From: Torpedo marmorata
Lineage: Eukaryota
Assembly (NCBI GenBank): GCA_977017645.1
Contig: OZ360238.1
Coordinates: forward strand, 5,890,001-5,954,000
Direction of reading: 5' to 3'
Length of the DNA stretch: 64,000 nucleotides
In this document: piece after piece, positions 1 to 64,000 of the stretch
Layout: each line of letters opens with the position of its first letter
How positions within the stretch are numbered: position 1 is the first letter of the stretch
The notes under the pieces: generated by a model
What the model was told of the DNA's origin: nothing
Seen by the model: the letters and a program-made list of their open reading frames with translations, nothing else
Database searches by the model: none
Position numbers and translations under genes: made by a program

Positions 1-476
1 ATCCGCCAGCAGCAATCAGATATCCTCTGGCAATAGCTCTAAGAAAATCTGCTCGAAGAGCAGGCAAGGTCTATGGCCGTTGGCGAGTGCTAATATATCG
101 CCCATGCGGACGGATGGGGCCCTGTCCCCCAACCCGTCCATGTGCAACAATCGGACCGCGCGCTCGCGCTTCGAGAGCCCGAAGGTGCGGGTTAGTAGCT
201 CTTTCATGACCTCATACTTCCCTTGCTCTGGTGGGTGCCAGAGGAAATCGACGATTCTGGCCGCTGTGTCTTGATCCAGCGAGCTCACCATGTAGTAGTA
301 GCGCGTGGCGTCGGAGGAGATCTGTCGAATCTGGAACTGGGCCTCGGCTTGCTCGAACCAGACCTGTGGCTGCGTTGTCCAGAAGGTCAGAAGCTTCAGA
401 GCGACCGCGTTTGATGCTTGCTTGGTCCGTCATCTTCAGGTCCAAAAACGCCGTTCAGACTCGTCGGGGTCACCAA
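1..476 (-). mobile_element. Ty3/gypsy LTR retrotransposon internal region (leader and degraded gag-like 5' part), runs off the window start
   Basis: Minus ORF 16..291 (SSLDQDTAARIVDFL...LLTRTFGLSKRERAVRLL...LGDRAPS) resembles gypsy gag N-termini. It lies directly inside a PBS and an LTR. Confidence 0.75.
462..475 (-). promoter_or_regulatory. Primer-binding site, tRNA-Trp type
   Basis: Minus strand reads TGGTGACCCCGACG, complementary to the 3' end of eukaryotic tRNA-Trp, 1 nt inside the LTR end. Confidence 0.8.
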
Positions 477-3400
477 TATAGCGCGCTGCTGCTGCTTCGA
501 AGAAAACCACCACACACGAGGTAAGCTCAAACAAGACTGATTTAAAATCCTGATGATGAACAATTTATTCAAGATGCTTTTTTACATTTATCAGATGCTA
601 AAGAAAATATTTTAATTGGTGGAGATTTTAACTGTTGTTTAAATCCAATAATGGATAAAATTCTAAAACATCTGTTAGACCTAAAATAGTTTAAAAAATT
701 GTTAATTTGATGGAAGATTTAAATTTGGTAGATATTTGGAGGAAATTGAAGCCTAGAGAGAAAGATTATTCATTTTATTCATTTAGACATAACTCATTTT
801 CTAGGATAGATTTGTTTTTGTTATCTTCACAAATTCAGAATAGAATAACACAGGTATCGTATAAAGCAAGAATAATTTCAGATCATTCACCCTTATTAAT
901 GACATGTATAATCCCGGAGAAGGAAAAAACTGTATATAATTGGAGATTTGATTCTTCTTTATTGAAAAGAAAAGATTTTTGTGAATATATGAGAAGAGAA
1001 ATTCGGGAATTTTTGAGAACAAATAATAATTCGGTTAATGATAAATTTATGATATGGGAGGCTTTGAAAGCCTACCTAAGAGGTTTAATAATAAGTTTTT
1101 CAGCAAAGATTAAAAAAGATTATTTAAAAGAAGAAGAAAAATTAGAGAAGGAGATTGAATTAATGGAAAAGGATTTACAGAGAAATAAGTCTATTCTTAA
1201 GAGAAATCGTTTAGTGAGGAGGAAATTACATTATAATTTATTACAAACTCGTAAGACTGAAAAATTGATACAAAGAACAAAACAAAGATATTACGAATTA
1301 GGGGAAAAAGCTCATAAGGTTTTGTCATGGCAATTAAAAAAAGAGCAAGTTTCTAAAACTATCAATGCTATAAGGAAGAGAAATACTGGGGAAATAACTT
1401 ATAAGCCACAAGAAATAAATGAATCTTTTAAAGATTACTATCAGAATTTATATAGATCTGAGGTTGATCATGATGATATGAAGATTAATAGATTTTTATC
1501 TAAAATTACTTTACCTAAATTGAATGTTCAAAGTAAATATTCTTTGGATTTACCTTTTACGATGAGAGAAGTTACTGAGGCAATATCAACGTTGAAAAGT
1601 GGTAAATCTCCGGGTGATGATGGGTTTCCAGTAGAATTTTATAAAGAATTTAAAGATTTATTGATACCTTTATACATGGAGGTATTGAATCAAGTTACTG
1701 AAACTCATTTATTACCGAAGACATTTTTAAATGCTATTATTACGGTTATACCAAAGAAAGATAGAGATGTGTTGAAAACTGAGTCTTATAGGCCTATTTC
1801 ATTGTTAAATGTAGATTATAAAATAATGGCAAAAATTTTAGCAAACAGATTAGCTAAATATTTACCAAACCTTATACATTCAGATCAAGCTGGATTTATT
1901 AAGAATAGATATTCGAAAGATAATATAGCTAGATTATTAAGTTTGATTAATGTACATAAGAAGAAACAGGATTTACCATTGGTGGTAACATTAGATGCAG
2001 AGAAGGCTTTTGATAGAGTAGAATGGAATTTTTTATTTAAAGTTTTGGAAAAATTTGGATTTGGAGATAACTTTATAAATTGGATTAAAACTATATATAA
2101 AGAACCTACGGCCAAAGTAGTTACAAATGGACAAGTATCACAAAAATTTTTGTTATTAAGATCAACAAGACAGGGGTGTCCTTTGTCACCTGCTTTGTTT
2201 GTATTGGTAATAGAACCTTTAGCTGAAATGATTAGAGAGGATATAAATATAATGGGTATAAAAGTTGGTAGGGAAGAACATAAGATTAGTTTATTTGCAG
2301 ACGATGTATTAATATATATGACGAAATCTGTTACATCACTTCAATGATTGGCTGTTGTATTGACAGAATATGGTGAGATATCTGGATATAAAATTAATTC
2401 AGATAAAAGTGAGATTTTGGCCTTATCTCAAGGGGATTATACTAGATGTAAGGAAGTTACGGATTTTAAATGGACTAAAGAGAGTATTAAATATCTGGGA
2501 GTTAAAGTAGATACAAAATTGGAAAATTTGTATAAATTAAATTATATACCTTTATTTATGAAAATAAAAAAAGATCTAGAACTTTGGAAAGACTTACCTA
2601 TAACTTTGATGGGAAGAGTGAATTGTATTAAAATGAATGTTTTTCCAAGAATTCAATATCTTTTTCAATCGATTCCTTATGGTATCCCAAATAAATTTTT
2701 TAAGGATTTAAAATTTGTTGTTAGGAAATTTTTATGGAAAGGAAAGTTGGCAAGAGTAAGTATGGATAAATTAACATGGAATTATGAGATGGGAGGATTA
2801 CAACTTCCCAATTTTCAGTATTATTATAAAGTAGCGCAATTAAAGTTTATTAATGAATTTTTTGATTTGAATAAATCATCTGCTTGGATTAATATAGAAT
2901 TGAATAATATAGGTGAAACATATAAAGAAGATATTATTTATAAATGGAATTCTAAATTGTTGTCAGTTAAAAAGAAAAACACACCAATTATTAAACACTT
3001 GTTGGAAATTTGGTCACAAGTAGATAAAGAAATAGGTCGAAAAGGATCAATATCTTTAAATACACCAATATACCAAAATCCGCTTATACCATTTTCTATG
3101 GATAATCAGTTACTTAGATTATGGTTCCAAAAGGGAATTAAGACTTTTAAAGATTGTTTTGAAGCTGGTAGATTTATTACTTTTCAAAGGTTAAAAGAAA
3201 AATTTAATATATTAGATAATACAATCTTAGGTTATTTTCAAGTTAAAGCCTTTTTGATTGAGAGATTAGGGAATGAATTAATAGCACCAAGACAAAATGA
3301 ATTGGAATTGTTAATTACTAAAGTTAATATTAATAAGTTTATATCGCAAATGTATAAATTGTTCCAAAGACAGATGTCTAAAGTAGGAGTGCATAGGTCT

Positions 3401-4557
3401 AGATTAAAATGGGAATTAGATTTAAATGTTAATATAGATGAAAATCATTGGAGGGATTTATGTAAATTAAGTATGACTAAAGTTATTAATGTGAGATATA
3501 GATTAGTACAATATAATTTTTTTCATCAACTATATTTGACACCTAAAAAATTGAAGAAATTTAATCCAGCGTTATCAGATATGTGTTTTAGATGCAAAAG
3601 TGAAATAGGTTCTTTTGTACATTGTACATGGTCATGTTCAATAATTCAAGATTTTTGGCTGAAAGTTAAGAATTTTTTGGAGAGAATTTTTAATATTGAG
3701 TTTACAATGGATCCTATGTTATTTTTATTTGGGGATATTAAAAAATTTAGTATTAGAAATAGATTAAATATGTATCAAGTAGAATTTTTACGTATAGTAT
3801 TAGCAGTTTCGAAAAAATGTATAGCTATTACTTGGAAGTCAGATGTGGATTTAAATTTAGAGCGATGGCATGCAGAGTTACGTTCATGTATACCTTTAGA
3901 AAAAATTACTTACAATCTGCGAAATAAATATCATTTCTTTTTGAAAATTTGGGGCCCATATATGAGGATTATGGGTTTAACAATGTAAATTCTCTGGATG
4001 CTAGATCCACTGGCGAAATAACCTCTAAGGTAAATTAGTTTTAGGTCAATGTCTCCTCACTCTATTTTTCTATCTCTCTTTTTTCTTTTTCTTTTCTTTA
4101 CTATATTATTTTTTTAGAGTAGAGGGGGGGTTAGGGTGGGGAGGGCGGGAAGGGGGGGAGAAAATGTAAATCACATGTATTTATTTTTTTTTCTTTGAAA
4201 TATATGCAATTATTTTATGTAATGTGTGATTTTCAAAATTTAAATAAAATATAAAAAAAATAAAAATAAAAAAAAACAAGACTGATTTATTAGCTCTCTG
4301 GCTCTGTCTTATATAGGGCCAGGCAGCTGGAGAAACCCGCCTCTTCCAGCGAGGATGACGTCATGGGCCGGCCGCTGATTGATCGGTTTTCCCGCCGGTG
4401 GAGATGACGTCACGGGCCGGCCGCCAATTGGTCGGTTTTCCCGCCGGCCGACTGGAGCTGCTGCAAAAATGCCATTTAGTCTGTGGCCTTGGTGCGATCA
4501 CCGAGTTCGACCGCCATTTTGTGCAGCGGGTCGCCGATCGGCTCGCGGGCCGCTACA
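477..4557 (-). mobile_element. 5' LTR (~336 bp: 477-544 + 4290-4557) split by an L1 insertion
   Basis: Termini TGTAGCG (from 4557) ... CGCTATA (to 477). TATATAA near 4308-4314 and AATAAA at 4286-4291 on the minus strand. The halves rejoin across the L1 target-site duplication (TSD). Confidence 0.8.
545..4273 (+). mobile_element. L1-clade LINE, 5'-truncated, near-complete ORF2 (endonuclease, RT, cysteine-rich C-terminus), disabled
   Basis: GGDFN and SDH endonuclease motifs, QGCPLSP and FADD RT motifs, C-terminal CFRC...H...C. ORFs 707..2347 and 2348..3988 share a frame, split by TGA at 2345-2347. G-rich 3' UTR, AATAAA and A-rich tail. 16-bp TSD AAACAAGACTGATTTA at 529-544 and 4274-4289. Confidence 0.95.
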
Positions 4558-5450
4558 GTATGTCCTTTCTTGGTTTGTCCTTCCAATGTGCAACACCCCA
4601 AACTTGTCTGCATTAAATGCCATCTGTCATTTTTCAGCCCATTTTTCCAGCTGGTGTAGGTCCCTCTGCAAGATTTAGTGCCGTCTGGTAACCCTTTACT
4701 TCCCATGGATTCGGCGTGCACTGCTGAATTTCTCCAGCACATTGTGTGTTGCACTTGACCCCAAAATGTGTAGACTTTCTTGTTTAACCTGACATTATAC
4801 GGAACTTGTACAAACGCTCCTCTGGAAATGGCTGTCACCACTGAGGAAGGATGTGTGGGCCCACGAGAGGGTGCCGATTGTAAAGGGTTCACAGTGAAGG
4901 GTTTCAGCTCCAGAGTTGGATGGGAGAAGTTAAAGAACAAAAAATATTCCAGTGCAGAACAGCCCCTTCACCCCACGATGTGCTGACCTATGGAAACCTA
5001 CTCCACAACAATCTAACCCTTTCATCCCTCACACCCATAACCCTCTATTTTTCTTACATCATGTACCTTTTAAATGTCCCTATTGTACCGGCCCCCACCA
5101 CCACCCTGGCCATGCATTCCAGGCACCGACCACTCTCTGTGTAAAATACCCACCTCTGAATCTCCCCTAAACTTTCCCCCACTCATCTTAAACATGTCCT
5201 CTAGTATTTGCTATTGTATCCACCCTATTGAAGCCCCTCATAATCTTATACACCTCCATTAAGTTACCTCTCAGCTTTCATTGCTCCAAAGAGAAAAGAC
5301 CCAGCTCTGTCAACCTTGCTTCATAAGACATGTTCTCCAATCCAGGCAACATCCTGGTAAATCTCCTCTGCGCCCTCTCTAAAGCATCTACATCCTTCCT
5401 GTAATGAGGTGACCAGAACTGAATGCAATACTTCAGCTGTGGTCTAACCA
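4558..5450 (-). mobile_element. Degraded CR1 LINE fragments (4558-4675 and ~4930-5450)
   Basis: Minus-strand similarity to the RT C-terminal and 3' tail region of the intact CR1 ORF at 16678..19164. Boundaries approximate. Confidence 0.7.
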
Positions 5451-5874
5451 GTTTTTTAGGGGTGGCATGGTTAGCGTGGCGGTTAGCTGTCCAGGTGTTT
5501 GAGGGCTTTATGTAGTCAGTGAGATGGCATCTACCATAGACCTGTTGCTGCGGTAAGCAAATTGGAATGGATCCATGTCACCGCTCAGACAGGAGCTGAT
5601 ATTCTTCAACACCAGCTTCTCAAAACACTTCATCACTGTGGATGTGAGTGCCACTGGCTGGTAGTCATTTAGGCAGGTTACCACACTCTTCTTTAGCACA
5701 GGTATGATTGAGGCCTGTTCGAAACAGATGGATACCACGTCCTGCCAGAGTGAGATGTTAAAGATATCCGTGAATACATTAGCAAGTTTGTCAGCACAGG
5801 TTTTCAGTACTCGGTTAGGTACTCCGACTGGACAGGATGATTTCGTTGGATTCACTCTCTCCTCACGTCATAAT

Positions 5875-6136
5875 TTAATTTTTTTATAATTTAGACATAC
5901 AGCACGGTAACAGGCCATTTCGGCCCACGAGTCCGTGCCGCCCAATTTACACCCAATTAACCTACACCCCCAGTATGTTTTGAATGGTGGGAGGAAACCA
6001 GAGCCCCCGGGGAAAACCCACGCAGACACGGGGAGAACGTACAAACTCCTTACAGACAGCGCGGGATTCGAAACCTAGTCCCGATCGCTGGCGCTGTAAA
6101 GGCGTTGCGCTAACCGCTACGCCAACCGTGCTGCCC
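5875..6136 (-). mobile_element. tRNA-derived V-SINE/HE1-like SINE
   Basis: Minus strand starts GGGCAGCACGGTTGGCGTAGCGGTTAGCGC, has a B-box-like GTTTCGAATCC, the core GGAGTTTGTACGTTCTCCCCGTGTCTGCGTGGGTTT and a CR1-like tail. Highly similar copy at 31605-31863. Confidence 0.85.
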
Positions 6137-7864
6137 AATATAGGATATTGATAGTAGAGGATCATCAGGGGGCAAATTGATAGTAGAGGATCATCAGGCG
6201 GCATGGGGGGGTGCAGTGGCCCTTCCTTGTTCTGGTGGTCAAATCGGGTGTGGAAGGCATTGAGTTCATCTGGGACTGAGGCTTTGCTGTCTCCTACTGC
6301 ACCAGATTTGGTTTTGTAGCAGGTGATGTCATTTAGGCCCTGCCACAGCTGTCGGGTATCCTTCGTTGTTTCCATTCTTGTCCGGAAACTCCACTTTGCC
6401 CGGGAGATGGCTTTCCATAGGTTGTACCTACTCCTTGTGTCGTGTTCTGGACCTCCAGACTTAAATGCCTGCTCTCAGCAGGTTCTGGATTTCATTGTTC
6501 ATCCAGGGCTTCTGGTTGGGGAAAACCCTGAACGATTTGGTGGGGACACACTCATCAGCAGCTGTATTGATAAAGTCTGTAACGACCCTGATGTAATCAT
6601 TCAGATTCTCAGCTGAGTTCTTGAACACTGCCCAATCCACTGACTCGAGGCAGACCTGCAACCCTTCTTCAGCCTCCCGTGACCACCTTCTAGCTATCCT
6701 GATCTCTGGAGCCTCTCTTTTTAGGCTCTGTCTGTATGAAGGCAGAAGGTGATCCGACTTGCCAAAATGCGGTCTCGGGAAAGAACGGTAGGCCTTCCTT
6801 ATCTTGGTGCAGCAGTGATCGAGTGTGCTGGGATCTCTGGTGCAGCAGCTTATGAGCTGTTGGTAATTGGGCAGGGTTTTCTCGAGACAGGCCTGGTTAA
6901 AGTCACCGACTAAGATTTGTAGTGCATCAGGGTGGGCTGCCTCTTGTTTACTGACCACATCATGCAGCTCCGCAAGTGCCTGTTTGTAATTGGCATCGGG
7001 AGGGATACAAACTCCGGTGAGAATCACTGATGAGAATTCTCGGGGTAGAGAGAAGGGTCTGCATTTAATTGAGATTCACTCTAAGGCAGTGGAGCAGGAG
7101 ATCAACATGTCCCCAACATCCGTGCACCAGCCGCTATTACCGGTAACTAAAAAGCACACACAACCCCTTCTCTCTTTGCCAGTATCCGAGTTCCGATCTA
7201 GTCTGTGAATAGTGGAACTCTCCGGTCGGATGGCAGCCAGGTCTTTGTGCAGCAAACAACTGAGATTTGTCTCCCTTGTCTCTGATAAAGCAGCCTTGCC
7301 CCAAGGTTGTCAATTTTATTTTCTAATGACTGGATATTTGCCAATAGTATGGAAGGTAGGGGAGGTCTCAGTCCCCTGCGCTTCAGTCTGGTTTGGATCC
7401 CAGCCCTCACCTGGTGGGTCACCTGGTGTACAAACAGCCCTTCTGACCTTGACCTTGGTGGTGGCCCGGCCCTTTAAGGCCTCTACATTCCAGCCAGCCT
7501 GACTCAGCCGTTGCCGGGAGATTTTAAGTTTGTTTATGCGAATCAGCAGCTGCTCCTTGAGAAGAAGACTGCATGCTGCCCTGTGGTAAACCACTTTGTA
7601 TGTATTATGGCCTGAGGCAGGTATGACCATGACCTGTCTGTCTGTCCCGGTGACCCCTCCCCCTTTACCTGGAATAAAGGCCTTGAGCCAGCAACTCCTC
7701 CCCCAGTTCCGGGACAATCCAGCAGGGATCATCAGGTCAAGGCATAGTCTGCCCTGGCTTTGATTCTGTTAATAAAAGCCTTGTTAATTCCTGCACTTCT
7801 AGACTCGTGTCGGTTATTGATAGGTATATCAATTTTATTAACAGTTTCAACAAAATACGAATCA

Positions 7865-10240
7865 ATGGAGAATTTGTTAAAGCCAGACAAGCTAGACATC
7901 GACCCCCTGGCCCAAGACGCTGCAAGCGATTTTGAACTGAGGCAACGCTGCTTCACAGCCTACGTGAGGTCGTCCGGAGCGGCTACCGACGAGCAGAAAC
8001 TCGATATCCTCATGTCCAGGGTAAGCAAGCGAGTGTATGGCGCCGTCAGAGACTGTGGGACTTTTGATGATGCCTTGGTCGCCCTCCGAACGCTGTACCT
8101 GACGCCTGCGAACGAGATTTTCGCAAGGCACCGGATATCGCAGCGGTACCAGCGACCCGGAGAGTCGGTCTCCGAATATATCCAGGACGTGATGCTCCTG
8201 GTACGAGCGTGTGACTGTCGAGCCCTGACGGCTGAGCAACACTCCGAGATTCTGGCAAGGGACACTATCATAAAAGGGATCAGGTCGGGCTACATCCGCC
8301 AGCGATTGCTGGAACACGCCGACCTGACCCTGAAATCGACTGTCCAGAACATCCTGAATCTGGACTCAGCCCTAAAGAACGCTGACGCTATGCAGGCGCA
8401 GCCTGCTTCTTGGATCGCCCCAACCGTCAGCCCTACAAGCAACGCGACGGCTGCTGCCGTCTACCGGGACCCGCTCGCCGCCGCCGACGCTATCCGTGAG
8501 TTGGCCGCTGCCGCCGCTGCCCGAGAGCCCGCCGCTACCCGTGAGTTAACCGCTGCCGCTATCACCCGGGAGCCCGAGAAGTGCTACTTCTGCGGGCTCG
8601 ACAAGCACCCGCGCAAGCGCTGCCCGGCCCGAGACGCGACTTGTTCTAGCTGTGGCAAGAAAGGCCACTATGCTAAGGTCTGCCGCTCCAAGTCGCGCAC
8701 GGGTCCGAGCAGCGCCGCGTGCGAGGTACGGGAGCGGCCATCTTACTCGACTCCACTTCCGGCGGAGACCTCGTGTGAGGTCTGGAGGCAGCCATCACAG
8801 CGCGCAGCACTTCCGTTTTCCAGCAGCGCCACGTGCGACGGGAGGGGGCGGCCATCTTACCCGACGTCACTTCCTGAGGAGACCTCGTGCGAGGACTGGA
8901 GGCGGCCATCTTGGTCCACACATCCGTTCTCTACATTTCCGGCGCGGCCATTTTATAATCTCACCGCAGCACTTCCAGCACTCCCGGCTCCACCCCCTCG
9001 TAGCGACACGTACGAGCTACGGGAGCTGCCACCGGATCAAGATCAAGACTTCGTCTCGACCCTGGCATCCGTGACGCTGGACCAGAGCGCGCCCCATCAA
9101 CTGTCCAGATCCATGATGGACATCCTCGTTGAGGGGCATAAGACCACCTGCCTGTTCGACACAGGCAGTACAGAAAGTTTTATCCATCCTGACACTGCCC
9201 AGCGCTGTGGCCTCACCATTGTACCGGTAAGCCAGAGGGTGGCCATGGCGTCTGGAACGCACACAACAGACATCCGGGGGGGTTGTGTGGTGAATATAGT
9301 GGTACAGGGCACGGAATATCGGGAGTTTTTATTGTTAATCATGCCCCGTTTGTGTGCTCCTGTATTGCTGGGATTGGACTTCCAAAGCCACCTGCGTAGC
9401 GTCACCATGCACTATGATGGGCCCCACCCCCCAATCGTTGTGACTAACCCCCAATATTTAATTAATACGCCCCAGACTACCTGTGGTCTCTCCACACTAA
9501 AGACCCAACCCCCGCCACTCTTCGCCAACCTGACCCCTGACTGTAAGCCCATCGCAACTAAAAGTAGGCGATACAGTGCAGGGGACAGGGCATTCATTAA
9601 GGCGGAGGTGCAGCGTTTACTGGGGGAAGGGATCATTGCACCCAGTAACAGCCCCTGGAGAGCACAGGTAGTCGTGGTGAAGAACGGGGCTAAGAGCCGG
9701 ATGGTGGTGGACTATAGCCAGACCATCAACCGGTTCACGCAACTGGACGCCTATCCGCTGCCGAAGATCGCGGATATGGTCAACCAGATTGCTCAATACA
9801 AAGTCTTCTCCACCATCGACCTTAAGTCGGCTTACCACCAGCTCCCAATCCGCCGGGAGGACCGAGTATACACCGCTTTCGAGGCGGACGGCAGATTATT
9901 CCATTTACTGCGCGTTCCCTTCGGGGTAACAAATGGGGTATCCGTGTTCCAAAGGGAGATGGACAGGATCATTGACCAGTTCAAGCTCACTGCCACCTTC
10001 CCGTACCTGGACGACATCACCATCTGTGGTCATGATCGCCAGGATCACGACAGGAACCTTCGGAAGTTCTTACAGGCGGCCGAGACGCTGAACCTCACAT
10101 ATAACAAGGAGAAATGCGTGTTCGGGACTACCCGACTCGCTATCCTGGGGTGCGTCGTGGAAAACGGGGTGATTGGACCCGACCCCGACCGCATGCGCAG
10201 TGTTGGAACTTCCGATCCCCGTTACCCCCAAAGCACTTAA
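7865..10240 (+). CDS. Gag-protease-reverse transcriptase polyprotein (5' part of a frameshifted gag-pol)
   Basis: ATG at 7865 (MENLLKPDKL). Two zinc knuckles CYFCGLDKHPRKRC and CSSCGKKGHYAKVC, protease LFDTGS, RT motifs DLKSAYHQ, PFG and YLDD. Confidence 0.9.
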   Translation: MENLLKPDKLDIDPLAQDAASDFELRQRCFTAYVRSSGAATDEQKLDILMSRVSKRVYGAVRDCGTFDDALVALRTLYLTPANEIFARHRISQRYQRPGESVSEYIQDVMLLVRACDCRALTAEQHSEILARDTIIKGIRSGYIRQRLLEHADLTLKSTVQNILNLDSALKNADAMQAQPASWIAPTVSPTSNATAAAVYRDPLAAADAIRELAAAAAAREPAATRELTAAAITREPEKCYFCGLDKHPRKRCPARDATCSSCGKKGHYAKVCRSKSRTGPSSAACEVRERPSYSTPLPAETSCEVWRQPSQRAALPFSSSATCDGRGRPSYPTSLPEETSCEDWRRPSWSTHPFSTFPARPFYNLTAALPALPAPPPRSDTYELRELPPDQDQDFVSTLASVTLDQSAPHQLSRSMMDILVEGHKTTCLFDTGSTESFIHPDTAQRCGLTIVPVSQRVAMASGTHTTDIRGGCVVNIVVQGTEYREFLLLIMPRLCAPVLLGLDFQSHLRSVTMHYDGPHPPIVVTNPQYLINTPQTTCGLSTLKTQPPPLFANLTPDCKPIATKSRRYSAGDRAFIKAEVQRLLGEGIIAPSNSPWRAQVVVVKNGAKSRMVVDYSQTINRFTQLDAYPLPKIADMVNQIAQYKVFSTIDLKSAYHQLPIRREDRVYTAFEADGRLFHLLRVPFGVTNGVSVFQREMDRIIDQFKLTATFPYLDDITICGHDRQDHDRNLRKFLQAAETLNLTYNKEKCVFGTTRLAILGCVVENGVIGPDPDRMRSVGTSDPRYPQST

Positions 10241-11960
10241 ACGATGCCTCGGGTTTTTCTCCTATTATGCGCAGTGGGTCCCAAACTACTCGGACAAAGC
10301 CCGACCCCTCGTCAAGTCCACCAAGTTTCCCCTGGCAGCGGAGGCACGTGAGGCTTTCGACCTCATAAAGGGGGACATCGCCCGAGCAGCGATGCACGCG
10401 GTGGACGAGTCGGAACCTTTTCAGGTAGAGAGTGACGCCTCGGACTTCGCACTGGCTGCTACCCTCAACCAGGCGGGAAGACCGGTAGCGTTTTTCTCCC
10501 GCACCCTTCAAGGCCCCGAAATTCGGCACTCCGCGGTAGAGAAAGAGGCCCAGGCCATTGTCGAGGCTGTCCGGCACTGGAGGCACTATCTCGCCGGAAA
10601 ACATTTTACCCTGCTGACGGACCAGCGCTCCGTCGCTTTCATGTTTAACAGCCAGCAGCGGGGTAAAATTAAAAATGATAAAATCATGAGGTGGAGAATA
10701 GAACTCTCCACCTACAATTACGACATCCTTTACCGTCCCGGGAAGCTCAACGAGCCCCCTGACGCTCTATCCCGGGGATCGTGCGCCAGCGCGCAGATCG
10801 ACCGGTTATACGCCCTACATAATGACCTCTGCCACCCAGGAGTCACCAGGCTGTTCCACTTCATTAAAGCACGGAACCTGCCTTTCTCCCTGGATGAGGT
10901 CAAGACCATGACCAGCAGCTGCCGAGTCTGTGCGGAATGCAAACCGCAGTACTACCGCCCCGACAGAGCACAGCTGGTCAAAGCCACCCGCCCCTTCGAA
11001 CGTCTCAGTATAGACTTCAAGGGCCCCCTCCCCTCCACGAACCGCAATGTGTACTTCCTCAACATCATCGATGAGTACTCGCGGTTCCCCTTTGCCATCC
11101 CCTGCCCAGACACCTCGGCGGCGTCGGCTATCAAGGCTCTCCACCAGGTTTTCACCGTGTTCGGGTTCCCCAGCTATGTCCACAGCGACCGGGGGTCCGC
11201 GTTCATGAGCGGGGAGCTGCGACAGCACTTGCAGACCCGAGGCATCGCTACCAGCAGGACCACGGGGTACAACCCACGGGGGAACGGACAGGTGGAGAGG
11301 GAGAACGCCACAGTATGGACAGCGACACTACTGGCCCTGAAAGCAAAAGGGTGGCCAGTGGCTCGCTGGCAGGAGGTTCTCCCGGACGCCCTCCACTCTA
11401 TACGATCCCTCTTATGTACCGCCACTAACACTACCCCTCACGAACGTATCTTTTCCTTCCCCAGAAAATCGACCACCGGGACTACACTCCCCGCCTGGCT
11501 GACGTCCCCGGGGCCGGTGCTACTCCGCAAACATCTTCGGAGTAGCAAGTACGAGCCCTTAGTCGAGAGGGTGCAGCTGATCCATGCAAACCCGCAGTAC
11601 GCATTCGTGGTTCTCCCCAACGGGCGGGAAGACACGGTGTCAATACGGGACCTGGCGCCTGCAGGAGCGTCTGAAGAGGTCCCCGACAGCGGGAACGCCG
11701 GGTCGCAGCTGCCCCCACCGGACCATCCGCCTCCCAGCACGACGTTGTCCCCGTCACAGCTGTACTGGCCACTAGCCAGGCAGGAGGCGAACCAGCCCCA
11801 GATCCACCCTACTGTACCTACTCCCACTCCGCAGCCACAACCATCCCCGCGGGCATCACGTATTTTCACTCGTACCCTCATTCCACAACCACTACCATCA
11901 CCGCTGGCGCTACGCAGGTCACGGCGGCAAATCCGGCCGCCGGCGAAACTCGACCTGTAA
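10199..11960 (+). CDS. RT connection, RNase H and integrase (3' part of pol, shifted frame)
   Basis: ESDAS, EKEAQAI and TDQ RNase H motifs; HNDLCH...CRVC zinc finger; IDFKG, HSDRG and NGQVER DDE triad. No chromodomain evident. Start is the approximate frameshift position. Confidence 0.9.
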
Positions 11961-12624
11961 AAACTGTATATTATCTATGTATTCTGTATTTTTTTCTTCT
12001 TTTTTTACAGTATCCACTTCACCCCCCCGTCGGACTTGTTCTAAAAGAAGGGGTGAATGTGGTAAACCACTTTGTATGTATTATGGCCTGAGGCAGGTAT
12101 GACCATGACCTGTCTGTCTGTCCCGGTGACCCCTCCCCCTTTACCTGGAATAAAGGCCTTGAGCCAGCAACTCCTCCCCCAGTTCCGGGACAATCCAGCA
12201 GGGATCATCAGGTCAAGGCATAGTCTGCCCTGGCTTTGATTCTGTTAATAAAAGCCTTGTTAATTCCTGCACTTCTAGACTCGTGTCGGTTATTGATAGG
12301 TATATCATGCCCATTGCAGTGAAAGGAGGTTGGATGGAGAATATTTACAAGGAAATGTAGTTGTGGTCTCTGCAGCCCGCAGAAAGTTGCCGGTGATCGC
12401 TGGCGCCATTTTTTTTGCATGGACATGGACCCCAAGATCTCTCTGTACCTCCGCACTGTTAAGAATCCTGCCATTAACCACGAACTCCACCTTAAGTCAG
12501 GGTGTCAAACTGATTGAGGCGATGTGATGGAGGTGTGCAAGATCAGGATGGGGTTGAGTAAGGAAAAGGGTGAGATTAACAGAGGTCAGGAACGCAGATT
12601 TTTAATTTTGAGCAAATTTTTAAA

Positions 12625-12860
12625 AAAATTTAGAGATACAACAAGGTAACAGGCCTTTCTGGCCCACGAGCCCACACCATCCAAATACACACTTGTGACT
12701 AATTAACCAACTAACCCCGTACATCTTTGGACCGTGGGAGGAAACCGGAGCACCTGGAGGATACCAACGTGGTGACGGGGAGAACGTACAAACTTCTGAC
12801 AGACAGCAGCAGATTCGAACTTGGGTTGCTGGGGCTGGAATAGCATTGTGCTAACCGCAG
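12625..12860 (-). mobile_element. Diverged V-SINE/HE1-like SINE
   Basis: Same head, core and tail as 5875-6136 but more diverged. Confidence 0.75.
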
Positions 12861-13162
12861 TGAAAATGTGAGGTGTTTATTGTTGTTTCTGAGAATGGTT
12901 GGGACGTGGGGTTCAATGCATGTGGGTAAGTGGACGTGGACACAATCGGGCCTTTCAAGGGGGAATGGGTGAGAATATTGGTGGTGCTGTGGACAGTCAG
13001 GAGAGTTGTCTATGGATATAGATGAGATGGTAGTTTGGGAAGAGCATTGGCAGTGGCGGATTAACTACCACCCGGGCCCTAGGCTGAGCTTTAGTAAGGC
13101 CCCCCCTGACCTCGCCCCCCCCTGCCCCACGACCCCCACCCTTCGTCCAACGCTGTTACTGT

Positions 13163-13328
13163 GGTAAAACACAGAAATGCTGGATGAACTCAGCCGGTCT
13201 CGTAGCGTCCACAGGAGGTAAAGATACCTTGAAGAAGGGCTCAGGCCCGAAACGTTGGTAATACATCTTTACCTCCTACAGACGCTGCGAGACCTGCTGA
13301 GTTCCTCCAGCATTGTGATTTTACAACT
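13163..13328 (+). mobile_element. Penelope-like terminal-repeat fragment in inverted arrangement with a hammerhead-like motif
   Basis: Inverted arms AATGCTGGATGAACTCAGCCGGTCTCG... and ...CGAGACCTGCTGAGTTCCTCCAGCATT flank TTGAAGA-AGGGCTCAGGCCC-GAAACGTT. Same terminus as the GIY-YIG-bearing copy at 38244-39090. Confidence 0.75.
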
Positions 13329-13555
13329 CAATTTACAAATGCAAGTTCGGCTTCTCCCTTTCGTTTTGCTGAGATTTCATTCAGAACAATTTATACTTTA
13401 CACGTTTTCTACAACTGTCGCACGTATAATAACAGACCAAATATCCCTGCAGCGAAGGAATGAATTAGGCTTCATTTATTAATAAAACTTGATTATGCAA
13501 AATCACAGTACAACAATGATTAAAAACGTAAACATATTAAAGTTCAAACAATCGC

Positions 13556-16500
13556 AAAAATAAATAACGCTGGTGACAAAGGGCATCCTTGTCTAGTAGA
13601 TCTAGTCAGGGGAAATCTTGAAGAAATTTGTCCATTTTTAATTACTTTAGCAGATGGTTCTTTATATATAGTTTGAATCCAATTAATAAATGTAGTTCCA
13701 AAACCAAATTTCTCCAATACCTTAAATAAAAAATTCCACTCTAATCTATCAAAAGCCTTTTCAGCATCTAGCGTTAATACTAATGGTAAATCTTCCTTCT
13801 TTTTATGTACATTAATTAAACTAATTAATCTAGCTATATTATCTTTTGAATATCTATTTTTAATAAAACCAGCTTGATCTACATGAATTAAATCTGGTAA
13901 ATAATTAGCCATTCTATTTGCTAAAATTTTTGCCATTATCTTATAATTTACATTTAGCAATGAAATAGGTCTATATGATTCAGTTTTCAGTACATCTCTA
14001 TCTTTTGTAGGTATAACTGTAATTATTGCATTCAAAAATGTATCCAGTAACGAATGGGTTTCCGTAATTTGATTCAATACATCCATATACGGAGGTATCA
14101 ATAAATCTTTAAACTCTTTATAAAATTCTGATGGAAATCCATCTTCACCTGGAGATTTACCACTCATTAAAGAAGTAAGAACTTCATTAACTTCCCTCAT
14201 TGAGAAAGGTAAATCTAAAGATTCTCTACTTTGAGTATTTAATTTAGGTAATGTAATTTTAGATAAAAATCTAATAATTTTAGAATCATCTTCATCAATC
14301 TGAGATTTATATAAATTCAAATAATAATCTTTAAAAGAATCATTTATTTCTCGAGGTTTATAAGTTATTTCCCTAGAATTCTTTTTCTTTATAGCATTTA
14401 TAGTTCTAGAAGTTTGATCTTTTTTAAATTGCCATGCCAAAACTTTATGTGCTCTTTCTCCTAACTCATAATATCTTTGTTTAGTTCTTCCAATTAATTT
14501 TTCCATTTTATATATTTGTAATAAATTATATTGTAATTTTTTCCCAAACTAAATTATTCCTTTTTTGAACTGATCTATTTTTTTGTAAATCTTTTTCCAA
14601 GCACTCAATCTCCTTCTCTAAATTATCTACCTCCCGAAGATAATCCTTCTTGATTTTAGCTGAATAACTTATTATTTGACCTCTTAAATAAGCTTTTAAA
14701 GCTTCCCAAATAATAAATTTATTATCAGTAGAATTAGAATTTATTTGTAAAAAATCCTGAATTTCCCTTCTCATATAATCACAAAAATCTTTTCTTTTTA
14801 GTAAAGAAGAATTAAATCTCCAGCTATATACAGTTTTCTCTTTTTCCGGAATTATACAAGATATTAATAAAGGTGAATGATCAGAAATTATTCTCGCTTT
14901 ATAAGATACTTGCGTTATTCTGTCTTGAACCTGTGAAGACAATAAAAATAAATCTATCCTAGAATATGAATCATGTCTAAAAGAATAAAAAGAATAATCT
15001 TTTTCTCTAGGGTTCAATTTTCTCCAAATATCTATTAAATTTAAATCTTTCATCAAAGTGAGAACTCTTTTAGCAATTTTAGTTTTAGCAAGTGATCTTG
15101 AAGTTTTATCCATTATTTATTTTGGCGATAGGACCTTTGGCAGAATTAGTTAGAAAAGATGCTAAAATTGTAGGTATTAAAGTTGGAATGGAAGAACATA
15201 AAATTAGTTTATTTGCAGATGATGTATTGATATATATGACAAAATCTATTACATCTTTAGTACAATTGTTTGCGTTATTGAGAGAGTATGGGGAAATATC
15301 TGGATATAAAATTAACTCTGATAAAAGTGAAATTATGGCATTATCACAAGGGGATTATAGTAAGTGTAAAGAAATTACACAATTTAAATGGGCAAAAGAA
15401 GGAATTAAATATTTGGGAATAAGGATTGATACAAAATTGGCTAATTTATATAAATTAAATTATCTACCATTATTTGTGAAAATAAAAAAAAAATTAGAAA
15501 ATTGGAAAGATTTACCTATAACTTTAATCGGAAGGGTAAATTGTATTAAAATGAATGTTTTTCCAAGAATTCAATATCTTTTCCAATCAATTGCTTATGA
15601 AATTCCTCAAAAATTTTTTAAAGATTTAAATTCAATTATTAGGAAATTTTTATGGAAAGGAAAGTTAGCAAGTATAGGTATAGAAAAATTAACTTGGAAT
15701 TATAAAATGGGTGGTTTACAACTTCCTAATTTTCAAAATTATTATAAAGCAGCTCAATTAAAATTTGTTAATGAACTTTTTGATTCAACTAAATCTTCTG
15801 CTTGGATTAAAATAGAATTAAATAATATAGGAGAAGATTACAAAGAAGAAGTTATTTATAAATGGGATTCTAAATTAATATCAACAAGAAGGAAAAATTC
15901 TCCTATTCTTAAACATTTGTTAGAAATATGGAATAAGACGGATAAGGAAATAGGAGGAAAAGGAACGATTTCTCCAAAGATGCCTTTATATCAAAATGAA
16001 CTTATTCCATTTACTATTAATAATCAATTATTTAAAATTTGGTTTCTAAAAGGAATTAAGAAAATAAATGACTGTTTTGAAGCTGGGAAATTTATTACGT
16101 TTCAAAGAATGAAAGATAAATTCAATATATTGGATAATACACTTTTTGCTTATTATCAAATTAGAGCATTTTTGATTGAGAAATTAGGTTATAGTTTGAT
16201 CTTACCAAGACAGAATGAATTAGAATTATTAATTACTAAAGGAGATGTAAATAAATTTATTTCTCAAATGTATAAATTGTTTCAGAGGAAAACTCCTAAA
16301 GTAGGAATTCATAAATCAAGATTAAAGTGGGAATTAGATTTGAATGTAACAATAGATGAAAATTATTGGAAAGAATTATGTAAATTAAGTATGACGAAGA
16401 TTATTAATGTTAGATATAGATTAGTACAATACAATTTTTTTCATCAATTATATTTAACACCTAAAAAATTAAAGAAATTTAATCCGACATTATCAGGTTT

Positions 16501-19500
16501 ATGTTTTAGATGTAATAAAGAGGAAGGTTCTTTTGTACATTCTACATGGTTTTGTCCAAAAGTTTATGATTTTTGGTTGAAAGTTAAAAAATTTTTAACC
16601 ATATAACCATATAACAATTACAGCACGGAAACAGGCCATTAGGCCCTTCCAGTCCGCACCGAACCAAACATTCTTATCTAGTCCCACCTACCTGCACCCT
16701 GCCCATAACCCTCCACTTCCTTCTCATCCATATACTTGTCCAACTTTTTCTTAAATAATAAAATTGACTCTGCCGCCACTACTTCTCCCGGAAGCTCATT
16801 CCACACCGCTACCACTCTCTGAGTAAAGAAGCTCCCCCTCATGTTACCTCTAAACCTCTGCCCCTTAACTCTTAGCTCATGTCCTCTTGTTTCAATCTCT
16901 CCTATTTTTAATGGAAATAGTCTATCCACATCCACTCTGTCTATCCCTTTCATAATTTTAAATACCTCTATCAAATCCCCTCTCAACCTTCTACGCTCCA
17001 AAGAATAAAGACCTAATATGCTCAATCTCTCCTTGTACTCTAGATTCTTAAACCCAGGTAACATTCTGGTAAACCTTCTCTGCACTCTCTCCACCTTGTT
17101 GATATCCTTCCTATAATTTGGCGACCAGAACTGCACACAGAACTCTAAATTAGGCCGTACTAAAGCCTTATATAATCTCAACATCACTTCCCAACTCCTA
17201 TATTCTATGCAATGATTGATAAAGGCCAGCATACTAAAAGCCTTCTTCACCACCCTATTCACATGAGTTTCCACCTTCAGGGAACGATGCACCGTTATTC
17301 CTAAATCTTTCTGCTCTTCTGTATTCATCAATGCTCTCCCATTTACTACATATGTCCTGTTCTGATTCTTCTTACCAAAATGAAGCACCTCACACTTATC
17401 AGCATTAAACTCCATCTGCCATTTTTCAGCCCACTTTTCTAAGCAGCCCAAATCCCTCTGCAATCCTTGAAAACCTTCTTCATTATCCACTATTCCACCT
17501 ATCTTAGTATCATCTGCATATTTACTAATCCAGTTTACCACCCCATCATCTAGATCATTGATATATATAACGAACAACAATGGGCCCAATACAGATCCCT
17601 GAGGCACACCGCTGGTCATGGGCCTCCAACCTGACAGACGATTATCCACTACCACTCTCTGGCCTCTCCCTTCCAGCCAATGTTCAATCCATTTGACTAT
17701 CTCAGAATTTATACCTAAAGACTGCACCTTCCTAACTAACCTTCCATGCGGAACCTTATCAAAGGCCTTACTGAAGTCCATATAGACAACATCCACCGCG
17801 CTACCCTCATCCACATTCCTAGTCACCTCTTCAAAAAATTCAATCAGATTGGTCAAACAGGACCTTCCGCTCACAAATCCGTGTTGAGAGTTCCTGATCA
17901 GACCCTGTCTATCCAGATATTTATAAGTACTATCTCTGAGAACATTCTCCATTAATTTACCTACCACAGACGTCAAACTTACAGGCCGATAATTGCCAGG
18001 CTTCCTCCTTGAACCCTTTTTAAATAACGGAACCACATGCGCAATACGCCAATCCTCCGGCACTATCCCCATCTCTAATGACATTTGGAAAATCACCGTC
18101 AGAGCCTCTGCTATTTCTTCGCTTACTTCTCTCAAGGTCCTGGGGAAGATCCCGTCAGGTCCCGGAGACTTATCCACCTTTATATGCCTCAAAAGCCCTA
18201 ACACTACATCTTTCGTAATCCCTATATTCTCCATATTTACCCAATTTGCTTTTTTTATCTGGCATATCTCAATATCCTTCTCCTTGGTGAATACCGAAGA
18301 AAAGAAACTGTTCAATATCTCCCCCATTTCTCTAGGCTCCACACACAGTTTTCCGCTCTGATTCTCTAAGGGACCAATTTTGTCCCTCGCTTTCCTTTTA
18401 CCATTAACGTATTTGTAAAAACCTTTTGGATTAATTTTCACCCTGCTTGCTATAGTCTCTTCATACCTTCTTTTAGCTTTCCTAATTCCTCTCTTAAGAT
18501 TCTTTTTACATTCAATGTATTTTTCAAACATCTCCTTTCCATGCTTCTTATACTTAATGTGCGCCTCCCTTTTTTTTCGAACCAAGTTTCCAATATTCCT
18601 CGAAAACCACGGCTCTCTCAAACCTTTTGCCCCTCCTATTAACCTAACAGGAACATAAAGCCTTTGCACTCTCAAAATCTGATCTTTAAAAGACTTCCAT
18701 CTCTCTACTACATCCTGCCCATAAAACAAATGGTCCCAATGCACACCCTGTAAGTCCCTTCGCATCTCCTCAAATCTAGCTTTTCCCCAATCGAAAACCT
18801 CAACCCTTGGCCCTGACTTATCTCTTTCCATAATGACATTGAAGCTGATGGCATTATGATCACTGGACCCGAAGTGCTCGCCAACACAAACCTCTGTCAC
18901 TTGACCTATCTCATTTGCCAACAGTAGATCTAACACTGCTCCTTCTCTGGTCGGTACCTCTACATATTGTTGTAAAAAACTATCCTGCACACATTTCACA
19001 AACTCCAACCCATCCAGCCCTTTCACAGAATGTGTTTCCCAATCTATTTGTGGAAAATTAAAATCTCCCACAATCACAACCCTGTGCTTATCACAAATAT
19101 CCACTATCTCCCTACAGATTTGCTCCTCTAGGTCTCGGTCCCCTCCGGGTGGTCTATAATACACCCCTACAAGTGTAACTTCTCCTTTCCCACTTCTCAG
19201 TTCTACCCAAATAGCCTCCGTGGACGAGCCCTCTAATCTATCCTGCCTAAGTATTTAAGATTACATTTCCAATGGATCCTATGATATTTTTGTTTGGAGA
19301 TATTAGAAAACTTAGTATTAAGGTGAAATTAAATATGTACCAAATAGAATTTCTGCGAATTGCTTTAGCTGTTTCAAAGAAATGCATTGCTATTACTTGG
19401 AAATCTGATCTCGATTTAGGGTTACAAAGATGGCATGCAGAACTTCGTTCATGTATACCACTTGAAAAAATTACTTATAATTTACGTAATAAATATCATT

Positions 19501-19827
19501 TCTTTTTAAAAATTTGGAGCCCATATATGAAAGTTGTTGGTTTAAGGATTTGAAGATCTCTAGACATCGGATCTACTGGCATACCTGACCTCCACAATAG
19601 AATTAGTTTATAGATGTATGTTCTCCTCACTCTATCTTTTTCTTTTTTATTATTTTTATTTTATTTTTTATTTTTTATTTTTATTTTATTAGATTAGTGG
19701 GGTTGGGAGGGTTAGGGAGGGGAGGGAGGGAGGGGGGGGTGAAAATGTATCACAAGTACTTTGATAATTTCATATTTTACCTTATGTATTTTGTGATTTA
19801 AAATTTTAAATAAAATATTTTTTTTTA
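13556..19827 (+). mobile_element. L1-clade LINE with 5' inversion (minus 13556-~15113; plus ~15113-16597 and 19249-19827), interrupted by CR1
   Basis: Minus ORFs 14526..15113 and 13544..14506 cover endonuclease to QGCPLSPALFI. Plus ORF 15092..16606 continues LFILAIGPL..FADD. ORF 19272..19553 is the C-terminus. 17-bp TSD AAAGTTCAAACAATCGC at 13539-13555 and 19828-19844. Confidence 0.93.
16597..19248 (-). mobile_element. CR1-clade LINE, 5'-truncated, with uninterrupted ORF2 (828+ aa)
   Basis: ORF 16678..19164: YYRPP, VGDFN, SDHN, PQGSVLGP, YADD, FFTQRVV. (ATATGGTT)n 3' tail. No TSD; a few L1 bases are missing at the junction. Confidence 0.95.
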
Positions 19828-19977
19828 AAAGTTCAAACAATCGCTATCACCTTTGGTTGTATTATTTGAAGAGAAATCACTGATTAAGTTTAATATTATA
19901 TAAATCCAACAATTAATTTAATGTGCAACCTTTTTTTGCTGACCCTGTCAATTTCAACAAAATGTTAAAGCGATAGG

Positions 19978-20172
19978 CCCTTCCCCGTCCCGCTGGGCAG
20001 GGAGAGGTCGCGTCCCCGTCCCGCTGGGCAGGGAGAGGTCGTATCCCCCGGCCCCATCCCGCTGGGCAGGGAGAGGTCGCGTCCCCGTCCCCCGTCCCGC
20101 TGGGCAGGGAGAGGTCCCCGTCCCGCTGGGAAGGGAGAGGTCCCCATCCCGCTGGGAAGGGAGAGGTCCCTG
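19978..20172. repeat. GC-rich minisatellite, ~25-36 bp unit CCCCGTCCCGCTGGGCAGGGAGAGGT(CGCGT), ~6 copies
   Basis: Tandem copies are directly visible. It lies inside the native part of the hAT element. Confidence 0.85.
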
Positions 20173-20621
20173 ACTCACAGCCGCATGGAAGCCTTTGAAC
20201 AAGGGCCCCTGCCCCGTCGCCCCTCCACTCCCCAGGGACAGGACAAATGGCCCTGGAATGATGGTCAGACAAAATGGAATTTTTAATAATAATATATGGT
20301 TAGTTTCGACTTTAATTTACATAATTCTTATCAATGTTTTAATTAGCAGCATTAATTTTGGTAGCCAGAGTTCAGTGCGCTCTCTGTTCTTTATCTTCAC
20401 CAATCGTGAGTAAAACCAATGATTGTCAATTTTATAATGTTTGCTGTTTGCTTTGAATTAGGCATAAAGCAATGGCTTTGTCATGGGGAACGACTGGAAG
20501 TAAGTAGGATGCTTCAGGTTTCACGCGTGAAGTTTCGTGTCCCAGTAAATCCTTTCTCCGAAAGGCAGTTACAATGCTCAACTTCCTTCAACTTTGGCAC
20601 TTCGTGTTTACTCAGTCCCGT

Positions 20622-23560
20622 CCATATAACCATATAAACCATATAACATTTACAGCACAGAAACAGTCCAGTTCGGCCCTTCGACTCCATGCCGATCACA
20701 TTCTCCCACCTAGTCCCACTGACCCGCACCCGGCCCATAACCCTCCACACCTCTCTCGTCCATATACCTATCCAACTTTTCCTTAAACATTAAAATTGAA
20801 CCTGCATCTACCACTTCGGCTGGAAGCTCATTCCACCCTCCCACCACCCTCTGAGTGAAGAAATTCCCCCTCATGTTTCCTCTAAACCTTTCCCCCTTCA
20901 ATCTCAATCCATGCCCTCTTGTTTGAATTTTCCCCTCTCTCAATGGAAAAAGCCTGTCCACATTGACTCTATCTTTCCCCTTCATAATTTTAAATACCTC
21001 TATCAAATCACCCCTCAACCTTCTACGCTCCAGGGAATAAAGTCCCAGCCTGTTCAACCTTTCCCTATAACTCAAACCCAGAAACCCAGGCAACATTCTT
21101 GTAAATCTCCTCTGCACTCTCTCTATTCTGTTTATATCCTTCCTGTAATTCGGTGACCAAAACTGCGCACAATATTCCAAATTTAGCCTCACCAATGCCT
21201 TATACAACTTCAACATGACATCCCAACTCCTACATTCAATACTCTGATTTATGAAGGCCAACATACCAAATGCCTTCTTCACCACCCTATCTACGTGTGA
21301 CTCAACTTTCAGGGAATTATGTACCAGAATTCCTAAATTCCTCTGTTCTACTGCACTTCTCAATTGTCTTCCATTTAACATGTATGATCTTTGCTGATTA
21401 ATCCTACCAAAATGTAGCACCTCACATTTATCAGTATTAAATTCCATCTGCCATGTTTCCGCCCACTCTTCTAACTGTCCTATATCCCCTTGCAAGCTTT
21501 GATATCCTTCTTCACTGTCCACAACACCACCAATCTTCGTATCATCTGCATACTTACTAATCCAATTTACCACCCTATCATCTAGATCATTAATATATAT
21601 GACAAACAACAATGGACCCAGTACCGATCCCTGAGGCACTCCACTTGTCACCGGCCTCCAATTTGACAAACAATTTTCCACCACTACTCTCTGGCATCTC
21701 CTATCCAACCATTGTTGAATCCATTTCACTACTTCGTCGTTAATACCTAATGCTTGAACCTTCCTAACGAGCCTCTTATGCGGAACCTTGTCCAACGCCT
21801 TACTAAAGTCCATATAGACAACATCCACAGCCTTCCCCTCATCAACCCTCTTAGTAACCTCATCGAAAAACTCTATGAGATTTGTCAAACATGATCTACC
21901 ACGAACAAAACTGTGTTGACTACTCCTAATCAATGCTTGTCTTTCCAAATAACTGTATACACCATCTCTAAGAACACTCTCCATTAATTTACCCACTACC
22001 GATGTCAGACTCACAGGCCTATAATTTCCAGGTTTACTTTTGGAGCCCTTCTTAAACAGCGGGACAACATGAGCTACCCTCCAATCCTCTGGCACCTCCC
22101 CCGTGGCCAGTGACATTTTAAATATTTCTGTCAGAGCCCCCACTATTTGTACACTAACCTCCCTCAGAGTCCTCGGGAATATCCTGTCAGGACCTGGAGA
22201 TTTATCCACCTTTATACTCTTTAAAATAGCCAATACTACCTCCTCGTTAATCTTTATATTATCCATGACCTCCCTGCCAGATTGCCTTACTTCACCTGCC
22301 TCAATATTCCTTTCCTTTGTAAATACTGAAGATAAAATTCATTTAAAATCTCCCCCATCTCCTCTGACTTCTCACATAGCCTACCCGTCTGATTCTCAAT
22401 GGGCCCAATTTTATCCCTCACTATTCTTTTGCTTTTAATGTACCTGTAGAAACCCTTTGGATTTATTTTTACCTTGCCTGCCAAAGCAGCCTCATATCTC
22501 CTTTTAACCTTTCTAATTTCTTTCTTAAGATTTTTTTACACTCCTTATATTCCTCAAGGACCTCATCTATTCCCTGCTGTCTATACCTGTTGTACACATC
22601 CCTCTTCCTCCGAACCAAATTCCCAATATCCTTTGAAACCCAAGGCTCCCTATATTTTCTAACTCTTCCTTTAATCCTCACAGGGACGAACCGACTCTGT
22701 ACTCTCAAAATTTCCCCTTTGAATATCCTCCATTTATCTGTGACATCCTTTCCTAAAAATAAATGATCCCAATCCACACCCTCTAAATCCTTCCTCATCT
22801 CCTCAAAATTTGCCTTATTCCAATCAAGAATCTCAACCTTAGGCCCAGCCCTATCCTTCTCCATTATCAACCTAAAACTAATGTTATTATGATCACTTGA
22901 CCCAAAGTGTTCCCCAACACAAACCTCTGTCACCTGACCTATCTCGTTCCCAAATAGGAGATCCAATACTGCCCCCTCTCTAGTCGGTTCTTCTATGTAT
23001 TGATTTAGAAAACTTTCCTGAACACATTTGACAAACTCCAACCCATCCTGCCCTATTACAGTATGGGCGTCCCAGTCAATATGTGGAAAGTTAAAATCAC
23101 CTATAATCACCACCTTATGCTTATTACACATATATTCTATCTCCTTACAAATTTCCTCCTCTAATTCCCTCTGCCCATTCGGTGGTCTATAATACACTCC
23201 CATTAGTGTTTTCATGCCTTTCCCATTCCTCAATTCCACTCAAATAGCCTCACTGGACGAGCCCTCCAATCTATCCTGCCATAGCACCGCTGTAATGCTT
23301 TCTCTAACAAGCACTGCGACCCCTCCACCTTTTATCCCCCCTGTTCTATCACGCCTAAAACAACGGAATCCAGGAATATTTAGCTGCCAATCACACCCCT
23401 CCTGCAACCAAGTTTCACTGATGGCTACAATATCATATTTTCATGTATCAATCCATACTCTAAGCTCATCCACCTTTCTTACAATGCTCCTTGCATTGAA
23501 ATATATACACTTGAGAGAATGTCCCCCACATACACTCCTTTGATTACCCTCTCCTTCATT
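20622..23560 (-). mobile_element. CR1-clade LINE with essentially complete but frameshifted ORF2
   Basis: Minus ORFs 22469..23239, 22287..22484 and 20710..22266. Endonuclease start CIYFNARSI near 23480-23510. (ATATGGTT)n tail at 20622-20648. 5' boundary approximate. Confidence 0.92.
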
Positions 23561-23916
23561 AACTTTAACATTCTGGTTCCTCTCTTCCGATATATATTGT
23601 GCATCGTGGCCTTTTTGAACTGTTACTATCCATTAAAGACGCCATGCCTGGAAATGGACTGGGTTAAATTCTGCGCGGAAGAGTCAAAGAATGCTTGGAG
23701 AAGTTGCAGCGTTCATTCGAGGCACTCAAATCAGTGCAGTGTTCGCTGTGGATTCACATCCCTGCCACAACTCCTCTTGCCCTATCCACTTCCTCGTCAC
23801 TGATCGTTTATACGAAGGTCCGTAGAGCCAGCCTCGGATGGTTCCACCCGAGGTGTGCTTCAACAGATGGGCCCCAAGGCTTCAGCCTACTCAGCCTAAT
23901 GGTTAATCCACCACTG

Positions 23917-25658
23917 AGCATTGGCAGATGGAACTTAATGCAGACAAGTGTGAGGTGATGCAATTTGTCAAATATGGGTTGGCCATCGACAGTAAATGGT
24001 AGGATACACAGGAACTGCATTGTCCTAGTTCGTAGTTCGCTGAAAGTGTCCACACAGGAGGATAGGGTGGCGAAGAATGCTTGACTGTATAGATCGGAGC
24101 ATAGAGTAGAGAGCTGGGATGCAGTGTTGCAACTTTACTAAACTCCAGTTAGCCGAACTTGGAGCATTGTGTGCAGTTCTGGTCACCGCACTGTGGGGAG
24201 GATGTGTTTGCACTGGAGAGAGTGCCAAGGAGTCTCACCTGGATGATGCCTGGATTGGAGGACTTTAGTTTTGGGGAAAGATCGGACAGGATGGGATTAG
24301 TGTAGATGGGTAAAAGTGTCAGCATGGATTTGGTGGGCCAAAGGGTCTGTTCCACAGGAACATGAGAAATAAAATGTAAGAAATAGGAGCAGGAGCCGGC
24401 TATCCGGCCCGTCGAGCCTGCTCTGCCATTCAATAAGCTCACGACTGATCTGACCGAGGGCTCAGCTCCACCTCCCTGCCTGCTCCCCAGAACCCTTAAT
24501 TCACACACAACTCAAAAAATGCATCTAACGGCATCATGCACATTTAAAAACGCATGGGGATTGTAGGTTAATTGTTATATTTGTGGGCCATGTGCTTATG
24601 GGCCGGAAGGGCCTGTTACCATGCTGTATGTCTAAATTTAAATTTACTGAGGCAGCCTCGAATGCTTCCTCGGACAAAGAATTCCACAGATTCACTCCTC
24701 TCTGGGAAAAGCAGTTCCTCCTCATCTCCATCCTAAATCTACTCCCCTGAACCTTGAGGCTATGTTCCCCCAGTTCTACTCTCACCCACCATTGGAAATA
24801 ACTTTCCTGCCTCTATCTTATCTATCAATTTCATAATTTTATGTTTATTTAAGGTCCCCTCTCATTTTTCTAAATTCTAATGAGAACAGTCCCGGGCTAC
24901 TCAATCTCCCCTCACAGGAATTAACCTGGTGAACCTCTCTGCACCACCTCCAACACCAGTATATCTTTTCTCAAGTAAGGAGACCAGAACTGCACGCAGT
25001 ACTCCAGGTGCAGCCTCACCAGTACCCTGTACAGTTGCTCCTAAATTCATTCCCTCCAGTAATGCAGGCCAACTTTGCCTTCTTGATTACGTTTCACCTG
25101 CAAATCAACCTTTTTGTGATTAATACACAAGCACTCCCAAGTCCCTTTGCACAACAGTGTACTTTTTTTTCACTTCAGCACAGTACAGGCCCTTCAGCCC
25201 TCGATGTTGTGCCGACCCATATGTTCATTAAAAAAAAGTACTAAACCCTCCCTACCCCGTAACCCTCTATTTTCCTTTCATCCATGTGTCTGTCTAAGAG
25301 TCTCTTAAATGCCCCTAATGTTTCAGCCTCCACCACCATCCCTGGCAAGGCATCCCAGGCACCCACAACTCTCTATGTAAAAAACTTACCCCTGATATCT
25401 CCCCTAAACTTCCCTCCCTTCACTTTGTACTTATGTCCTCTGGTGTTTGCTGATCCTGCCCTGGGAAACAGGTGCTGGCTGTCCACCCTATCTATGCCTC
25501 TCATAATCTTGTAGACCTCTATTAAGTCTCCTCTCATCCTTCTACACTCCAAAGAGAAAAGTCCTAGCTCTGCAAACCTTGCCTCATAAGACTTATTTTC
25601 CAATCCAGGCAACATCCTGGTAAATCTCCTCTGGACCCTCTCCATAGCTTCCACATCT
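23917..25658. mobile_element. Cluster of degraded CR1 3' fragments in both orientations plus a SINE tail
   Basis: WQMEFN, VQFWSP and ERVQRRFTRML-like remnants on plus (23917-24360) and minus (24360-25658). Confidence 0.7.
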
Positions 25659-27828
25659 TCAGATTTTCAAAGCTTGTAGAGGGATCTGGACCAACTGGGA
25701 GAATGGGCCAAAAAATGGCAGATGGAGTTTAATGCAGACAAATGAGGTGATGCATTTTGGAAGGGCAAACCAAGGTAGAACATACACAGTAAATGGTAGG
25801 GCACTGAGGAGTGCGGAGGGGCAGAGAGATCTGGGAATACAGATATATTGTTCCCTGAACGTGGCGTCGCAGGTGGACAGGGTTGTAAAGAAAGCTTTTG
25901 GCATCTTAGCCTTTATAAATCAAAGTATTGAGTGTAGGAGTTGGGATGTTATGTTGAAGTTGTTTAAGACATTGGTGAGGCCAAATTTGGAATATTGTGT
26001 GCAGTTCTGGTCGCCTAACGACAGGAAGGATATCAATAAGATTAAAAGAGTGCAGAGAAGATTTACTAGGATGTTGCCGGGTCTTCAGGAGTTGAGTTAC
26101 AGGGAAAGGTTAAACAGGTTAGGACTTTATTCTTTGGAGCGAAGAAGAATGAGGGGAGATTTGATAGAGGTTTACAAGATTATGAGAGGTAAAGACAGAG
26201 TGGATGCGAGTAGGCTTTTTCCACTTAGATTGGGGGAGATAAATATGAGAGGTCATAGTTTTAAGCTGAAAGGGGAAAGGTTTAGGGAGAACATTAGGGG
26301 AAAGTTCTTCACTCAGAGTGGTGGGAATGTGGAATGAGCTGCCATCTGATGTGGTGAATGCGGGCTTGATCTTAAGTTTTAAGAATAAATTGGATAAAAA
26401 TTCTCCTATCCTTAAACATTTGTTAGAAATATGGAATAAGACGGATAAGGAAATAGGAGGAAAAGGAATGATTTCTCCAAGGATGCCTTTATATCAAAAT
26501 CAACTTATTCCATTTACTATTAATAATCAATTATTTAAAATCTGGTTTCAAAAAGGAATTAAGAAAATAAATGATTGTTTTGAAGCTGGGAAATTTATTA
26601 CTTTTCAAAGAATGAAAGATAAATTCAATATATTGGATAATACACTTTTTGCTTATTATCAAATTAGAGCATTTTTGATTGAGAAATTAGGTTATAGTTT
26701 GATTTTACCAAGACAGAATGAATTAGAATTATTAGTTACTGAAGGAGATGTAAATAAATTTATTTCTCAAATGTATAAATTGTTTCAGAGGAAAACATCT
26801 AAAGTAGGAATTCATAAATCAAGATTAAAATGGGAATTAGATTTGAATGTAACAATAGATGAAAATCATTGGAAAGAATTATGTAAATTAAGTATGACGA
26901 AAATTATTAATGTTAGATATAGATGAGTACAATACAATTTTTTTCATCAATTATATTTAACACATAAAAAATTAAAGAAATTTAATCCGACATTATCAGG
27001 TTTATGTTTTAGATGTAATAAAGAGGAAGGTTCTTTAGTACATTCTACATGGTTTTGTCCAAAAGTTTATGATTTCTGGTTGAAAGTTAAAAATTTTTTA
27101 GATAAAGTATTTAAGATTATATTTCCAATGGATCCTATGATATTTTTGTTTGGAGATATTAGAAAATTTAGTATTAAGATGAAATTAAATATGTATCAAA
27201 TAGAATTTTTGCGAATTGCTTTAGCTGTTTCAAAGAAATGTATTGCTATTACTTGGAAATCTGATTTAGATTTAGGATTAGAAAGATGGCATGCAGAACT
27301 TCGTTCGTGTATACCACTTGAAAAAATTACCTATAATTTACGTAATAAATATCATTTCTTTTTAAAAATTTGGAGCCCATATATGAAAGTTGTTGGTTTA
27401 AGGATTTGAAGATCTCTGGACATTGGATCTACTGGCATACCTGACCTCCATAATAGAATTAGTTTATAGATGTATGTTTTTAGATTGGCATTCTCCTTAC
27501 TCTATCTTTTCTTTCTTTATTTTTATTTTATATTTTTTATTTTTATTTTTATTAGATTAGTGGTGTTGGGAGGGTTGGGGAGGGGAGGGTGGGAGGTGGG
27601 GTGAAAATGTATCACAAATATTTTGATAATTTCATATTTTATTTTATGTATTCTGTGATTTAAAATTTTAAATAAAATATTAAGAATAAATTGGATAGAT
27701 ACATGGATGGGAGAGGTCTGGAGGGTTATGAAATGGGGGCAGGTCAATGGGACAAGCGGAATAATGGTCGGCACAGACTAGAAGGGCTGAATGGCCTGTT
27801 TTCTGTGCTGTAGCATTCTATGCTTCTA
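25659..27828 (+). mobile_element. CR1 3' fragment interrupted by an L1
   Basis: ORF 25732..26337 (CR1 C-terminal motifs). CR1 sequence resumes after 27697 through its tail. Confidence 0.85.
26397..27681 (+). mobile_element. L1 3' fragment (same subfamily as 13556-19827)
   Basis: Nearly identical protein to 15092..16606 and 19272..19553. TSD AAGAATAAATTGGATA at 26381-26396 and 27682-27697, at a TT/AAGA site. Confidence 0.93.
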
Positions 27829-28167
27829 TCCTTCCTGTAATGAGGTGTCCAGAACTGAACACAAGTGTGGTGCTGTAATCTTTCACCATTTAAATAATAA
27901 TCTGATAGACTGTAGAACATCACAGCACAGAAAACAGTCCTTTCGGCCTTTCTAGTCTATGTCGAACTATTGTTCTGCCGTCCCACTGACCTGCACCCAG
28001 TCCTTATCCCTCCATAAACCTCTCATCCATGTACCTTTCCACATTTTTCTCAAATGTTAAAATTGAGCCAGCATTCACCACTTCAGCTGGTTGCTCGTTC
28101 CACACTCCCACCACTCTCTGTGAAATCTCCCCTAATGTTCCCCTTAAACTTCTCCCCTTTCACCCTT

Positions 28168-29579
28168 TTTTTTTACTGATAGGAGTTAAAGAAACACCAT
28201 TATTAAAACATTTGATTATTGCCTGGAACGATTAATGATGAGATCGGGATGAAAGGAACTACCGGTATATCACCTAAAACGTCATTGATACAGAATAATC
28301 TTATACCTTTTACAAAAGATAATCAATTTTTAAATATATGGTCACAGAAAGGAATAAAGAAGATAGAAGATTGTTATGAAGGGAACCAATTGATGTCATT
28401 TACACAGTTACGAAACAAATATGGAATACCCAATAACACTCTTTTTTGTTATTTTCAATTAAGAGGTTATTTAAGGGAAAAACTAGGTCCGGATATGTTG
28501 TTACAAGATTGTAGTGAGGTAGAAACCCTTATTAGGAAAGGAAATATTAAAAAATTTACTTCTATAATATACTCTTTGTTACAAAGGGGAGCTTTAAAAC
28601 AAGGACTTCATAAATCTAGACAAAGATGGGAACAAGATTTTAATGTTATAATTGATGAAAAAAGATGGTCGGATTTATGTCAAGATAGTATGACCAATAC
28701 TATTAATGTAAGATATAGATTAGTACAGTATAATTTTTTTACATCAATTGTATCTTACACCACAAAAAATGAATAAGATAAAATCTACATTATCAAATAA
28801 GTATTTTAGATGTGGTGAAGAGGAGGGAACTTTTTTACATTCAGCATGGTTATGCTCTCAGGTAAAATATTTTTGGATAGAATTAGGGAATCTGTTAAAA
28901 CAAATTACAGGTGTCACATTTCCACAGAACCCTGATTTATTTTTATTAGGGAATGTGGAAGGAACTAGACCAAAGTTGAAGTTATCAACATGTCAATTGA
29001 AATTTGTAAAAATTGCTTTAGCAGTAGCAAGGAAATGTATAGCAGTAACTTGGAAATCAGATACAAATTTAAGCATGGATAGATGGGATATAGAGATGCG
29101 GAGTTGTATTCCATTGGAAAAAATAACATATAATATGAGAAATAAATATGGAGTCTTTTTGCAAATTTGGTGTCCATATATCCAATCACTGGATATGAAT
29201 ATCTAATTGTGTTGCTCTACATCCTAGACCCTGTTGACTCTCTCAAATTTAAAGAATAAAAATGTTGTTGAATACCACGCGTCGAGCTGTGGACCCAGCA
29301 GCGATCCGTACAGATGTTTTTAATAAGTAATACCAATGCCTTCTTTTCTGTTTTCTTTTTAGTTTTTTTTAGTAAGGGGAGGGAATTAAAGGGAGGGGAA
29401 GGGTGGAGGGTGGGGTAGCAATATTATAGGGGGTGGGTTAAGGGAAGGGTTAGATACACTGTAATACAAATTATGTTTTTATTTACTGGAATTAATAATG
29501 TATATTATATACGTTGTATTACTGTGTGAAAAATTAAAAAATTTAAAATAAAATATTTTAAAAAAATAAAATTTAAAAA
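28168..29579 (+). mobile_element. L1 3' fragment of a different subfamily
   Basis: ORFs 28219..28776 and 28748..29206 (INVRYRLVQYNF, SCIPLEKITYN). A-rich tail. ~22-bp TSD AAACTTCTCCCCTTT(C/T)ACCCTT at 28146-28167 and 29580-29601. Confidence 0.9.
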
Positions 29580-31604
29580 AAACTTCTCCCCTTTTACCCT
29601 TAGCCCATGTCCTCTGTTTGTATCTCATCTAACCTCATGGAAAAAGTCTACTTGCATTTACTCTGTCCATGCCAATCAAAATTTTGTAAACCTCTATCAA
29701 TAATCTCCCCTCATTCTTCTACGCTCCAGGGAATAAAGTGCTAACCTGTTTAACCTTTCCCTGTAACTCAGTTCCTCAAGTCCCAGCAACATCCTAGTAA
29801 ATATTCTCTGCACTCGTTCAATCTGATTGATAGATTTCCTGTAGTTTGGTGACCAAAACTGCACACAATACTCCAAATTTGGCCTCACCAATGTCTTTTA
29901 CAATTTCACCATAACATCCCAACACTTTACACAATACTTTGATTTATGAAGGCCTATATGCCAAAAGCTCTCTTTACATCCCTATCCACCTGTGACACCA
30001 CTTTCAGGGAATTATGTATCTGTATTCCCAGATCCCTCTGTTCTACCGCACTCCTCAGTGCCCTACCATTCACCGTGTATGTCCTTTCTTGGTTTGTCCT
30101 TCCAAAATGCAACACCTCACACTTGTCTGCATTAAATTCCATCTGCCATTTTTCAGCCCATTTTTCCAGCTGGTCCAGATCCCTCTACTAGCCTTGAAAG
30201 CCTTTGTCGCTGTCCACAACACCTCCAACCTATGTCATCTGCAAACCTGCTGATGCAATTTACCACATTATCATCCAGATCATTGATATAGACAACAAAC
30301 AACAATGGTCCCAGCACCGATCCCTGAGGCACACCACTAATCACAGGCCTCCAGTCAGAGAGGCAATCATCCACTACCGCTCTCTGGCTTCTCCCACAAA
30401 GCCAATGTTGAATCCACTTTTACTACTTCACCATAAATACCGAGTGACTGAACCTTCCTGACCTCCCATGTGAGACCTTGTCAAAGGCCTTACTAAAGTC
30501 CATGTAGACAACATCCACAGCCTTTCCTTCATCAACTTTCCCGGTAACCTCAAAAAACTATAAGATTTGTTAAACATGACCTACCACGCAGAAAGCCATG
30601 TTGACTATCCCTAATCAGTCCATGGCTATCCCAATACTTCCTGCATTATTTTTGGAGCCTTTTATGAAAAACAGAACAATATGAGCTATGCTCCAATCCT
30701 CCAGCACCTCACCTGTGGTTAAGGATATGATAAATATTTCTGCCAGGGCCCCTGTAATTTCTGCACTAGCCTCCTTCAAGGTCCAAGGGAATACCTTGTC
30801 AGGCCCTGGGGATTTATCCACCCTTATTTGCTTTAAATCAGCAAGCACCTCCTCCTCTTTAATCTGTATAGGTTCCATGTCCTCACTGCTTGGTTTCCTT
30901 ACTTCCCACGACTCTGTGCCAATTTCCAGAGTAAACAGAGATGCAAGAAAAAACATTTAAGATCTCTCCCATCTCTTCTGGCTCCATAAGCCGACCACTC
31001 TGATCTTCAAGGGGACCAATTTTGTACTTTACCAACCTTCTGCTCTTAATATATCTGTAGGAGCCCTTAGGATTTTCCTTCACCTTGTCAACCAAAGCAA
31101 CCTCATGTCTTCATTTACCCCTCCTGATTCCCCTCTTGTTTTTTTTCTGCATTTTTTATACTCCTCAGGTACCTCATTTGCTCCTTGTTGCCTATAGCTG
31201 CTATACACCTTGTTTACCAGATTCCCAATATCCCTCGAAAACTAAGGTTCCTTATGCCTGTTAACCTTGCCTTTAATCCTGACAGGAACATACAAACTCA
31301 GTCCTCTCAAAATATCACCTTTGAAGGCCTTTGATTTTCCAAGCACATCCTTTCCAGAAAACAACCTGTCCCAATCCACTGTTTTTGGATCCTTTCTCAT
31401 TTCCTAAAAATTGGCCTTTCTCCAGTTTAGAATCTCAACCTGAGGACCAGACCTATCCTTAACCATAATTATCTTAAAGCTAATGGCATTCTGATCATTG
31501 GAAACAAAGAGTTTCCTATGCATACATCTGTCACCTGTCCTGTTCCGTTCCCTGATAGGAGATCCAGTATTGTACTCTCAAATTGATACCTCGATATATT
31601 GATT

Positions 31605-31863
31605 GGGGCAGCACGGTTAGTGTAGCGGTTAGCGCAACGCCTTTACAGCGCCAGCGATTGGGACCTGGGTTCAAATCCCGCGCTGTCTATAAGGAGTTTG
31701 TACGTTCTCCCCGTGTCTGCGTGGGTTTTCCCCGGGGGCTACGGTTTCCTCCCCATGTTCAAAACGTACCGGGGATGTAGGATAATTGTGTGTAAATTGG
31801 GCTGCACGGACTCGTGGGCCAAAATGGCCTGTTACTGTGCTGTATGTCTAAATTTTAAATTTA
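31605..31863 (+). mobile_element. tRNA-derived V-SINE/HE1-like SINE
   Basis: GGGGCAGCACGGTTAGTGTAGCGGTTAGCGC head, GGTTCAAATCC B box, V-SINE-like core and CR1-like tail. Confidence 0.85.
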
Positions 31864-33628
31864 AAACTTTCCTGAATACATTTGACAAACTCCAAGCCAT
31901 CCAGCCCTTTTACAGTATAGGAGTCCCAGTCAATATGTGGAAAGTTAAAATCACCTACTATCACAACTTTATGTTTTCTGCTGTCTGCTATTTCCCTGCA
32001 GATTTTCTCCTCCAATTCTCGCTGACTATTGAGTGGTCTATAATATAATCATTAATACGGTTATACCTTTCCTATTCCTCAGCTCCACCCATATAGCCTC
32101 AGTAGACGAGCCCTCTAGTCTGTCCTGTCTAAGCACAGGTGAAATATTTTCCCTGACAAGCAATGCCACTTCTCCCCCTTTCATCCCCCCTGCTCTGATC
32201 TACTACTTTCCCTTCCAAAGTGGATGACCTCACATTTACCGACATTGTACTCCATCTGCCCAACTCTTGCCCACTCACTTAACCTACCTCTATCTCTCTG
32301 CATCCTCTGTTCAATTTGCTTTTCCACACTATTTAGTGCCATCAGCAAACTGAGATGCTATGCCCTGTCCCCTCCTCCAAATCATTATTGCACATCGTGA
32401 ACAGTTGTGGGCCCAGCACCTACCCCTGCGGCCATCCGCTCACCACTGATGGCCAACCAGACAAACACCTCTTTATCACAACGTTCTGCCTTGTATTGGT
32501 TAACCAATCCTGTATCCATGCTGATACATTAAATTCCATGCACCATTCCCCTGTCCACCTGCCCGTCCGATCATGATTCTGCTGCGATCATTGGCAACCA
32601 TCTTCACTATCTACAATACCAGGCATTTCAGTGTCATCCGCAAACTTGCTAATCATGCCGTGCATGTTTTCATCCAAATCATTGATATAGATGACCAACA
32701 GCAATGGGCCCAGCATCGAAACCTGTGGCACACCACAGGTCTCCAGTCCGGAAAACATTACCCTCTTCCACCATCACCCTCTGCTTTCTCCCATGAAGCC
32801 AATTTTCTATCAATTTTGCTATCTCTCCTTGGATTCCATGCGATCTAACGTTCCAGAGCAGCCTAACGTGCAGAACCTTGTTGAATGCCTTGCTGAAATC
32901 CACAAATCTCTGCCCTCGTCAACCTTCTTGGTCGCAGTTTCATTTAGATATGTGAAGTAGTTTGGTTTGGTTCATTGAGGCTCTGGATACAGTATGGAGT
33001 TCACCGCTGATCACATCCCAGAGGGTACACTTGCCTGATGCAGCTCAGCTTCATGGAATGTCCACAGATCAGTGCTTTAAGTTTCAAGTTTTTAAGTTTT
33101 ATGTTTATTTGTCACAAGATACCTGATACAGTGAGAAAATATCTTCTGTGAGCAGTCTATCAGGTTATCTCTACCATTAATACAGCCATGTAAAGAGCAT
33201 TATTTACAGAGTGCCAGACGACAATGAAGATCTATTAGCACCAAGCAAAGGCAGCGTGAGAGCACTGTTGTGGGGTTCATTCAGGAGCCTGATGGCTGCG
33301 GGGAAGGAACTGTCTTTATGCCTGGTGGTGCGCGCTTCCACGCTCTTGAGCCTTTTCCCCGACAGGAGGGAGAAGAGAGAGTGTCTGGGGTGGAACGGGA
33401 TCTTCAGTGTGTTCATTGTGTGCATTTGAAACATTTTGAATGTTGAAAGACCTGGACAGAGTAGATTTAGAAAGGTTGTTTCCCATGGTGGGAGAGTCCA
33501 GGACAAGATGGCACAACTTCAGGATTGAAGGATGTTCGCTTAGAACAGAGATGTGTAGGAATTTCTTCAGCCAGAGGGAGGTAAATCGTGGAATTTGTTG
33601 CCACAGGCTGTTGTCCAGGCCAGGCCAT

Positions 33629-34576
33629 TGGGTATGTGCCACTTAATGTCCACGATACGTTCTGTGAAATTGGGCGTTATGCAATGTGGATGTTGTGCGA
33701 ACACCATATTATATACTTAGTAAAGCTATATGGGATACTGTAGTGTACCTGTAAACTTTTTATTTGTAATTAGGGATCAGTGTGGGGACCGACACTGGGC
33801 TGTAGGCAGAAAGCGGGGCAGCGGGGTCAGTGTGGGGACCGACACGGGGCTGTGGGGAGAGAACGGGGTAGCGGGATCAGTCTGGGGACCAACACGGGAC
33901 TGTGGGGAGAGAGCGGGGCAGTGAGATCAGTGTGGGGACTGACACGGGCTGTGGGGAGAGAGCGGAGCAGTAGGATCAGTGTGGGGACCGATACAGGGCT
34001 GTGGGGAGAGAGCGGGGCAGTGGGATCAGTGTGGGGACCGACACGGGGCTGTGGGGAGAGAGCGGGGCAGTGGGATCAGTGTGGGGACTGATACAGGGCT
34101 GTGGGGAGAGAGCGGGGCAGTGGGATCAGTGTGGGGACCGACACGGGGCTGTGGGGAGAGAGAGGGGCAGTGGGATCAGTGTGGGGACCAACACGGGGCT
34201 GTGGGGAGAGAGAGGGGCAGTGGGATCAGTGTGGGGATCGACACGGGGCTGTGGGGAGATAATGGGGCAGTGGGATCAGTGTGGGGACCGACACTGGGCT
34301 GTGGGGAGAGAGCGGGGCAGTGGGATCAGTGTGGGGACTGATACAGAGCTGTGGGGAGAGCACGGAGAAGTGGGATTAGTTGGGATTGATACAGGGCTGT
34401 GGGGAGAGAGCGGGGCAGTCGGATCAGTTCGGGTATACGGTATACAATTTCCTATAGCTAGCGATCGCTTTTTCTCAATTGCTGCGGACTTGCTCGTGGT
34501 AACTGAATAATTATGGCACCACGGATGTATATGCGGTCGGACGTTTCCCGAACGGATGTTAAGCGGTGCATACCTG
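33629..34576. mobile_element. Tigger/pogo-family MITE containing a minisatellite, inserted in a CR1 fragment
   Basis: Right end reverse-complements to CAGGTATGCACCGCTTAACATCC and is followed by TA. Left end GGTATGTGCCACTTAATGTCC matches after CpG decay. CR1 sequence rejoins across it (...GCCATTGGGT/GTATTTAAGGCAGAG). Confidence 0.75.
33772..34428. repeat. G-rich 50-bp minisatellite, ~13 copies (GGGATCAGTGTGGGGACCGACACGGGGCTGTGGGGAGAGAGCGGGGCAGT)
   Basis: Tandem copies are directly visible. Confidence 0.95.
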
Positions 34577-35072
34577 TATTTAAGGCAGAGATTGATAAGT
34601 TATTGAATAGCCAGGGCCTCAAAGGTTATGGGGAGAAGGCCGGGCAGTGGGGTTGAGTGGGAAAATGGATCAGCTCACGATTAAATGGTGGGGCAGACTC
34701 GATGGGCTGAATAGCCTATTTCGGCTCCTATGTATTATGGTCTTATGCATCAATAACATGGCATATTGAATATTCCAGCACAGTACAGGCCCTTCAGCCC
34801 ACACAATGTTGTGGAAACCTACTCCACAACAATCTAACTCTTGCCTACCTCACACCCAGAACACTCTATTTTTCTTGTAAAAATGGAACGAGAATGGATT
34901 TCCTGTGTGGTACCTGGAGTATGAATCATCGGGAGGTCACGGAGATGTGAATGAAGATGTTGAGGCAGGAGCATGGAAATGTCCAAAGGAAGTGATGATG
35001 TCAGAATGTGGCAGGGCCCATGTGCTTGTACTGTGCACTCACTGAGCACTGACAGGACTCTTGCCGAAATGT

Positions 35073-35178
35073 TTAGCCCAGTCTTTCCATCAGCTCCATG
35101 GCTGCAGAGGCTGAGCTGTGTCCAAAGATGAAGACTCCACACAGGATGGTCAGCACTGCCCATGCGATCAGGCCTGAC
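35073..35178 (-). CDS. slc38a8: SLC38A8-like amino-acid transporter, terminal coding exon
   Basis: Acceptor ttttccccccacccAG. Encodes (R)SGLIAWAVLTILCGVFIFGHSSASAAMELMERLG*. Phase matches the preceding exon and the peptide resembles the last transmembrane helix of SLC38A7/8. Confidence 0.88.
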
Positions 35179-35489
35179 CTGGGTGGGGGGAAAAAGGAGG
35201 TTCAGTAAACTGGCAGCAGTCAGAACCAGCCGCGGAGGTGAACGCCAAGCCAGCCCCTTCCCCGTGACCAAACCCCACCAGCCCACACGCCCCAGTGCAC
35301 AGGAGGGGTCACTGATCCGGCCGAGAGATAAACACCACAGGACAGTGCCCCAAGTTCTCTGGGAGAGGACAGAAGCGACCATAGCAATAAGATGGCATCT
35401 GTGACAAGGCAGCCTTCCTTTGTTTAACCCACTGCCCTGATGTGATGTTTAACCTGAGCAAGCCTTCCTGCGACAAATTTAGTTTCAAT

Positions 35490-35712
35490 CTAACTGAGAG
35501 ACATCACATAGTAACAGGCCCTTCCAGCTCACAAGCCTGCACCCATGTGACCAATTAACTTACCAACCCCATACGTCTTTGGAACGTGAGAGGAAACTGG
35601 AGACCCGGAGGAAATCCACATGGACATGGGGAGAATGTATAATCTCCTCACAGACAGTGCCGGAATTGAACCCGGGTCACAGGTGCTGTAATAGCACTGT
35701 GCTAACCGTATC
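35490..35712 (-). mobile_element. Diverged V-SINE-like SINE
   Basis: Head, B box (GGTTCAATTCC on minus) and core similar to the other SINE copies. Confidence 0.7.
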
Positions 35713-37334
35713 GCCTGACCTACGGCACCTGATGACATCACTGTCCCCCACCCCTTACCAACATAGCTCAGATCTATAAATAGGAAGGAGCAAATTGGCA
35801 AGTTATACATGGAAAGGTGGCGAAAGACAGAGTGATCGAGCACAGATCCTTTCATGGGACAGATCACAAGGGAGATTACAGAGGCAGGTATGGCATGCAT
35901 TGGTCAGGGAACAGGAGAGACACAGGTGGTGCAGTTTGGGGACTGTGCACGTGTTCTGGTAAACACCTTTCCGGGGAAAGTCTGACCGCATCAGGGAGCA
36001 CACAGGGAAGGTTCAGAAGGATGTTGCAGGTTTTGGGGGAGGTTGGATGGAACAGGGAGATTTTATTCAGACAAGAGGCTGAGGGGAGATTTCATGAACG
36101 ACGGAAGGAGTCAGATTTTCAGAAGACATTGATAAGGTGGCACATCAAAGGTTATTGCAGAAGATGACACCTCTCGGTGGTAACATGAGAAACAGACTGT
36201 GAGTTTTCACTTTACTCATACCCCTCATGATCTGGAAACTTGTACAAGGTTTGCCCTCAGCCACCTACATTCCAGGGAATAAAGACCCAGCCTGTCCGAC
36301 TTCCCTTTAACTCAACCCCTCCAGTCCTGGCAACAGCCTGGCGAATCGTCTCTGCACCGCTTCCAATTTACTGATGTCCTTCCTCTAGCTGGCCGACCAG
36401 AACTGCATAGCAAACTCCAAGTGTGAGGTGTGGAGTCACACCAGGGCAGGACTTACATGGTGAATGGTAGGGCCCTGCAGAGTGTGGTAGATCAGAGAGA
36501 TGGAGGGGCATGGGGGCTGAGTTCTTGAAAGTGGCAAATCCGGTGAATGAGGTGGTGAAAAAGGTATTTGACACGTTGTCCTTCACTGGGCGAGGTATTG
36601 AGTACAAAGATTGGGTCCACATGATTCAGTGTTGGTGAGATCACATGGAGGACTGTGTATGGTTCTGATCACCCAGATATAGGAAGAACATCAATAAATG
36701 GGAAGGGTTGCAGAGGAGATTCACTTGGATGCTGCTAAGACTGGAGGGGTTGAGTAAAATGGAGAGGTTGGATCGGCAGGGTCTGTATTCCCTCAAGTAA
36801 TGAGAAAAGCTAACTGAATGTGATGGTTTATTGTGAGGGGAATTGCACACTAAAGTAGGGAGGTTGCTCTTCAGTGGAGGGAGACCACATCTGGCGTATA
36901 GTGTACAGTATTTGTCTCCTTAGTTAAGGAAGGACTGACATTCAACCTCTGAACTGTTTACTGCACGAGCACCTGGAATGGATAGTTTCCGTGTGAAGCC
37001 CGACATATCCACAGGTGTTTAGAGGAGTGAGAGCAGACAGAAAAATAAGACTGCGAAAGGTGGAGATGTTTCCTTGAAAGAGAATCTGGAACCTTGGGCC
37101 ATCATTTCAAGCTACCATTTAAGGGAGAGACGAGGTCGAATTTCTTTCCCTGAGTCTTCCTTTTACGTGACTCTCTGGAATTCTTTGCCTGAAAGGGAGG
37201 TGAAGGCAAAGTCCTTGAATCCTTTTAAGGGAGTTAGGTGGAAGTTACCAGGGTAAGTGAGGATGAGGATACAATCATTTTAAAGAGGAGGGCAAGTGTG
37301 AGGGGCTATGTGGCCGACTGCCACTCATATAGAG

Positions 37335-37710
37335 CAGTGGTTTTCAAACTGCCCCCTTACCCTCACATTCCACCTTAAGCAATCCCTATGCCATAAGTGC
37401 TCTGTGATTAGTAAGGGATTGCTTAAGGTGGTATGTGAGTGGGAAGGGAAGGTTGAGAACCACTGCTCTAGACCCAATTGTTACTGAATTATTTTGCTTG
37501 AGAAAAATTGTCATTGGCCCATTTCCTTTGGAGTTATGAAACCGTGCACATAACGAGTCAATTAGGTACGATTAAAACAGTGGTTTTCAAACCTTTTTCT
37601 TCCCACTCACATACTACCTTAAGCAATCCCTTACTAATCACAGAACACTTATGGCATCAGGATTGCTTAAGGCAGAATGTGAGTTTAGGGGGGCAGTTTG
37701 TAAACCACTG
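37335..37710. mobile_element. Composite hAT (Charlie-like) MITE, 376 bp
   Basis: Outer TIRs CAGTGGTTTTCAAACTGCCCCC and GGGGGCAGTTTGTAAACCACTG. 8-bp TSD ATATAGAG at 37327-37334 and 37711-37718. Inner TIR-like ends at 37465 and 37578. Confidence 0.9.
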
Positions 37711-37719
37711 ATATAGAGC

Positions 37720-38243
37720 ATAGAACATCACAATATATGATGTTGTGCTGACCAATGGAAACCCACTCCACACCAATCTAACCTTTCCCCACCTCACACC
37801 CATAACCCTCTATTTTTCCTACATCCATGTGCCTATCTAAGAATTTTTTGAATGTCCCTATCATACCAGCCTCCACCACTACCTCCGGCAATCCATTCCA
37901 GGCACCCACCACTCTCTGTGTAAAAAACTTACCTCTGACGTCTCCTCAACTTTCCTCCACTCAACTTAAACAGATCTCCTCTGGTATTTCTTATTGTTGC
38001 CACAGGAAAAAGGTGCTGGCTGTCCACCTTATCTAAGCCCCTCATAATCTTATACACCTCTATTAAGTCATCTCTCATCCTTCATCGCTCCAAACAGAAA
38101 AGCCCTAGCTCTGTCAACCTTGCTTCATAAGACACGTTCTCCAATCCAGTTAAGATCCTGATAAATCTCCTCTGCATCACCCTCTCTAAAGCTTTGACAT
38201 CCTTCCTGTATTGAGGCAACCAGAACTGAACACAACACTCCAA
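37720..38243 (-). mobile_element. CR1 3' fragment
   Basis: CVQFW.PQYRKDV.ALER motif and CR1 tail on the minus strand. Confidence 0.75.
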
Positions 38244-39090
38244 GGAGTAAAATGCGAAAGTCTGCAGACGCCGTGATTGAAGTAAAAACAAAATGCTGGG
38301 GAAACTCAGCAAGTCAAACAGTGTCCTTTATGTAGCAAAGATAAAGATACATAACCAACGTTTCGGACCTGAGCCCTTCATCAAGGCATAAGCAAAATGT
38401 AGGCAGGCTCCTGAATAAAAAGGTGTGGGTGAACAGGGGGAGGTACACAGTCCCACAGGCAGGAGGTAATAGGTGGATAAGGGAGGGAGGACACTACAGC
38501 AAACAGGGGGAGGGGGGATAGATCTGTGAATGGAGAGGGAAGGGGGTGGAGAACTGGAGGAAAGAAGGGAAAGGGAAGAGAGGGAGAACAGGGAGTGGTC
38601 TAGCAGAAATGGGAGAAGTCGATGTTAATGCCATCCAGTTGGATGCCCAGATGGAAAATTAGGTGCTGCTCCTCCTTGATTTGGCAGTGCTTGAGACCAT
38701 GGACAGACATGTCGGCGCGGGACTGGGGCGCAAATTCAAATAGTTGGCCACTGGGAGATCCCCGTCACTGATGCGGACAGAGTGAAGGTGCTCAGCGAAA
38801 CGATATCCCAGTCTGTGTCCCGTCTCTCCGATGTAGAGAAGGCCACAACGGGAGCACCGGATGCAGGAGATGACACCTGCAGATTCACAAGTGAAATGTT
38901 GCTTCACTTGGAAGGACTGTTTAGGGCCCCGAATGGTGGTGAGGGGGAAGGTGTGGGCGCAGGTGTGGCACGTTCTGTGGTCACAGGGGAAGGTGCCAAG
39001 GGGGCGATTAGTGGGAAGGGATGAGTGGATGAGAGAGTCACGGAGGGAGCGGTCCTTACGGAAGGTGGAGAGGGGAGGAAAGGGGAAGGT
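38244..39090 (-). mobile_element. Penelope-like element 3' fragment (GIY-YIG endonuclease remnant and terminal repeat with hammerhead-like motif)
   Basis: ORF 38659..38907: FTCESAGVISCIRCSRCGLLYIGETGHRLGYRFAEH...PVAN. Minus-strand TTGATGA-AGGGCTCAGGTCC-GAAACGTT at ~38357-38384. Confidence 0.85.
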
Positions 39091-39254
39091 GTTGGAGAGT
39101 GCCCAAACGGAATATTAGTTGTTGCTGCTCCAATGCTCCATGAGTTTTACAGAGGTGCAGCAAGCAGGTGTCTTCTTTTCAGTGCACTGAATTGTGAATC
39201 TGTGCAGAGGGTGGGGAACTGATTGTCCCTTGGTTACACAGACAGGACGAGACC

Positions 39255-42200
39255 GAGACCTATTGGAATTTTTTGAGGTAATCTCAAGTAGGATGGACAA
39301 GGGAGAGGCTGTGGATGTTGTGTATTTGGATTTTCAAAAGGCCTTTGATAAGGTGCCGCATAAGAGGCTGCTTAATAAGATGAGAGACCATGGAATTACA
39401 GGAAAGATATTAGATTGGGTGGAGCATTGGCTGATAGGCAGGAAGCAAAGGGTGGGAATAAAGGGATCCTGTTCTGGTTGGTTGCTGGTTACTAGTGGTG
39501 TTCTGCAAGGGTCGGTGTAGGGGCCGCTTCTTTTTTACAATGTATATTGATGATTTAGATTATGGGTTGAATGGTTTTGTTGCTAAGTTTGCAGATGACA
39601 CCAAGATAGGTGGTGGAGTAATAAGTGTTGAAGAAACCAAAAGGTTGCAGAGAGACTGGGACAGCTTAGGAGAGTGGGCAAAGAAATGGAAGATGAGATA
39701 CAATGTTGAGAAATGTACGGTTGTACATTTTGGAAGAGGAAATATCCTATTTGGATGGGGAGAAAATTCAAAATTCGGAAGTGCAAAGGGACTTGGGGGT
39801 CCTCGTACAGGATAACCTAAAGGTTAACCACCAGGTTGGATCGGCAGTAAAGAAAGCAAATGCTATGTTGGCATTCATTTCAAGAGGTATACTGTATAAG
39901 AGTAAAGAGGTGTTGATGAGGCTCTATGGGGCACTGGTGAGACCTCATTTGGACTACTGTGTGCAGTTTTGGGCCCCTTATCTTAGAAGGGATGTAATGA
40001 TGTTGGAGAGAGTACATAGAAGATTTACCAGGATGATTCCTGGAATGCAAGGGCTAACATATGAGGAAGGTTTAGCGGCTCTTGGACTGTATTCATTGGA
40101 GTAAAGAAGAATGAGAGGGGATCTCATAGAAACATTTCGAATGCTGAAAGGATTGGACAGAGTAGATGTGAATAAGATGTTTCCCTTGGTGGGTGAATCC
40201 AGGACAAGAGAGCAGGACAAGTGACCCTAGCTATCACAAGAGCCAAGCTGTCTAAGACGATCAGGGAGGCAAAGCGTGCACAGGCCCAGCGAATTCAGAG
40301 TCACTTTCAGGACAGCAAGGACACGCGACGCATGTGGAAGGGCATTCAAGATATCACTGGCCACAAGACTACAGCATCTGACTGTGCTGGTGATGCCTCC
40401 CTTCCAGATGCACTGAACAACTTCTACGCGTGTTTTGAGGCAAAAAATGATGTAGTAGCAAAGAAGAAAACCCCTCCTCCAAATGAACAGGTGCTGTGTT
40501 TCACAGTGGCCGATTTGAGGAGAGCGTTAGGCGGGGTTAACCCGCGGAAAGCTGCTGGGCCAGATAACATTCCCCGCAGAGTGCTCAGGGGATGTACGGC
40601 CCAGCTGGCTGATGTTCTCACCGACATCTTTAACATCTCCCTGACCAGTGCCGTGGTACCAACGTGCTTCAAAGCCGCTACCATCATCCCCGTGCCGAAC
40701 CGCCCTGTCGCACTCACATCCACCGTCATGAAGTGCTTCGAGAGGCTCGTCATGAGGCACATCAAGCTTCTGCTGCCCCCCTCACTGGACTCCCTGCAGT
40801 TCGCATATAGATCAAACCGCTCCACAGATGATGCCATCATTACCACCCTCCACCTAGCCCTCACCCACCTGGAAAATAAGGACGCGTATGTTCGAATGCT
40901 GTTTATTGACTTCAGCTCGGCATTCAACACAATCATACCTCAGTACCTGATAGGGAAGTTGAGGGGGCTGGGCCTAAACTACACCCTCTGTAATTGGATC
41001 CTAGACTTCCTGACGGGAAGACCTCAGGCAGTCCGGATTGGAAACAGCACTTCCAAGGTCATTACATTGAGCACGGGGGCTCCCCAGGGCTGTGTGCTTA
41101 GTCCATTGCTGTTCACCCTGCTGACTCATGACTGTGCAGCAAAACACAGCTCGAATCACATCATAAAGTTCGCTGATGATACGACCGTGGTGGGCCTTAT
41201 CAGTAAGAACGATGAGTCAGCATACAGAGAAGAGGTGCAGTCGCTAATGGAATGGTGCTGAGCCAACAACCTGCATCTGAATGTAAACAAAACGAAATAG
41301 TTGGTTGTCGACTTCAGAAGGGCCCGGGGAGATCATTCTCCTTTGACCATGGACGGCTCTACCGTTGAGGTCGTAAAGAGTACCAAGTTTCTTGGAGTGC
41401 ACTTGGCGGAGAGTCTCAGCTGGTCCCTCAACACCAGTTCCATAGTCAAGAAAGCCCAGCAGCGTCTTTACTTCCTGCGAAGACTGAGGAAAGTTCATCT
41501 CCCACCCCCAATCCTTACTACATTCTACAGGGGATGTATTGAGAGTATTCTGAGCAATTGCATCACCGCTTGGTTTGGAAACTGTACCACCTTGGACCGA
41601 AAGACCCTGCAGAGGATAGTGAGGGCAGCGGAGAAAATTATTGGAGTCTCTCTCCCCACCATGACAGACATTTACAACACACGATGCATGAGGAAGGCTA
41701 AAAACATTGTGAAAGACTTATCACACCCCTTTGCCATCTGGAAGGAGGTACCAAAGCACTCGGGCTCGCACGTCCAGACTGTGCAACAGTTTTTTCCCCC
41801 AAGCCATCAGACTCTTCAATTCCTAGATACATATGTGTATTAGCATGTTATAGTTTTTCTATTGTATTATGATATTTATGTACATCTGCCCATGGTCCTG
41901 GAGAAACGCTATCTCGTCTTACTGTGTATATGGTAATGAACGACAAATAAAGGTGACTTGACTTGACTTGACTGTCTTAGAATTAGAAGGTACCCATTTA
42001 GAACCGAGATGAGGAGGAATTTCTTTAGCCAGAGGGTTGTGGATTTGTGGAATTCGTTGCCACATACAGCTGTGGAGGCCCGATCATTGGGGGATTTTAA
42101 GAAGGAGATTGATAGGTATCTAATTAGTCAGGGTATCAAGGGATATGGGGAAAAAGCCAGAAATTGGAATTAGATGTGAGAACAGTTTAGCTTAGGGTGG

Positions 42201-42265
42201 AGTTGCGGAGCAGACTCGATGGGCTGAATGGCCTACTTCTGTTCCTTTATCTTGTGATCTTGTGA
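39255..42265 (+). mobile_element. Degraded CR1 LINE interrupted by a Rex1/Babar element
   Basis: ORFs 39194..39520, 39495..39815 and 39703..40104 (YLDFQKAFDKV, FADD). CR1 resumes at ~41974 through its tail. Confidence 0.85.
40212..41973 (+). mobile_element. Rex1/Babar-type LINE, 5'-truncated, with premature stops
   Basis: ORFs 40221..41261 ([31 protein letters not shown]) and 41301..41843. AATAAA followed by a (GACTT)n tail. Confidence 0.9.
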
Positions 42266-42849
42266 GAGCTGGCAGGGGACAGACAGTGTGCTGTTTAAAG
42301 AGATAGCACAGGCTGGGGCTGAATGGCCTTCTCTTGCAGGTGGGCAGAGCTTGTTCTGCAGCCGGTGCGGAACCTGGGAGGTGGACAGAGCTGTGGGAAG
42401 GCAATGGACGGAGCGTGGCTGGTCCTACAGGTGAAGGGAAGTCTGCACTGCCACAGCAGTCAAAGCTAGCATCTCTGGTGAGGCTGCAAATCCCCTTTGG
42501 GTCCCAGGACAAGGAGCTGCCCATGCGTGTGGGGAAGGACCTGGGAGGATGCCAGCCAGATTGTGATGGAGAGGTGAGGGAGGTTCATTCCGGGGGTGAA
42601 GGAGCCAGCCCCCTCCCTCACACAATGCTGGCCCCCATGTGGTGTTGGTGTGATCAGAGCATCTCCCCCACCCTAGCCTGCCCTCTCCTCATTCCCGCCG
42701 CAGCCACAAGTACGGTTCAAATTCCTTCCCAGTAAGACCCTTCGGCCAAGGCTCAGCCTGAGCAGCACGCAAATGGAGAAGGGAATAGAAACGTCTCTGG
42801 CCTCCTGCTGAGATATCACTCTGACTGGTGAGCGCAACCTCAACTTTAC

Positions 42850-42901
42850 CTTACTGTGGGAGCCTCGCCTCCCCTCCGCACCACGCTCAGGAGACACAGG
42901 C
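42850..42901 (-). CDS. slc38a8: SLC38A8-like, 52-bp coding exon
   Basis: Acceptor ctctctctccacAG, donor AAG|GTAAAG. Encodes (G)LCLLSVVRRGGEAPTV(R). Phases fit both neighbouring exons. Confidence 0.82.
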
Positions 42902-43059
42902 CTGTGGAGAGAGAGGGTGTCAGCAACGGTGGCCTATCACTGGCCCGAGGGACAGGGGGGCAAGGGGGGTGGGTGATCCCACCCGATCGCAGTTCATGGA
43001 CACAATGGGAGCCGTGGAGGCAAACTGGCTGGGTGTGGCAGGACGGCCTCAGGGCTCAG

Positions 43060-45162
43060 AGGGAGGAGGAAGGGAAGGGGAGGAATGGAGCAGGTGGGGA
43101 GTCGTGGTGGGGGGAGGGGGAGTAGGGAAGGGAGGGGAAAGGGTGTAGGAGAGAGATGCGTAGAGGAGGGGATAACAAGGGGGACGGGGAGAGAAGAGGC
43201 AGTGGGGAGAGGGAGGGACGGTCGTTGGGGAGGGGAGGGGAAGGGAAGGGTCAGTGGAGATGCTGGAACAGGAAAGCAGGGATTGGAGGGGATGGAGGAT
43301 AGACGAGGGGATAGGGAGGGAACGGTGGGTGGGAGGGGAGGATGGGGAAAAGACAGAAGGTATGATTATCGGGAGCGGGGTCAGAGGGGACAGTTGTCAG
43401 GGAGGGGAGGACGGGAGGGGGAATGGTTGGTCATCAGGGGCAGAGTCAGAGGGGGGCGGTCGTTGGGGAAGTGATGGGGAGGGGAGGGGTTGGAGGGGAC
43501 GGTCATCAGGGGAGGGGTGAGAAGGGAGGGGAGGAGTTGGAGGGGCTGATTGTCGGGGAGGGGAGGAGAGATGGATGGGGAGTGGACGATCATTGTGGGA
43601 GGGGGAGAATGGTGGAGGGATGGATGGGGAGGGGACAGTCATCGTGGGAGGGGGGATAGTGAAGGATGGGGAGGGGATAGACATCGTGGGAGGGGGGGAT
43701 AGTGAAGGATGCGGAGGGAATGGTCATCGGGGGAGGGGGGATAGTGAAGGATGGGGAGGGAATGGTCATCGGGGGAGGGGGGATAGTGAAGGATGGGGAG
43801 GGGATGGTCATCAGGGTAGGGGGAGAGACGAGGAGATGATCTTTCCCTCTGCCTGCTCATCTCCTCCCGTGCCAGGATGTGCAGGTGGGGCACTGCAGAC
43901 ATGGTGTGGTACAGGAGCACTGTGAGGGGCCGAGCAGCCTCTGCTGCTGCTATCGCCATGCCCTATCAGACGGAGCTCAGCAGAAGGGGTCGGGGCAGGG
44001 GGAGGGTGGGGATATTGAACCCTCGGTCCGAGGACCTCCGAGGGGAGACAAGGATGAAGGACTGCGGCCGCATTGTGGACCCACAGTCGCTGCTTGGCCC
44101 TCGGAGGTCCCACAGCTCTGGCTTCTCATGTCTGCAGTCTCCTGTGTCCTCCCCAGATAGGGGGAGGGATGGGTGGGATGGTGATACCCCCTGATGTGAG
44201 GAGGGTGGGAGAAGCGGGACGTGCCCCCCCGCCCGGATGTGGGGAGGGTAGCAGAGGTATGGGTGGGTTGGGGATTCCCTCCCGGATGTGCGAAGGGTGC
44301 GGTAACAGGGCATAGGAATCCTCCCTGGATGGAGGGAGGGAGGGTAAGTGGGGGCATAGGAATCCCCCCAGGATGGAGAGAGGGGAGGGTAAGTGGGGGA
44401 TAGGAATCCCCCCAGGATGGAGGGAGGGGAGGATAAGTGGGGGATAGGAATCCCCCCCAGGATAGAGGGAGGGAGGGTAAGCAGGGGATAGGGATTTCCC
44501 CCCAGGATGGAGGGGGGAGGGTAAGTGGGGCATTGGACAGGGGGTGTTCCATCAGGATGGTTGCCCCGGGCGTGAAGGAGTCCCTCTCACCCCTGCCCCG
44601 TGCCCACGTCCCACCTGGGAAGAGGAAGATGAAGAAGGCGCTGATTCCCCCGATGAGGTGGATGACGTCGGAGATGTCCGGGACAACGAGGGCCGCCCCC
44701 AAGCTCAGCCCGAGCCAGCCGTAGGTCACCAGCATCCTCAGCCTCCCCATGGCAGCTGCTATGGGCACTGAGTGGCCAGTCCCACAATTCACACACAGCT
44801 CCAGGACCACGGACCTGGGCAAGGGGACGGGGGATGGGGAGAGGGAGAGGGAGAGAGGGAGAGAGAGAGAGAGAAGGGGAGAGGGAGGCAGAAAGAGAGG
44901 GGGAGAGGGAGAGAGGGAGGAGAGGGGGAAAGAGGGGAGGGTGAAGGAAAGGGAAGGAGAAGGGGAGAGGGGGAGAGGTAGGGAGAGAGAGGGGAAAAGT
45001 GGTAGAGAGAGGGGGAGAGAGATGGTAGGGGGAAAGGCAGAGAGAGGGAGAGAGAGAGAGGGTGAGAGAAAGGTGGCAAGGGAGGAAGAGAGGGAGGCAG
45101 TGGGAGGGAAAGAGAGATGGGGAGAGGGAGAGAAGAGAGTGAGAGGAAGGAGAAAGAGAGAG

Positions 45163-45203
<41 letters not shown>

Positions 45204-45212
45204 GAGAGAGGG
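43060..45212. repeat. Purine/G-rich low-complexity tracts, short minisatellites and (AG)n flanking an exon
   Basis: GGGGGATAGTGAAGGATGGGGAGGG repeats (~43650-43810), GGATGGAGGGAGGG...GGAATCCCCCC repeats (~44310-44530), near-pure polypurine at 44820-45212. Confidence 0.8.
44615..44814 (-). CDS. slc38a8: SLC38A8-like, 200-bp coding exon
   Basis: Acceptor ccccttgcccAG, donor CAG|GTGGGA. Encodes (R)SVVLELCV...RMLVTYGWLGLSLGAALVVPDISDVIHLIGGISAFFIFLFP(G), a typical SLC38A7/8 PD.S..I..IGG.SAFFIF.FPG segment. Confidence 0.92.
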
Positions 45213-45659
45213 GTCACTCTCTGCAATGAGCTGTCCCAGGACTGTATCCCTTCCCACAAACCTCCAGGACCACTGAATGGTACTAGTTCCTGACCAATGC
45301 TTCCCCCATCAGCTGCGCTGCTCCGAGATGGTGATCGATAGAGGGTTAGGCTCGGTGACGCAGTGCCAGGGGTGACTGACACGACTAGGATGGAGGATGC
45401 ATTGGTTTCAGCCCCCACCCTGCTCTGCAGTCTTGGCTCTGTAACTTCAGACCAGGGTGCCCCAGCTAGTCAGCTCAGCTCCGGCCCTCACCTCCAACAA
45501 AGGAGGGAGTGTACCTCTTGCCCCCGAGGTGTAGGGTCCGATCTGGGGTGACTCTGCGTCGAGCTGACTGTGACAGCTCAGTCCGCAACCTTGCCCAGGG
45601 AATCAGTACGGACTGACCACAACGTTAGCCCACTCAGCACCGCACCCACCCTGCTCCTT

Positions 45660-46810
45660 GAGTCATCCATTCATACAGCACAAAACAGGCCCTTTGGCCC
45701 ATCTCCTCTTGCTGTCCATGATGTCTATCTACACCTACCTCTACACTTCCCTCTATGCCTTTCCAATCCTGTCCAGCCCTTTAAACACTGGAACTGTGCC
45801 CACCTCCACTATCTCCCCAGCAGCTCGATCCAGACACCCACTCTGTGTGTAAACGTACCCTTTCAGTCCCCTCCATCCTCACCCTGCTCCCCCCCCCTTG
45901 TTCCAGACCCTCTTACCCTGGGGGAAATACTGACTATTTCATGGAGTCAGTCAGAGTGGAAACAGGCCCTTCGGCCCAACTTGCTCATGCCGACCAAAAT
46001 GTCCCACCCACATTAGTCCCATCTGCCTGTATTTGGTCCATATCCCTCTAAACCCGACCTATTCATGTACAGTATCCATCCAATTCTTCCTTAAACATTG
46101 CCTCAACCACCTCCTCTTGCAGCCGTTGCATACATCTACCACCCTCTCTGTAAAAAAAGTTATCCCTCAGGTTCCTGTTAAATCTCTCCTACCTTAATTT
46201 AAATCTATGTCCTCTGGTTACTGATTTCCCTGCTCTGGGCAAAGGACTCTCTGCGTTTACCCAATCTTTTTATTTTTATTTTTTTACACCTCTGTGAGAT
46301 CACCCCTCATCCTCCTGCGCTCCGAGGAATAAAGCCCCAGCCTGCTCAATCTCTCCCTCCAGCTCAGGTCCCCGAGTCCTGGCAACATCCTCGTCAATCT
46401 TCTCTGCACCTTCTCCAGCTCGACAACATCAGCACTGTGACCAAAACTGGACACAAGACTCCAAATGGGGCCTCACCAACATCTTATACAACTGAAAAAT
46501 AACCTCCCAACTTCTATACTCAACGCTCTGACTGAAGGATAATGTGCCAATAGCTTTTTTTGATGGCCCATATATTTATTCCATCTATGTCCCTCGTAAT
46601 TTTATGAACCTTTCTAAAGTCACCCCTCAGTCTCCTATGTTCCAGTGAGAATAAATGCAGCCTACCCAATCTCACCTTATACCTACAGTCCTCCAATCCA
46701 AGCAATGTCCAGGTGAGTGTCTTCTGCACTCTCTCTTTCGCTGCTATACCTCTCCTGTAGTGCGGTGACCAGACTATGCACAGAAATCGAAGGACAGTCT
46801 AATCAATGTG
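45660..46810 (-). mobile_element. Stacked degraded CR1 3' fragments
   Basis: Repeated CR1 tail and C-terminal remnants on the minus strand. Confidence 0.65.
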
Positions 46811-47070
46811 TTGTACTGCTTCAAAGGTTGATCTTTCCCAAAGTAGAGGTGCAAGGATAAGTGAGGGGGGAGTTTCGTGTTTGGGGGTCCATTAAACTCA
46901 CTGTGGACAGAGTTCCCAGTGGAGCTCACCCATGGTGGTGGGGTGAGAGGACGAGAGGCAGAGCGGGTAGTTTGGCACTGCCTGCTCCTTCCTCACTCTC
47001 TCCTCCCCCACCTGCCCGACACCCATTGTGAGAGATGTGGATGGTTTGTGATTATAACAACTCTGCTTAC

Positions 47071-47218
47071 CGTCCCAAGTGCAGGATTATGGGATAGATA
47101 GTGACGATGGACACAGCAAAAAGCAGTCTCCCGATGATGATGAGCATCTCGTTATCCGGGTATGACATCAGGATATCTGCTGCCACATCTACGCCAAACG
47201 TCCAGTATCCGTATACCC
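47071..47218 (-). CDS. slc38a8: SLC38A8-like, 148-bp coding exon
   Basis: Acceptor tctgtgtttcAG, donor ACG|GTAAGC. Encodes (G)[48 protein letters not shown](R). This frame is absent from the ORF track and was translated by hand. Confidence 0.93.
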
Positions 47219-47289
47219 CTGAAACACAGAGTGGCCTTTACATGGAGCCAGACTGGTTCCCTTTGTAATTGCAACACAGGGGCACAACT

Positions 47290-47565
47290 GATCACCACTG
47301 CCGAGACCCGGTTCAATCCCGACCTCGGGCGCTGTCTGTGTGGAGTTTTCACGTTCACCCTGCAACTCCGTGGGCTCCCCCTCCCCACTGGGTGCTCTGG
47401 CCACCTTCCATGTCCCAGAGACATGCGGGTCGGTGGATTAATTAGCTGCTGCGTGTGGGTGAGGGGTAGAATTTTGGGGGGGAAGGCGTGGTGTTGATGG
47501 GAATGTGTGGATAACACAACAGCGCAAATGGGTGCGATGACCGAAGGGCCTGGTACCATGCTGCA
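47290..47565 (+). mobile_element. Diverged V-SINE-like SINE
   Basis: GGTTCAATCCC B box, CTGTCTGTGTGGAGTTT core and GAAGGGCCTG tail. Confidence 0.65.
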
Positions 47566-47799
47566 TCTCTCTCTGGCGCTGTAGAGTGCATGCTCTGGTG
47601 AGGGATGCCAGGATTCATGTCTCCGGAGACTGCTAGCTCTGCCACAAGGCAGCGGGTTAGGTTGGGGTGTGCCTGCAGCAGCTGAGAGCTAGGCCACAGG
47701 CTGGGGTCTGGGTCAGTGGGTGTGGGTGAAGTCCTGCCTGCTCTGGTCAAACACGGAGACTGCGGATGCTGGAGAACTAGAACAGTACACCGAAGTGCT

Positions 47800-48300
47800 G
47801 TCTACTCTCCATGACAAATCAATGGTTCCATCGTGGTAAGAGTGGAGAGCACAAAGTTGCATGGTATCCTGGACCCACAACACCTCCTCATTCGTCAGGA
47901 AGGCACAACAACACCGACAATTCCTAAAGAGGTTGAGAGGGAAAGATTACCGGACAACATTTGACAACATTTTACAGGAGCACAACTGAGAGTGTCCTGT
48001 CCGGCTGCATCATGGTGTGGGATGGTAGCTGCAAAGCATCGGACGAAAGTCAATACAGAGGATTATTAAAATGGCCAAGAAGATCACTGGGGTCTCCCTT
48101 TCCTCTGTGGATGACATTTATCGGGACCATTGCTTAAATCGGGCCCAAAGAATTATTAAGGACCCTTTCCATCCAGCACACAATATCTTTGACCCACTAC
48201 CATCAAAGTCAGGACTGCCAGGCTGAGAAATACTTCCTTCTTGCAGGCCGTGAGATTGATGAACGGTATCCTGTAACCGAGTAAATCATCCCAAAATATT
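47800..48300 (+). mobile_element. Old Rex1/Babar-type 3' fragment
   Basis: Nucleotide similarity to the C-terminal region of 41301..41843 (FYR..ESVLSGCI.VW-like). Confidence 0.6.
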
Positions 48301-48336
48301 TATATCTTTTTTATTTTATATTATGTATATATGTGA

Positions 48337-48455
48337 TGTTATGGACCATGACTGACCATTTGGACTGCGGACGGTCAGCAGGAAGGATGAAGTCTTTTGG
48401 AGTACACACTGGGACCAGGTACTGAAAGAGTTAACTTGCCCAGGACTTGGTGTAC

Positions 48456-48491
<36 letters not shown>

Positions 48492-49200
48492 TGTGGAAAA
48501 GATACATTGTTGCACTTTTGCAAAAGCAGGTGCAGACCTCTGCAAAAAGCAGACAGTTGGGAGTTGCAAAGGCTAGAGAACACAGCCAAATCCAGGCTTG
48601 TGCATCCCAGAGAAAAGACTGGCAGGATAGCACATGGCCTCCTGTCTCAGAGAAATTCTGAGGTAAAGCAACTTCTGTGGAGAACAGGCGTGAGATCAGC
48701 GAGACTAGCTGTGAGATCCAAGCACACGCCTTAATCAGTGGTATACTGATCTGAACTCGCAATCCTTATGAAAACACAAGAAGGGAACGTCATCAGAGAA
48801 GAAAAACAAGTATTTGTAAGCATAAACAGTCATTGTCTCTCTCCAACGTTCATTTCGAAGTACTTCTGCCAGATACAGAGCTGAATTTGAAACCTGAACT
48901 TAGAGAGTGAATTTTGTGGACTGTATTATTCTTTTCTTTGACTGACTTGTTTTTTATGACTAACCTGGGGTTTTTGGGGAAGGTTTTTCCATTTTTACAT
49001 AAGGGTTGGGCACAGACTGTAATGGTCTGGGCTTTACACACACACACACACACCTTTTAGATAAGAATAGTGTTTATAGACTTTTATAGTGGGGTTAATT
49101 GTTGTGAAATTATATCTTTAATTGTGTTTAATAAATATAAATTTCAATTTTACCCCTTTTGCATTGCGTCTTCTGTCATTGCTGGTTTGATTTTGTAACA
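48337..49200 (+). mobile_element. Solo LTR (864 bp)
   Basis: Inverted termini TGTTA...TAACA. 4-bp TSD GTGA at 48333-48336 and 49201-49204. AATAAA at 49130-49135. Internal (AG)n and (CA)n. Confidence 0.75.
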
Positions 49201-49206
49201 GTGATT

Positions 49207-49249
<43 letters not shown>

Positions 49250-50570
49250 ACTTGAATGCTGGGGGATCTCAGCAGGTCAGGCAGTGATCAGTGGAGAGCA
49301 ATAGAGCAGTGGGCAGTCAATGGTGTGGGCCTGAGCCCTTCATCAGGGATGCCAAAGATCTGGCAAATGCCTGAATAAGAAGGTGGGACGGGGAGAGGAT
49401 CACAGGTGATGCTGGTGGGAGGGGGACGAAAGGAAAGGAGCTGGAAGTGGATGGGGGAATGGGGGAGGTGGCAGGAAGGGAAGAGAGTGAGAGTTGGAGG
49501 AAGGGAAGCGTGGTGACAGGGGAAGGTAAAAGTGGCAAATGGAGTTCAATGTGGATAAGTGTGGTGATGCACTTTGGAAGTTTTGAACTTGAAGGTGGAG
49601 TACGTTGTTAATGGTAGGGGTCAACAGTGTGAAGAAAGAGAGAGATCTTGGGGTCCATGTCCATGGATCCCTCAAGGTTGCCATGCAAGATGATAGGGTG
49701 ATTAATATGGCGTATGGTGTGCTGGCTTTCATTGGTCAGGGAATTGAGTTAAAGAACCATGAGGTAATGTTGCAGCTCCATAAAACTCTGGTTAGACCAC
49801 ATGGAGTATTGTGTTCAGTTCTGGTCACTTCATTACAGGAAGGATGTAGATGTTTTGGAGAGGGTGCAGAGGAGATTCACCAGGATGTTGCCTGGATTAG
49901 AGAACATGACTTATGGAGCAAGGCCGACAGAGCTGGGGCTTTTCTCTGTGGAGCGATGAAGTATGAGGGGTGACTTAATAGAGATGTGTAAGATTGAGGG
50001 GCTTTGGTAGGCTGGAGAGCTAGATCCTTTTTTCTGGGGCAACACTTACAAATACTAGAGCATCTATGAGGACAATTTAGGGGAGATTTAAGGCAAGTTT
50101 TTACACAGAGAGTGGTGGGTGCCTGGAATGCATTGCTGGGGGTGGTGGTGGAGGCTGGTACAATAGGGGCATTCCAAAGGCTCTTGGATAGACACATGGA
50201 TGTAAGAAAAATAGAGGGTTATGGGTGTGAGGGAGGGAAGGGTTAGATTGTTGTGGAGTAGGTTTACATAGATCAGCACAACATCTTGGGCTAAAAGGCC
50301 TGTACTGTGCTGTGATGTTCTATGAAAGGAGTCAGAGGGATGAGAAAGTGGGGGGAGGGGGGAGAGGGAAAAAGAGAAAGGCAGGAGGGGTTAACAGAAA
50401 TTGGAAATCGATATTGATTGCTGTTTGGTTAGAGACTGCAGAGATGGAATATTAGGTGTTGTTCCTTCAATGCACAGGTGGTCTCAACATGAGGTAATGG
50501 ATAGACGTGTTGGTATGGGGATGGGGTGTGGAATTGGAGTGGCTAGTCACTGGGAGGTCCTCGCTGGGCG
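49250..50570 (-). mobile_element. Old Penelope-like fragment split by a plus-strand CR1 3' fragment (~49530-50325)
   Basis: 49250-49525 and 50325-50570 parallel 38290-38760. Minus-strand CTGATGA-AGGGCTCAGGCCC at ~49327-49347. CR1 ORF remnant 49605..49973. Confidence 0.65.
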
Positions 50571-52174
50571 GACCATTGGCAGCGCTCTCTCACCGGCTCT
50601 CACCATCACCCACCGGCACCCTATCACCCTCCACCTCCTGATCCCACTGTCGCACCAGGGGTATCACCTTCCCAGGAACTCCCCTCCCACCCCCACGGGC
50701 TCCAGTCTAGTACCACACCGCCCCCCCCCCCGTCCCCCGCAGTGTTACTGAGACTCCCAGTCCCTCCCGTCACTGCTCAGTGACCATTCACGGGTGGGCT
50801 AAGCCGGCACGTCAGGTCGTACTCCTGCCATCTCCAGTGACATGGATCAGTGGGTGTGGGCAAGGTCAGACAAACAGACAGTTCTCTCTGGAGCGTCGGA
50901 GGCTGAGTGGAGGTGTATAAAACAGTGAGAGGCATCGACAGGGTGTATTGTCAGAATCTTTTCCCCAGGGTAAAAGCGTCACACATGAGAGGACGTGCTT
51001 TTAAAGTGAGGAGGGGGGTGGATTTTAATGGGGATGTTTTTACAGAGCGCTGGGTGCCAAAAGCAGGCACAATTGTCATGTTTAAGGGGCATTCAGACAG
51101 GAATTGCAACACGGAGACAATGGAGGGATGGAACCAGGTGCAAACAGATGGGATTGGTTCAAGTTGGCACCATGTTGGAGCAGAATTAGGCCATTCGGCC
51201 CATCGAGTCTGCCCTACCATTCCATCATGGCTGATTTACTCCCCTTTTCAACCCTCTTCTCCTGACTTCTCCCCATAACCCTTGATTCCCTTTCTGATCA
51301 AGTACGTATCCCCCTCCACCTTAAATATCCCCAAAGACATGGTCCCCCACAGCCATCTGCAGCAATGAATTCTGCAGATTCATCACCCTCGGGTGAAGAA
51401 ATTCCTCTGTTCTTTCTGTTCTAAAAGAAAAATCTGTTCTAAAGAGCTTTTTTTGTATTTCTGAGGCTGTTCCCTCTGGTTCCAGACTCCCACACCATAG
51501 GAAACATCCTGTCCACGTCCACTCTATCAAGGCCTTTCAGTGTTCGATGGGATCAATGGGATCTCCCCTCTTTCTTCTAAGCTCCATCGAGTACAGACCC
51601 AGAGTCTTCAAACGTTCCCTTTTACTCCAGGGATCATTCTTGTGAACCTCCTCTGGACCCTCTCCAGTACGAACAAATCCTTCTTTCGAAAAGGAGCTCA
51701 AAACTACTCACAATACTCGCTGCAGTCTGAACAATGCCTTATAAATTCGGGTGGCGTCTGTGTGGAAGTTTGCACGTGCTCCCTGTGAGGGTTTCCTCCC
51801 ACAAGCAGCACGGGGAGTACAGTGAGGTAAGGAGGGGGCATTGGACTGATGGGACTGGGACGGAGATAAGGGAGAAAATAACCCACTGGTTCTGAAGCAG
51901 TGGGTCAGGAGCTAATCCGGTTCAGTGTCAGATGTCGGGAGAAGTGGTGGCAACAGATACAGCAAGTGGACAGGAAGGGGTGGAGGGAACAGGCCAGGTG
52001 TTGTGGAGAATGCCACGTAACTCTGCATCCACTGCTGCTGGTGCGAGGATAACATTGGCAGTCTGAAGTGATCCATTCACCAGTGAGCTCTCCAGGGAGC
52101 TGGGGCTGTTCTTCCAGGGCGAGAGATGTGAGGAGTTGTGGCCACCTTGGCTAAGATGTTACATAAGATGTGGC

Positions 52175-52266
52175 AGGGTGAATGAGGAGACAGGAGAACA
52201 GGGAGAGGCTGTTACCTGTGACAGAGTGAATGAGGAGTCAGGCGAACGGGGAGAGGCTGTTACCTG
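52175..52266. repeat. Two detached units of the 48-bp minisatellite
   Basis: GAATGAGGAGACAGGAGAACAGGGAGAGGCTGTTACCTG units separated from the main array by an L1 fragment. Confidence 0.85.
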
Positions 52267-53152
52267 CCATGTTATAGCATTCATGACGCTTATGGCTAGA
52301 AGATCTATTTTGCTTAGGTGGAAAGATTCTATTCCGCCTACCTATGTCCAGTGGATGTGCCAAACTTTATCTTTTTTATATTTAGAGAAGATTAGATGTG
52401 CTATAATTGATAAGTTTGTCAGAAAGTGGCGCCCGTTTATGAATTTTTTTCATGATTCTTAAACCTGCTTTAATACGATATGTTTTATTATTGTCTTGTA
52501 GGGGCTCGCGACCTACTCCGCAGGACAACACAGTCGAACATGACGATCGCGCAGGCGGCGCGTGATCCAAACGGCCTGTTTCCATAGGCCACAACAGCAG
52601 GGAGGAAACAGGCCAATCCCCGACGACGGATCGTGGCCCGACCAATCCTGGTCGTCGCATCACAAGCCACGCCTCATCAGTGACGTGGCAGCCCGGCTGG
52701 GCCCGCCTGTAAATGCAGAGTCGACAGCAGAGTAGGGATCTCCTCTTGAACTCCAGTGACTAGAGCTATAACCGACTCGACACGCAGAGCTACAACCGTA
52801 GCGACGCGCTACAGCCTTTCCCTTCATGTTAACTATTTTCATTTATGTAACGGAACATTTTCTTGTTTATTACTGAATTTTAAGGCATCCCAACTTCTAA
52901 TTTTTAATTTTATTTTTTCTCTATTAGGCAAGGGGGTTAGATAACCTAATTTAGTTTAGTATTAGTTAGATAGTTCAGGATATATATCTTTTTTACTGTT
53001 TTTATTATCCAAACTACAGAGCTGTGGGGTATCAATTACTGTTTGTTAGGATGTATATCCGTTTGATTTATAATCTGTAACTTCGCATTCGATATATTAT
53101 GATTTTTTTTTGTGTGCTTAAACTAAATAAAAAGATTGGAAAAGAAAGAATA
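52267..53152 (+). mobile_element. Old L1 3' fragment inserted in the minisatellite
   Basis: VIAFMTLMARRSILLRWK...LYLEKIR...KWRPF (L1 ORF2 C-terminus), AT-rich UTR, AATAAA and A-rich tail. Confidence 0.8.
52497..52813 (+). mobile_element. CpG-rich solo LTR (317 bp)
   Basis: Termini TGTAG...CTACA. Imperfect 4-bp TSD GTCT/GCCT. Ends (TGTAGGGGCTCGCGA..., ...GCGCTACA) resemble the sense strand of the LTR at 477-4557. Confidence 0.72.
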
Positions 53153-56100
53153 AGGAGAACGGGGAGAGGGTGTTACCTGTGACGGAGTGAATGAGGAGAC
53201 AGGCGAACGGGGAGAGGTTGTTACCTGTGACGGAGTGAATGAGGAGACAGGCGAACGGGGAGATGCTGTTACCTATGACAGAGTGAATGAGGAGTCAGGC
53301 GAACGGGGAGAGGCTGTTACCTGTGATGGAGAGGTTGAGGAGACAGGCGAACGGGGAGATGCTGTTACCTGTGACGGAGTGGATGAGGAGACAGGCGAAC
53401 GGGGAGAGGCTGTTACCTGTGACGGAGTGAATGAGGAGACAGGCGAATGGGGAGATACTGTTACCTGTGACGGAGTGAATGAGGAGACAGGCGAACGGGG
53501 AGAGGCTGTTACCTGTGATGGACTGAATGAGGAGACAGGCGAACGGGGAGAGGCTGTTACCTGTGATGGAGTGGATGAGGAGACAGGCGAACGGGGAGAG
53601 GCTGTTACCTGTGATGGAGTGGATGAGGAGACAAGCGAACGGTGAGAGGCTGTTACCTGTGACGGAGTGAATGAGGAGACAGGCGAACGGGGAGAGGCTG
53701 TTACCTGTGATGGAGTGGATGAGGAGACAGGCGAACGGTGAGAGGCTGTTACCTGTGAAGGAGTGGATGAGGAGACAGGCGAACGGGGAGAGGCTGTTAC
53801 CTGTGATGGAGTGAATGAGGAGACAGGCTAACGGGGAGAGGCTGTTACCTGTGACAGAGTGAATGAGGAGACAGGCGAACGGGGAGAGGCTGTTACCTGT
53901 GACAGGGTGAATGAGGAGACAGGTGAACGGGGAGAGGCTGTTACCTGTGACGGAGTGAATGAGGAGACAGGCGAACGGGGAGAGGCTGTTACCTGTGACA
54001 GAGTGAATGAGGAGACAGGCGAACGGGGAGAGGCTGTTACCTGTGATGGAGTGGATGAGGAGACAGGCGAACGGTGAGAGGCTGTTACCTGTGACGGAGT
54101 GGATGAGGAGACAGGCGAACGGGGAGAGGCTGTTACCTGTGACGGAGTGAATGAGGAGACAGGCGAACGGGGAGAGGCTGTTACCTGTGACAGAGTGAAT
54201 GAGGAGACAGGCGAACGGGGAGAGGCTGTTACCTGTGACAGGGTGAATGAGGAGACAGGCGAACGGGGAGAGGCTGTTACCTGTGACGGAGTGAATGAGG
54301 AGACAGGCGAACGGGGAGAGGCTGTTACCTGTGACAGAGTGAATGAGGAGACAGGCGAACAGTGAGAGGTTGTTACCTGTGACGGACTGAATGAGGAGAC
54401 AGGCGAACGGGGAGAGGCTGTTACCTGTGACGGAGCGAATGAGGAGACAGGCGAACGGTGAGAGGCTGTTACCTGTGACAGGGTGAATGAGGAGACAGGC
54501 GAACGGTGAGAGGCTGTTACCTGTGACGGACTGAATGAGGAGACAGGCGAACGGGGAGAGGCTGTTACCTCTGATGGACTGAATGAGGAGACAGGCGAAC
54601 GGGGAGAGGCTGTTACCTGTGACGGAGTGGATGAGGAGACAGGCGAACGGGGAGTAGCTGTTACCTGTGATGGAGAGGATGAGGAGACAGGCGAACGGGA
54701 AGAGGCTGTTGCCTGTGACGTACTGAATGAGGAGACAGGCGAACGGGGAGAGGCTGTTACCTGTGATGGAGAGGATGAGGAGACAGGTGAACGGGGAGAT
54801 GTTGTTACCTGTGATGGAGAGGATGAGGAGACAGGCAAACGGGGAGAGGTTGTTACCTGTGATGGAGAGGATGAGGAGACAGGCGAACGGGGAGAGGCTG
54901 TTACCTGTGACGGAGTGGATGAGGAGACAGGCGAACGGGGAGAGGCTGTTACCTGTGATGGAGTGAATGAGGAGACAGGTGAACAGGGAGAGGCTGTTAT
55001 ATGTGACAGAGTGAATGAGGAGACAGGCGAACGGGGAGAGGCTGTTGCCTGTGACGTACTGAATGAGGAGACAGGCGAACGGGGAGAGGCTGTTACCTTT
55101 GATGGAGAGGATGAGGAGACAGGCGAACGGGAAGAGGTTGTTACCTGTGATGGAGAGGATGAGGAGACAGGCGAACAGGGAGAGGTTGTTACCTTTGATG
55201 GAGAGGATGAGGAGACAGGTGAACGGGGAGAGGCTGTTACCTGTGACGGAGTGAATGAGGAGACAGGCGAACGGGGAGAGGCTGTTACCTGTGATGGAGT
55301 GGATGAGGAGACAGGCGAACGGGGAGAGGCTGTTGCCTGTGAGGGAGTGAATGAGGAGACAGGCGAACGGGAAGAGGTTGTTACCTGTGATGGAGAGGAT
55401 GAGGAGACAGGCGAACGGGGAGAGGTTGTTACCTGTGATGCAGAGGATGAGGAGACAGGCGAACGGGGAGAGGCTTTTACCTGTGACGGAGTGAATGAGG
55501 AGACAGGCGAACGGGGAGAGGTTGTTACCTGTGACAGAGTGAATGAGGAGACAGGCGAACGGGGAGATGCTGTTACCTGTGATGGAGAGGATGAGGAGAC
55601 AGGCGAACGGGGAGAGGTTGTTACCTGTGACGGAGTGGATGAGGAGACAGGCGAACGGGGAGAGGCTGTTACCTGTGATGGAGAGGATGAGGAGACAGGC
55701 GAACGGGGAGAGGTTGTTACCTGTGATGGAGAGGATGTGGAGACAGGCGAACGGGGAGAGGTGGTTACCTGTGACGGAGTGGATGAGGAGACAGGCGAAT
55801 GGGGAGAGGCTGTTACCTGTGATGGACTGAATGAGGAGACAGGCGAACGGGGAGATGCTGTTACCTGTGATGGAGAGGATGAGGAGACAGGCGAACGGGG
55901 AGAGGCTGTTACCTGTGACGGAGTGAATGAGGAGACAGGCGAACGGGGAGAGGTTGTTACCTGTGACGGAGAGAATGAGGAGACAGGCGAATGGGGAGAG
56001 GCTGTTACCTGTGATGGACTGAATGAGGAGACAGGCGAACGGGGAGATGCTGTTACCTGTGATGGAGAGGATGAGGAGACAGGCGAACGGGGAGAGGCTG

Positions 56101-58101
56101 TTACCTGTGACGGTGTGAATGAGGAGACAGGCGAACGGGGAGAGGTTGTTACCTGTGACGGAGTGGATGAGGAGACAGGCAAACGGGGAGAGGTTGTTAC
56201 CTGTGACGGAGTGGATGAGGAGACAGGCGAACGGGGAGAGGTTGTTACCTGTGACGGAGTGGATGAGGAGACAGGCAAACGGGGAGAGGCTGTTACCTGT
56301 GACGGAGTGGATGAGGAGACAGGCGAACGGGGAGAGGTTGTTACCTGTGACGGAGTGGATGAGGAGACAGGCGAACGGGGAGAGGCTGTTACCTGTGACA
56401 GAGTGGATGAGGAGACAGGCGAACGGGGAGAGGCTGTTACCTGTGACAGAGTGGATGAGGAGACAGGCGAACGGGGAGAGGTTGTTACCTGTGACGGAGA
56501 GGATGAGGAGACAGGCGAACGGGGAGAGGCTGTTACCTGTGACGGAGTGGATGAGGAGACAGGCGAACGGGGAATGGCTGTTAACTGTGACAGAGTGGAT
56601 GAGGAGACAGGCGAACGGGGAGAGGTTGTTACCTGTGATGGAGAGGATGAGGAGACAGGCGAACGGGGAGAGGCTGTTACCTGTGACGGAGTGAATGAGG
56701 AGACAGGCGAACGGGGAGAGGCTGTTACCTGTGACAGAGTGAATGAGGAGACAGGCGAACGGGGAGATGCTGTTACCTGTGATGGAGAGGATGAGGAGAC
56801 AGGCGAACGGGGAGAGGTTGTTACCTGTGACGGAGTGGATGAGGAGACAGACGAATGGGGAGAGGCTGTTACCTGTGATGGACTGAATGAGGAGACAGGC
56901 GAACGGGGAGATGCTGTTACCTGTGATGGAGAGGATGAGGAGACAGGCGAACGGGGAGAGGTTGTTACCTGTGACGGAGTGGATGAGGAGACAGGCGAAC
57001 GGGAAGAGGTTGTTACCTGTGACGGAGTGGATGAGGAGACAGGCGAACGGGGAGAGGTTGTTACCTGTGACGGAGTGGATGAGGAGACAGGCGAACGGGG
57101 AGAGGCTGTTACCTGTGACGGAGTGGATGAGGAGACAGGCGAACGGGGAGAGGTTGTTACCTGTGACGGAGTGGATGAGGAGACAGGCGAACGGGGAGAG
57201 GTTGTTACCTGTGACGGAGAGGATGAGGAGACAGGCGAACGGGGAGAGGCTGTTACCTGTGACAGAGTGGATGAGGAGACAGGCGAACGGGGAGAGGTTG
57301 TTACCTGTGACAGAGAGGATGAGGAGACAGGCGAACGGGGAGAGGCTGTTACCTGTGACGGAGTGGATGAGGAGACAGGCGAACGGGGAGAGGTTGTTAC
57401 CTGTGACGGAGTGGATGAGGAGAGAGGCGAACGGGGAGAGGTTGTTACCTGTGACGGAGTGGATGAGGAGACAGGCGAACGGGGAGAGGCTGTTACCTGT
57501 GATGGAGAGGATAAGGAGACAGGCGAACGGGGAGAGGTTGTTACCTGTGAGGGAGTGGATGAGGAGACAGGCGAACGGGGAGAGGTTGTTACCTGTGACG
57601 GAGTGGATGAGGAGACAGGCGAACGGGGAGAGGTTGTTACCTGTGATGGAGTGGATGAGGAGACAGGCGAACGGGGAGAGGCTGTTACCTGTGACGGAGT
57701 GGATGAGGAGACAGGCGAACGGGGAGAGGTTGTTACCTGTGACGGAGTGGATGAGGAGACAGGCGAACGGGGAGAGGTTGTTACCTGTGACGGAGTGGAT
57801 GAGGAGACAGGCGAACGGGGAGAGGCTGTTACCTGTGACGGAGTGGATGAGGAGACAAGTCACCATGGAGAGTAGCTGTTACCTGTGACGGAGTGGATGA
57901 GGAGACAGGCGAACGGGGAGAGGCTGTTACCTGTGACGGAGTGGATGAGGAGACAGGCGAACGGGGAGAGGCTGTTACCTGTGACGGAGTGGATGAGGAG
58001 ACAGGCGAACGGGGAGAGGTTGTTACCTGTGACGGAGTGGATGAGGAGACAGGCGAACGGGGAGAGGCTGTTACCTGTGACGGAGTGGATGAGGAGACAG
58101 G
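53153..58101. repeat. 48-bp minisatellite, ~100 copies, derived from the slc38a8 exon 3' end and splice donor
   Basis: Plus unit GATGAGGAGACAGGCGAACGGGGAGAGGCTGTTACCTGTGACGGAGTG. Minus unit GCCTGTCTCCTCATCCACTCCGTCACAG|GTAACAGCCTCTCCCCGTTC. The last unit overlaps the exon at 58075-58101. Confidence 0.97.
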
Positions 58102-58189
58102 TCACCATGGAGAGTGTGCAGATGAGGACCCAGTGCCCCACTCTCTGGTTCTCCATGCGGCTGTAGATGGCCACACTCGCCTCGTGACA
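58075..58189 (-). CDS. slc38a8: SLC38A8-like, 115-bp coding exon (most 5' exon found in the window)
   Basis: Acceptor ctctgtgtgtgtgttgcAG, donor CAG|GTAACA. Encodes CHEASVAIYSRMENQRVGHWVLICTLSMVTCLLIHSVT(G), matching the SLC38A7/8 QCH...IY.SM....W...TG segment. CHEA favours SLC38A8. Confidence 0.92.
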
Positions 58190-58454
58190 CTGCAACACAC
58201 ACAGAGACGCAGGTCAGCGGCACAGCACTTCCATCTCCACCGCACTCCCCTCCCTGACTGCCTCCACTCCTATCCTGCGTCTAAGGAGACTCGTCCAGCT
58301 GTGGGCTGGGCAGGATGGTGCTTCATATGTAGGAGAGAAGCAACATGTTTAGATAGCATTTTCATCTTCCCAGATGAGGCTGTAGTGGAGCATGATGGCA
58401 TAATGTAAAATGATGATAGTAACGGATTGTCCCATATCGGGACAAAGACTATCC

Positions 58455-59957
58455 GTTGATAGCCGACATCCGAACATCATTCAAGAGGGTGAACCCTCAC
58501 AAGGCATCAGGCCATGATGGCGTACGTGGCCGGGTACTGAAAATCTGTGCCAACCAACTAGCTGGAGTGTTCACGGATATTTCAATCTCTCACTGCTGCA
58601 GTCGGAGGTTCCCACCTGCTTTAAAAGGGCATCAATCATCCCAAGAAGAGCAGAGTGAGCTGCCTCAACAACTATTGCCCGGTAGCACTAACATCTACTG
58701 TGATGAAATGCTTTGAGAAGTTGGTCATGGCCAGAATTAACATTTACCTCGCCAAAGGATTAGACCCACTGCAATTCACCTATTGTCACAATCGCTCCAG
58801 AGCAGATGCTATATCATTGGCTCTCCACTCTGCTCTCGAATAGAGCAACTCATACATACGGCTGCTCTTCATTGACTACAGCTCAGCCTTCAACACCATT
58901 ATTCCCTCAGTGCTGGTCAACAAGCTCCAAACCCTGGGCTGCTACACCCCCCGCTGCAACTGGATCCTTGACTTCCTCATTGGAAGACCACAGTCAGTAC
59001 GAATTGGAAACAATGTCTCCTCCTCACTGACGATCAACACAGGCACACCTCAAGGATACGTGCTTAGCCCACTGCTCTACGCACTATACACCCATGACTG
59101 TGTAGCCAGGCACAATTCCAATGCCATCTACAAATTTGCTGATGACACCACAGTTGTCGGCAGAATCACAAATGGCAATGAGGAAGCGTACAGGAGGGAG
59201 ATAGATCAGCTCGTTGAGTGGTGTCACAACAACAACCTTGCACCCAATGTTAGCAATACCAAGGAGATAATTGTGGACTTCAGGAGGAAGTCAGGAGAAC
59301 ACGATCCAGTCCTCATCGAGGGCTCAGTAGTGGAGAGAGTCAAGAACTTAAAATTCCTGGGTGTCTGTCCTGGAGCCTCCAAGTCGATGCAATCACCAAG
59401 AAGGCTCGCCAGCGGATACACTTTGTGAGGAGTTTGAAGAGATTCAGTATGTCACTGAAGACTCTCAAAATTGTCTAACCATATAACCATATACAGGTGT
59501 ACAGTGGAGAGCATTCTGGCTGGTTGCATCACTGCCTTGGTATGGAGGTGCCAACGCTCAGGACAGGAAAAAACTCCAGAGGGTTGTTAACTCGGCCTGT
59601 GACATCACAGGCACCAAACTTCACTCCATCGAGGCCATCTACAAGAGGCGGTGTCTTAAAAAAGCAGCCTCTATCCTCAAAGACCTCCCACCACCCAGGC
59701 CATGTCCTCTTCAATCTACTACCATCGGGAAAAACGTACAGGAGCCTAAAGACGAGCACTCTGTGGCACAAGGACAGCTTCTTCCCCGCTGCCATCAGAT
59801 TCCTGAATAATCAATGAACCAAAGACACTGCCTTACTTTGACTTTTTCTTGCACTATTTTTTTTAGGTAGCTTGTATAAATGTTTTACTGTGATGCTGCT
59901 GCAAAACAATGAATTTCATGACATGTTCATGACAATAAATTCTGATTCTGATTCTGA
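58455..59957 (+). mobile_element. Rex1/Babar-type LINE, 5'-truncated and degraded
   Basis: ORFs 58456..58716, 58655..58843 and 58910..59428 ([13 protein letters not shown]). AATAAA followed by an (ATTCTG)n tail. Confidence 0.88.
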
Positions 59958-60302
59958 ATATCATGCACTGGAGGACAGAGAGTGAGGGTGAGTGGGGAAC
60001 GTTTAAAGGAGTTTTACCCAGTTTGTTTTTGAACAGAGTGGTGCGTGCCTGAAGGCAGGCACAATAGTGGTGTTAAAGAGGCATTTAGAAGCACCTGAAC
60101 AGGTAGTGGGTGTGGGGGAAATAGACCCTGTGCAGGGAGGGGGTGTGGGCAAGTGGGATCATGCATAGGGAAGGGGTGGGGGGTGGAATGTGTGTACGGA
60201 GGGAATGGGGTGAGATAGACTCCATGCAAGGAGGGGATGTGCGGGGAGATGGATGGTGTATAGGGAAGGGTGGGTGGGGATGGACCATGATGGAGATGGA
60301 GA

Positions 60303-60925
60303 TAGCATTCATTTCGAGAGGAATACAAAATAAGAGCAGGGATGTGATGTTGAAGCTTTATAAGGCACTGGTGGGAACTCACTTGGAGTATTGTGAGCAG
60401 TTTCTGGCTCCTCATTTAAGAAAAGATGTGCTGACGTTGAAGAGGGTTCAAAGGAGGTTCACAAGGATGATTCCGGGAATGAAAGGGTTGTCCTACGAGG
60501 AGCATTTGCCTGTATTCGTTGGAATTTCGGAGAACGAGGGGGGATCTCATGGAAACATTTCGAATGTTGAAAGGCATGGACAGAGTAGATGTAGAAAGGT
60601 TGTTTCTCATGGTGGGAGAGTCTAGGACAAGAGGGAACAACTTCAGGATTGAACCACTTAGAACAGAAATGCGTGGGAATTCCTTCAGCCAGAGCGCGGT
60701 GAATCTGTGGAATTTGTTGCCACAGGCGGTTGTGGAGTCCAGGTCATTGGGTGTATTTAAGGCAGAGATTGATAGGTTCTTGATTAGCCAGGGCATCAAA
60801 GGTTATGGGGAGAAGGCCGGGTAGTGGGGCTGAGTGGGAAAATGGATCAGCTCATGATTAAATGGCGGGGCAGACTCGATGGGCTGAATAGCCTATTTCT
60901 GCTCCTATGTCTTATGGTCTTATAG
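60303..60925 (+). mobile_element. CR1 3' fragment
   Basis: AFISRGIQNKSRDVMLKLYKALV...RVQRRFTRMIPG and a CR1 tail like the one at 34577-34747. Confidence 0.85.
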
Positions 60926-61357
60926 TGTTTAGGGAGGGGGGGTGGGAGGATGGACGAAGTGTAGGGAGACTGTGTACGGGGGAGATGGATTGTGTGTAGA
61001 GAGGGGGTGTGCGGTGAGTTGGATCGTGTGTAGGTTTGGGACGTGGGGGGAGATGGACCGTGTGAGGTGATAGGGTTTGGGTGGAGATGGAATGTGTGCA
61101 GGGAGAAGGGAGACAGGAATTGAGTGTCTGTAAGGTGGGGATGTGGGGGAGATGGACTGTGTGTGGGGAGGGGGTGTGTGGGGAAATGAACCGTGTGTCA
61201 GTAGGGGTGTGAAGGGAGATGGACTGCATGTAAGGAAGGGATGTTGGGGAGATGGACTGTGTGTAAGATGGGGTGTGAGGGGCGTGCGTGTTGGTCTGCG
61301 TGAAGGGAGGTGGTGTGGGAGGACATGGACCGTGTGTAGGGAGGGGATGTGGCATGA

Positions 61358-62176
61358 GATGTCAAAATACCGTCGCTGTCGGAGCTGCTGTAACGGCAGC
61401 GCTGCCGCTGGAGCAGACCCATGGAGAGCAGGGAGTGGAGACACAGTGCTCCCGCAGGGTCCAACCGCCCAGTCCCACTGCTGTCGTCTCTGTACAGGCT
61501 TTAAATGGCCGACCGTGGGGTCTGGGCCCAAGATGGCGGCGCCTATGATCGGCAGCAGCCACGAGGGGTTGCAGACACCGGGGAATCAGAGGACTGACGC
61601 AGGGCACCAGAAAACGGGGAGAACACCTCCCGTTTGAGATGGAGAAGCAGAGGAGATGATCCACCAGACGGTGACCATGGCAGCGGGACCACTGAGCGGC
61701 TCTGAGGCTGAAGAACACACAGGTGGTGGGCTGTTGGTGACTCGAGGCGAGGAACCTACGCAGGCTGCGGGCTGCAGGCGACTGCGGTCAAAGGATTCAC
61801 ACCAGGCTGCGGACTACTGGAGACTGACTCGAAACTGGCTGAAGGGGTACCAGGTATTGGAACCCGGATGCGAGAGAGTGCCGAGGGTGTTGAAGGGTTC
61901 CTGATCGTGTCAGAGGTTCGGATCTGGAGCTCGGGTTTCCGATGGTGTGGACTGGACTCTGTGTGGCTGTGGGGGCTGCGGGAGCACTGGAGGTGAATCC
62001 ATGGACACTCAGTGACTCAGAGGGGACTCTCTTTTGCTTCTCTTTCTCTGACTGTAAGAGGCGTCTGGCAATTTCTGCTGATGGCGTATCTGTCTGCCTT
62101 ATGGCAGATTAAAGCAAATTTTGTGTAATATTACATGGCTTTTATTACATGACGATAAAGGAATCTTGAATCTTGA
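61358..62176 (+). mobile_element. Putative non-autonomous LINE-dependent element (~820 bp)
   Basis: CpG-rich body with CAAGATGGCGGC and no recognisable protein motif. The 3' end CATGACGATAAA-GGAATCTTGAATCTTGA resembles the Rex1-type tail at ~59927-59957. It interrupts a G-rich degenerate repeat. Confidence 0.55.
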
Positions 62177-62624
62177 GATGGACCATGTGCAGGGAGTTTG
62201 TGTGTGGTGAGATAGACTGTGTGTTGGGAGGGCGGTGGTAGAGAGTCGGTGGGTGGTGAGGTGTTGTGGGGAGAAGGGCCGTGTGTAGGGAACAAGTGTG
62301 TGGAAATGGACTGTTTGCAGGGGGTGTGGGGGAGATGAACCGTGTATAGGGAGGGGGGGTGGGCGAGAAGGACTGGGCAAAGAGGGAGGTGGGGTGTGAT
62401 CGACTGTGTTTAGGGAGGGGTGCGGAGGGAGATGGTCCGTGTGTGGGGAAGGTGGGAGATGGACTGTGTGTAGGCTGGGGTTTTGGGAAGAGGTGGACTG
62501 TGTCGGGACAGGGTGAGGGGAGGTGGGCTGTGTGTAGGAAGTGGGTTTGGGGGCAGATGAACCATGTGTCAGGAAGGGGAGGAGATGAACTATGTTTAGG
62601 GAGTGGGTGTGGCGGAGAAAGACC

Positions 62625-63225
62625 TTATGTAGATAGGATAGTTAAGAAGGCCTATGGGATGCTGGAATTCATTAATAGGGGGTAAAACACAAATGCTGGA
62701 GAAACTCAGCAGGTCAAACAGTGTCCTTTATATAGCAAAAGTAGAAATACATAACCGACGTTTCGGGCTTGAGCCCTTCATCGAAGTATGAGAAAATGCC
62801 GGCAGGCGTCCGAACAAATTATGATAGGGTGTGTTTTTTACTTCAACCACGGTGTCTGCAGATTTTCGTGTTTTACTTTCCTTTCATTAATAGGGGGATT
62901 GAGTTCAGGAGTAGAGAGGTCATGTTGCAACTCTACAAATCTCTGGTGAGACCACACTTAGAGTATTGTGTTCAGTTCTGGTCACCTCATTACAGGAAGG
63001 ATGTGGAAGTTATGGAGAGGGTGCAGAGGAGATTTACCAGGATGTTACCTGGATTGGAAAATAAGTCTTATGAGGCAAGGTTTGCAGAGTTGGGACTTTT
63101 TTCTTTGGAGCGTAGAAGGATGAGAGGAGACTTAATAGAGGTTTACAAGATTATGAGAGGCATAGATAGGGTGAACAGCCAGAGTTTGTTTCCCAGGGCA
63201 GGAATAGCAAACACCAGAGGACATA
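62625..63225 (+). mobile_element. CR1 3' fragment with a Penelope-like insert (62683-62882)
   Basis: CR1 peptide FINRGIEFRSREVMLQLYK.... The insert is flanked by a 15-bp duplication TTCATTAATAGGGGG (62668-62682 and 62883-62897) and carries minus-strand TCGATGA-AGGGCTCAAGCCC-GAAACGTC. Confidence 0.82.
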
Positions 63226-64000
63226 CCGTATATTTCGGCGTATAAGTCGAGTTTTGAAACCCTCAAAAATCTCTCAAAAAACAGGGGTCGACTTTTACGC
63301 CAGATATACTTTTGAGACCTTAAAATCAGCTCAAAAACCGCTCCACGCCGATTCGGCTTATAAGTCGACCCTTGAAAACTCAATTCGGCGTATAGGTCGA
63401 CCCTGGAAGCACCTCCCCACCGCCGGCACCGCCGCTCCCCGACACCTCCCCACTGCTGGGCGCTGCCATAAACCACCCAGACATTCTACAATTGTAGAGC
63501 CCGAGGTCCCCGCTCCTACCCGGGCGCCTGAGGTCGCCGCTCCTTGCCGGTAGGGTGAGGTTCCCGCTCCTGCCACGTAGTCCGAGTCCGTTCCCTCTCC
63601 TGCCAGGAGAACGAGGTCGCCGCTCCTGCCACGTAAGCCGAGGTCGCCGCTTCTGCTGAGGAGAACGAGGTCGCCGCTCCTGCTCGGGAGAACGAGGTCG
63701 CCGCTTCTGCCACGGAGGCCAAGGTTCCTGCTCCTGCCGAGAGAACAAGGTTGCTGCTCCTGCCCGGGAGATCGAGGTCGCCGCTCCTGCCCAGGAGAAT
63801 GAGGTCGCTGCTCCTGCCCGGGAGAACGAGGTCGCCGCTCCTGCTCGGGAGAACGAGGTCGCCACTTCTGCCACGGAGGCCAAGGTTCCTGCTCCTGCTG
63901 AGAGAACGAGGTCGCCGCTCCTGCCCGGGAGATCGAGGTCGCCGCTCCTGCCCGGGAGAACGAGGTCGCCGCTCCTGCTCGGGAGAACGAAGTCGCCACT
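63226..64000. mobile_element. Tc1/mariner-pogo type non-autonomous DNA transposon, one end only, with an internal 27-bp minisatellite (~63500-64000)
   Basis: TA|CCGTATATTTCGGCGTATAAGTCGA terminus interrupting CR1, repeated TATAAGTCGAC subterminal motifs, tandem GAGAACGAGGTCGCCGCTCCTGCCCGG units. The second TIR would be outside the window. Confidence 0.65.

Follow-up and report, generated by a model that had tools for sequence, protein, structure and literature searches.

A long terminal repeat complement at the primer-site position and probable self-priming in an animal Gypsy clade

How might a Gypsy element start reverse transcription when the position behind its 5' LTR offers no tRNA-binding site? 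Such an element spans positions 7582–12307 of the window, the 64,000-nt stretch of DNA analysed here (Table 1). Its LTRs, target duplication, polypurine tract and gag-PR-RT-RH-IN order are those of Ty3/Gypsy elements (Metaviridae), the best PDB match is the Ty3 RT, and the order RT-RH-IN differs from that of the Gmr1 type, in which integrase precedes RT. As the original prediction held, the translation contains twin CCHC knuckles, and Pfam found no chromodomain in the window element. A frameshift near 10,200 disrupts this copy. In many of its sister copies, frames of ~1,370–1,470 codons stay open through RT, and the genome harbours thousands of young copies of the element.

Fission-yeast Tf1 has been shown to self-prime, and the same has been predicted for Tf1/sushi chromoviruses and for a small number of plant lineages. 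Repbase entries mention self-priming for some Gypsy families. No report of self-priming in the animal clade described here was found in our literature search, outside of which lay Repbase reports and subscription journals. We propose that in this clade an LTR complement replaces the tRNA site and that its members probably use their own RNA as the primer for reverse transcription. If so, tRNA-independent priming either arose again in a separate animal lineage or predates the current view, and silencing by tRNA fragments could not, by our reasoning, reach these elements. Since the LTR complement takes the place of the tRNA site, tRNA-based annotation would label them 'PBS missing'.

Table 1. Features of the element and its flanks, in window coordinates
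Feature	Position	Strand	Description	Evidence
Target-site duplication, left copy	7577..7581	+	5 bp	TGCCC on both flanks
5' LTR	7582..7831	+	250 bp, TG...CA	100% identity with 3' LTR
Upstream box, putative TATA-like element	7672..7681	+	contains AATAAA	in 10/10 aligned A/B/C LTRs
Initiator-like YYANWYY	7703..7709	+	putative start A7705	motif spacing
Additional arm of the original prediction	7760..7766	+	complement of 7859-7865; not conserved	letters confirmed
LTR arm, putative 3' end of self-primer	7766..7777	+	AATAAA at 7771-7776 inside	exact complement and covariation
Second helix	7778..7825	+	7778-7781 with 7822-7825; begins one base past arm; putative nick 7777/7778	pair probability 0.72-0.90
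Alternative 7-bp hairpin across LTR end	7816..7833	+	mutually exclusive with second helix	
Primer-binding-site position	7833..7844	+	LTR+2..+13; no tRNA site	exact complement of LTR arm
gag-protease-reverse transcriptase	7865..10240	+	twin CCHC knuckles	
RNase H-integrase frame	10173..11960	+	without chromodomain or SH3_Tf2-1 domain	
Polypurine tract	12043..12057	+		relatives with similar tracts
3' LTR	12058..12307	+	second arm copy at 12242-12253	
Target-site duplication, right copy	12308..12312	+	5 bp	

The primer-site position complements and covaries with the LTR

The letters around the LTR end are as originally described: no TGG directly follows position 7831, the first one downstream being at 7866 (LTR+35), and the LTR arm and the primer-site position are exact reverse complements of each other. 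Among 51 clade rows whose LTR ends were fixed by target duplications, 47 carry a complement of at least 10 nt, which in 44 of them begins at LTR+2; three tandem-repeat rows of L141 and seven TA-repeat rows of L187 had been dropped from this count. Three of the four shorter rows have mis-set LTR ends (L100, L135 and L160), with the complement visible, and the fourth is a rearranged locus (L050). Across the clade the complement is 12–19 nt long; it reaches just 3–7 nt in 12 rows from a Gypsy family of the same genome that has the TGG and served as control. Pairing over the 12 nt is perfect in 82 of 100 clade loci and 11/12 in 10 more, a count that leaves aside 16 loci offering no usable gag anchor, the 20 control loci and L164; the LTR arm of L159–L178 is fixed by selection, because the pattern used to pick these loci contained the 12-mer.

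The two strands of this putative duplex change together. Seventeen distinct 12-mers, all beginning at LTR+2, form 204 Watson-Crick pairs out of 204 with their own LTR arms, without a single G-U pair; arm and site taken from different families pair at a mean of 7.4 and a maximum of 11 of 12 positions (n=272) in a comparison of 23 representatives hand-picked as intact examples. In an alignment of 11 copies, five pairs are changed on both sides, none of 500 shuffles reached the covariation score, and pairing drops to 39–47% in slid controls. Furthermore, two single-site variants are linked between arm and site (18/18 and 21/21 copies; 0/39 discordant). The compensatory change that had been suggested as a check on the original prediction is thus strongly evident among relatives. 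Six distinct 12-mers occur within this one genome, each complementary to its own LTR; because the site differs in this way among sister families, a fixed host RNA cannot track it. Naturally matched and mismatched arm pairs allow direct tests of mechanism, for example of whether only the extreme 5' end of the RNA can act as a self-primer.

Predicted folds around the duplex

Folding predicts the arm-site duplex together with a second helix that starts from the next base. The window fold has a z-score of -2.85, and one of 200 shuffles was equally stable. Of 15 families, 12 have the second helix adjoining the arm, where 1.7 would be expected, although families that are related do not count as independent cases; when stem length alone was tested, the result for this helix was weak (sum 72 versus a null mean of 62 and a maximum of 80). 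The 7-bp hairpin that had been claimed across the LTR end was located, and in 11 own-genome copies 74 of its 74 cells are paired, including one compensated pair. RNAalifold picked this hairpin, the probability of which is just 0–0.2 in single folds.

A further pairing put forward by the original prediction, between 7760–7766 and 7859–7865, is present in the letters but is not conserved, own pairs being no better than cross-family ones. It was rejected as a clade feature: only for 6 of 23 representatives did the energy of the own duplex place among the best 3 when set against 22 cross pairs. For the window copy, 10 of 22 cross pairs are as good as the own pair, and the pairing overlaps the main duplex at base 7766 and is not favoured by the folds. 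The predicted structure comprises a central duplex and one flanking helix, and the cross-family test yielded no third conserved duplex of the kind found in the Tf1-style 'pretzel'. The accessible portion of a study of Tf1 describes a duplex that joins post-PBS sequence to LTR sequence lying downstream of the primer (bioRxiv 2022.12.06.519325); this type of duplex was absent from the folds obtained here.

RNA start, poly(A) signal and possible routes of priming

In addition to the AATAAA at 7771, the LTR contains one at 7673 that the original prediction, which placed the RNA start near 7766, had overlooked. From this TATA-like hexamer to the initiator A at 7705 the spacing is 31–32 nt in 51 of 52 own-genome copies (52 of 64 loci, selected for carrying the upstream box). 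The spacing is preserved through offsetting indels, whereas the distance from box to arm ranges from 75 to 107 nt. The conserved box and initiator sit 61 nt further upstream than a start at 7766 needs, and no TATA-like motif was found ~30 nt upstream of 7766. Judged by these promoter motifs, the chances that the RNA starts near 7705 are roughly even; a start near 7765 is less probable, and one at neither place less probable again. The motif reading is itself soft: the promoter scan also matches the arm's own AATAAA in three of four A/B/C rows, and it gave no match in two family-D rows or in seven of eight invertebrate-type rows.

In Tf1, the self-primer consists of the RNA's initial 11 bases. 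If transcription begins near 7705, and not at 7766, the arm that provides the primer may lie ~60 nt in from the 5' end, an internal position unlike that in Tf1, and the upstream TATA-like/initiator pair would remove the closest Tf1 parallel. In the mechanism that we envisage, modelled on Tf1, a nick made in the RNA at 7777/7778 by the element's own RT/RNase H would release a 3'-OH, which would be extended across A7832, U5 and the remainder of R; with poly(A) cleavage near 7795, ~18 nt would be available for the transfer to the 3' end. The last 12–14 nt of the primer would be copied later, regenerating the site, and we propose that the pairs are purely Watson-Crick because such copying would rewrite it. 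With a start near 7705, the primer would be a capped piece of ~73 nt anchored by its final 12 bases. The literature searched offered no earlier example of a long self-primer, and it counts against this version that nothing shown would halt the copying of a long primer at 12–14 nt. The arm-site duplex might also conceal the 5' LTR AATAAA. Only tentatively do we suggest the complete scenario, in which a widespread non-chromovirus animal Gypsy clade would have evolved self-priming independently and in a manner mechanistically unlike Tf1, with an internal nick just past the poly(A) signal, a long capped 5' primer, a site rewritten every cycle and the same duplex silencing the 5' poly(A) signal.

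Self-priming could also follow Tf1 more closely, with a start at ~7764–7766 and the first 12–14 transcript bases as primer. Pairing decays beyond LTR+13 (17/17 there, 13/17 at +15 and 7/17 at +16), as if a copied primer ended at that point, and four copies of one invertebrate-type family (L034, L035, L057 and L071) share a G-to-T mismatch at +15. The lack of a TATA-like motif before 7766 and the constant box/initiator spacing at a varying distance from the arm speak against this sub-case, which we regard as rather unlikely.

The duplex might instead mask the poly(A) signal of the 5' LTR or give the leader its shape, with priming by other means. All 17 arms terminate in TAAA, and AATAAA lies inside nine of them (12 when ATTAAA and AGTAAA are counted); the partner is present only behind the 5' LTR, which supplies the needed asymmetry, and a start at 7705 would make masking necessary. 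Nevertheless, five of the 17 arms have none of the three hexamers, and in L041 the AATAAA is located outside the duplex. For masking, moreover, G-U pairs should be acceptable, as should some slack in the register, but no G-U pair occurs among the 204 and LTR+2 is fixed; nor is an alternative primer site visible. This alternative is accordingly improbable, and the masking that the original prediction attributed to the duplex is plausible in the window copy but does not hold clade-wide, with AATAAA in the arm of just 9 of 17.

We assign a similarly low likelihood to the idea that the primer is the identical arm in the 3' R, or that of a second packaged RNA, paired in a circle or in trans. The LTRs are identical, so the copies are indistinguishable by sequence, and a start near 7705 would put the arm in R and hence at both RNA ends. 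In the own-genome A/B/C families, however, bases 7822–7825 of the second helix lie beyond the putative poly(A) site and would thus belong to the 5' copy only, and the local fold is favoured (0.78–0.99).

Priming by a host small RNA or half-tRNA, or a match by chance, is very improbable and largely refuted by the covariation: half-tRNA primers are known in Copia lineages, according to the accessible part of PMC6317226, and the tRNA set was partial (27 distinct genes for 7 amino acids, with the control family's own tRNA not recovered), but the best match within those 27 was just 5–6 nt, the six 12-mers of this genome each fit their own LTR, and when the LTR was dinucleotide-shuffled 20,000 times, a complement of at least 12 nt starting at LTR+1..+6 arose in 5 cases. 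A search for a tRNA-like end matched mainly the element's own LTR arms.

Clade placement and comparison with known systems

In an RT tree, the clade forms one group (100/99, stem 1.44) relative to Gmr1-type and plant Tat-type rows, with no Tf1/sushi sequence included; Gmr1-order rows fell outside it. Excluded from the tree were four named proteins, three loci whose RT matches were short and the clade copy within L034. Chromodomain and SH3_Tf2-1 are absent from all five integrase-bearing clade proteins scanned (P0002, P0125, P0144, P0147 and P0160), PF00385 is annotated for none among the matches listed (120 and 53), and six examined out of 15 chromodomain matches in the own genome included none near RT/RH/IN. 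The SH3_Tf2-1 search led to a Gmr1-order family; a DUF4939 search gave no match, its positive control being silent as well. Plasmid and phage collections yielded no Tf1/sushi element, two scans of viral contigs no relative of the element, and the ESM Atlas generic RT clusters only. The relatives are animal, with named proteins from cnidarians, molluscs, nematodes, arthropods and cartilaginous fishes.

The accessible portions of work on Tf1/Tf2 of Schizosaccharomyces pombe, Tj1, Tosmo1-3 and Tf1/sushi chromoviruses describe elements without a tRNA site, in which the post-LTR position perfectly complements the LTR and further helices flank the duplex (PMC7175516, PMC4600332, bioRxiv 2022.12.06.519325, PMC5341516). 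As far as those portions go, the clade shares with this group the absent tRNA site, the complementarity of the PBS position to its own LTR and a predicted helix beside the duplex. It differs in its twin-knuckle gag and in lacking SH3_Tf2-1 and the chromodomain, which is usual in that group without being universal; it differs also in a 12–19 nt complement that starts at LTR+2 and in the overlap of its arm with a poly(A)-like hexamer. According to the part of PMC6317226 available, self-primers are recognised by a complement of at least 10 bp beginning 0–5 bp after the 5' LTR, a rule under which the element falls together with the predicted plant self-primers Tcn1 (a Gypsy chromovirus) and TAR/Houba/Osr-1 (Copia). 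Those are plant lineages, whereas the element's relatives are animal. The fungal GalEa Conserved Hairpin Site, dictyostelid Skipper and bivalve TRIMs also represent LTR elements without a tRNA site (PMC5445492, PMC5006619, PMC6934838); the accessible text of these papers reports no complement within the LTR, in contrast to the perfect and covarying one found here.

By description only, the clade resembles Cigr-1 (Cigr-1/Mag lineage), which occurs in Ciona and also in a snail and in cephalopods. Cigr-1 measures ~4.2 kb, with LTRs of ~245 bp, a single ORF of ~1,200 codons and a gag of the Mag type. No statement on a Cigr-1 primer site was found in PMC6238403, and a peptide motif search of its supplements gave no matches, the searched files listing families and accessions. 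A Mytilus match has no counterpart in the two Cigr-1 genome rows in file 3 of that paper. Cigr-1 families are recorded there in Biomphalaria and Octopus, and one match obtained here comes from Argonauta.

The window element and its family

The window Gypsy element has two identical LTRs of 250 bp, includes a polypurine tract and is flanked by a target duplication of 5 bp; its coding sequence is broken by a frameshift near position 10,200, and many sister copies hold a single long frame. The family is young and large, with all 150 scored reverse transcriptase (RT) matches 99–100% identical and 8,671 genomic matches to a pattern holding the LTR arm, versus 249 for the control pattern. Because most of the arm-pattern matches listed fall in LTR-spaced pairs, we infer some 4,000 elements, divided among several subfamilies. 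Among named proteins, the best matches come from rays and catsharks (73–82%), followed by those from invertebrates (about 55–65%), which makes a cartilaginous fish the probable host. One element of this clade (locus L034, 2204–9806) is nested within a TGG-primed Gypsy element whose integrase precedes RT.

Features of the window sequence, in window coordinates
Feature	Position	Remarks
Gypsy element	7582–12307	order gag-PR-RT-RH-IN; self-complement at the 5′ LTR end
AATAAA-containing box	7672–7681	found in all 10 aligned LTRs
LTR arm	7766–7777	within the 5′ LTR; putative 3′ end of the self-primer
Arm AATAAA and initiator-like motif	7771–7807	motif 30–32 nt downstream in 3 of 4 rows of families A, B and C
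Second helix (predicted)	7778–7781 with 7822–7825	loops out the CA end of the LTR
LTR-end hairpin (predicted)	7816–7833	
Site	7833–7844	LTR+2 to LTR+13; exact reverse complement of the arm
Internal direct repeat	8704–8910	~93 bp, 85% alike; between gag knuckles and protease
RT-bearing frames	695–3988, 13544–19254, 20710–23239, 40197–41261	likely LINE copies; endonuclease domain in two
48-bp tandem array	53009–57900	~100 copies, ~92% alike; long open frames on both strands

Covariation of the arm and the site

The original prediction held that the element primes reverse transcription from its own LTR arm, and its letters for arm, site and LTR-end hairpin were all confirmed in the window sequence. 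Among the 30 nearest copies, window copy included, no difference falls in either arm, although these copies are 98–100% alike and their intact arms weigh little alone. Covariation was assessed in sister families of the same genome and in relatives from metagenome and MAG contigs. With LTR ends fixed by target duplications, the complement reached 10 nt or more in 47 of 51 clade rows, 44 of them starting at LTR+2, against just 3–7 nt by the same measure in 12 rows of a TGG-bearing Gypsy family of the same genome. Across 100 loci with a gag anchor, the complement was perfect over 12 nt in 82, whereas 11 of the 12 positions paired in 10 loci, 10 in one and fewer in seven, some of these owing to mis-set anchors.

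Twenty-three representatives, chosen by us as intact, yielded 17 distinct 12-mers in which 204 of 204 pairs are Watson–Crick and none is G–U, compared with a cross-family mean of 7.4 of 12. For L031, L039, L179, L180, L182 and L186, the LTR end was set from the CA and the leader instead of a full second LTR. In an alignment of 11 copies, both bases change in five of the pairs, none of 500 shuffles reached the covariation score, which relatedness of the copies can inflate, and slid registers collapse. Two single-base variants within families B and C always change arm and site together (39/39 copies). The compensatory change called for by the original prediction is thus present, both in the own-matched 12-mers and in these linked variants, and the signature is real.

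Self-priming is the best reading, and a likely one. Starting from the duplex and its register, which are shown, a nick at 7777/7778 would free the primer end, extension would run across U5 and the remainder of R, strand transfer would use about 18 nt of R, if poly(A) addition falls near 7795, and copying of the primer's end would renew the site. That the duplex serves poly(A) masking alone is unlikely; masking as a second role, as originally proposed, is plausible in the window family, and more so if transcription starts at 7705, but five of the 17 arms contain none of AATAAA, ATTAAA or AGTAAA. It is likewise improbable that priming comes from the 3′ arm, or from an arm acting in trans. Priming by a host RNA, or a chance match, is scarcely credible, as a host RNA could not follow six different sites in one genome, and only 5 of 20,000 LTR shuffles gave a complement as long as that observed.

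Transcription start and predicted RNA folding

The start had been expected near 7766, and a scan 30 nt upstream of this position found no TATA-like motif. A YYANWYY initiator lies 31–32 nt downstream of the AATAAA-containing box in 51 of the 52 copies that hold the box (of 64 examined), and the box-to-arm distance varies from 75 to 107 nt. In core promoters, such spacing reads as TATA plus initiator, which would place transcript +1 at 7705. Counting against this reading, the same scan was also positive at the arm's own hexamer in three of four rows and gave no signal in family D or in seven of eight invertebrate-type rows, and pairing ends sharply at 12–14 nt, which fits a short primer. A second start after the arm's AATAAA, if used, would give RNA lacking the primer; for Tf2, RNA without primer is reported, by a different route (PMC5341516).

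The main arm–site duplex was predicted with a probability of 0.78–0.99 in folds from 7705, 7760 or 7766. In 12 of 15 families the predicted second helix begins at the base directly following the arm, compared with 1.7 expected from shuffled loops; a cruder stem-length test gave it weak support, and the motif is inherited among families. This helix and the LTR-end hairpin are mutually exclusive. Families A, B and C conserve the hairpin, which is also the choice of RNAalifold, but its probability in single folds is 0–0.2. The additional pairing once proposed between 7760–7766 and 7859–7865 proved not to be a feature of the clade in own versus cross-family comparison.

Relation to known elements

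The clade would work like the self-primed fission-yeast element Tf1, as Tf1 is described in the literature (PMC7175516, PMC4600332, PMC5341516, PMC11042837, bioRxiv 2022.12.06.519325), and the window element agrees with the published self-primer rule (PMC6317226). Neither a chromodomain nor an SH3_Tf2-1 domain was found in any of the five clade proteins scanned, and the clade should therefore not be filed under Tf1/sushi. In the RT tree, 32 of 39 rows form one long-stemmed clade (support 100/99), relative to outgroups that are long branches and include no chromovirus. The clade may resemble Cigr-1. A search of the open literature, with Repbase and subscription papers outside it, found no description of an animal Gypsy clade outside the chromoviruses that self-primes. 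New here may be that single-base variants are linked between arm and site, that a helix begins at the predicted cut, and that there is evidence for a possibly internal arm.

Family D (L127, L137, L138) groups with a Paramuricea protein (100/99), and the window element and L079–L116 group with ray and catshark proteins. The genome holds two separate lineages of the clade, possibly through two entries or horizontal transfer.

Contigs filed as bacterial MAGs or plasmids (L179–L187, L224–L228) encode eukaryote-type LTR retrotransposon proteins, likely as contamination; in L224 and L225, chromodomain-like sequence was recognized by eye at the end. A further young Gypsy family, of Gmr1 order (L139–L158; e.g. 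L148, 3986–7927), has a SCAN gag, integrase before RNase H and a TGG primer site, and RT is wholly missing in 13 of its 20 fetched loci. Since L145–L148 have open frames of 1,266–1,321 codons and LTRs that are 99.9–100% identical, elements lacking RT seem to be mobilized in trans.

Follow-up and report, generated by a model that had tools for sequence, protein, structure and literature searches.

Minisatellites that reiterate a splice donor have been described at five human exon-intron borders. According to the available text of Borensztajn et al. (2006; PMC1557585), the only match for reiterated donors in a literature search that had most subscription journals outside its reach, intron 7 of human F7 holds a 37-bp VNTR of 5–9 copies whose unit includes 4 exonic bases, and the first donor is used. 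Constructs with 8–12 repeats left the choice of donor unchanged, and the yield dropped when more distal donors were forced. The same text gives 25 pseudo-sites for intron 2 of 6-16 (IFI6), 15–20 for the 31-bp VNTR of CBS intron 13, 10–15 copies of a 100-bp unit for LMNB2, and 16–18 copies of an 81-bp unit for PDGF intron 4; only the first donor is used in F7, LMNB2, and PDGF, and the first together with the next two in 6-16 and CBS. In amphioxus, the available part of PMC3087553 describes "mirage" minisatellites in the Adh3 and globin genes, made of exon-intron boundary copies with intact AG/GT that undergo concerted evolution, and splicing is reportedly undisturbed by them. A single duplicated AGGT segment, studied in connection with intron gain, was spliced at 6%–16% in human cells, as given in the accessible text of Hellsten et al. 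(2011; PMC3265369).

The window analyzed here is a stretch of 64,000 nt from Torpedo marmorata (contig OZ360238.1), and it contains an array of this known layout, the donor-reiterating minisatellite of the F7/CBS or mirage type, in the gene slc38a8 (Table 1). The first-pass annotation had named the gene correctly: the best matches, at 85%–90%, are SLC38A8 proteins of batoids and sharks, for exon 7 the top named ones in cartilaginous fishes are SLC38A8 at 81%–90%, and the protein carries the Aa_trans domain (PF01490, E = 6.6e-08). The gene model comprises 10 exons with an intact 441-aa frame, all splice sites being canonical and in phase, and a single copy was found in the genome. The same annotation had put the end of exon 6 at the CAG|GTAACA cut 58075/58074 and the next acceptor at 47218, and both positions proved right; intron 6 is 10.9 kb long. 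The exon 6 donor resembles the other donors of the gene, which fit the U1-pairing consensus at 6–7 of 9 positions.

Table 1. Features of the slc38a8 locus, in positions of the window
Feature	Position	Strand	Remarks
Last coding exon	35073..35178	-	To stop codon
Exon 9	42850..42901	-	52 nt
Exon 8	44615..44814	-	200 nt
Exon 7	47071..47218	-	148 nt; acceptor at 47218
Two further units, decayed	52169..52266	-	Past the insertion; one full unit at 52242-52195
Interspersed repeat	52267..53150	+	~885 bp; inserted close to the array's distal end; 5'-truncated, retroelement-like, A-rich 3' end
Nested piece of the interspersed repeat	about 52497-52815		~320 bp
48-bp minisatellite, main block	53153-58101	-	TRF: period 48, 103.1 copies, 93% matches, score 8277
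50-bp unit	57833..57882	-	Single; 41 nt of exon-end sequence; shifts frame by 2; first in-frame stop
Authentic donor, CAG|GTAACA	58069..58077	-	Cut 58075/58074; 7/9 positions fit U1-pairing consensus
Exon 6	58075..58189	-	115 nt; begins in phase 0, ends in phase 1; its final 27 nt form the exonic part of the first unit

That about 100 tandem 48-bp copies of the exon end and its donor lie here was confirmed both by TRF and by a unit-by-unit listing, which counts 103 head-to-tail units in the main block. The first unit spans the border of exon 6 with its intron, a border set by homology and frame. The donor 9-mer, CAGGTAACA, is identical in 92 of the 103 units; GT is kept in 98 and YAG|GT in 95. 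When the one full distal unit is added, the resulting 104 units fall into 61 distinct types. Differences from the exon copy grow distally, averaging 0.79, 1.59, and 1.77 per 27 nt in successive thirds of the array, and no higher-order periodicity was found within it (mean differences 3.1–3.6 at all lags). At its far end the array closes with an exon-like 27-mer whose donor is dead, and the interspersed repeat inserted near that end is 89%–94% identical to its best other copies. The 6.2-Gb genome has 26 occurrences of an exact 28-nt motif of the unit, all within the array, and a control gave 0, a confinement far beyond chance which indicates that the repeat was born at this locus. A dispersed element was also considered as the source of the unit and was ruled out, since genome-wide this motif was found in the slc38a8 array alone. 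Donor bases within the array vary much as the rest of the unit does (nine alternative alleles across the nine donor positions versus 34 across the other 39; P = 0.74), and selection on them, in the sense of either conservation or erosion relative to the remainder of the unit, was not detected.

From this analysis it appears probable that the minisatellite arose locally, from a seed that lay across the exon 6 donor, the slc38a8 gene itself being intact. The array is likely neutral, since the spliceosome would take the first donor and the repeats would leave with the intron. The seed may have been a duplication of ~50 bp, comprising about 41 nt of exon end and 9 nt of intron, of which the 50-bp unit in Table 1 would be a survivor; a 48-bp variant would then have spread through the usual turnover of tandem repeats, arrays in this region often beginning just behind exons, and the retroelement would have landed later near the distal end. 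Exon 6 would be defined from its own acceptor to the nearest donor, giving the 115-nt exon, and use of the downstream donors would drop with distance, as in the F7 minigenes.

The first-pass annotation had assumed a constant spacing of 48 bp, with all copies in the same phase. This is true of donors 1–5 but fails beyond them, as the interval from donor 5 to donor 6 (57883 to 57833) is 50 bp and read-through in the exon frame ends at a TGA (57862-57860); only donors 1–5 are in frame, and the other 98 of the 103 are out of phase and past the stop. Exon 6 would measure 115–307 nt with donors 1–5 and 163–307 nt with donors 2–5. Any leak to donors 2–5 would add 16–64 residues within a transmembrane helix, and transcripts leaking beyond donor 5 would meet the premature stop and be degraded. 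Translation agrees with the earlier reading that each retained unit adds 16 residues, NSLSPFACLLIHSVTG, and the expected location in a transmembrane region is supported as a predicted helix (residues 252–281 of the skate orthologue model), within which the exon 6/7 junction falls at G274. Among 19 candidate proteins no isoform with the insert was found; five matched, in the exon part only, and are ordinary orthologues, which is weak evidence. A search of runs with the last exon and its 3' flank listed 19 runs, none from this species, none with half of the words, and none of RNA. Four runs were compared with 57975-58460. In one, the contig of a relative, with 8 differences in 58130-58435, ends before the repeat, short of the donor; the other three gave one 35-base chance match and, in two cases, nothing.

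As in F7 (Borensztajn et al. 2006; PMC1557585), the first monomer lies over the exon-intron boundary and identical donors follow downstream. In contrast to F7 as its available text presents it, the slc38a8 array has 103 copies, 27 or more exonic bases, and an in-frame unit, meets a stop once unit 5 is passed, and carries a tract resembling that of an acceptor; use of the first donor is demonstrated in F7 and predicted for slc38a8. The layout is also that of 6-16, CBS, LMNB2, and PDGF, which, in the copy numbers given there, are smaller by a factor of four to ten. The amphioxus globin mirages, with 3–6 units in BflGb6 in the accessible part of PMC3087553, are far shorter than this vertebrate array. 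In size, therefore, the array is above the published cases (5–25 copies), yet it is modest for its region. The view that such an array is unusual in kind was not supported by comparison with the five human cases (PMC1557585) and the lancelet mirages (PMC3087553), as far as the accessible texts of both go, nor with a second array next door. Nor was the proposal that copy number tunes splicing, given that the F7 constructs with 8–12 repeats kept their donor choice and that the donor positions of this array show neither conservation nor erosion against the rest of the unit. Sequestration of U1, also suggested earlier, is unlikely because about 100 sites on one pre-mRNA would stand against the most abundant snRNP.

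Other explanations were weighed against a first-donor, likely neutral array. It is rather unlikely, in our judgement, that donors 2–3, or at most 2–5, are used measurably, giving in-frame isoforms with 16–64 extra helix residues and less normal transporter. Donors 1–5 share an identical 9-mer, are in frame, and would yield exons of 115–307 nt; the first four downstream units are nearly identical to the authentic donor context; and two of the five human cases in the available text of PMC1557585 leak to donors 2–3 (6-16 and CBS, with two pseudo-sites used). In the same text, however, F7, LMNB2, and PDGF use the first donor alone, and repeat number is without effect in F7. Gains or losses of units far inside the array must leave donors 1–5 untouched, no donor-specific selection was seen in the array (P = 0.74), and the insert is less hydrophobic than the native helix (19-residue mean at most 1.34 versus 1.92), which makes a damaged protein likelier than a useful isoform. 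This proposal is the idea of the first-pass annotation narrowed to the five in-frame donors. Each unit can also be read as a 3' splice site with a donor immediately behind it, and its pyrimidine tract is better than that of the acceptor at 47218. On this basis donor 1 might splice to a unit at least two repeats away and rebuild CAG|GTAACA, for stepwise removal of the intron or, in an RS-exon version, for retention of an in-frame block of units that skips the stop in unit 5–6; we regard this as improbable, and it is very doubtful that the array forms a ladder of about 95 recursive sites whose length sets how much of a transporter of eye and brain is made. At the level of sequence the units do carry a pyrimidine tract, a branch motif, and YAG followed by GT (the latter in 95/103): positions −20 to −6 hold 10–13 pyrimidines of 15 (12 in 69 of 102 units), compared with 8–15 in the nine real acceptors of the gene, where the true acceptor at 47218 is the poorest at 8; the AG-free zone is 39–46 nt; and a yUNAy branch-like motif lies at −16. 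Precedents, in the parts of the papers available, are the AGGT duplication spliced at 6%–16% (PMC3265369) and the logic of vertebrate RS-exons (PMC6224609), which share AG|GT, a pyrimidine tract, and a donor rebuilt after splicing; these are a single duplication or RS-exon with experimental proof, whereas slc38a8 has about 95 potential sites. The resemblance to an acceptor, however, comes by accident from hydrophobic codons: of the nine exon ends of this gene, five are YAG and two reach 12 pyrimidines or more. In addition, C dominates the tract, T numbering just 4–6 in the six units displayed, the branch motif lies near the AG, a 10.9-kb intron has no need of stepwise removal, and in the neighboring 57-bp array the junction is TCG|GT, without an acceptor of this sort. 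Conservation of the putative recursive sites above their surroundings, checked within the array, was not observed (P = 0.74), and no minisatellite ratchet array is described in the literature matched, including the available text of PMC13196383, with most subscription journals outside the search. An acceptor-like appearance is not discussed for the F7-type cases in their accessible text, and we count it against the neutral reading.

Relaxed selection on slc38a8, or scant expression of it in this lineage, with mis-splicing caused by the array being tolerated rather than avoided, also seems to us a poor explanation. His270, in the repeated part of exon 6, replaces a Tyr present in 96 of 96 scored homologues (18 of 114 were not scored), the protein breaks three of 71 invariant columns (0–2 in six other cartilaginous fishes) and departs at 11 columns conserved to 95% (0–5 in the same six), and half of the gene span is minisatellite. 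Against this, each of the ten exons has an open frame, the right phase, and canonical sites, the gene is the only copy found, and the full-length protein is 75% identical to its skate orthologue, about the distance between skate and sharks (73%–76%). An assembly artefact inflating a short repeat is scarcely credible: although the array comes from one assembly, the 61 types among 104 units, the lack of any exactly repeated block of at least three units, the distal gradient of divergence, the absence of N, and the related decayed units past the inserted element all speak for a real array.

If the first donor is indeed used, first-donor choice, seen with 5–25 pseudo-sites in human genes, would hold with about 100 of them in a cartilaginous fish as well. 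With a second case next door, arrays of this kind would be tolerated and would arise repeatedly where minisatellites abound. Arrays that reiterate donors are misleading for gene annotation, too. Were the units used as acceptor plus donor, the locus would allow recursive splicing to be tested against exon definition where the competing sites are identical, and would serve likewise for intron gain through tandem duplication; were the ladder real, a minisatellite would be acting as an array of ratchet points in a vertebrate. SLC38A8 has been linked to foveal hypoplasia in people, in the accessible text of PMC8383911, and nothing in the analysis ties the array to a phenotype. With regard to structure, a PDB search with the single sequence gave no match, and one with an alignment reached SLC38A9 and SLC36A1; the fold predicted from the alignment was modest (pLDDT 66), and that from the single sequence unusable (pLDDT 44).

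Of the 584 kb around the array, 44% is minisatellite, and for the slc38a8 span the figure is 50%. Thirteen arrays of at least 2 kb lie in the 584 kb, seven of them longer than the 48-bp array, and at five of the nine slc38a8 donors an array starts within 100 bp. The neighboring gene, which we take to be NECAB-like from an ABM domain together with exon content and synteny, could not be named by homology: one search gave no match, an Atlas search gave none of use, and others gave a single 49-aa homologue without a name and a chance match to repetitive sequence; its Pfam ABM hit (E = 0.00077) is below the curated cut-off. This gene holds the second donor-reiterating array, with about 102 units of 57 bp.

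Tandem Repeats Finder resolved the 48-bp minisatellite in intron 6 of slc38a8 as one array of period 48 (103.1 copies, 93% matches), bearing out the approximately 100 tandem copies that the first-pass annotation had described. Its unit is also the one proposed there: on the minus strand, 27 nt from the end of the 115-nt exon 6 are followed by GTAACA and then by 15 bases. The donor is indeed reiterated, as the 9-mer of the authentic site (CAG|GTAACA, cut at 58075/58074) is identical in 92 of the 103 units, with GT kept in 98 and YAG|GT present in 95. An ungapped scan added one full unit at 52242 to the 103 of the main array, and 61 unit types were distinguished among these 104. A 28-nt unit motif occurred 26 times in the whole 6.2-Gb genome, every time inside the array (control motif, 0). 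That the units arose by stutter of the assembly is highly improbable, since the window is free of N, the array contains no exact repeat of any three-unit block, and differences between the units and the exon copy increase distally (0.79, 1.59 and 1.77 per 27 nt in successive thirds), all of which fits a real and evolving array. At the distal end, an interspersed repeat of ~885 bp separates the main array from the last two, decayed units. This repeat has an A-rich 3' end and a truncated opposite end, and its best copies match at 89–94% among the 81 matches scored of 3175 candidates. Because decayed units lie on its far side, we infer that the array is older than the insertion. Nested in the repeat is a ~320-bp piece whose short inverted ends read TGTAG...CTACA on the minus strand; it may be a solo LTR, and no second copy of it was found in 584 kb.

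Only the proposed phase was not sustained; otherwise, the initial observation is confirmed. The donors had been described as spaced by exactly 16 codons, but one interval (57883 to 57833) is 50 bp, and the reading frame continued from exon 6 passes through four 16-residue units before it meets TGA at 57862–57860. Consequently, only donors 1 (the authentic site) to 5 are in frame, and their use would produce exons of 115, 163, 211, 259 and 307 nt, and the other 98 lie downstream of the premature stop. The 50-bp unit differs at one position from the last 41 nt of exon 6, which suggests a seed of about 41 nt of exon and 9 nt of intron, although such a match could equally result from a later copying event. 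In the model of the skate orthologue (overall pLDDT 66), the exon 6/7 junction (G274) falls inside helix 252–281. The hydrophobicity of the insert reaches at most 1.34, below the 1.92 of the native segment, so additional units would be likely to disturb this helix rather than add one.

The host gene was modeled from the window plus 120 kb of neighboring sequence and comprises ten coding exons with canonical sites, encoding an open protein of 441 aa; for exon 5, two longer in-frame acceptor options also exist, and the 58-nt version fits the orthologue length. Exon 7 matches once in the 6.2-Gb genome, and its best named matches, all SLC38A8, come from sawfish (90%), skate (85%) and sharks (81–85%), pointing to a probable batoid host. 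The array sits in a 10.9-kb intron ending at 47218. Between the protein and its skate orthologue, identity is 75%, comparable to the 73–76% between skate and sharks. Relaxation of the gene is improbable as an explanation. The protein departs from the consensus at 3 of 71 invariant columns and at 11 of 175 near-invariant ones, above the counts in six other cartilaginous fishes (0–2 and 0–5, respectively) but inside the span covered by 67 full-length homologues. Residue 270, whose codon (58086–58088) is in the repeated part of exon 6, is His, while Tyr was found in all 96 scored homologues (114 compared, 18 not scorable). The Tyr codon is restored in none of the array units, and the His270 change may predate the array or be younger than it.

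The array belongs to an already known layout. One report (PMC1557585) describes it in F7, 6-16, CBS, LMNB2 and PDGF, with 5–25 copies as opposed to 103 in slc38a8; there, three of the five use the first donor only, and the remaining two splice additionally at a pair of proximal pseudo-sites. In the F7 minigenes of the same report, the most upstream donor always won, 8–12 repeats were without effect, and exon skipping rose when distal donors were forced. Similar lancelet arrays, called mirages, reportedly left splicing undisturbed (PMC3087553). We consider the best explanation, and a probable one, to be a neutral minisatellite spanning the exon 6 donor, of which the first donor would be used. 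Leaky use of donors 2–5 is considerably less probable. In the 102 units of 48 bp, allele counts gave no sign of retention or purging of donors: 9 alternative alleles were counted at the nine donor positions and 34 at the other 39 (permutation P=0.74). In raw counts the donor positions were less variable (12 vs 212 variant unit-sites), but distinct alleles were preferred because most of the 212 come from few amplified variants.

Because the end of exon 6, which codes for hydrophobic residues, is rich in pyrimidines, every unit downstream can also be read as a 3' splice site immediately followed by a donor (10–13 of 15 pyrimidines, an AG-free zone of 39–46 nt, and yUNAy at -16); real slc38a8 acceptors have 8–15 pyrimidines, the one at 47218 being the lowest. 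By analogy with RS-exons, which rebuild a donor after splicing (PMC6224609), donor 1 spliced to a unit acceptor would rebuild CAG|GTAACA, and re-splicing would leave the mRNA unchanged. A duplicated AGGT segment was spliced at 6–16% in human cells (PMC3265369). Such ratchet-type use is nevertheless unlikely here, given that YAG closes 5 of the 9 exon ends of slc38a8, 2 of the 9 are equally pyrimidine-rich, the unit tract is T-poor, and a neighboring 57-bp array lacks the acceptor feature. Among 19 sequencing runs listed by a search, none had half of the query words and none was recorded as RNA; alignment of four of them to the locus did not reach the exon 6 donor.

That 57-bp array is about 180 kb away on the opposite strand, beginning on the donor of a 54-nt exon that joins open exons on both sides in phase 0. 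Other sequence divides its roughly 102 units into four blocks (60, 3, 33 and 6), and the intron that holds them contains 79 GTAAGT. A later exon of the gene, which we take to be NECAB-like, has a weak Pfam ABM match. Reiteration of ~100-fold was thus seen at 2 of 13 donors examined, in two neighboring genes, a pattern that would be expected if minisatellites arise densely close to exons. Arrays of period at least 10 make up 44% of the bases in 584 kb around the window, including 13 of at least 2 kb, of which 7 exceed the 48-bp array in length (maximum 101 kb). Minisatellites occupy half of the slc38a8 span, and an array starts within 100 bp of 5 of its 9 donors (-26, 26, 52, 78 and 85 bp, the last four behind the donors of exons 2, 3, 8 and 5, respectively).

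Features in and around slc38a8. Plain numbers, window positions; G000:C51, positions on contig OZ360238.1; L002 to L035, pieces of neighboring sequence.
Feature	Position	Strand	Remark
slc38a8 exon 6	58189-58075	minus	followed by the array
48-bp array	53153-58101	minus	intron 6
Nested ~320-bp piece	52497-52815		within ~885-bp repeat
Decayed units	52169-52266		last two
50-bp minisatellite	33773-34428		13 copies
LTR retrotransposon	7567-12306
Intron 3 array	L002:7918 to L005:7594 (G000:C51:5961918-5991594)		29.7 kb; about 1200 copies of a 25-bp unit, taking up most of the intron
54-nt exon	G000:C51:5764809-5764862	plus	ends TCG|GTAAGT
57-bp array	L035:4809-8586, L033:9321-9434, L032:123-3590 (G000:C51:5764809-5793590)	plus	unit begins on TCG|GTAAGT
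Very long array	G000:C51:5697248-5727571		41 bp x 740
Very long array	G000:C51:5839204-5875427		16 bp x 2264
Very long array	G000:C51:6172758-6274000		22 bp x at least 4691

The 50-bp minisatellite lies about 650 bp past the stop codon of slc38a8; read on the gene strand, it is closely followed by AATAAA, and it may be part of the 3' UTR. The LTR retrotransposon carries long gag-pol-like frames that occupy at least two reading frames, and its two identical 250-bp LTR stretches point to a recent insertion.
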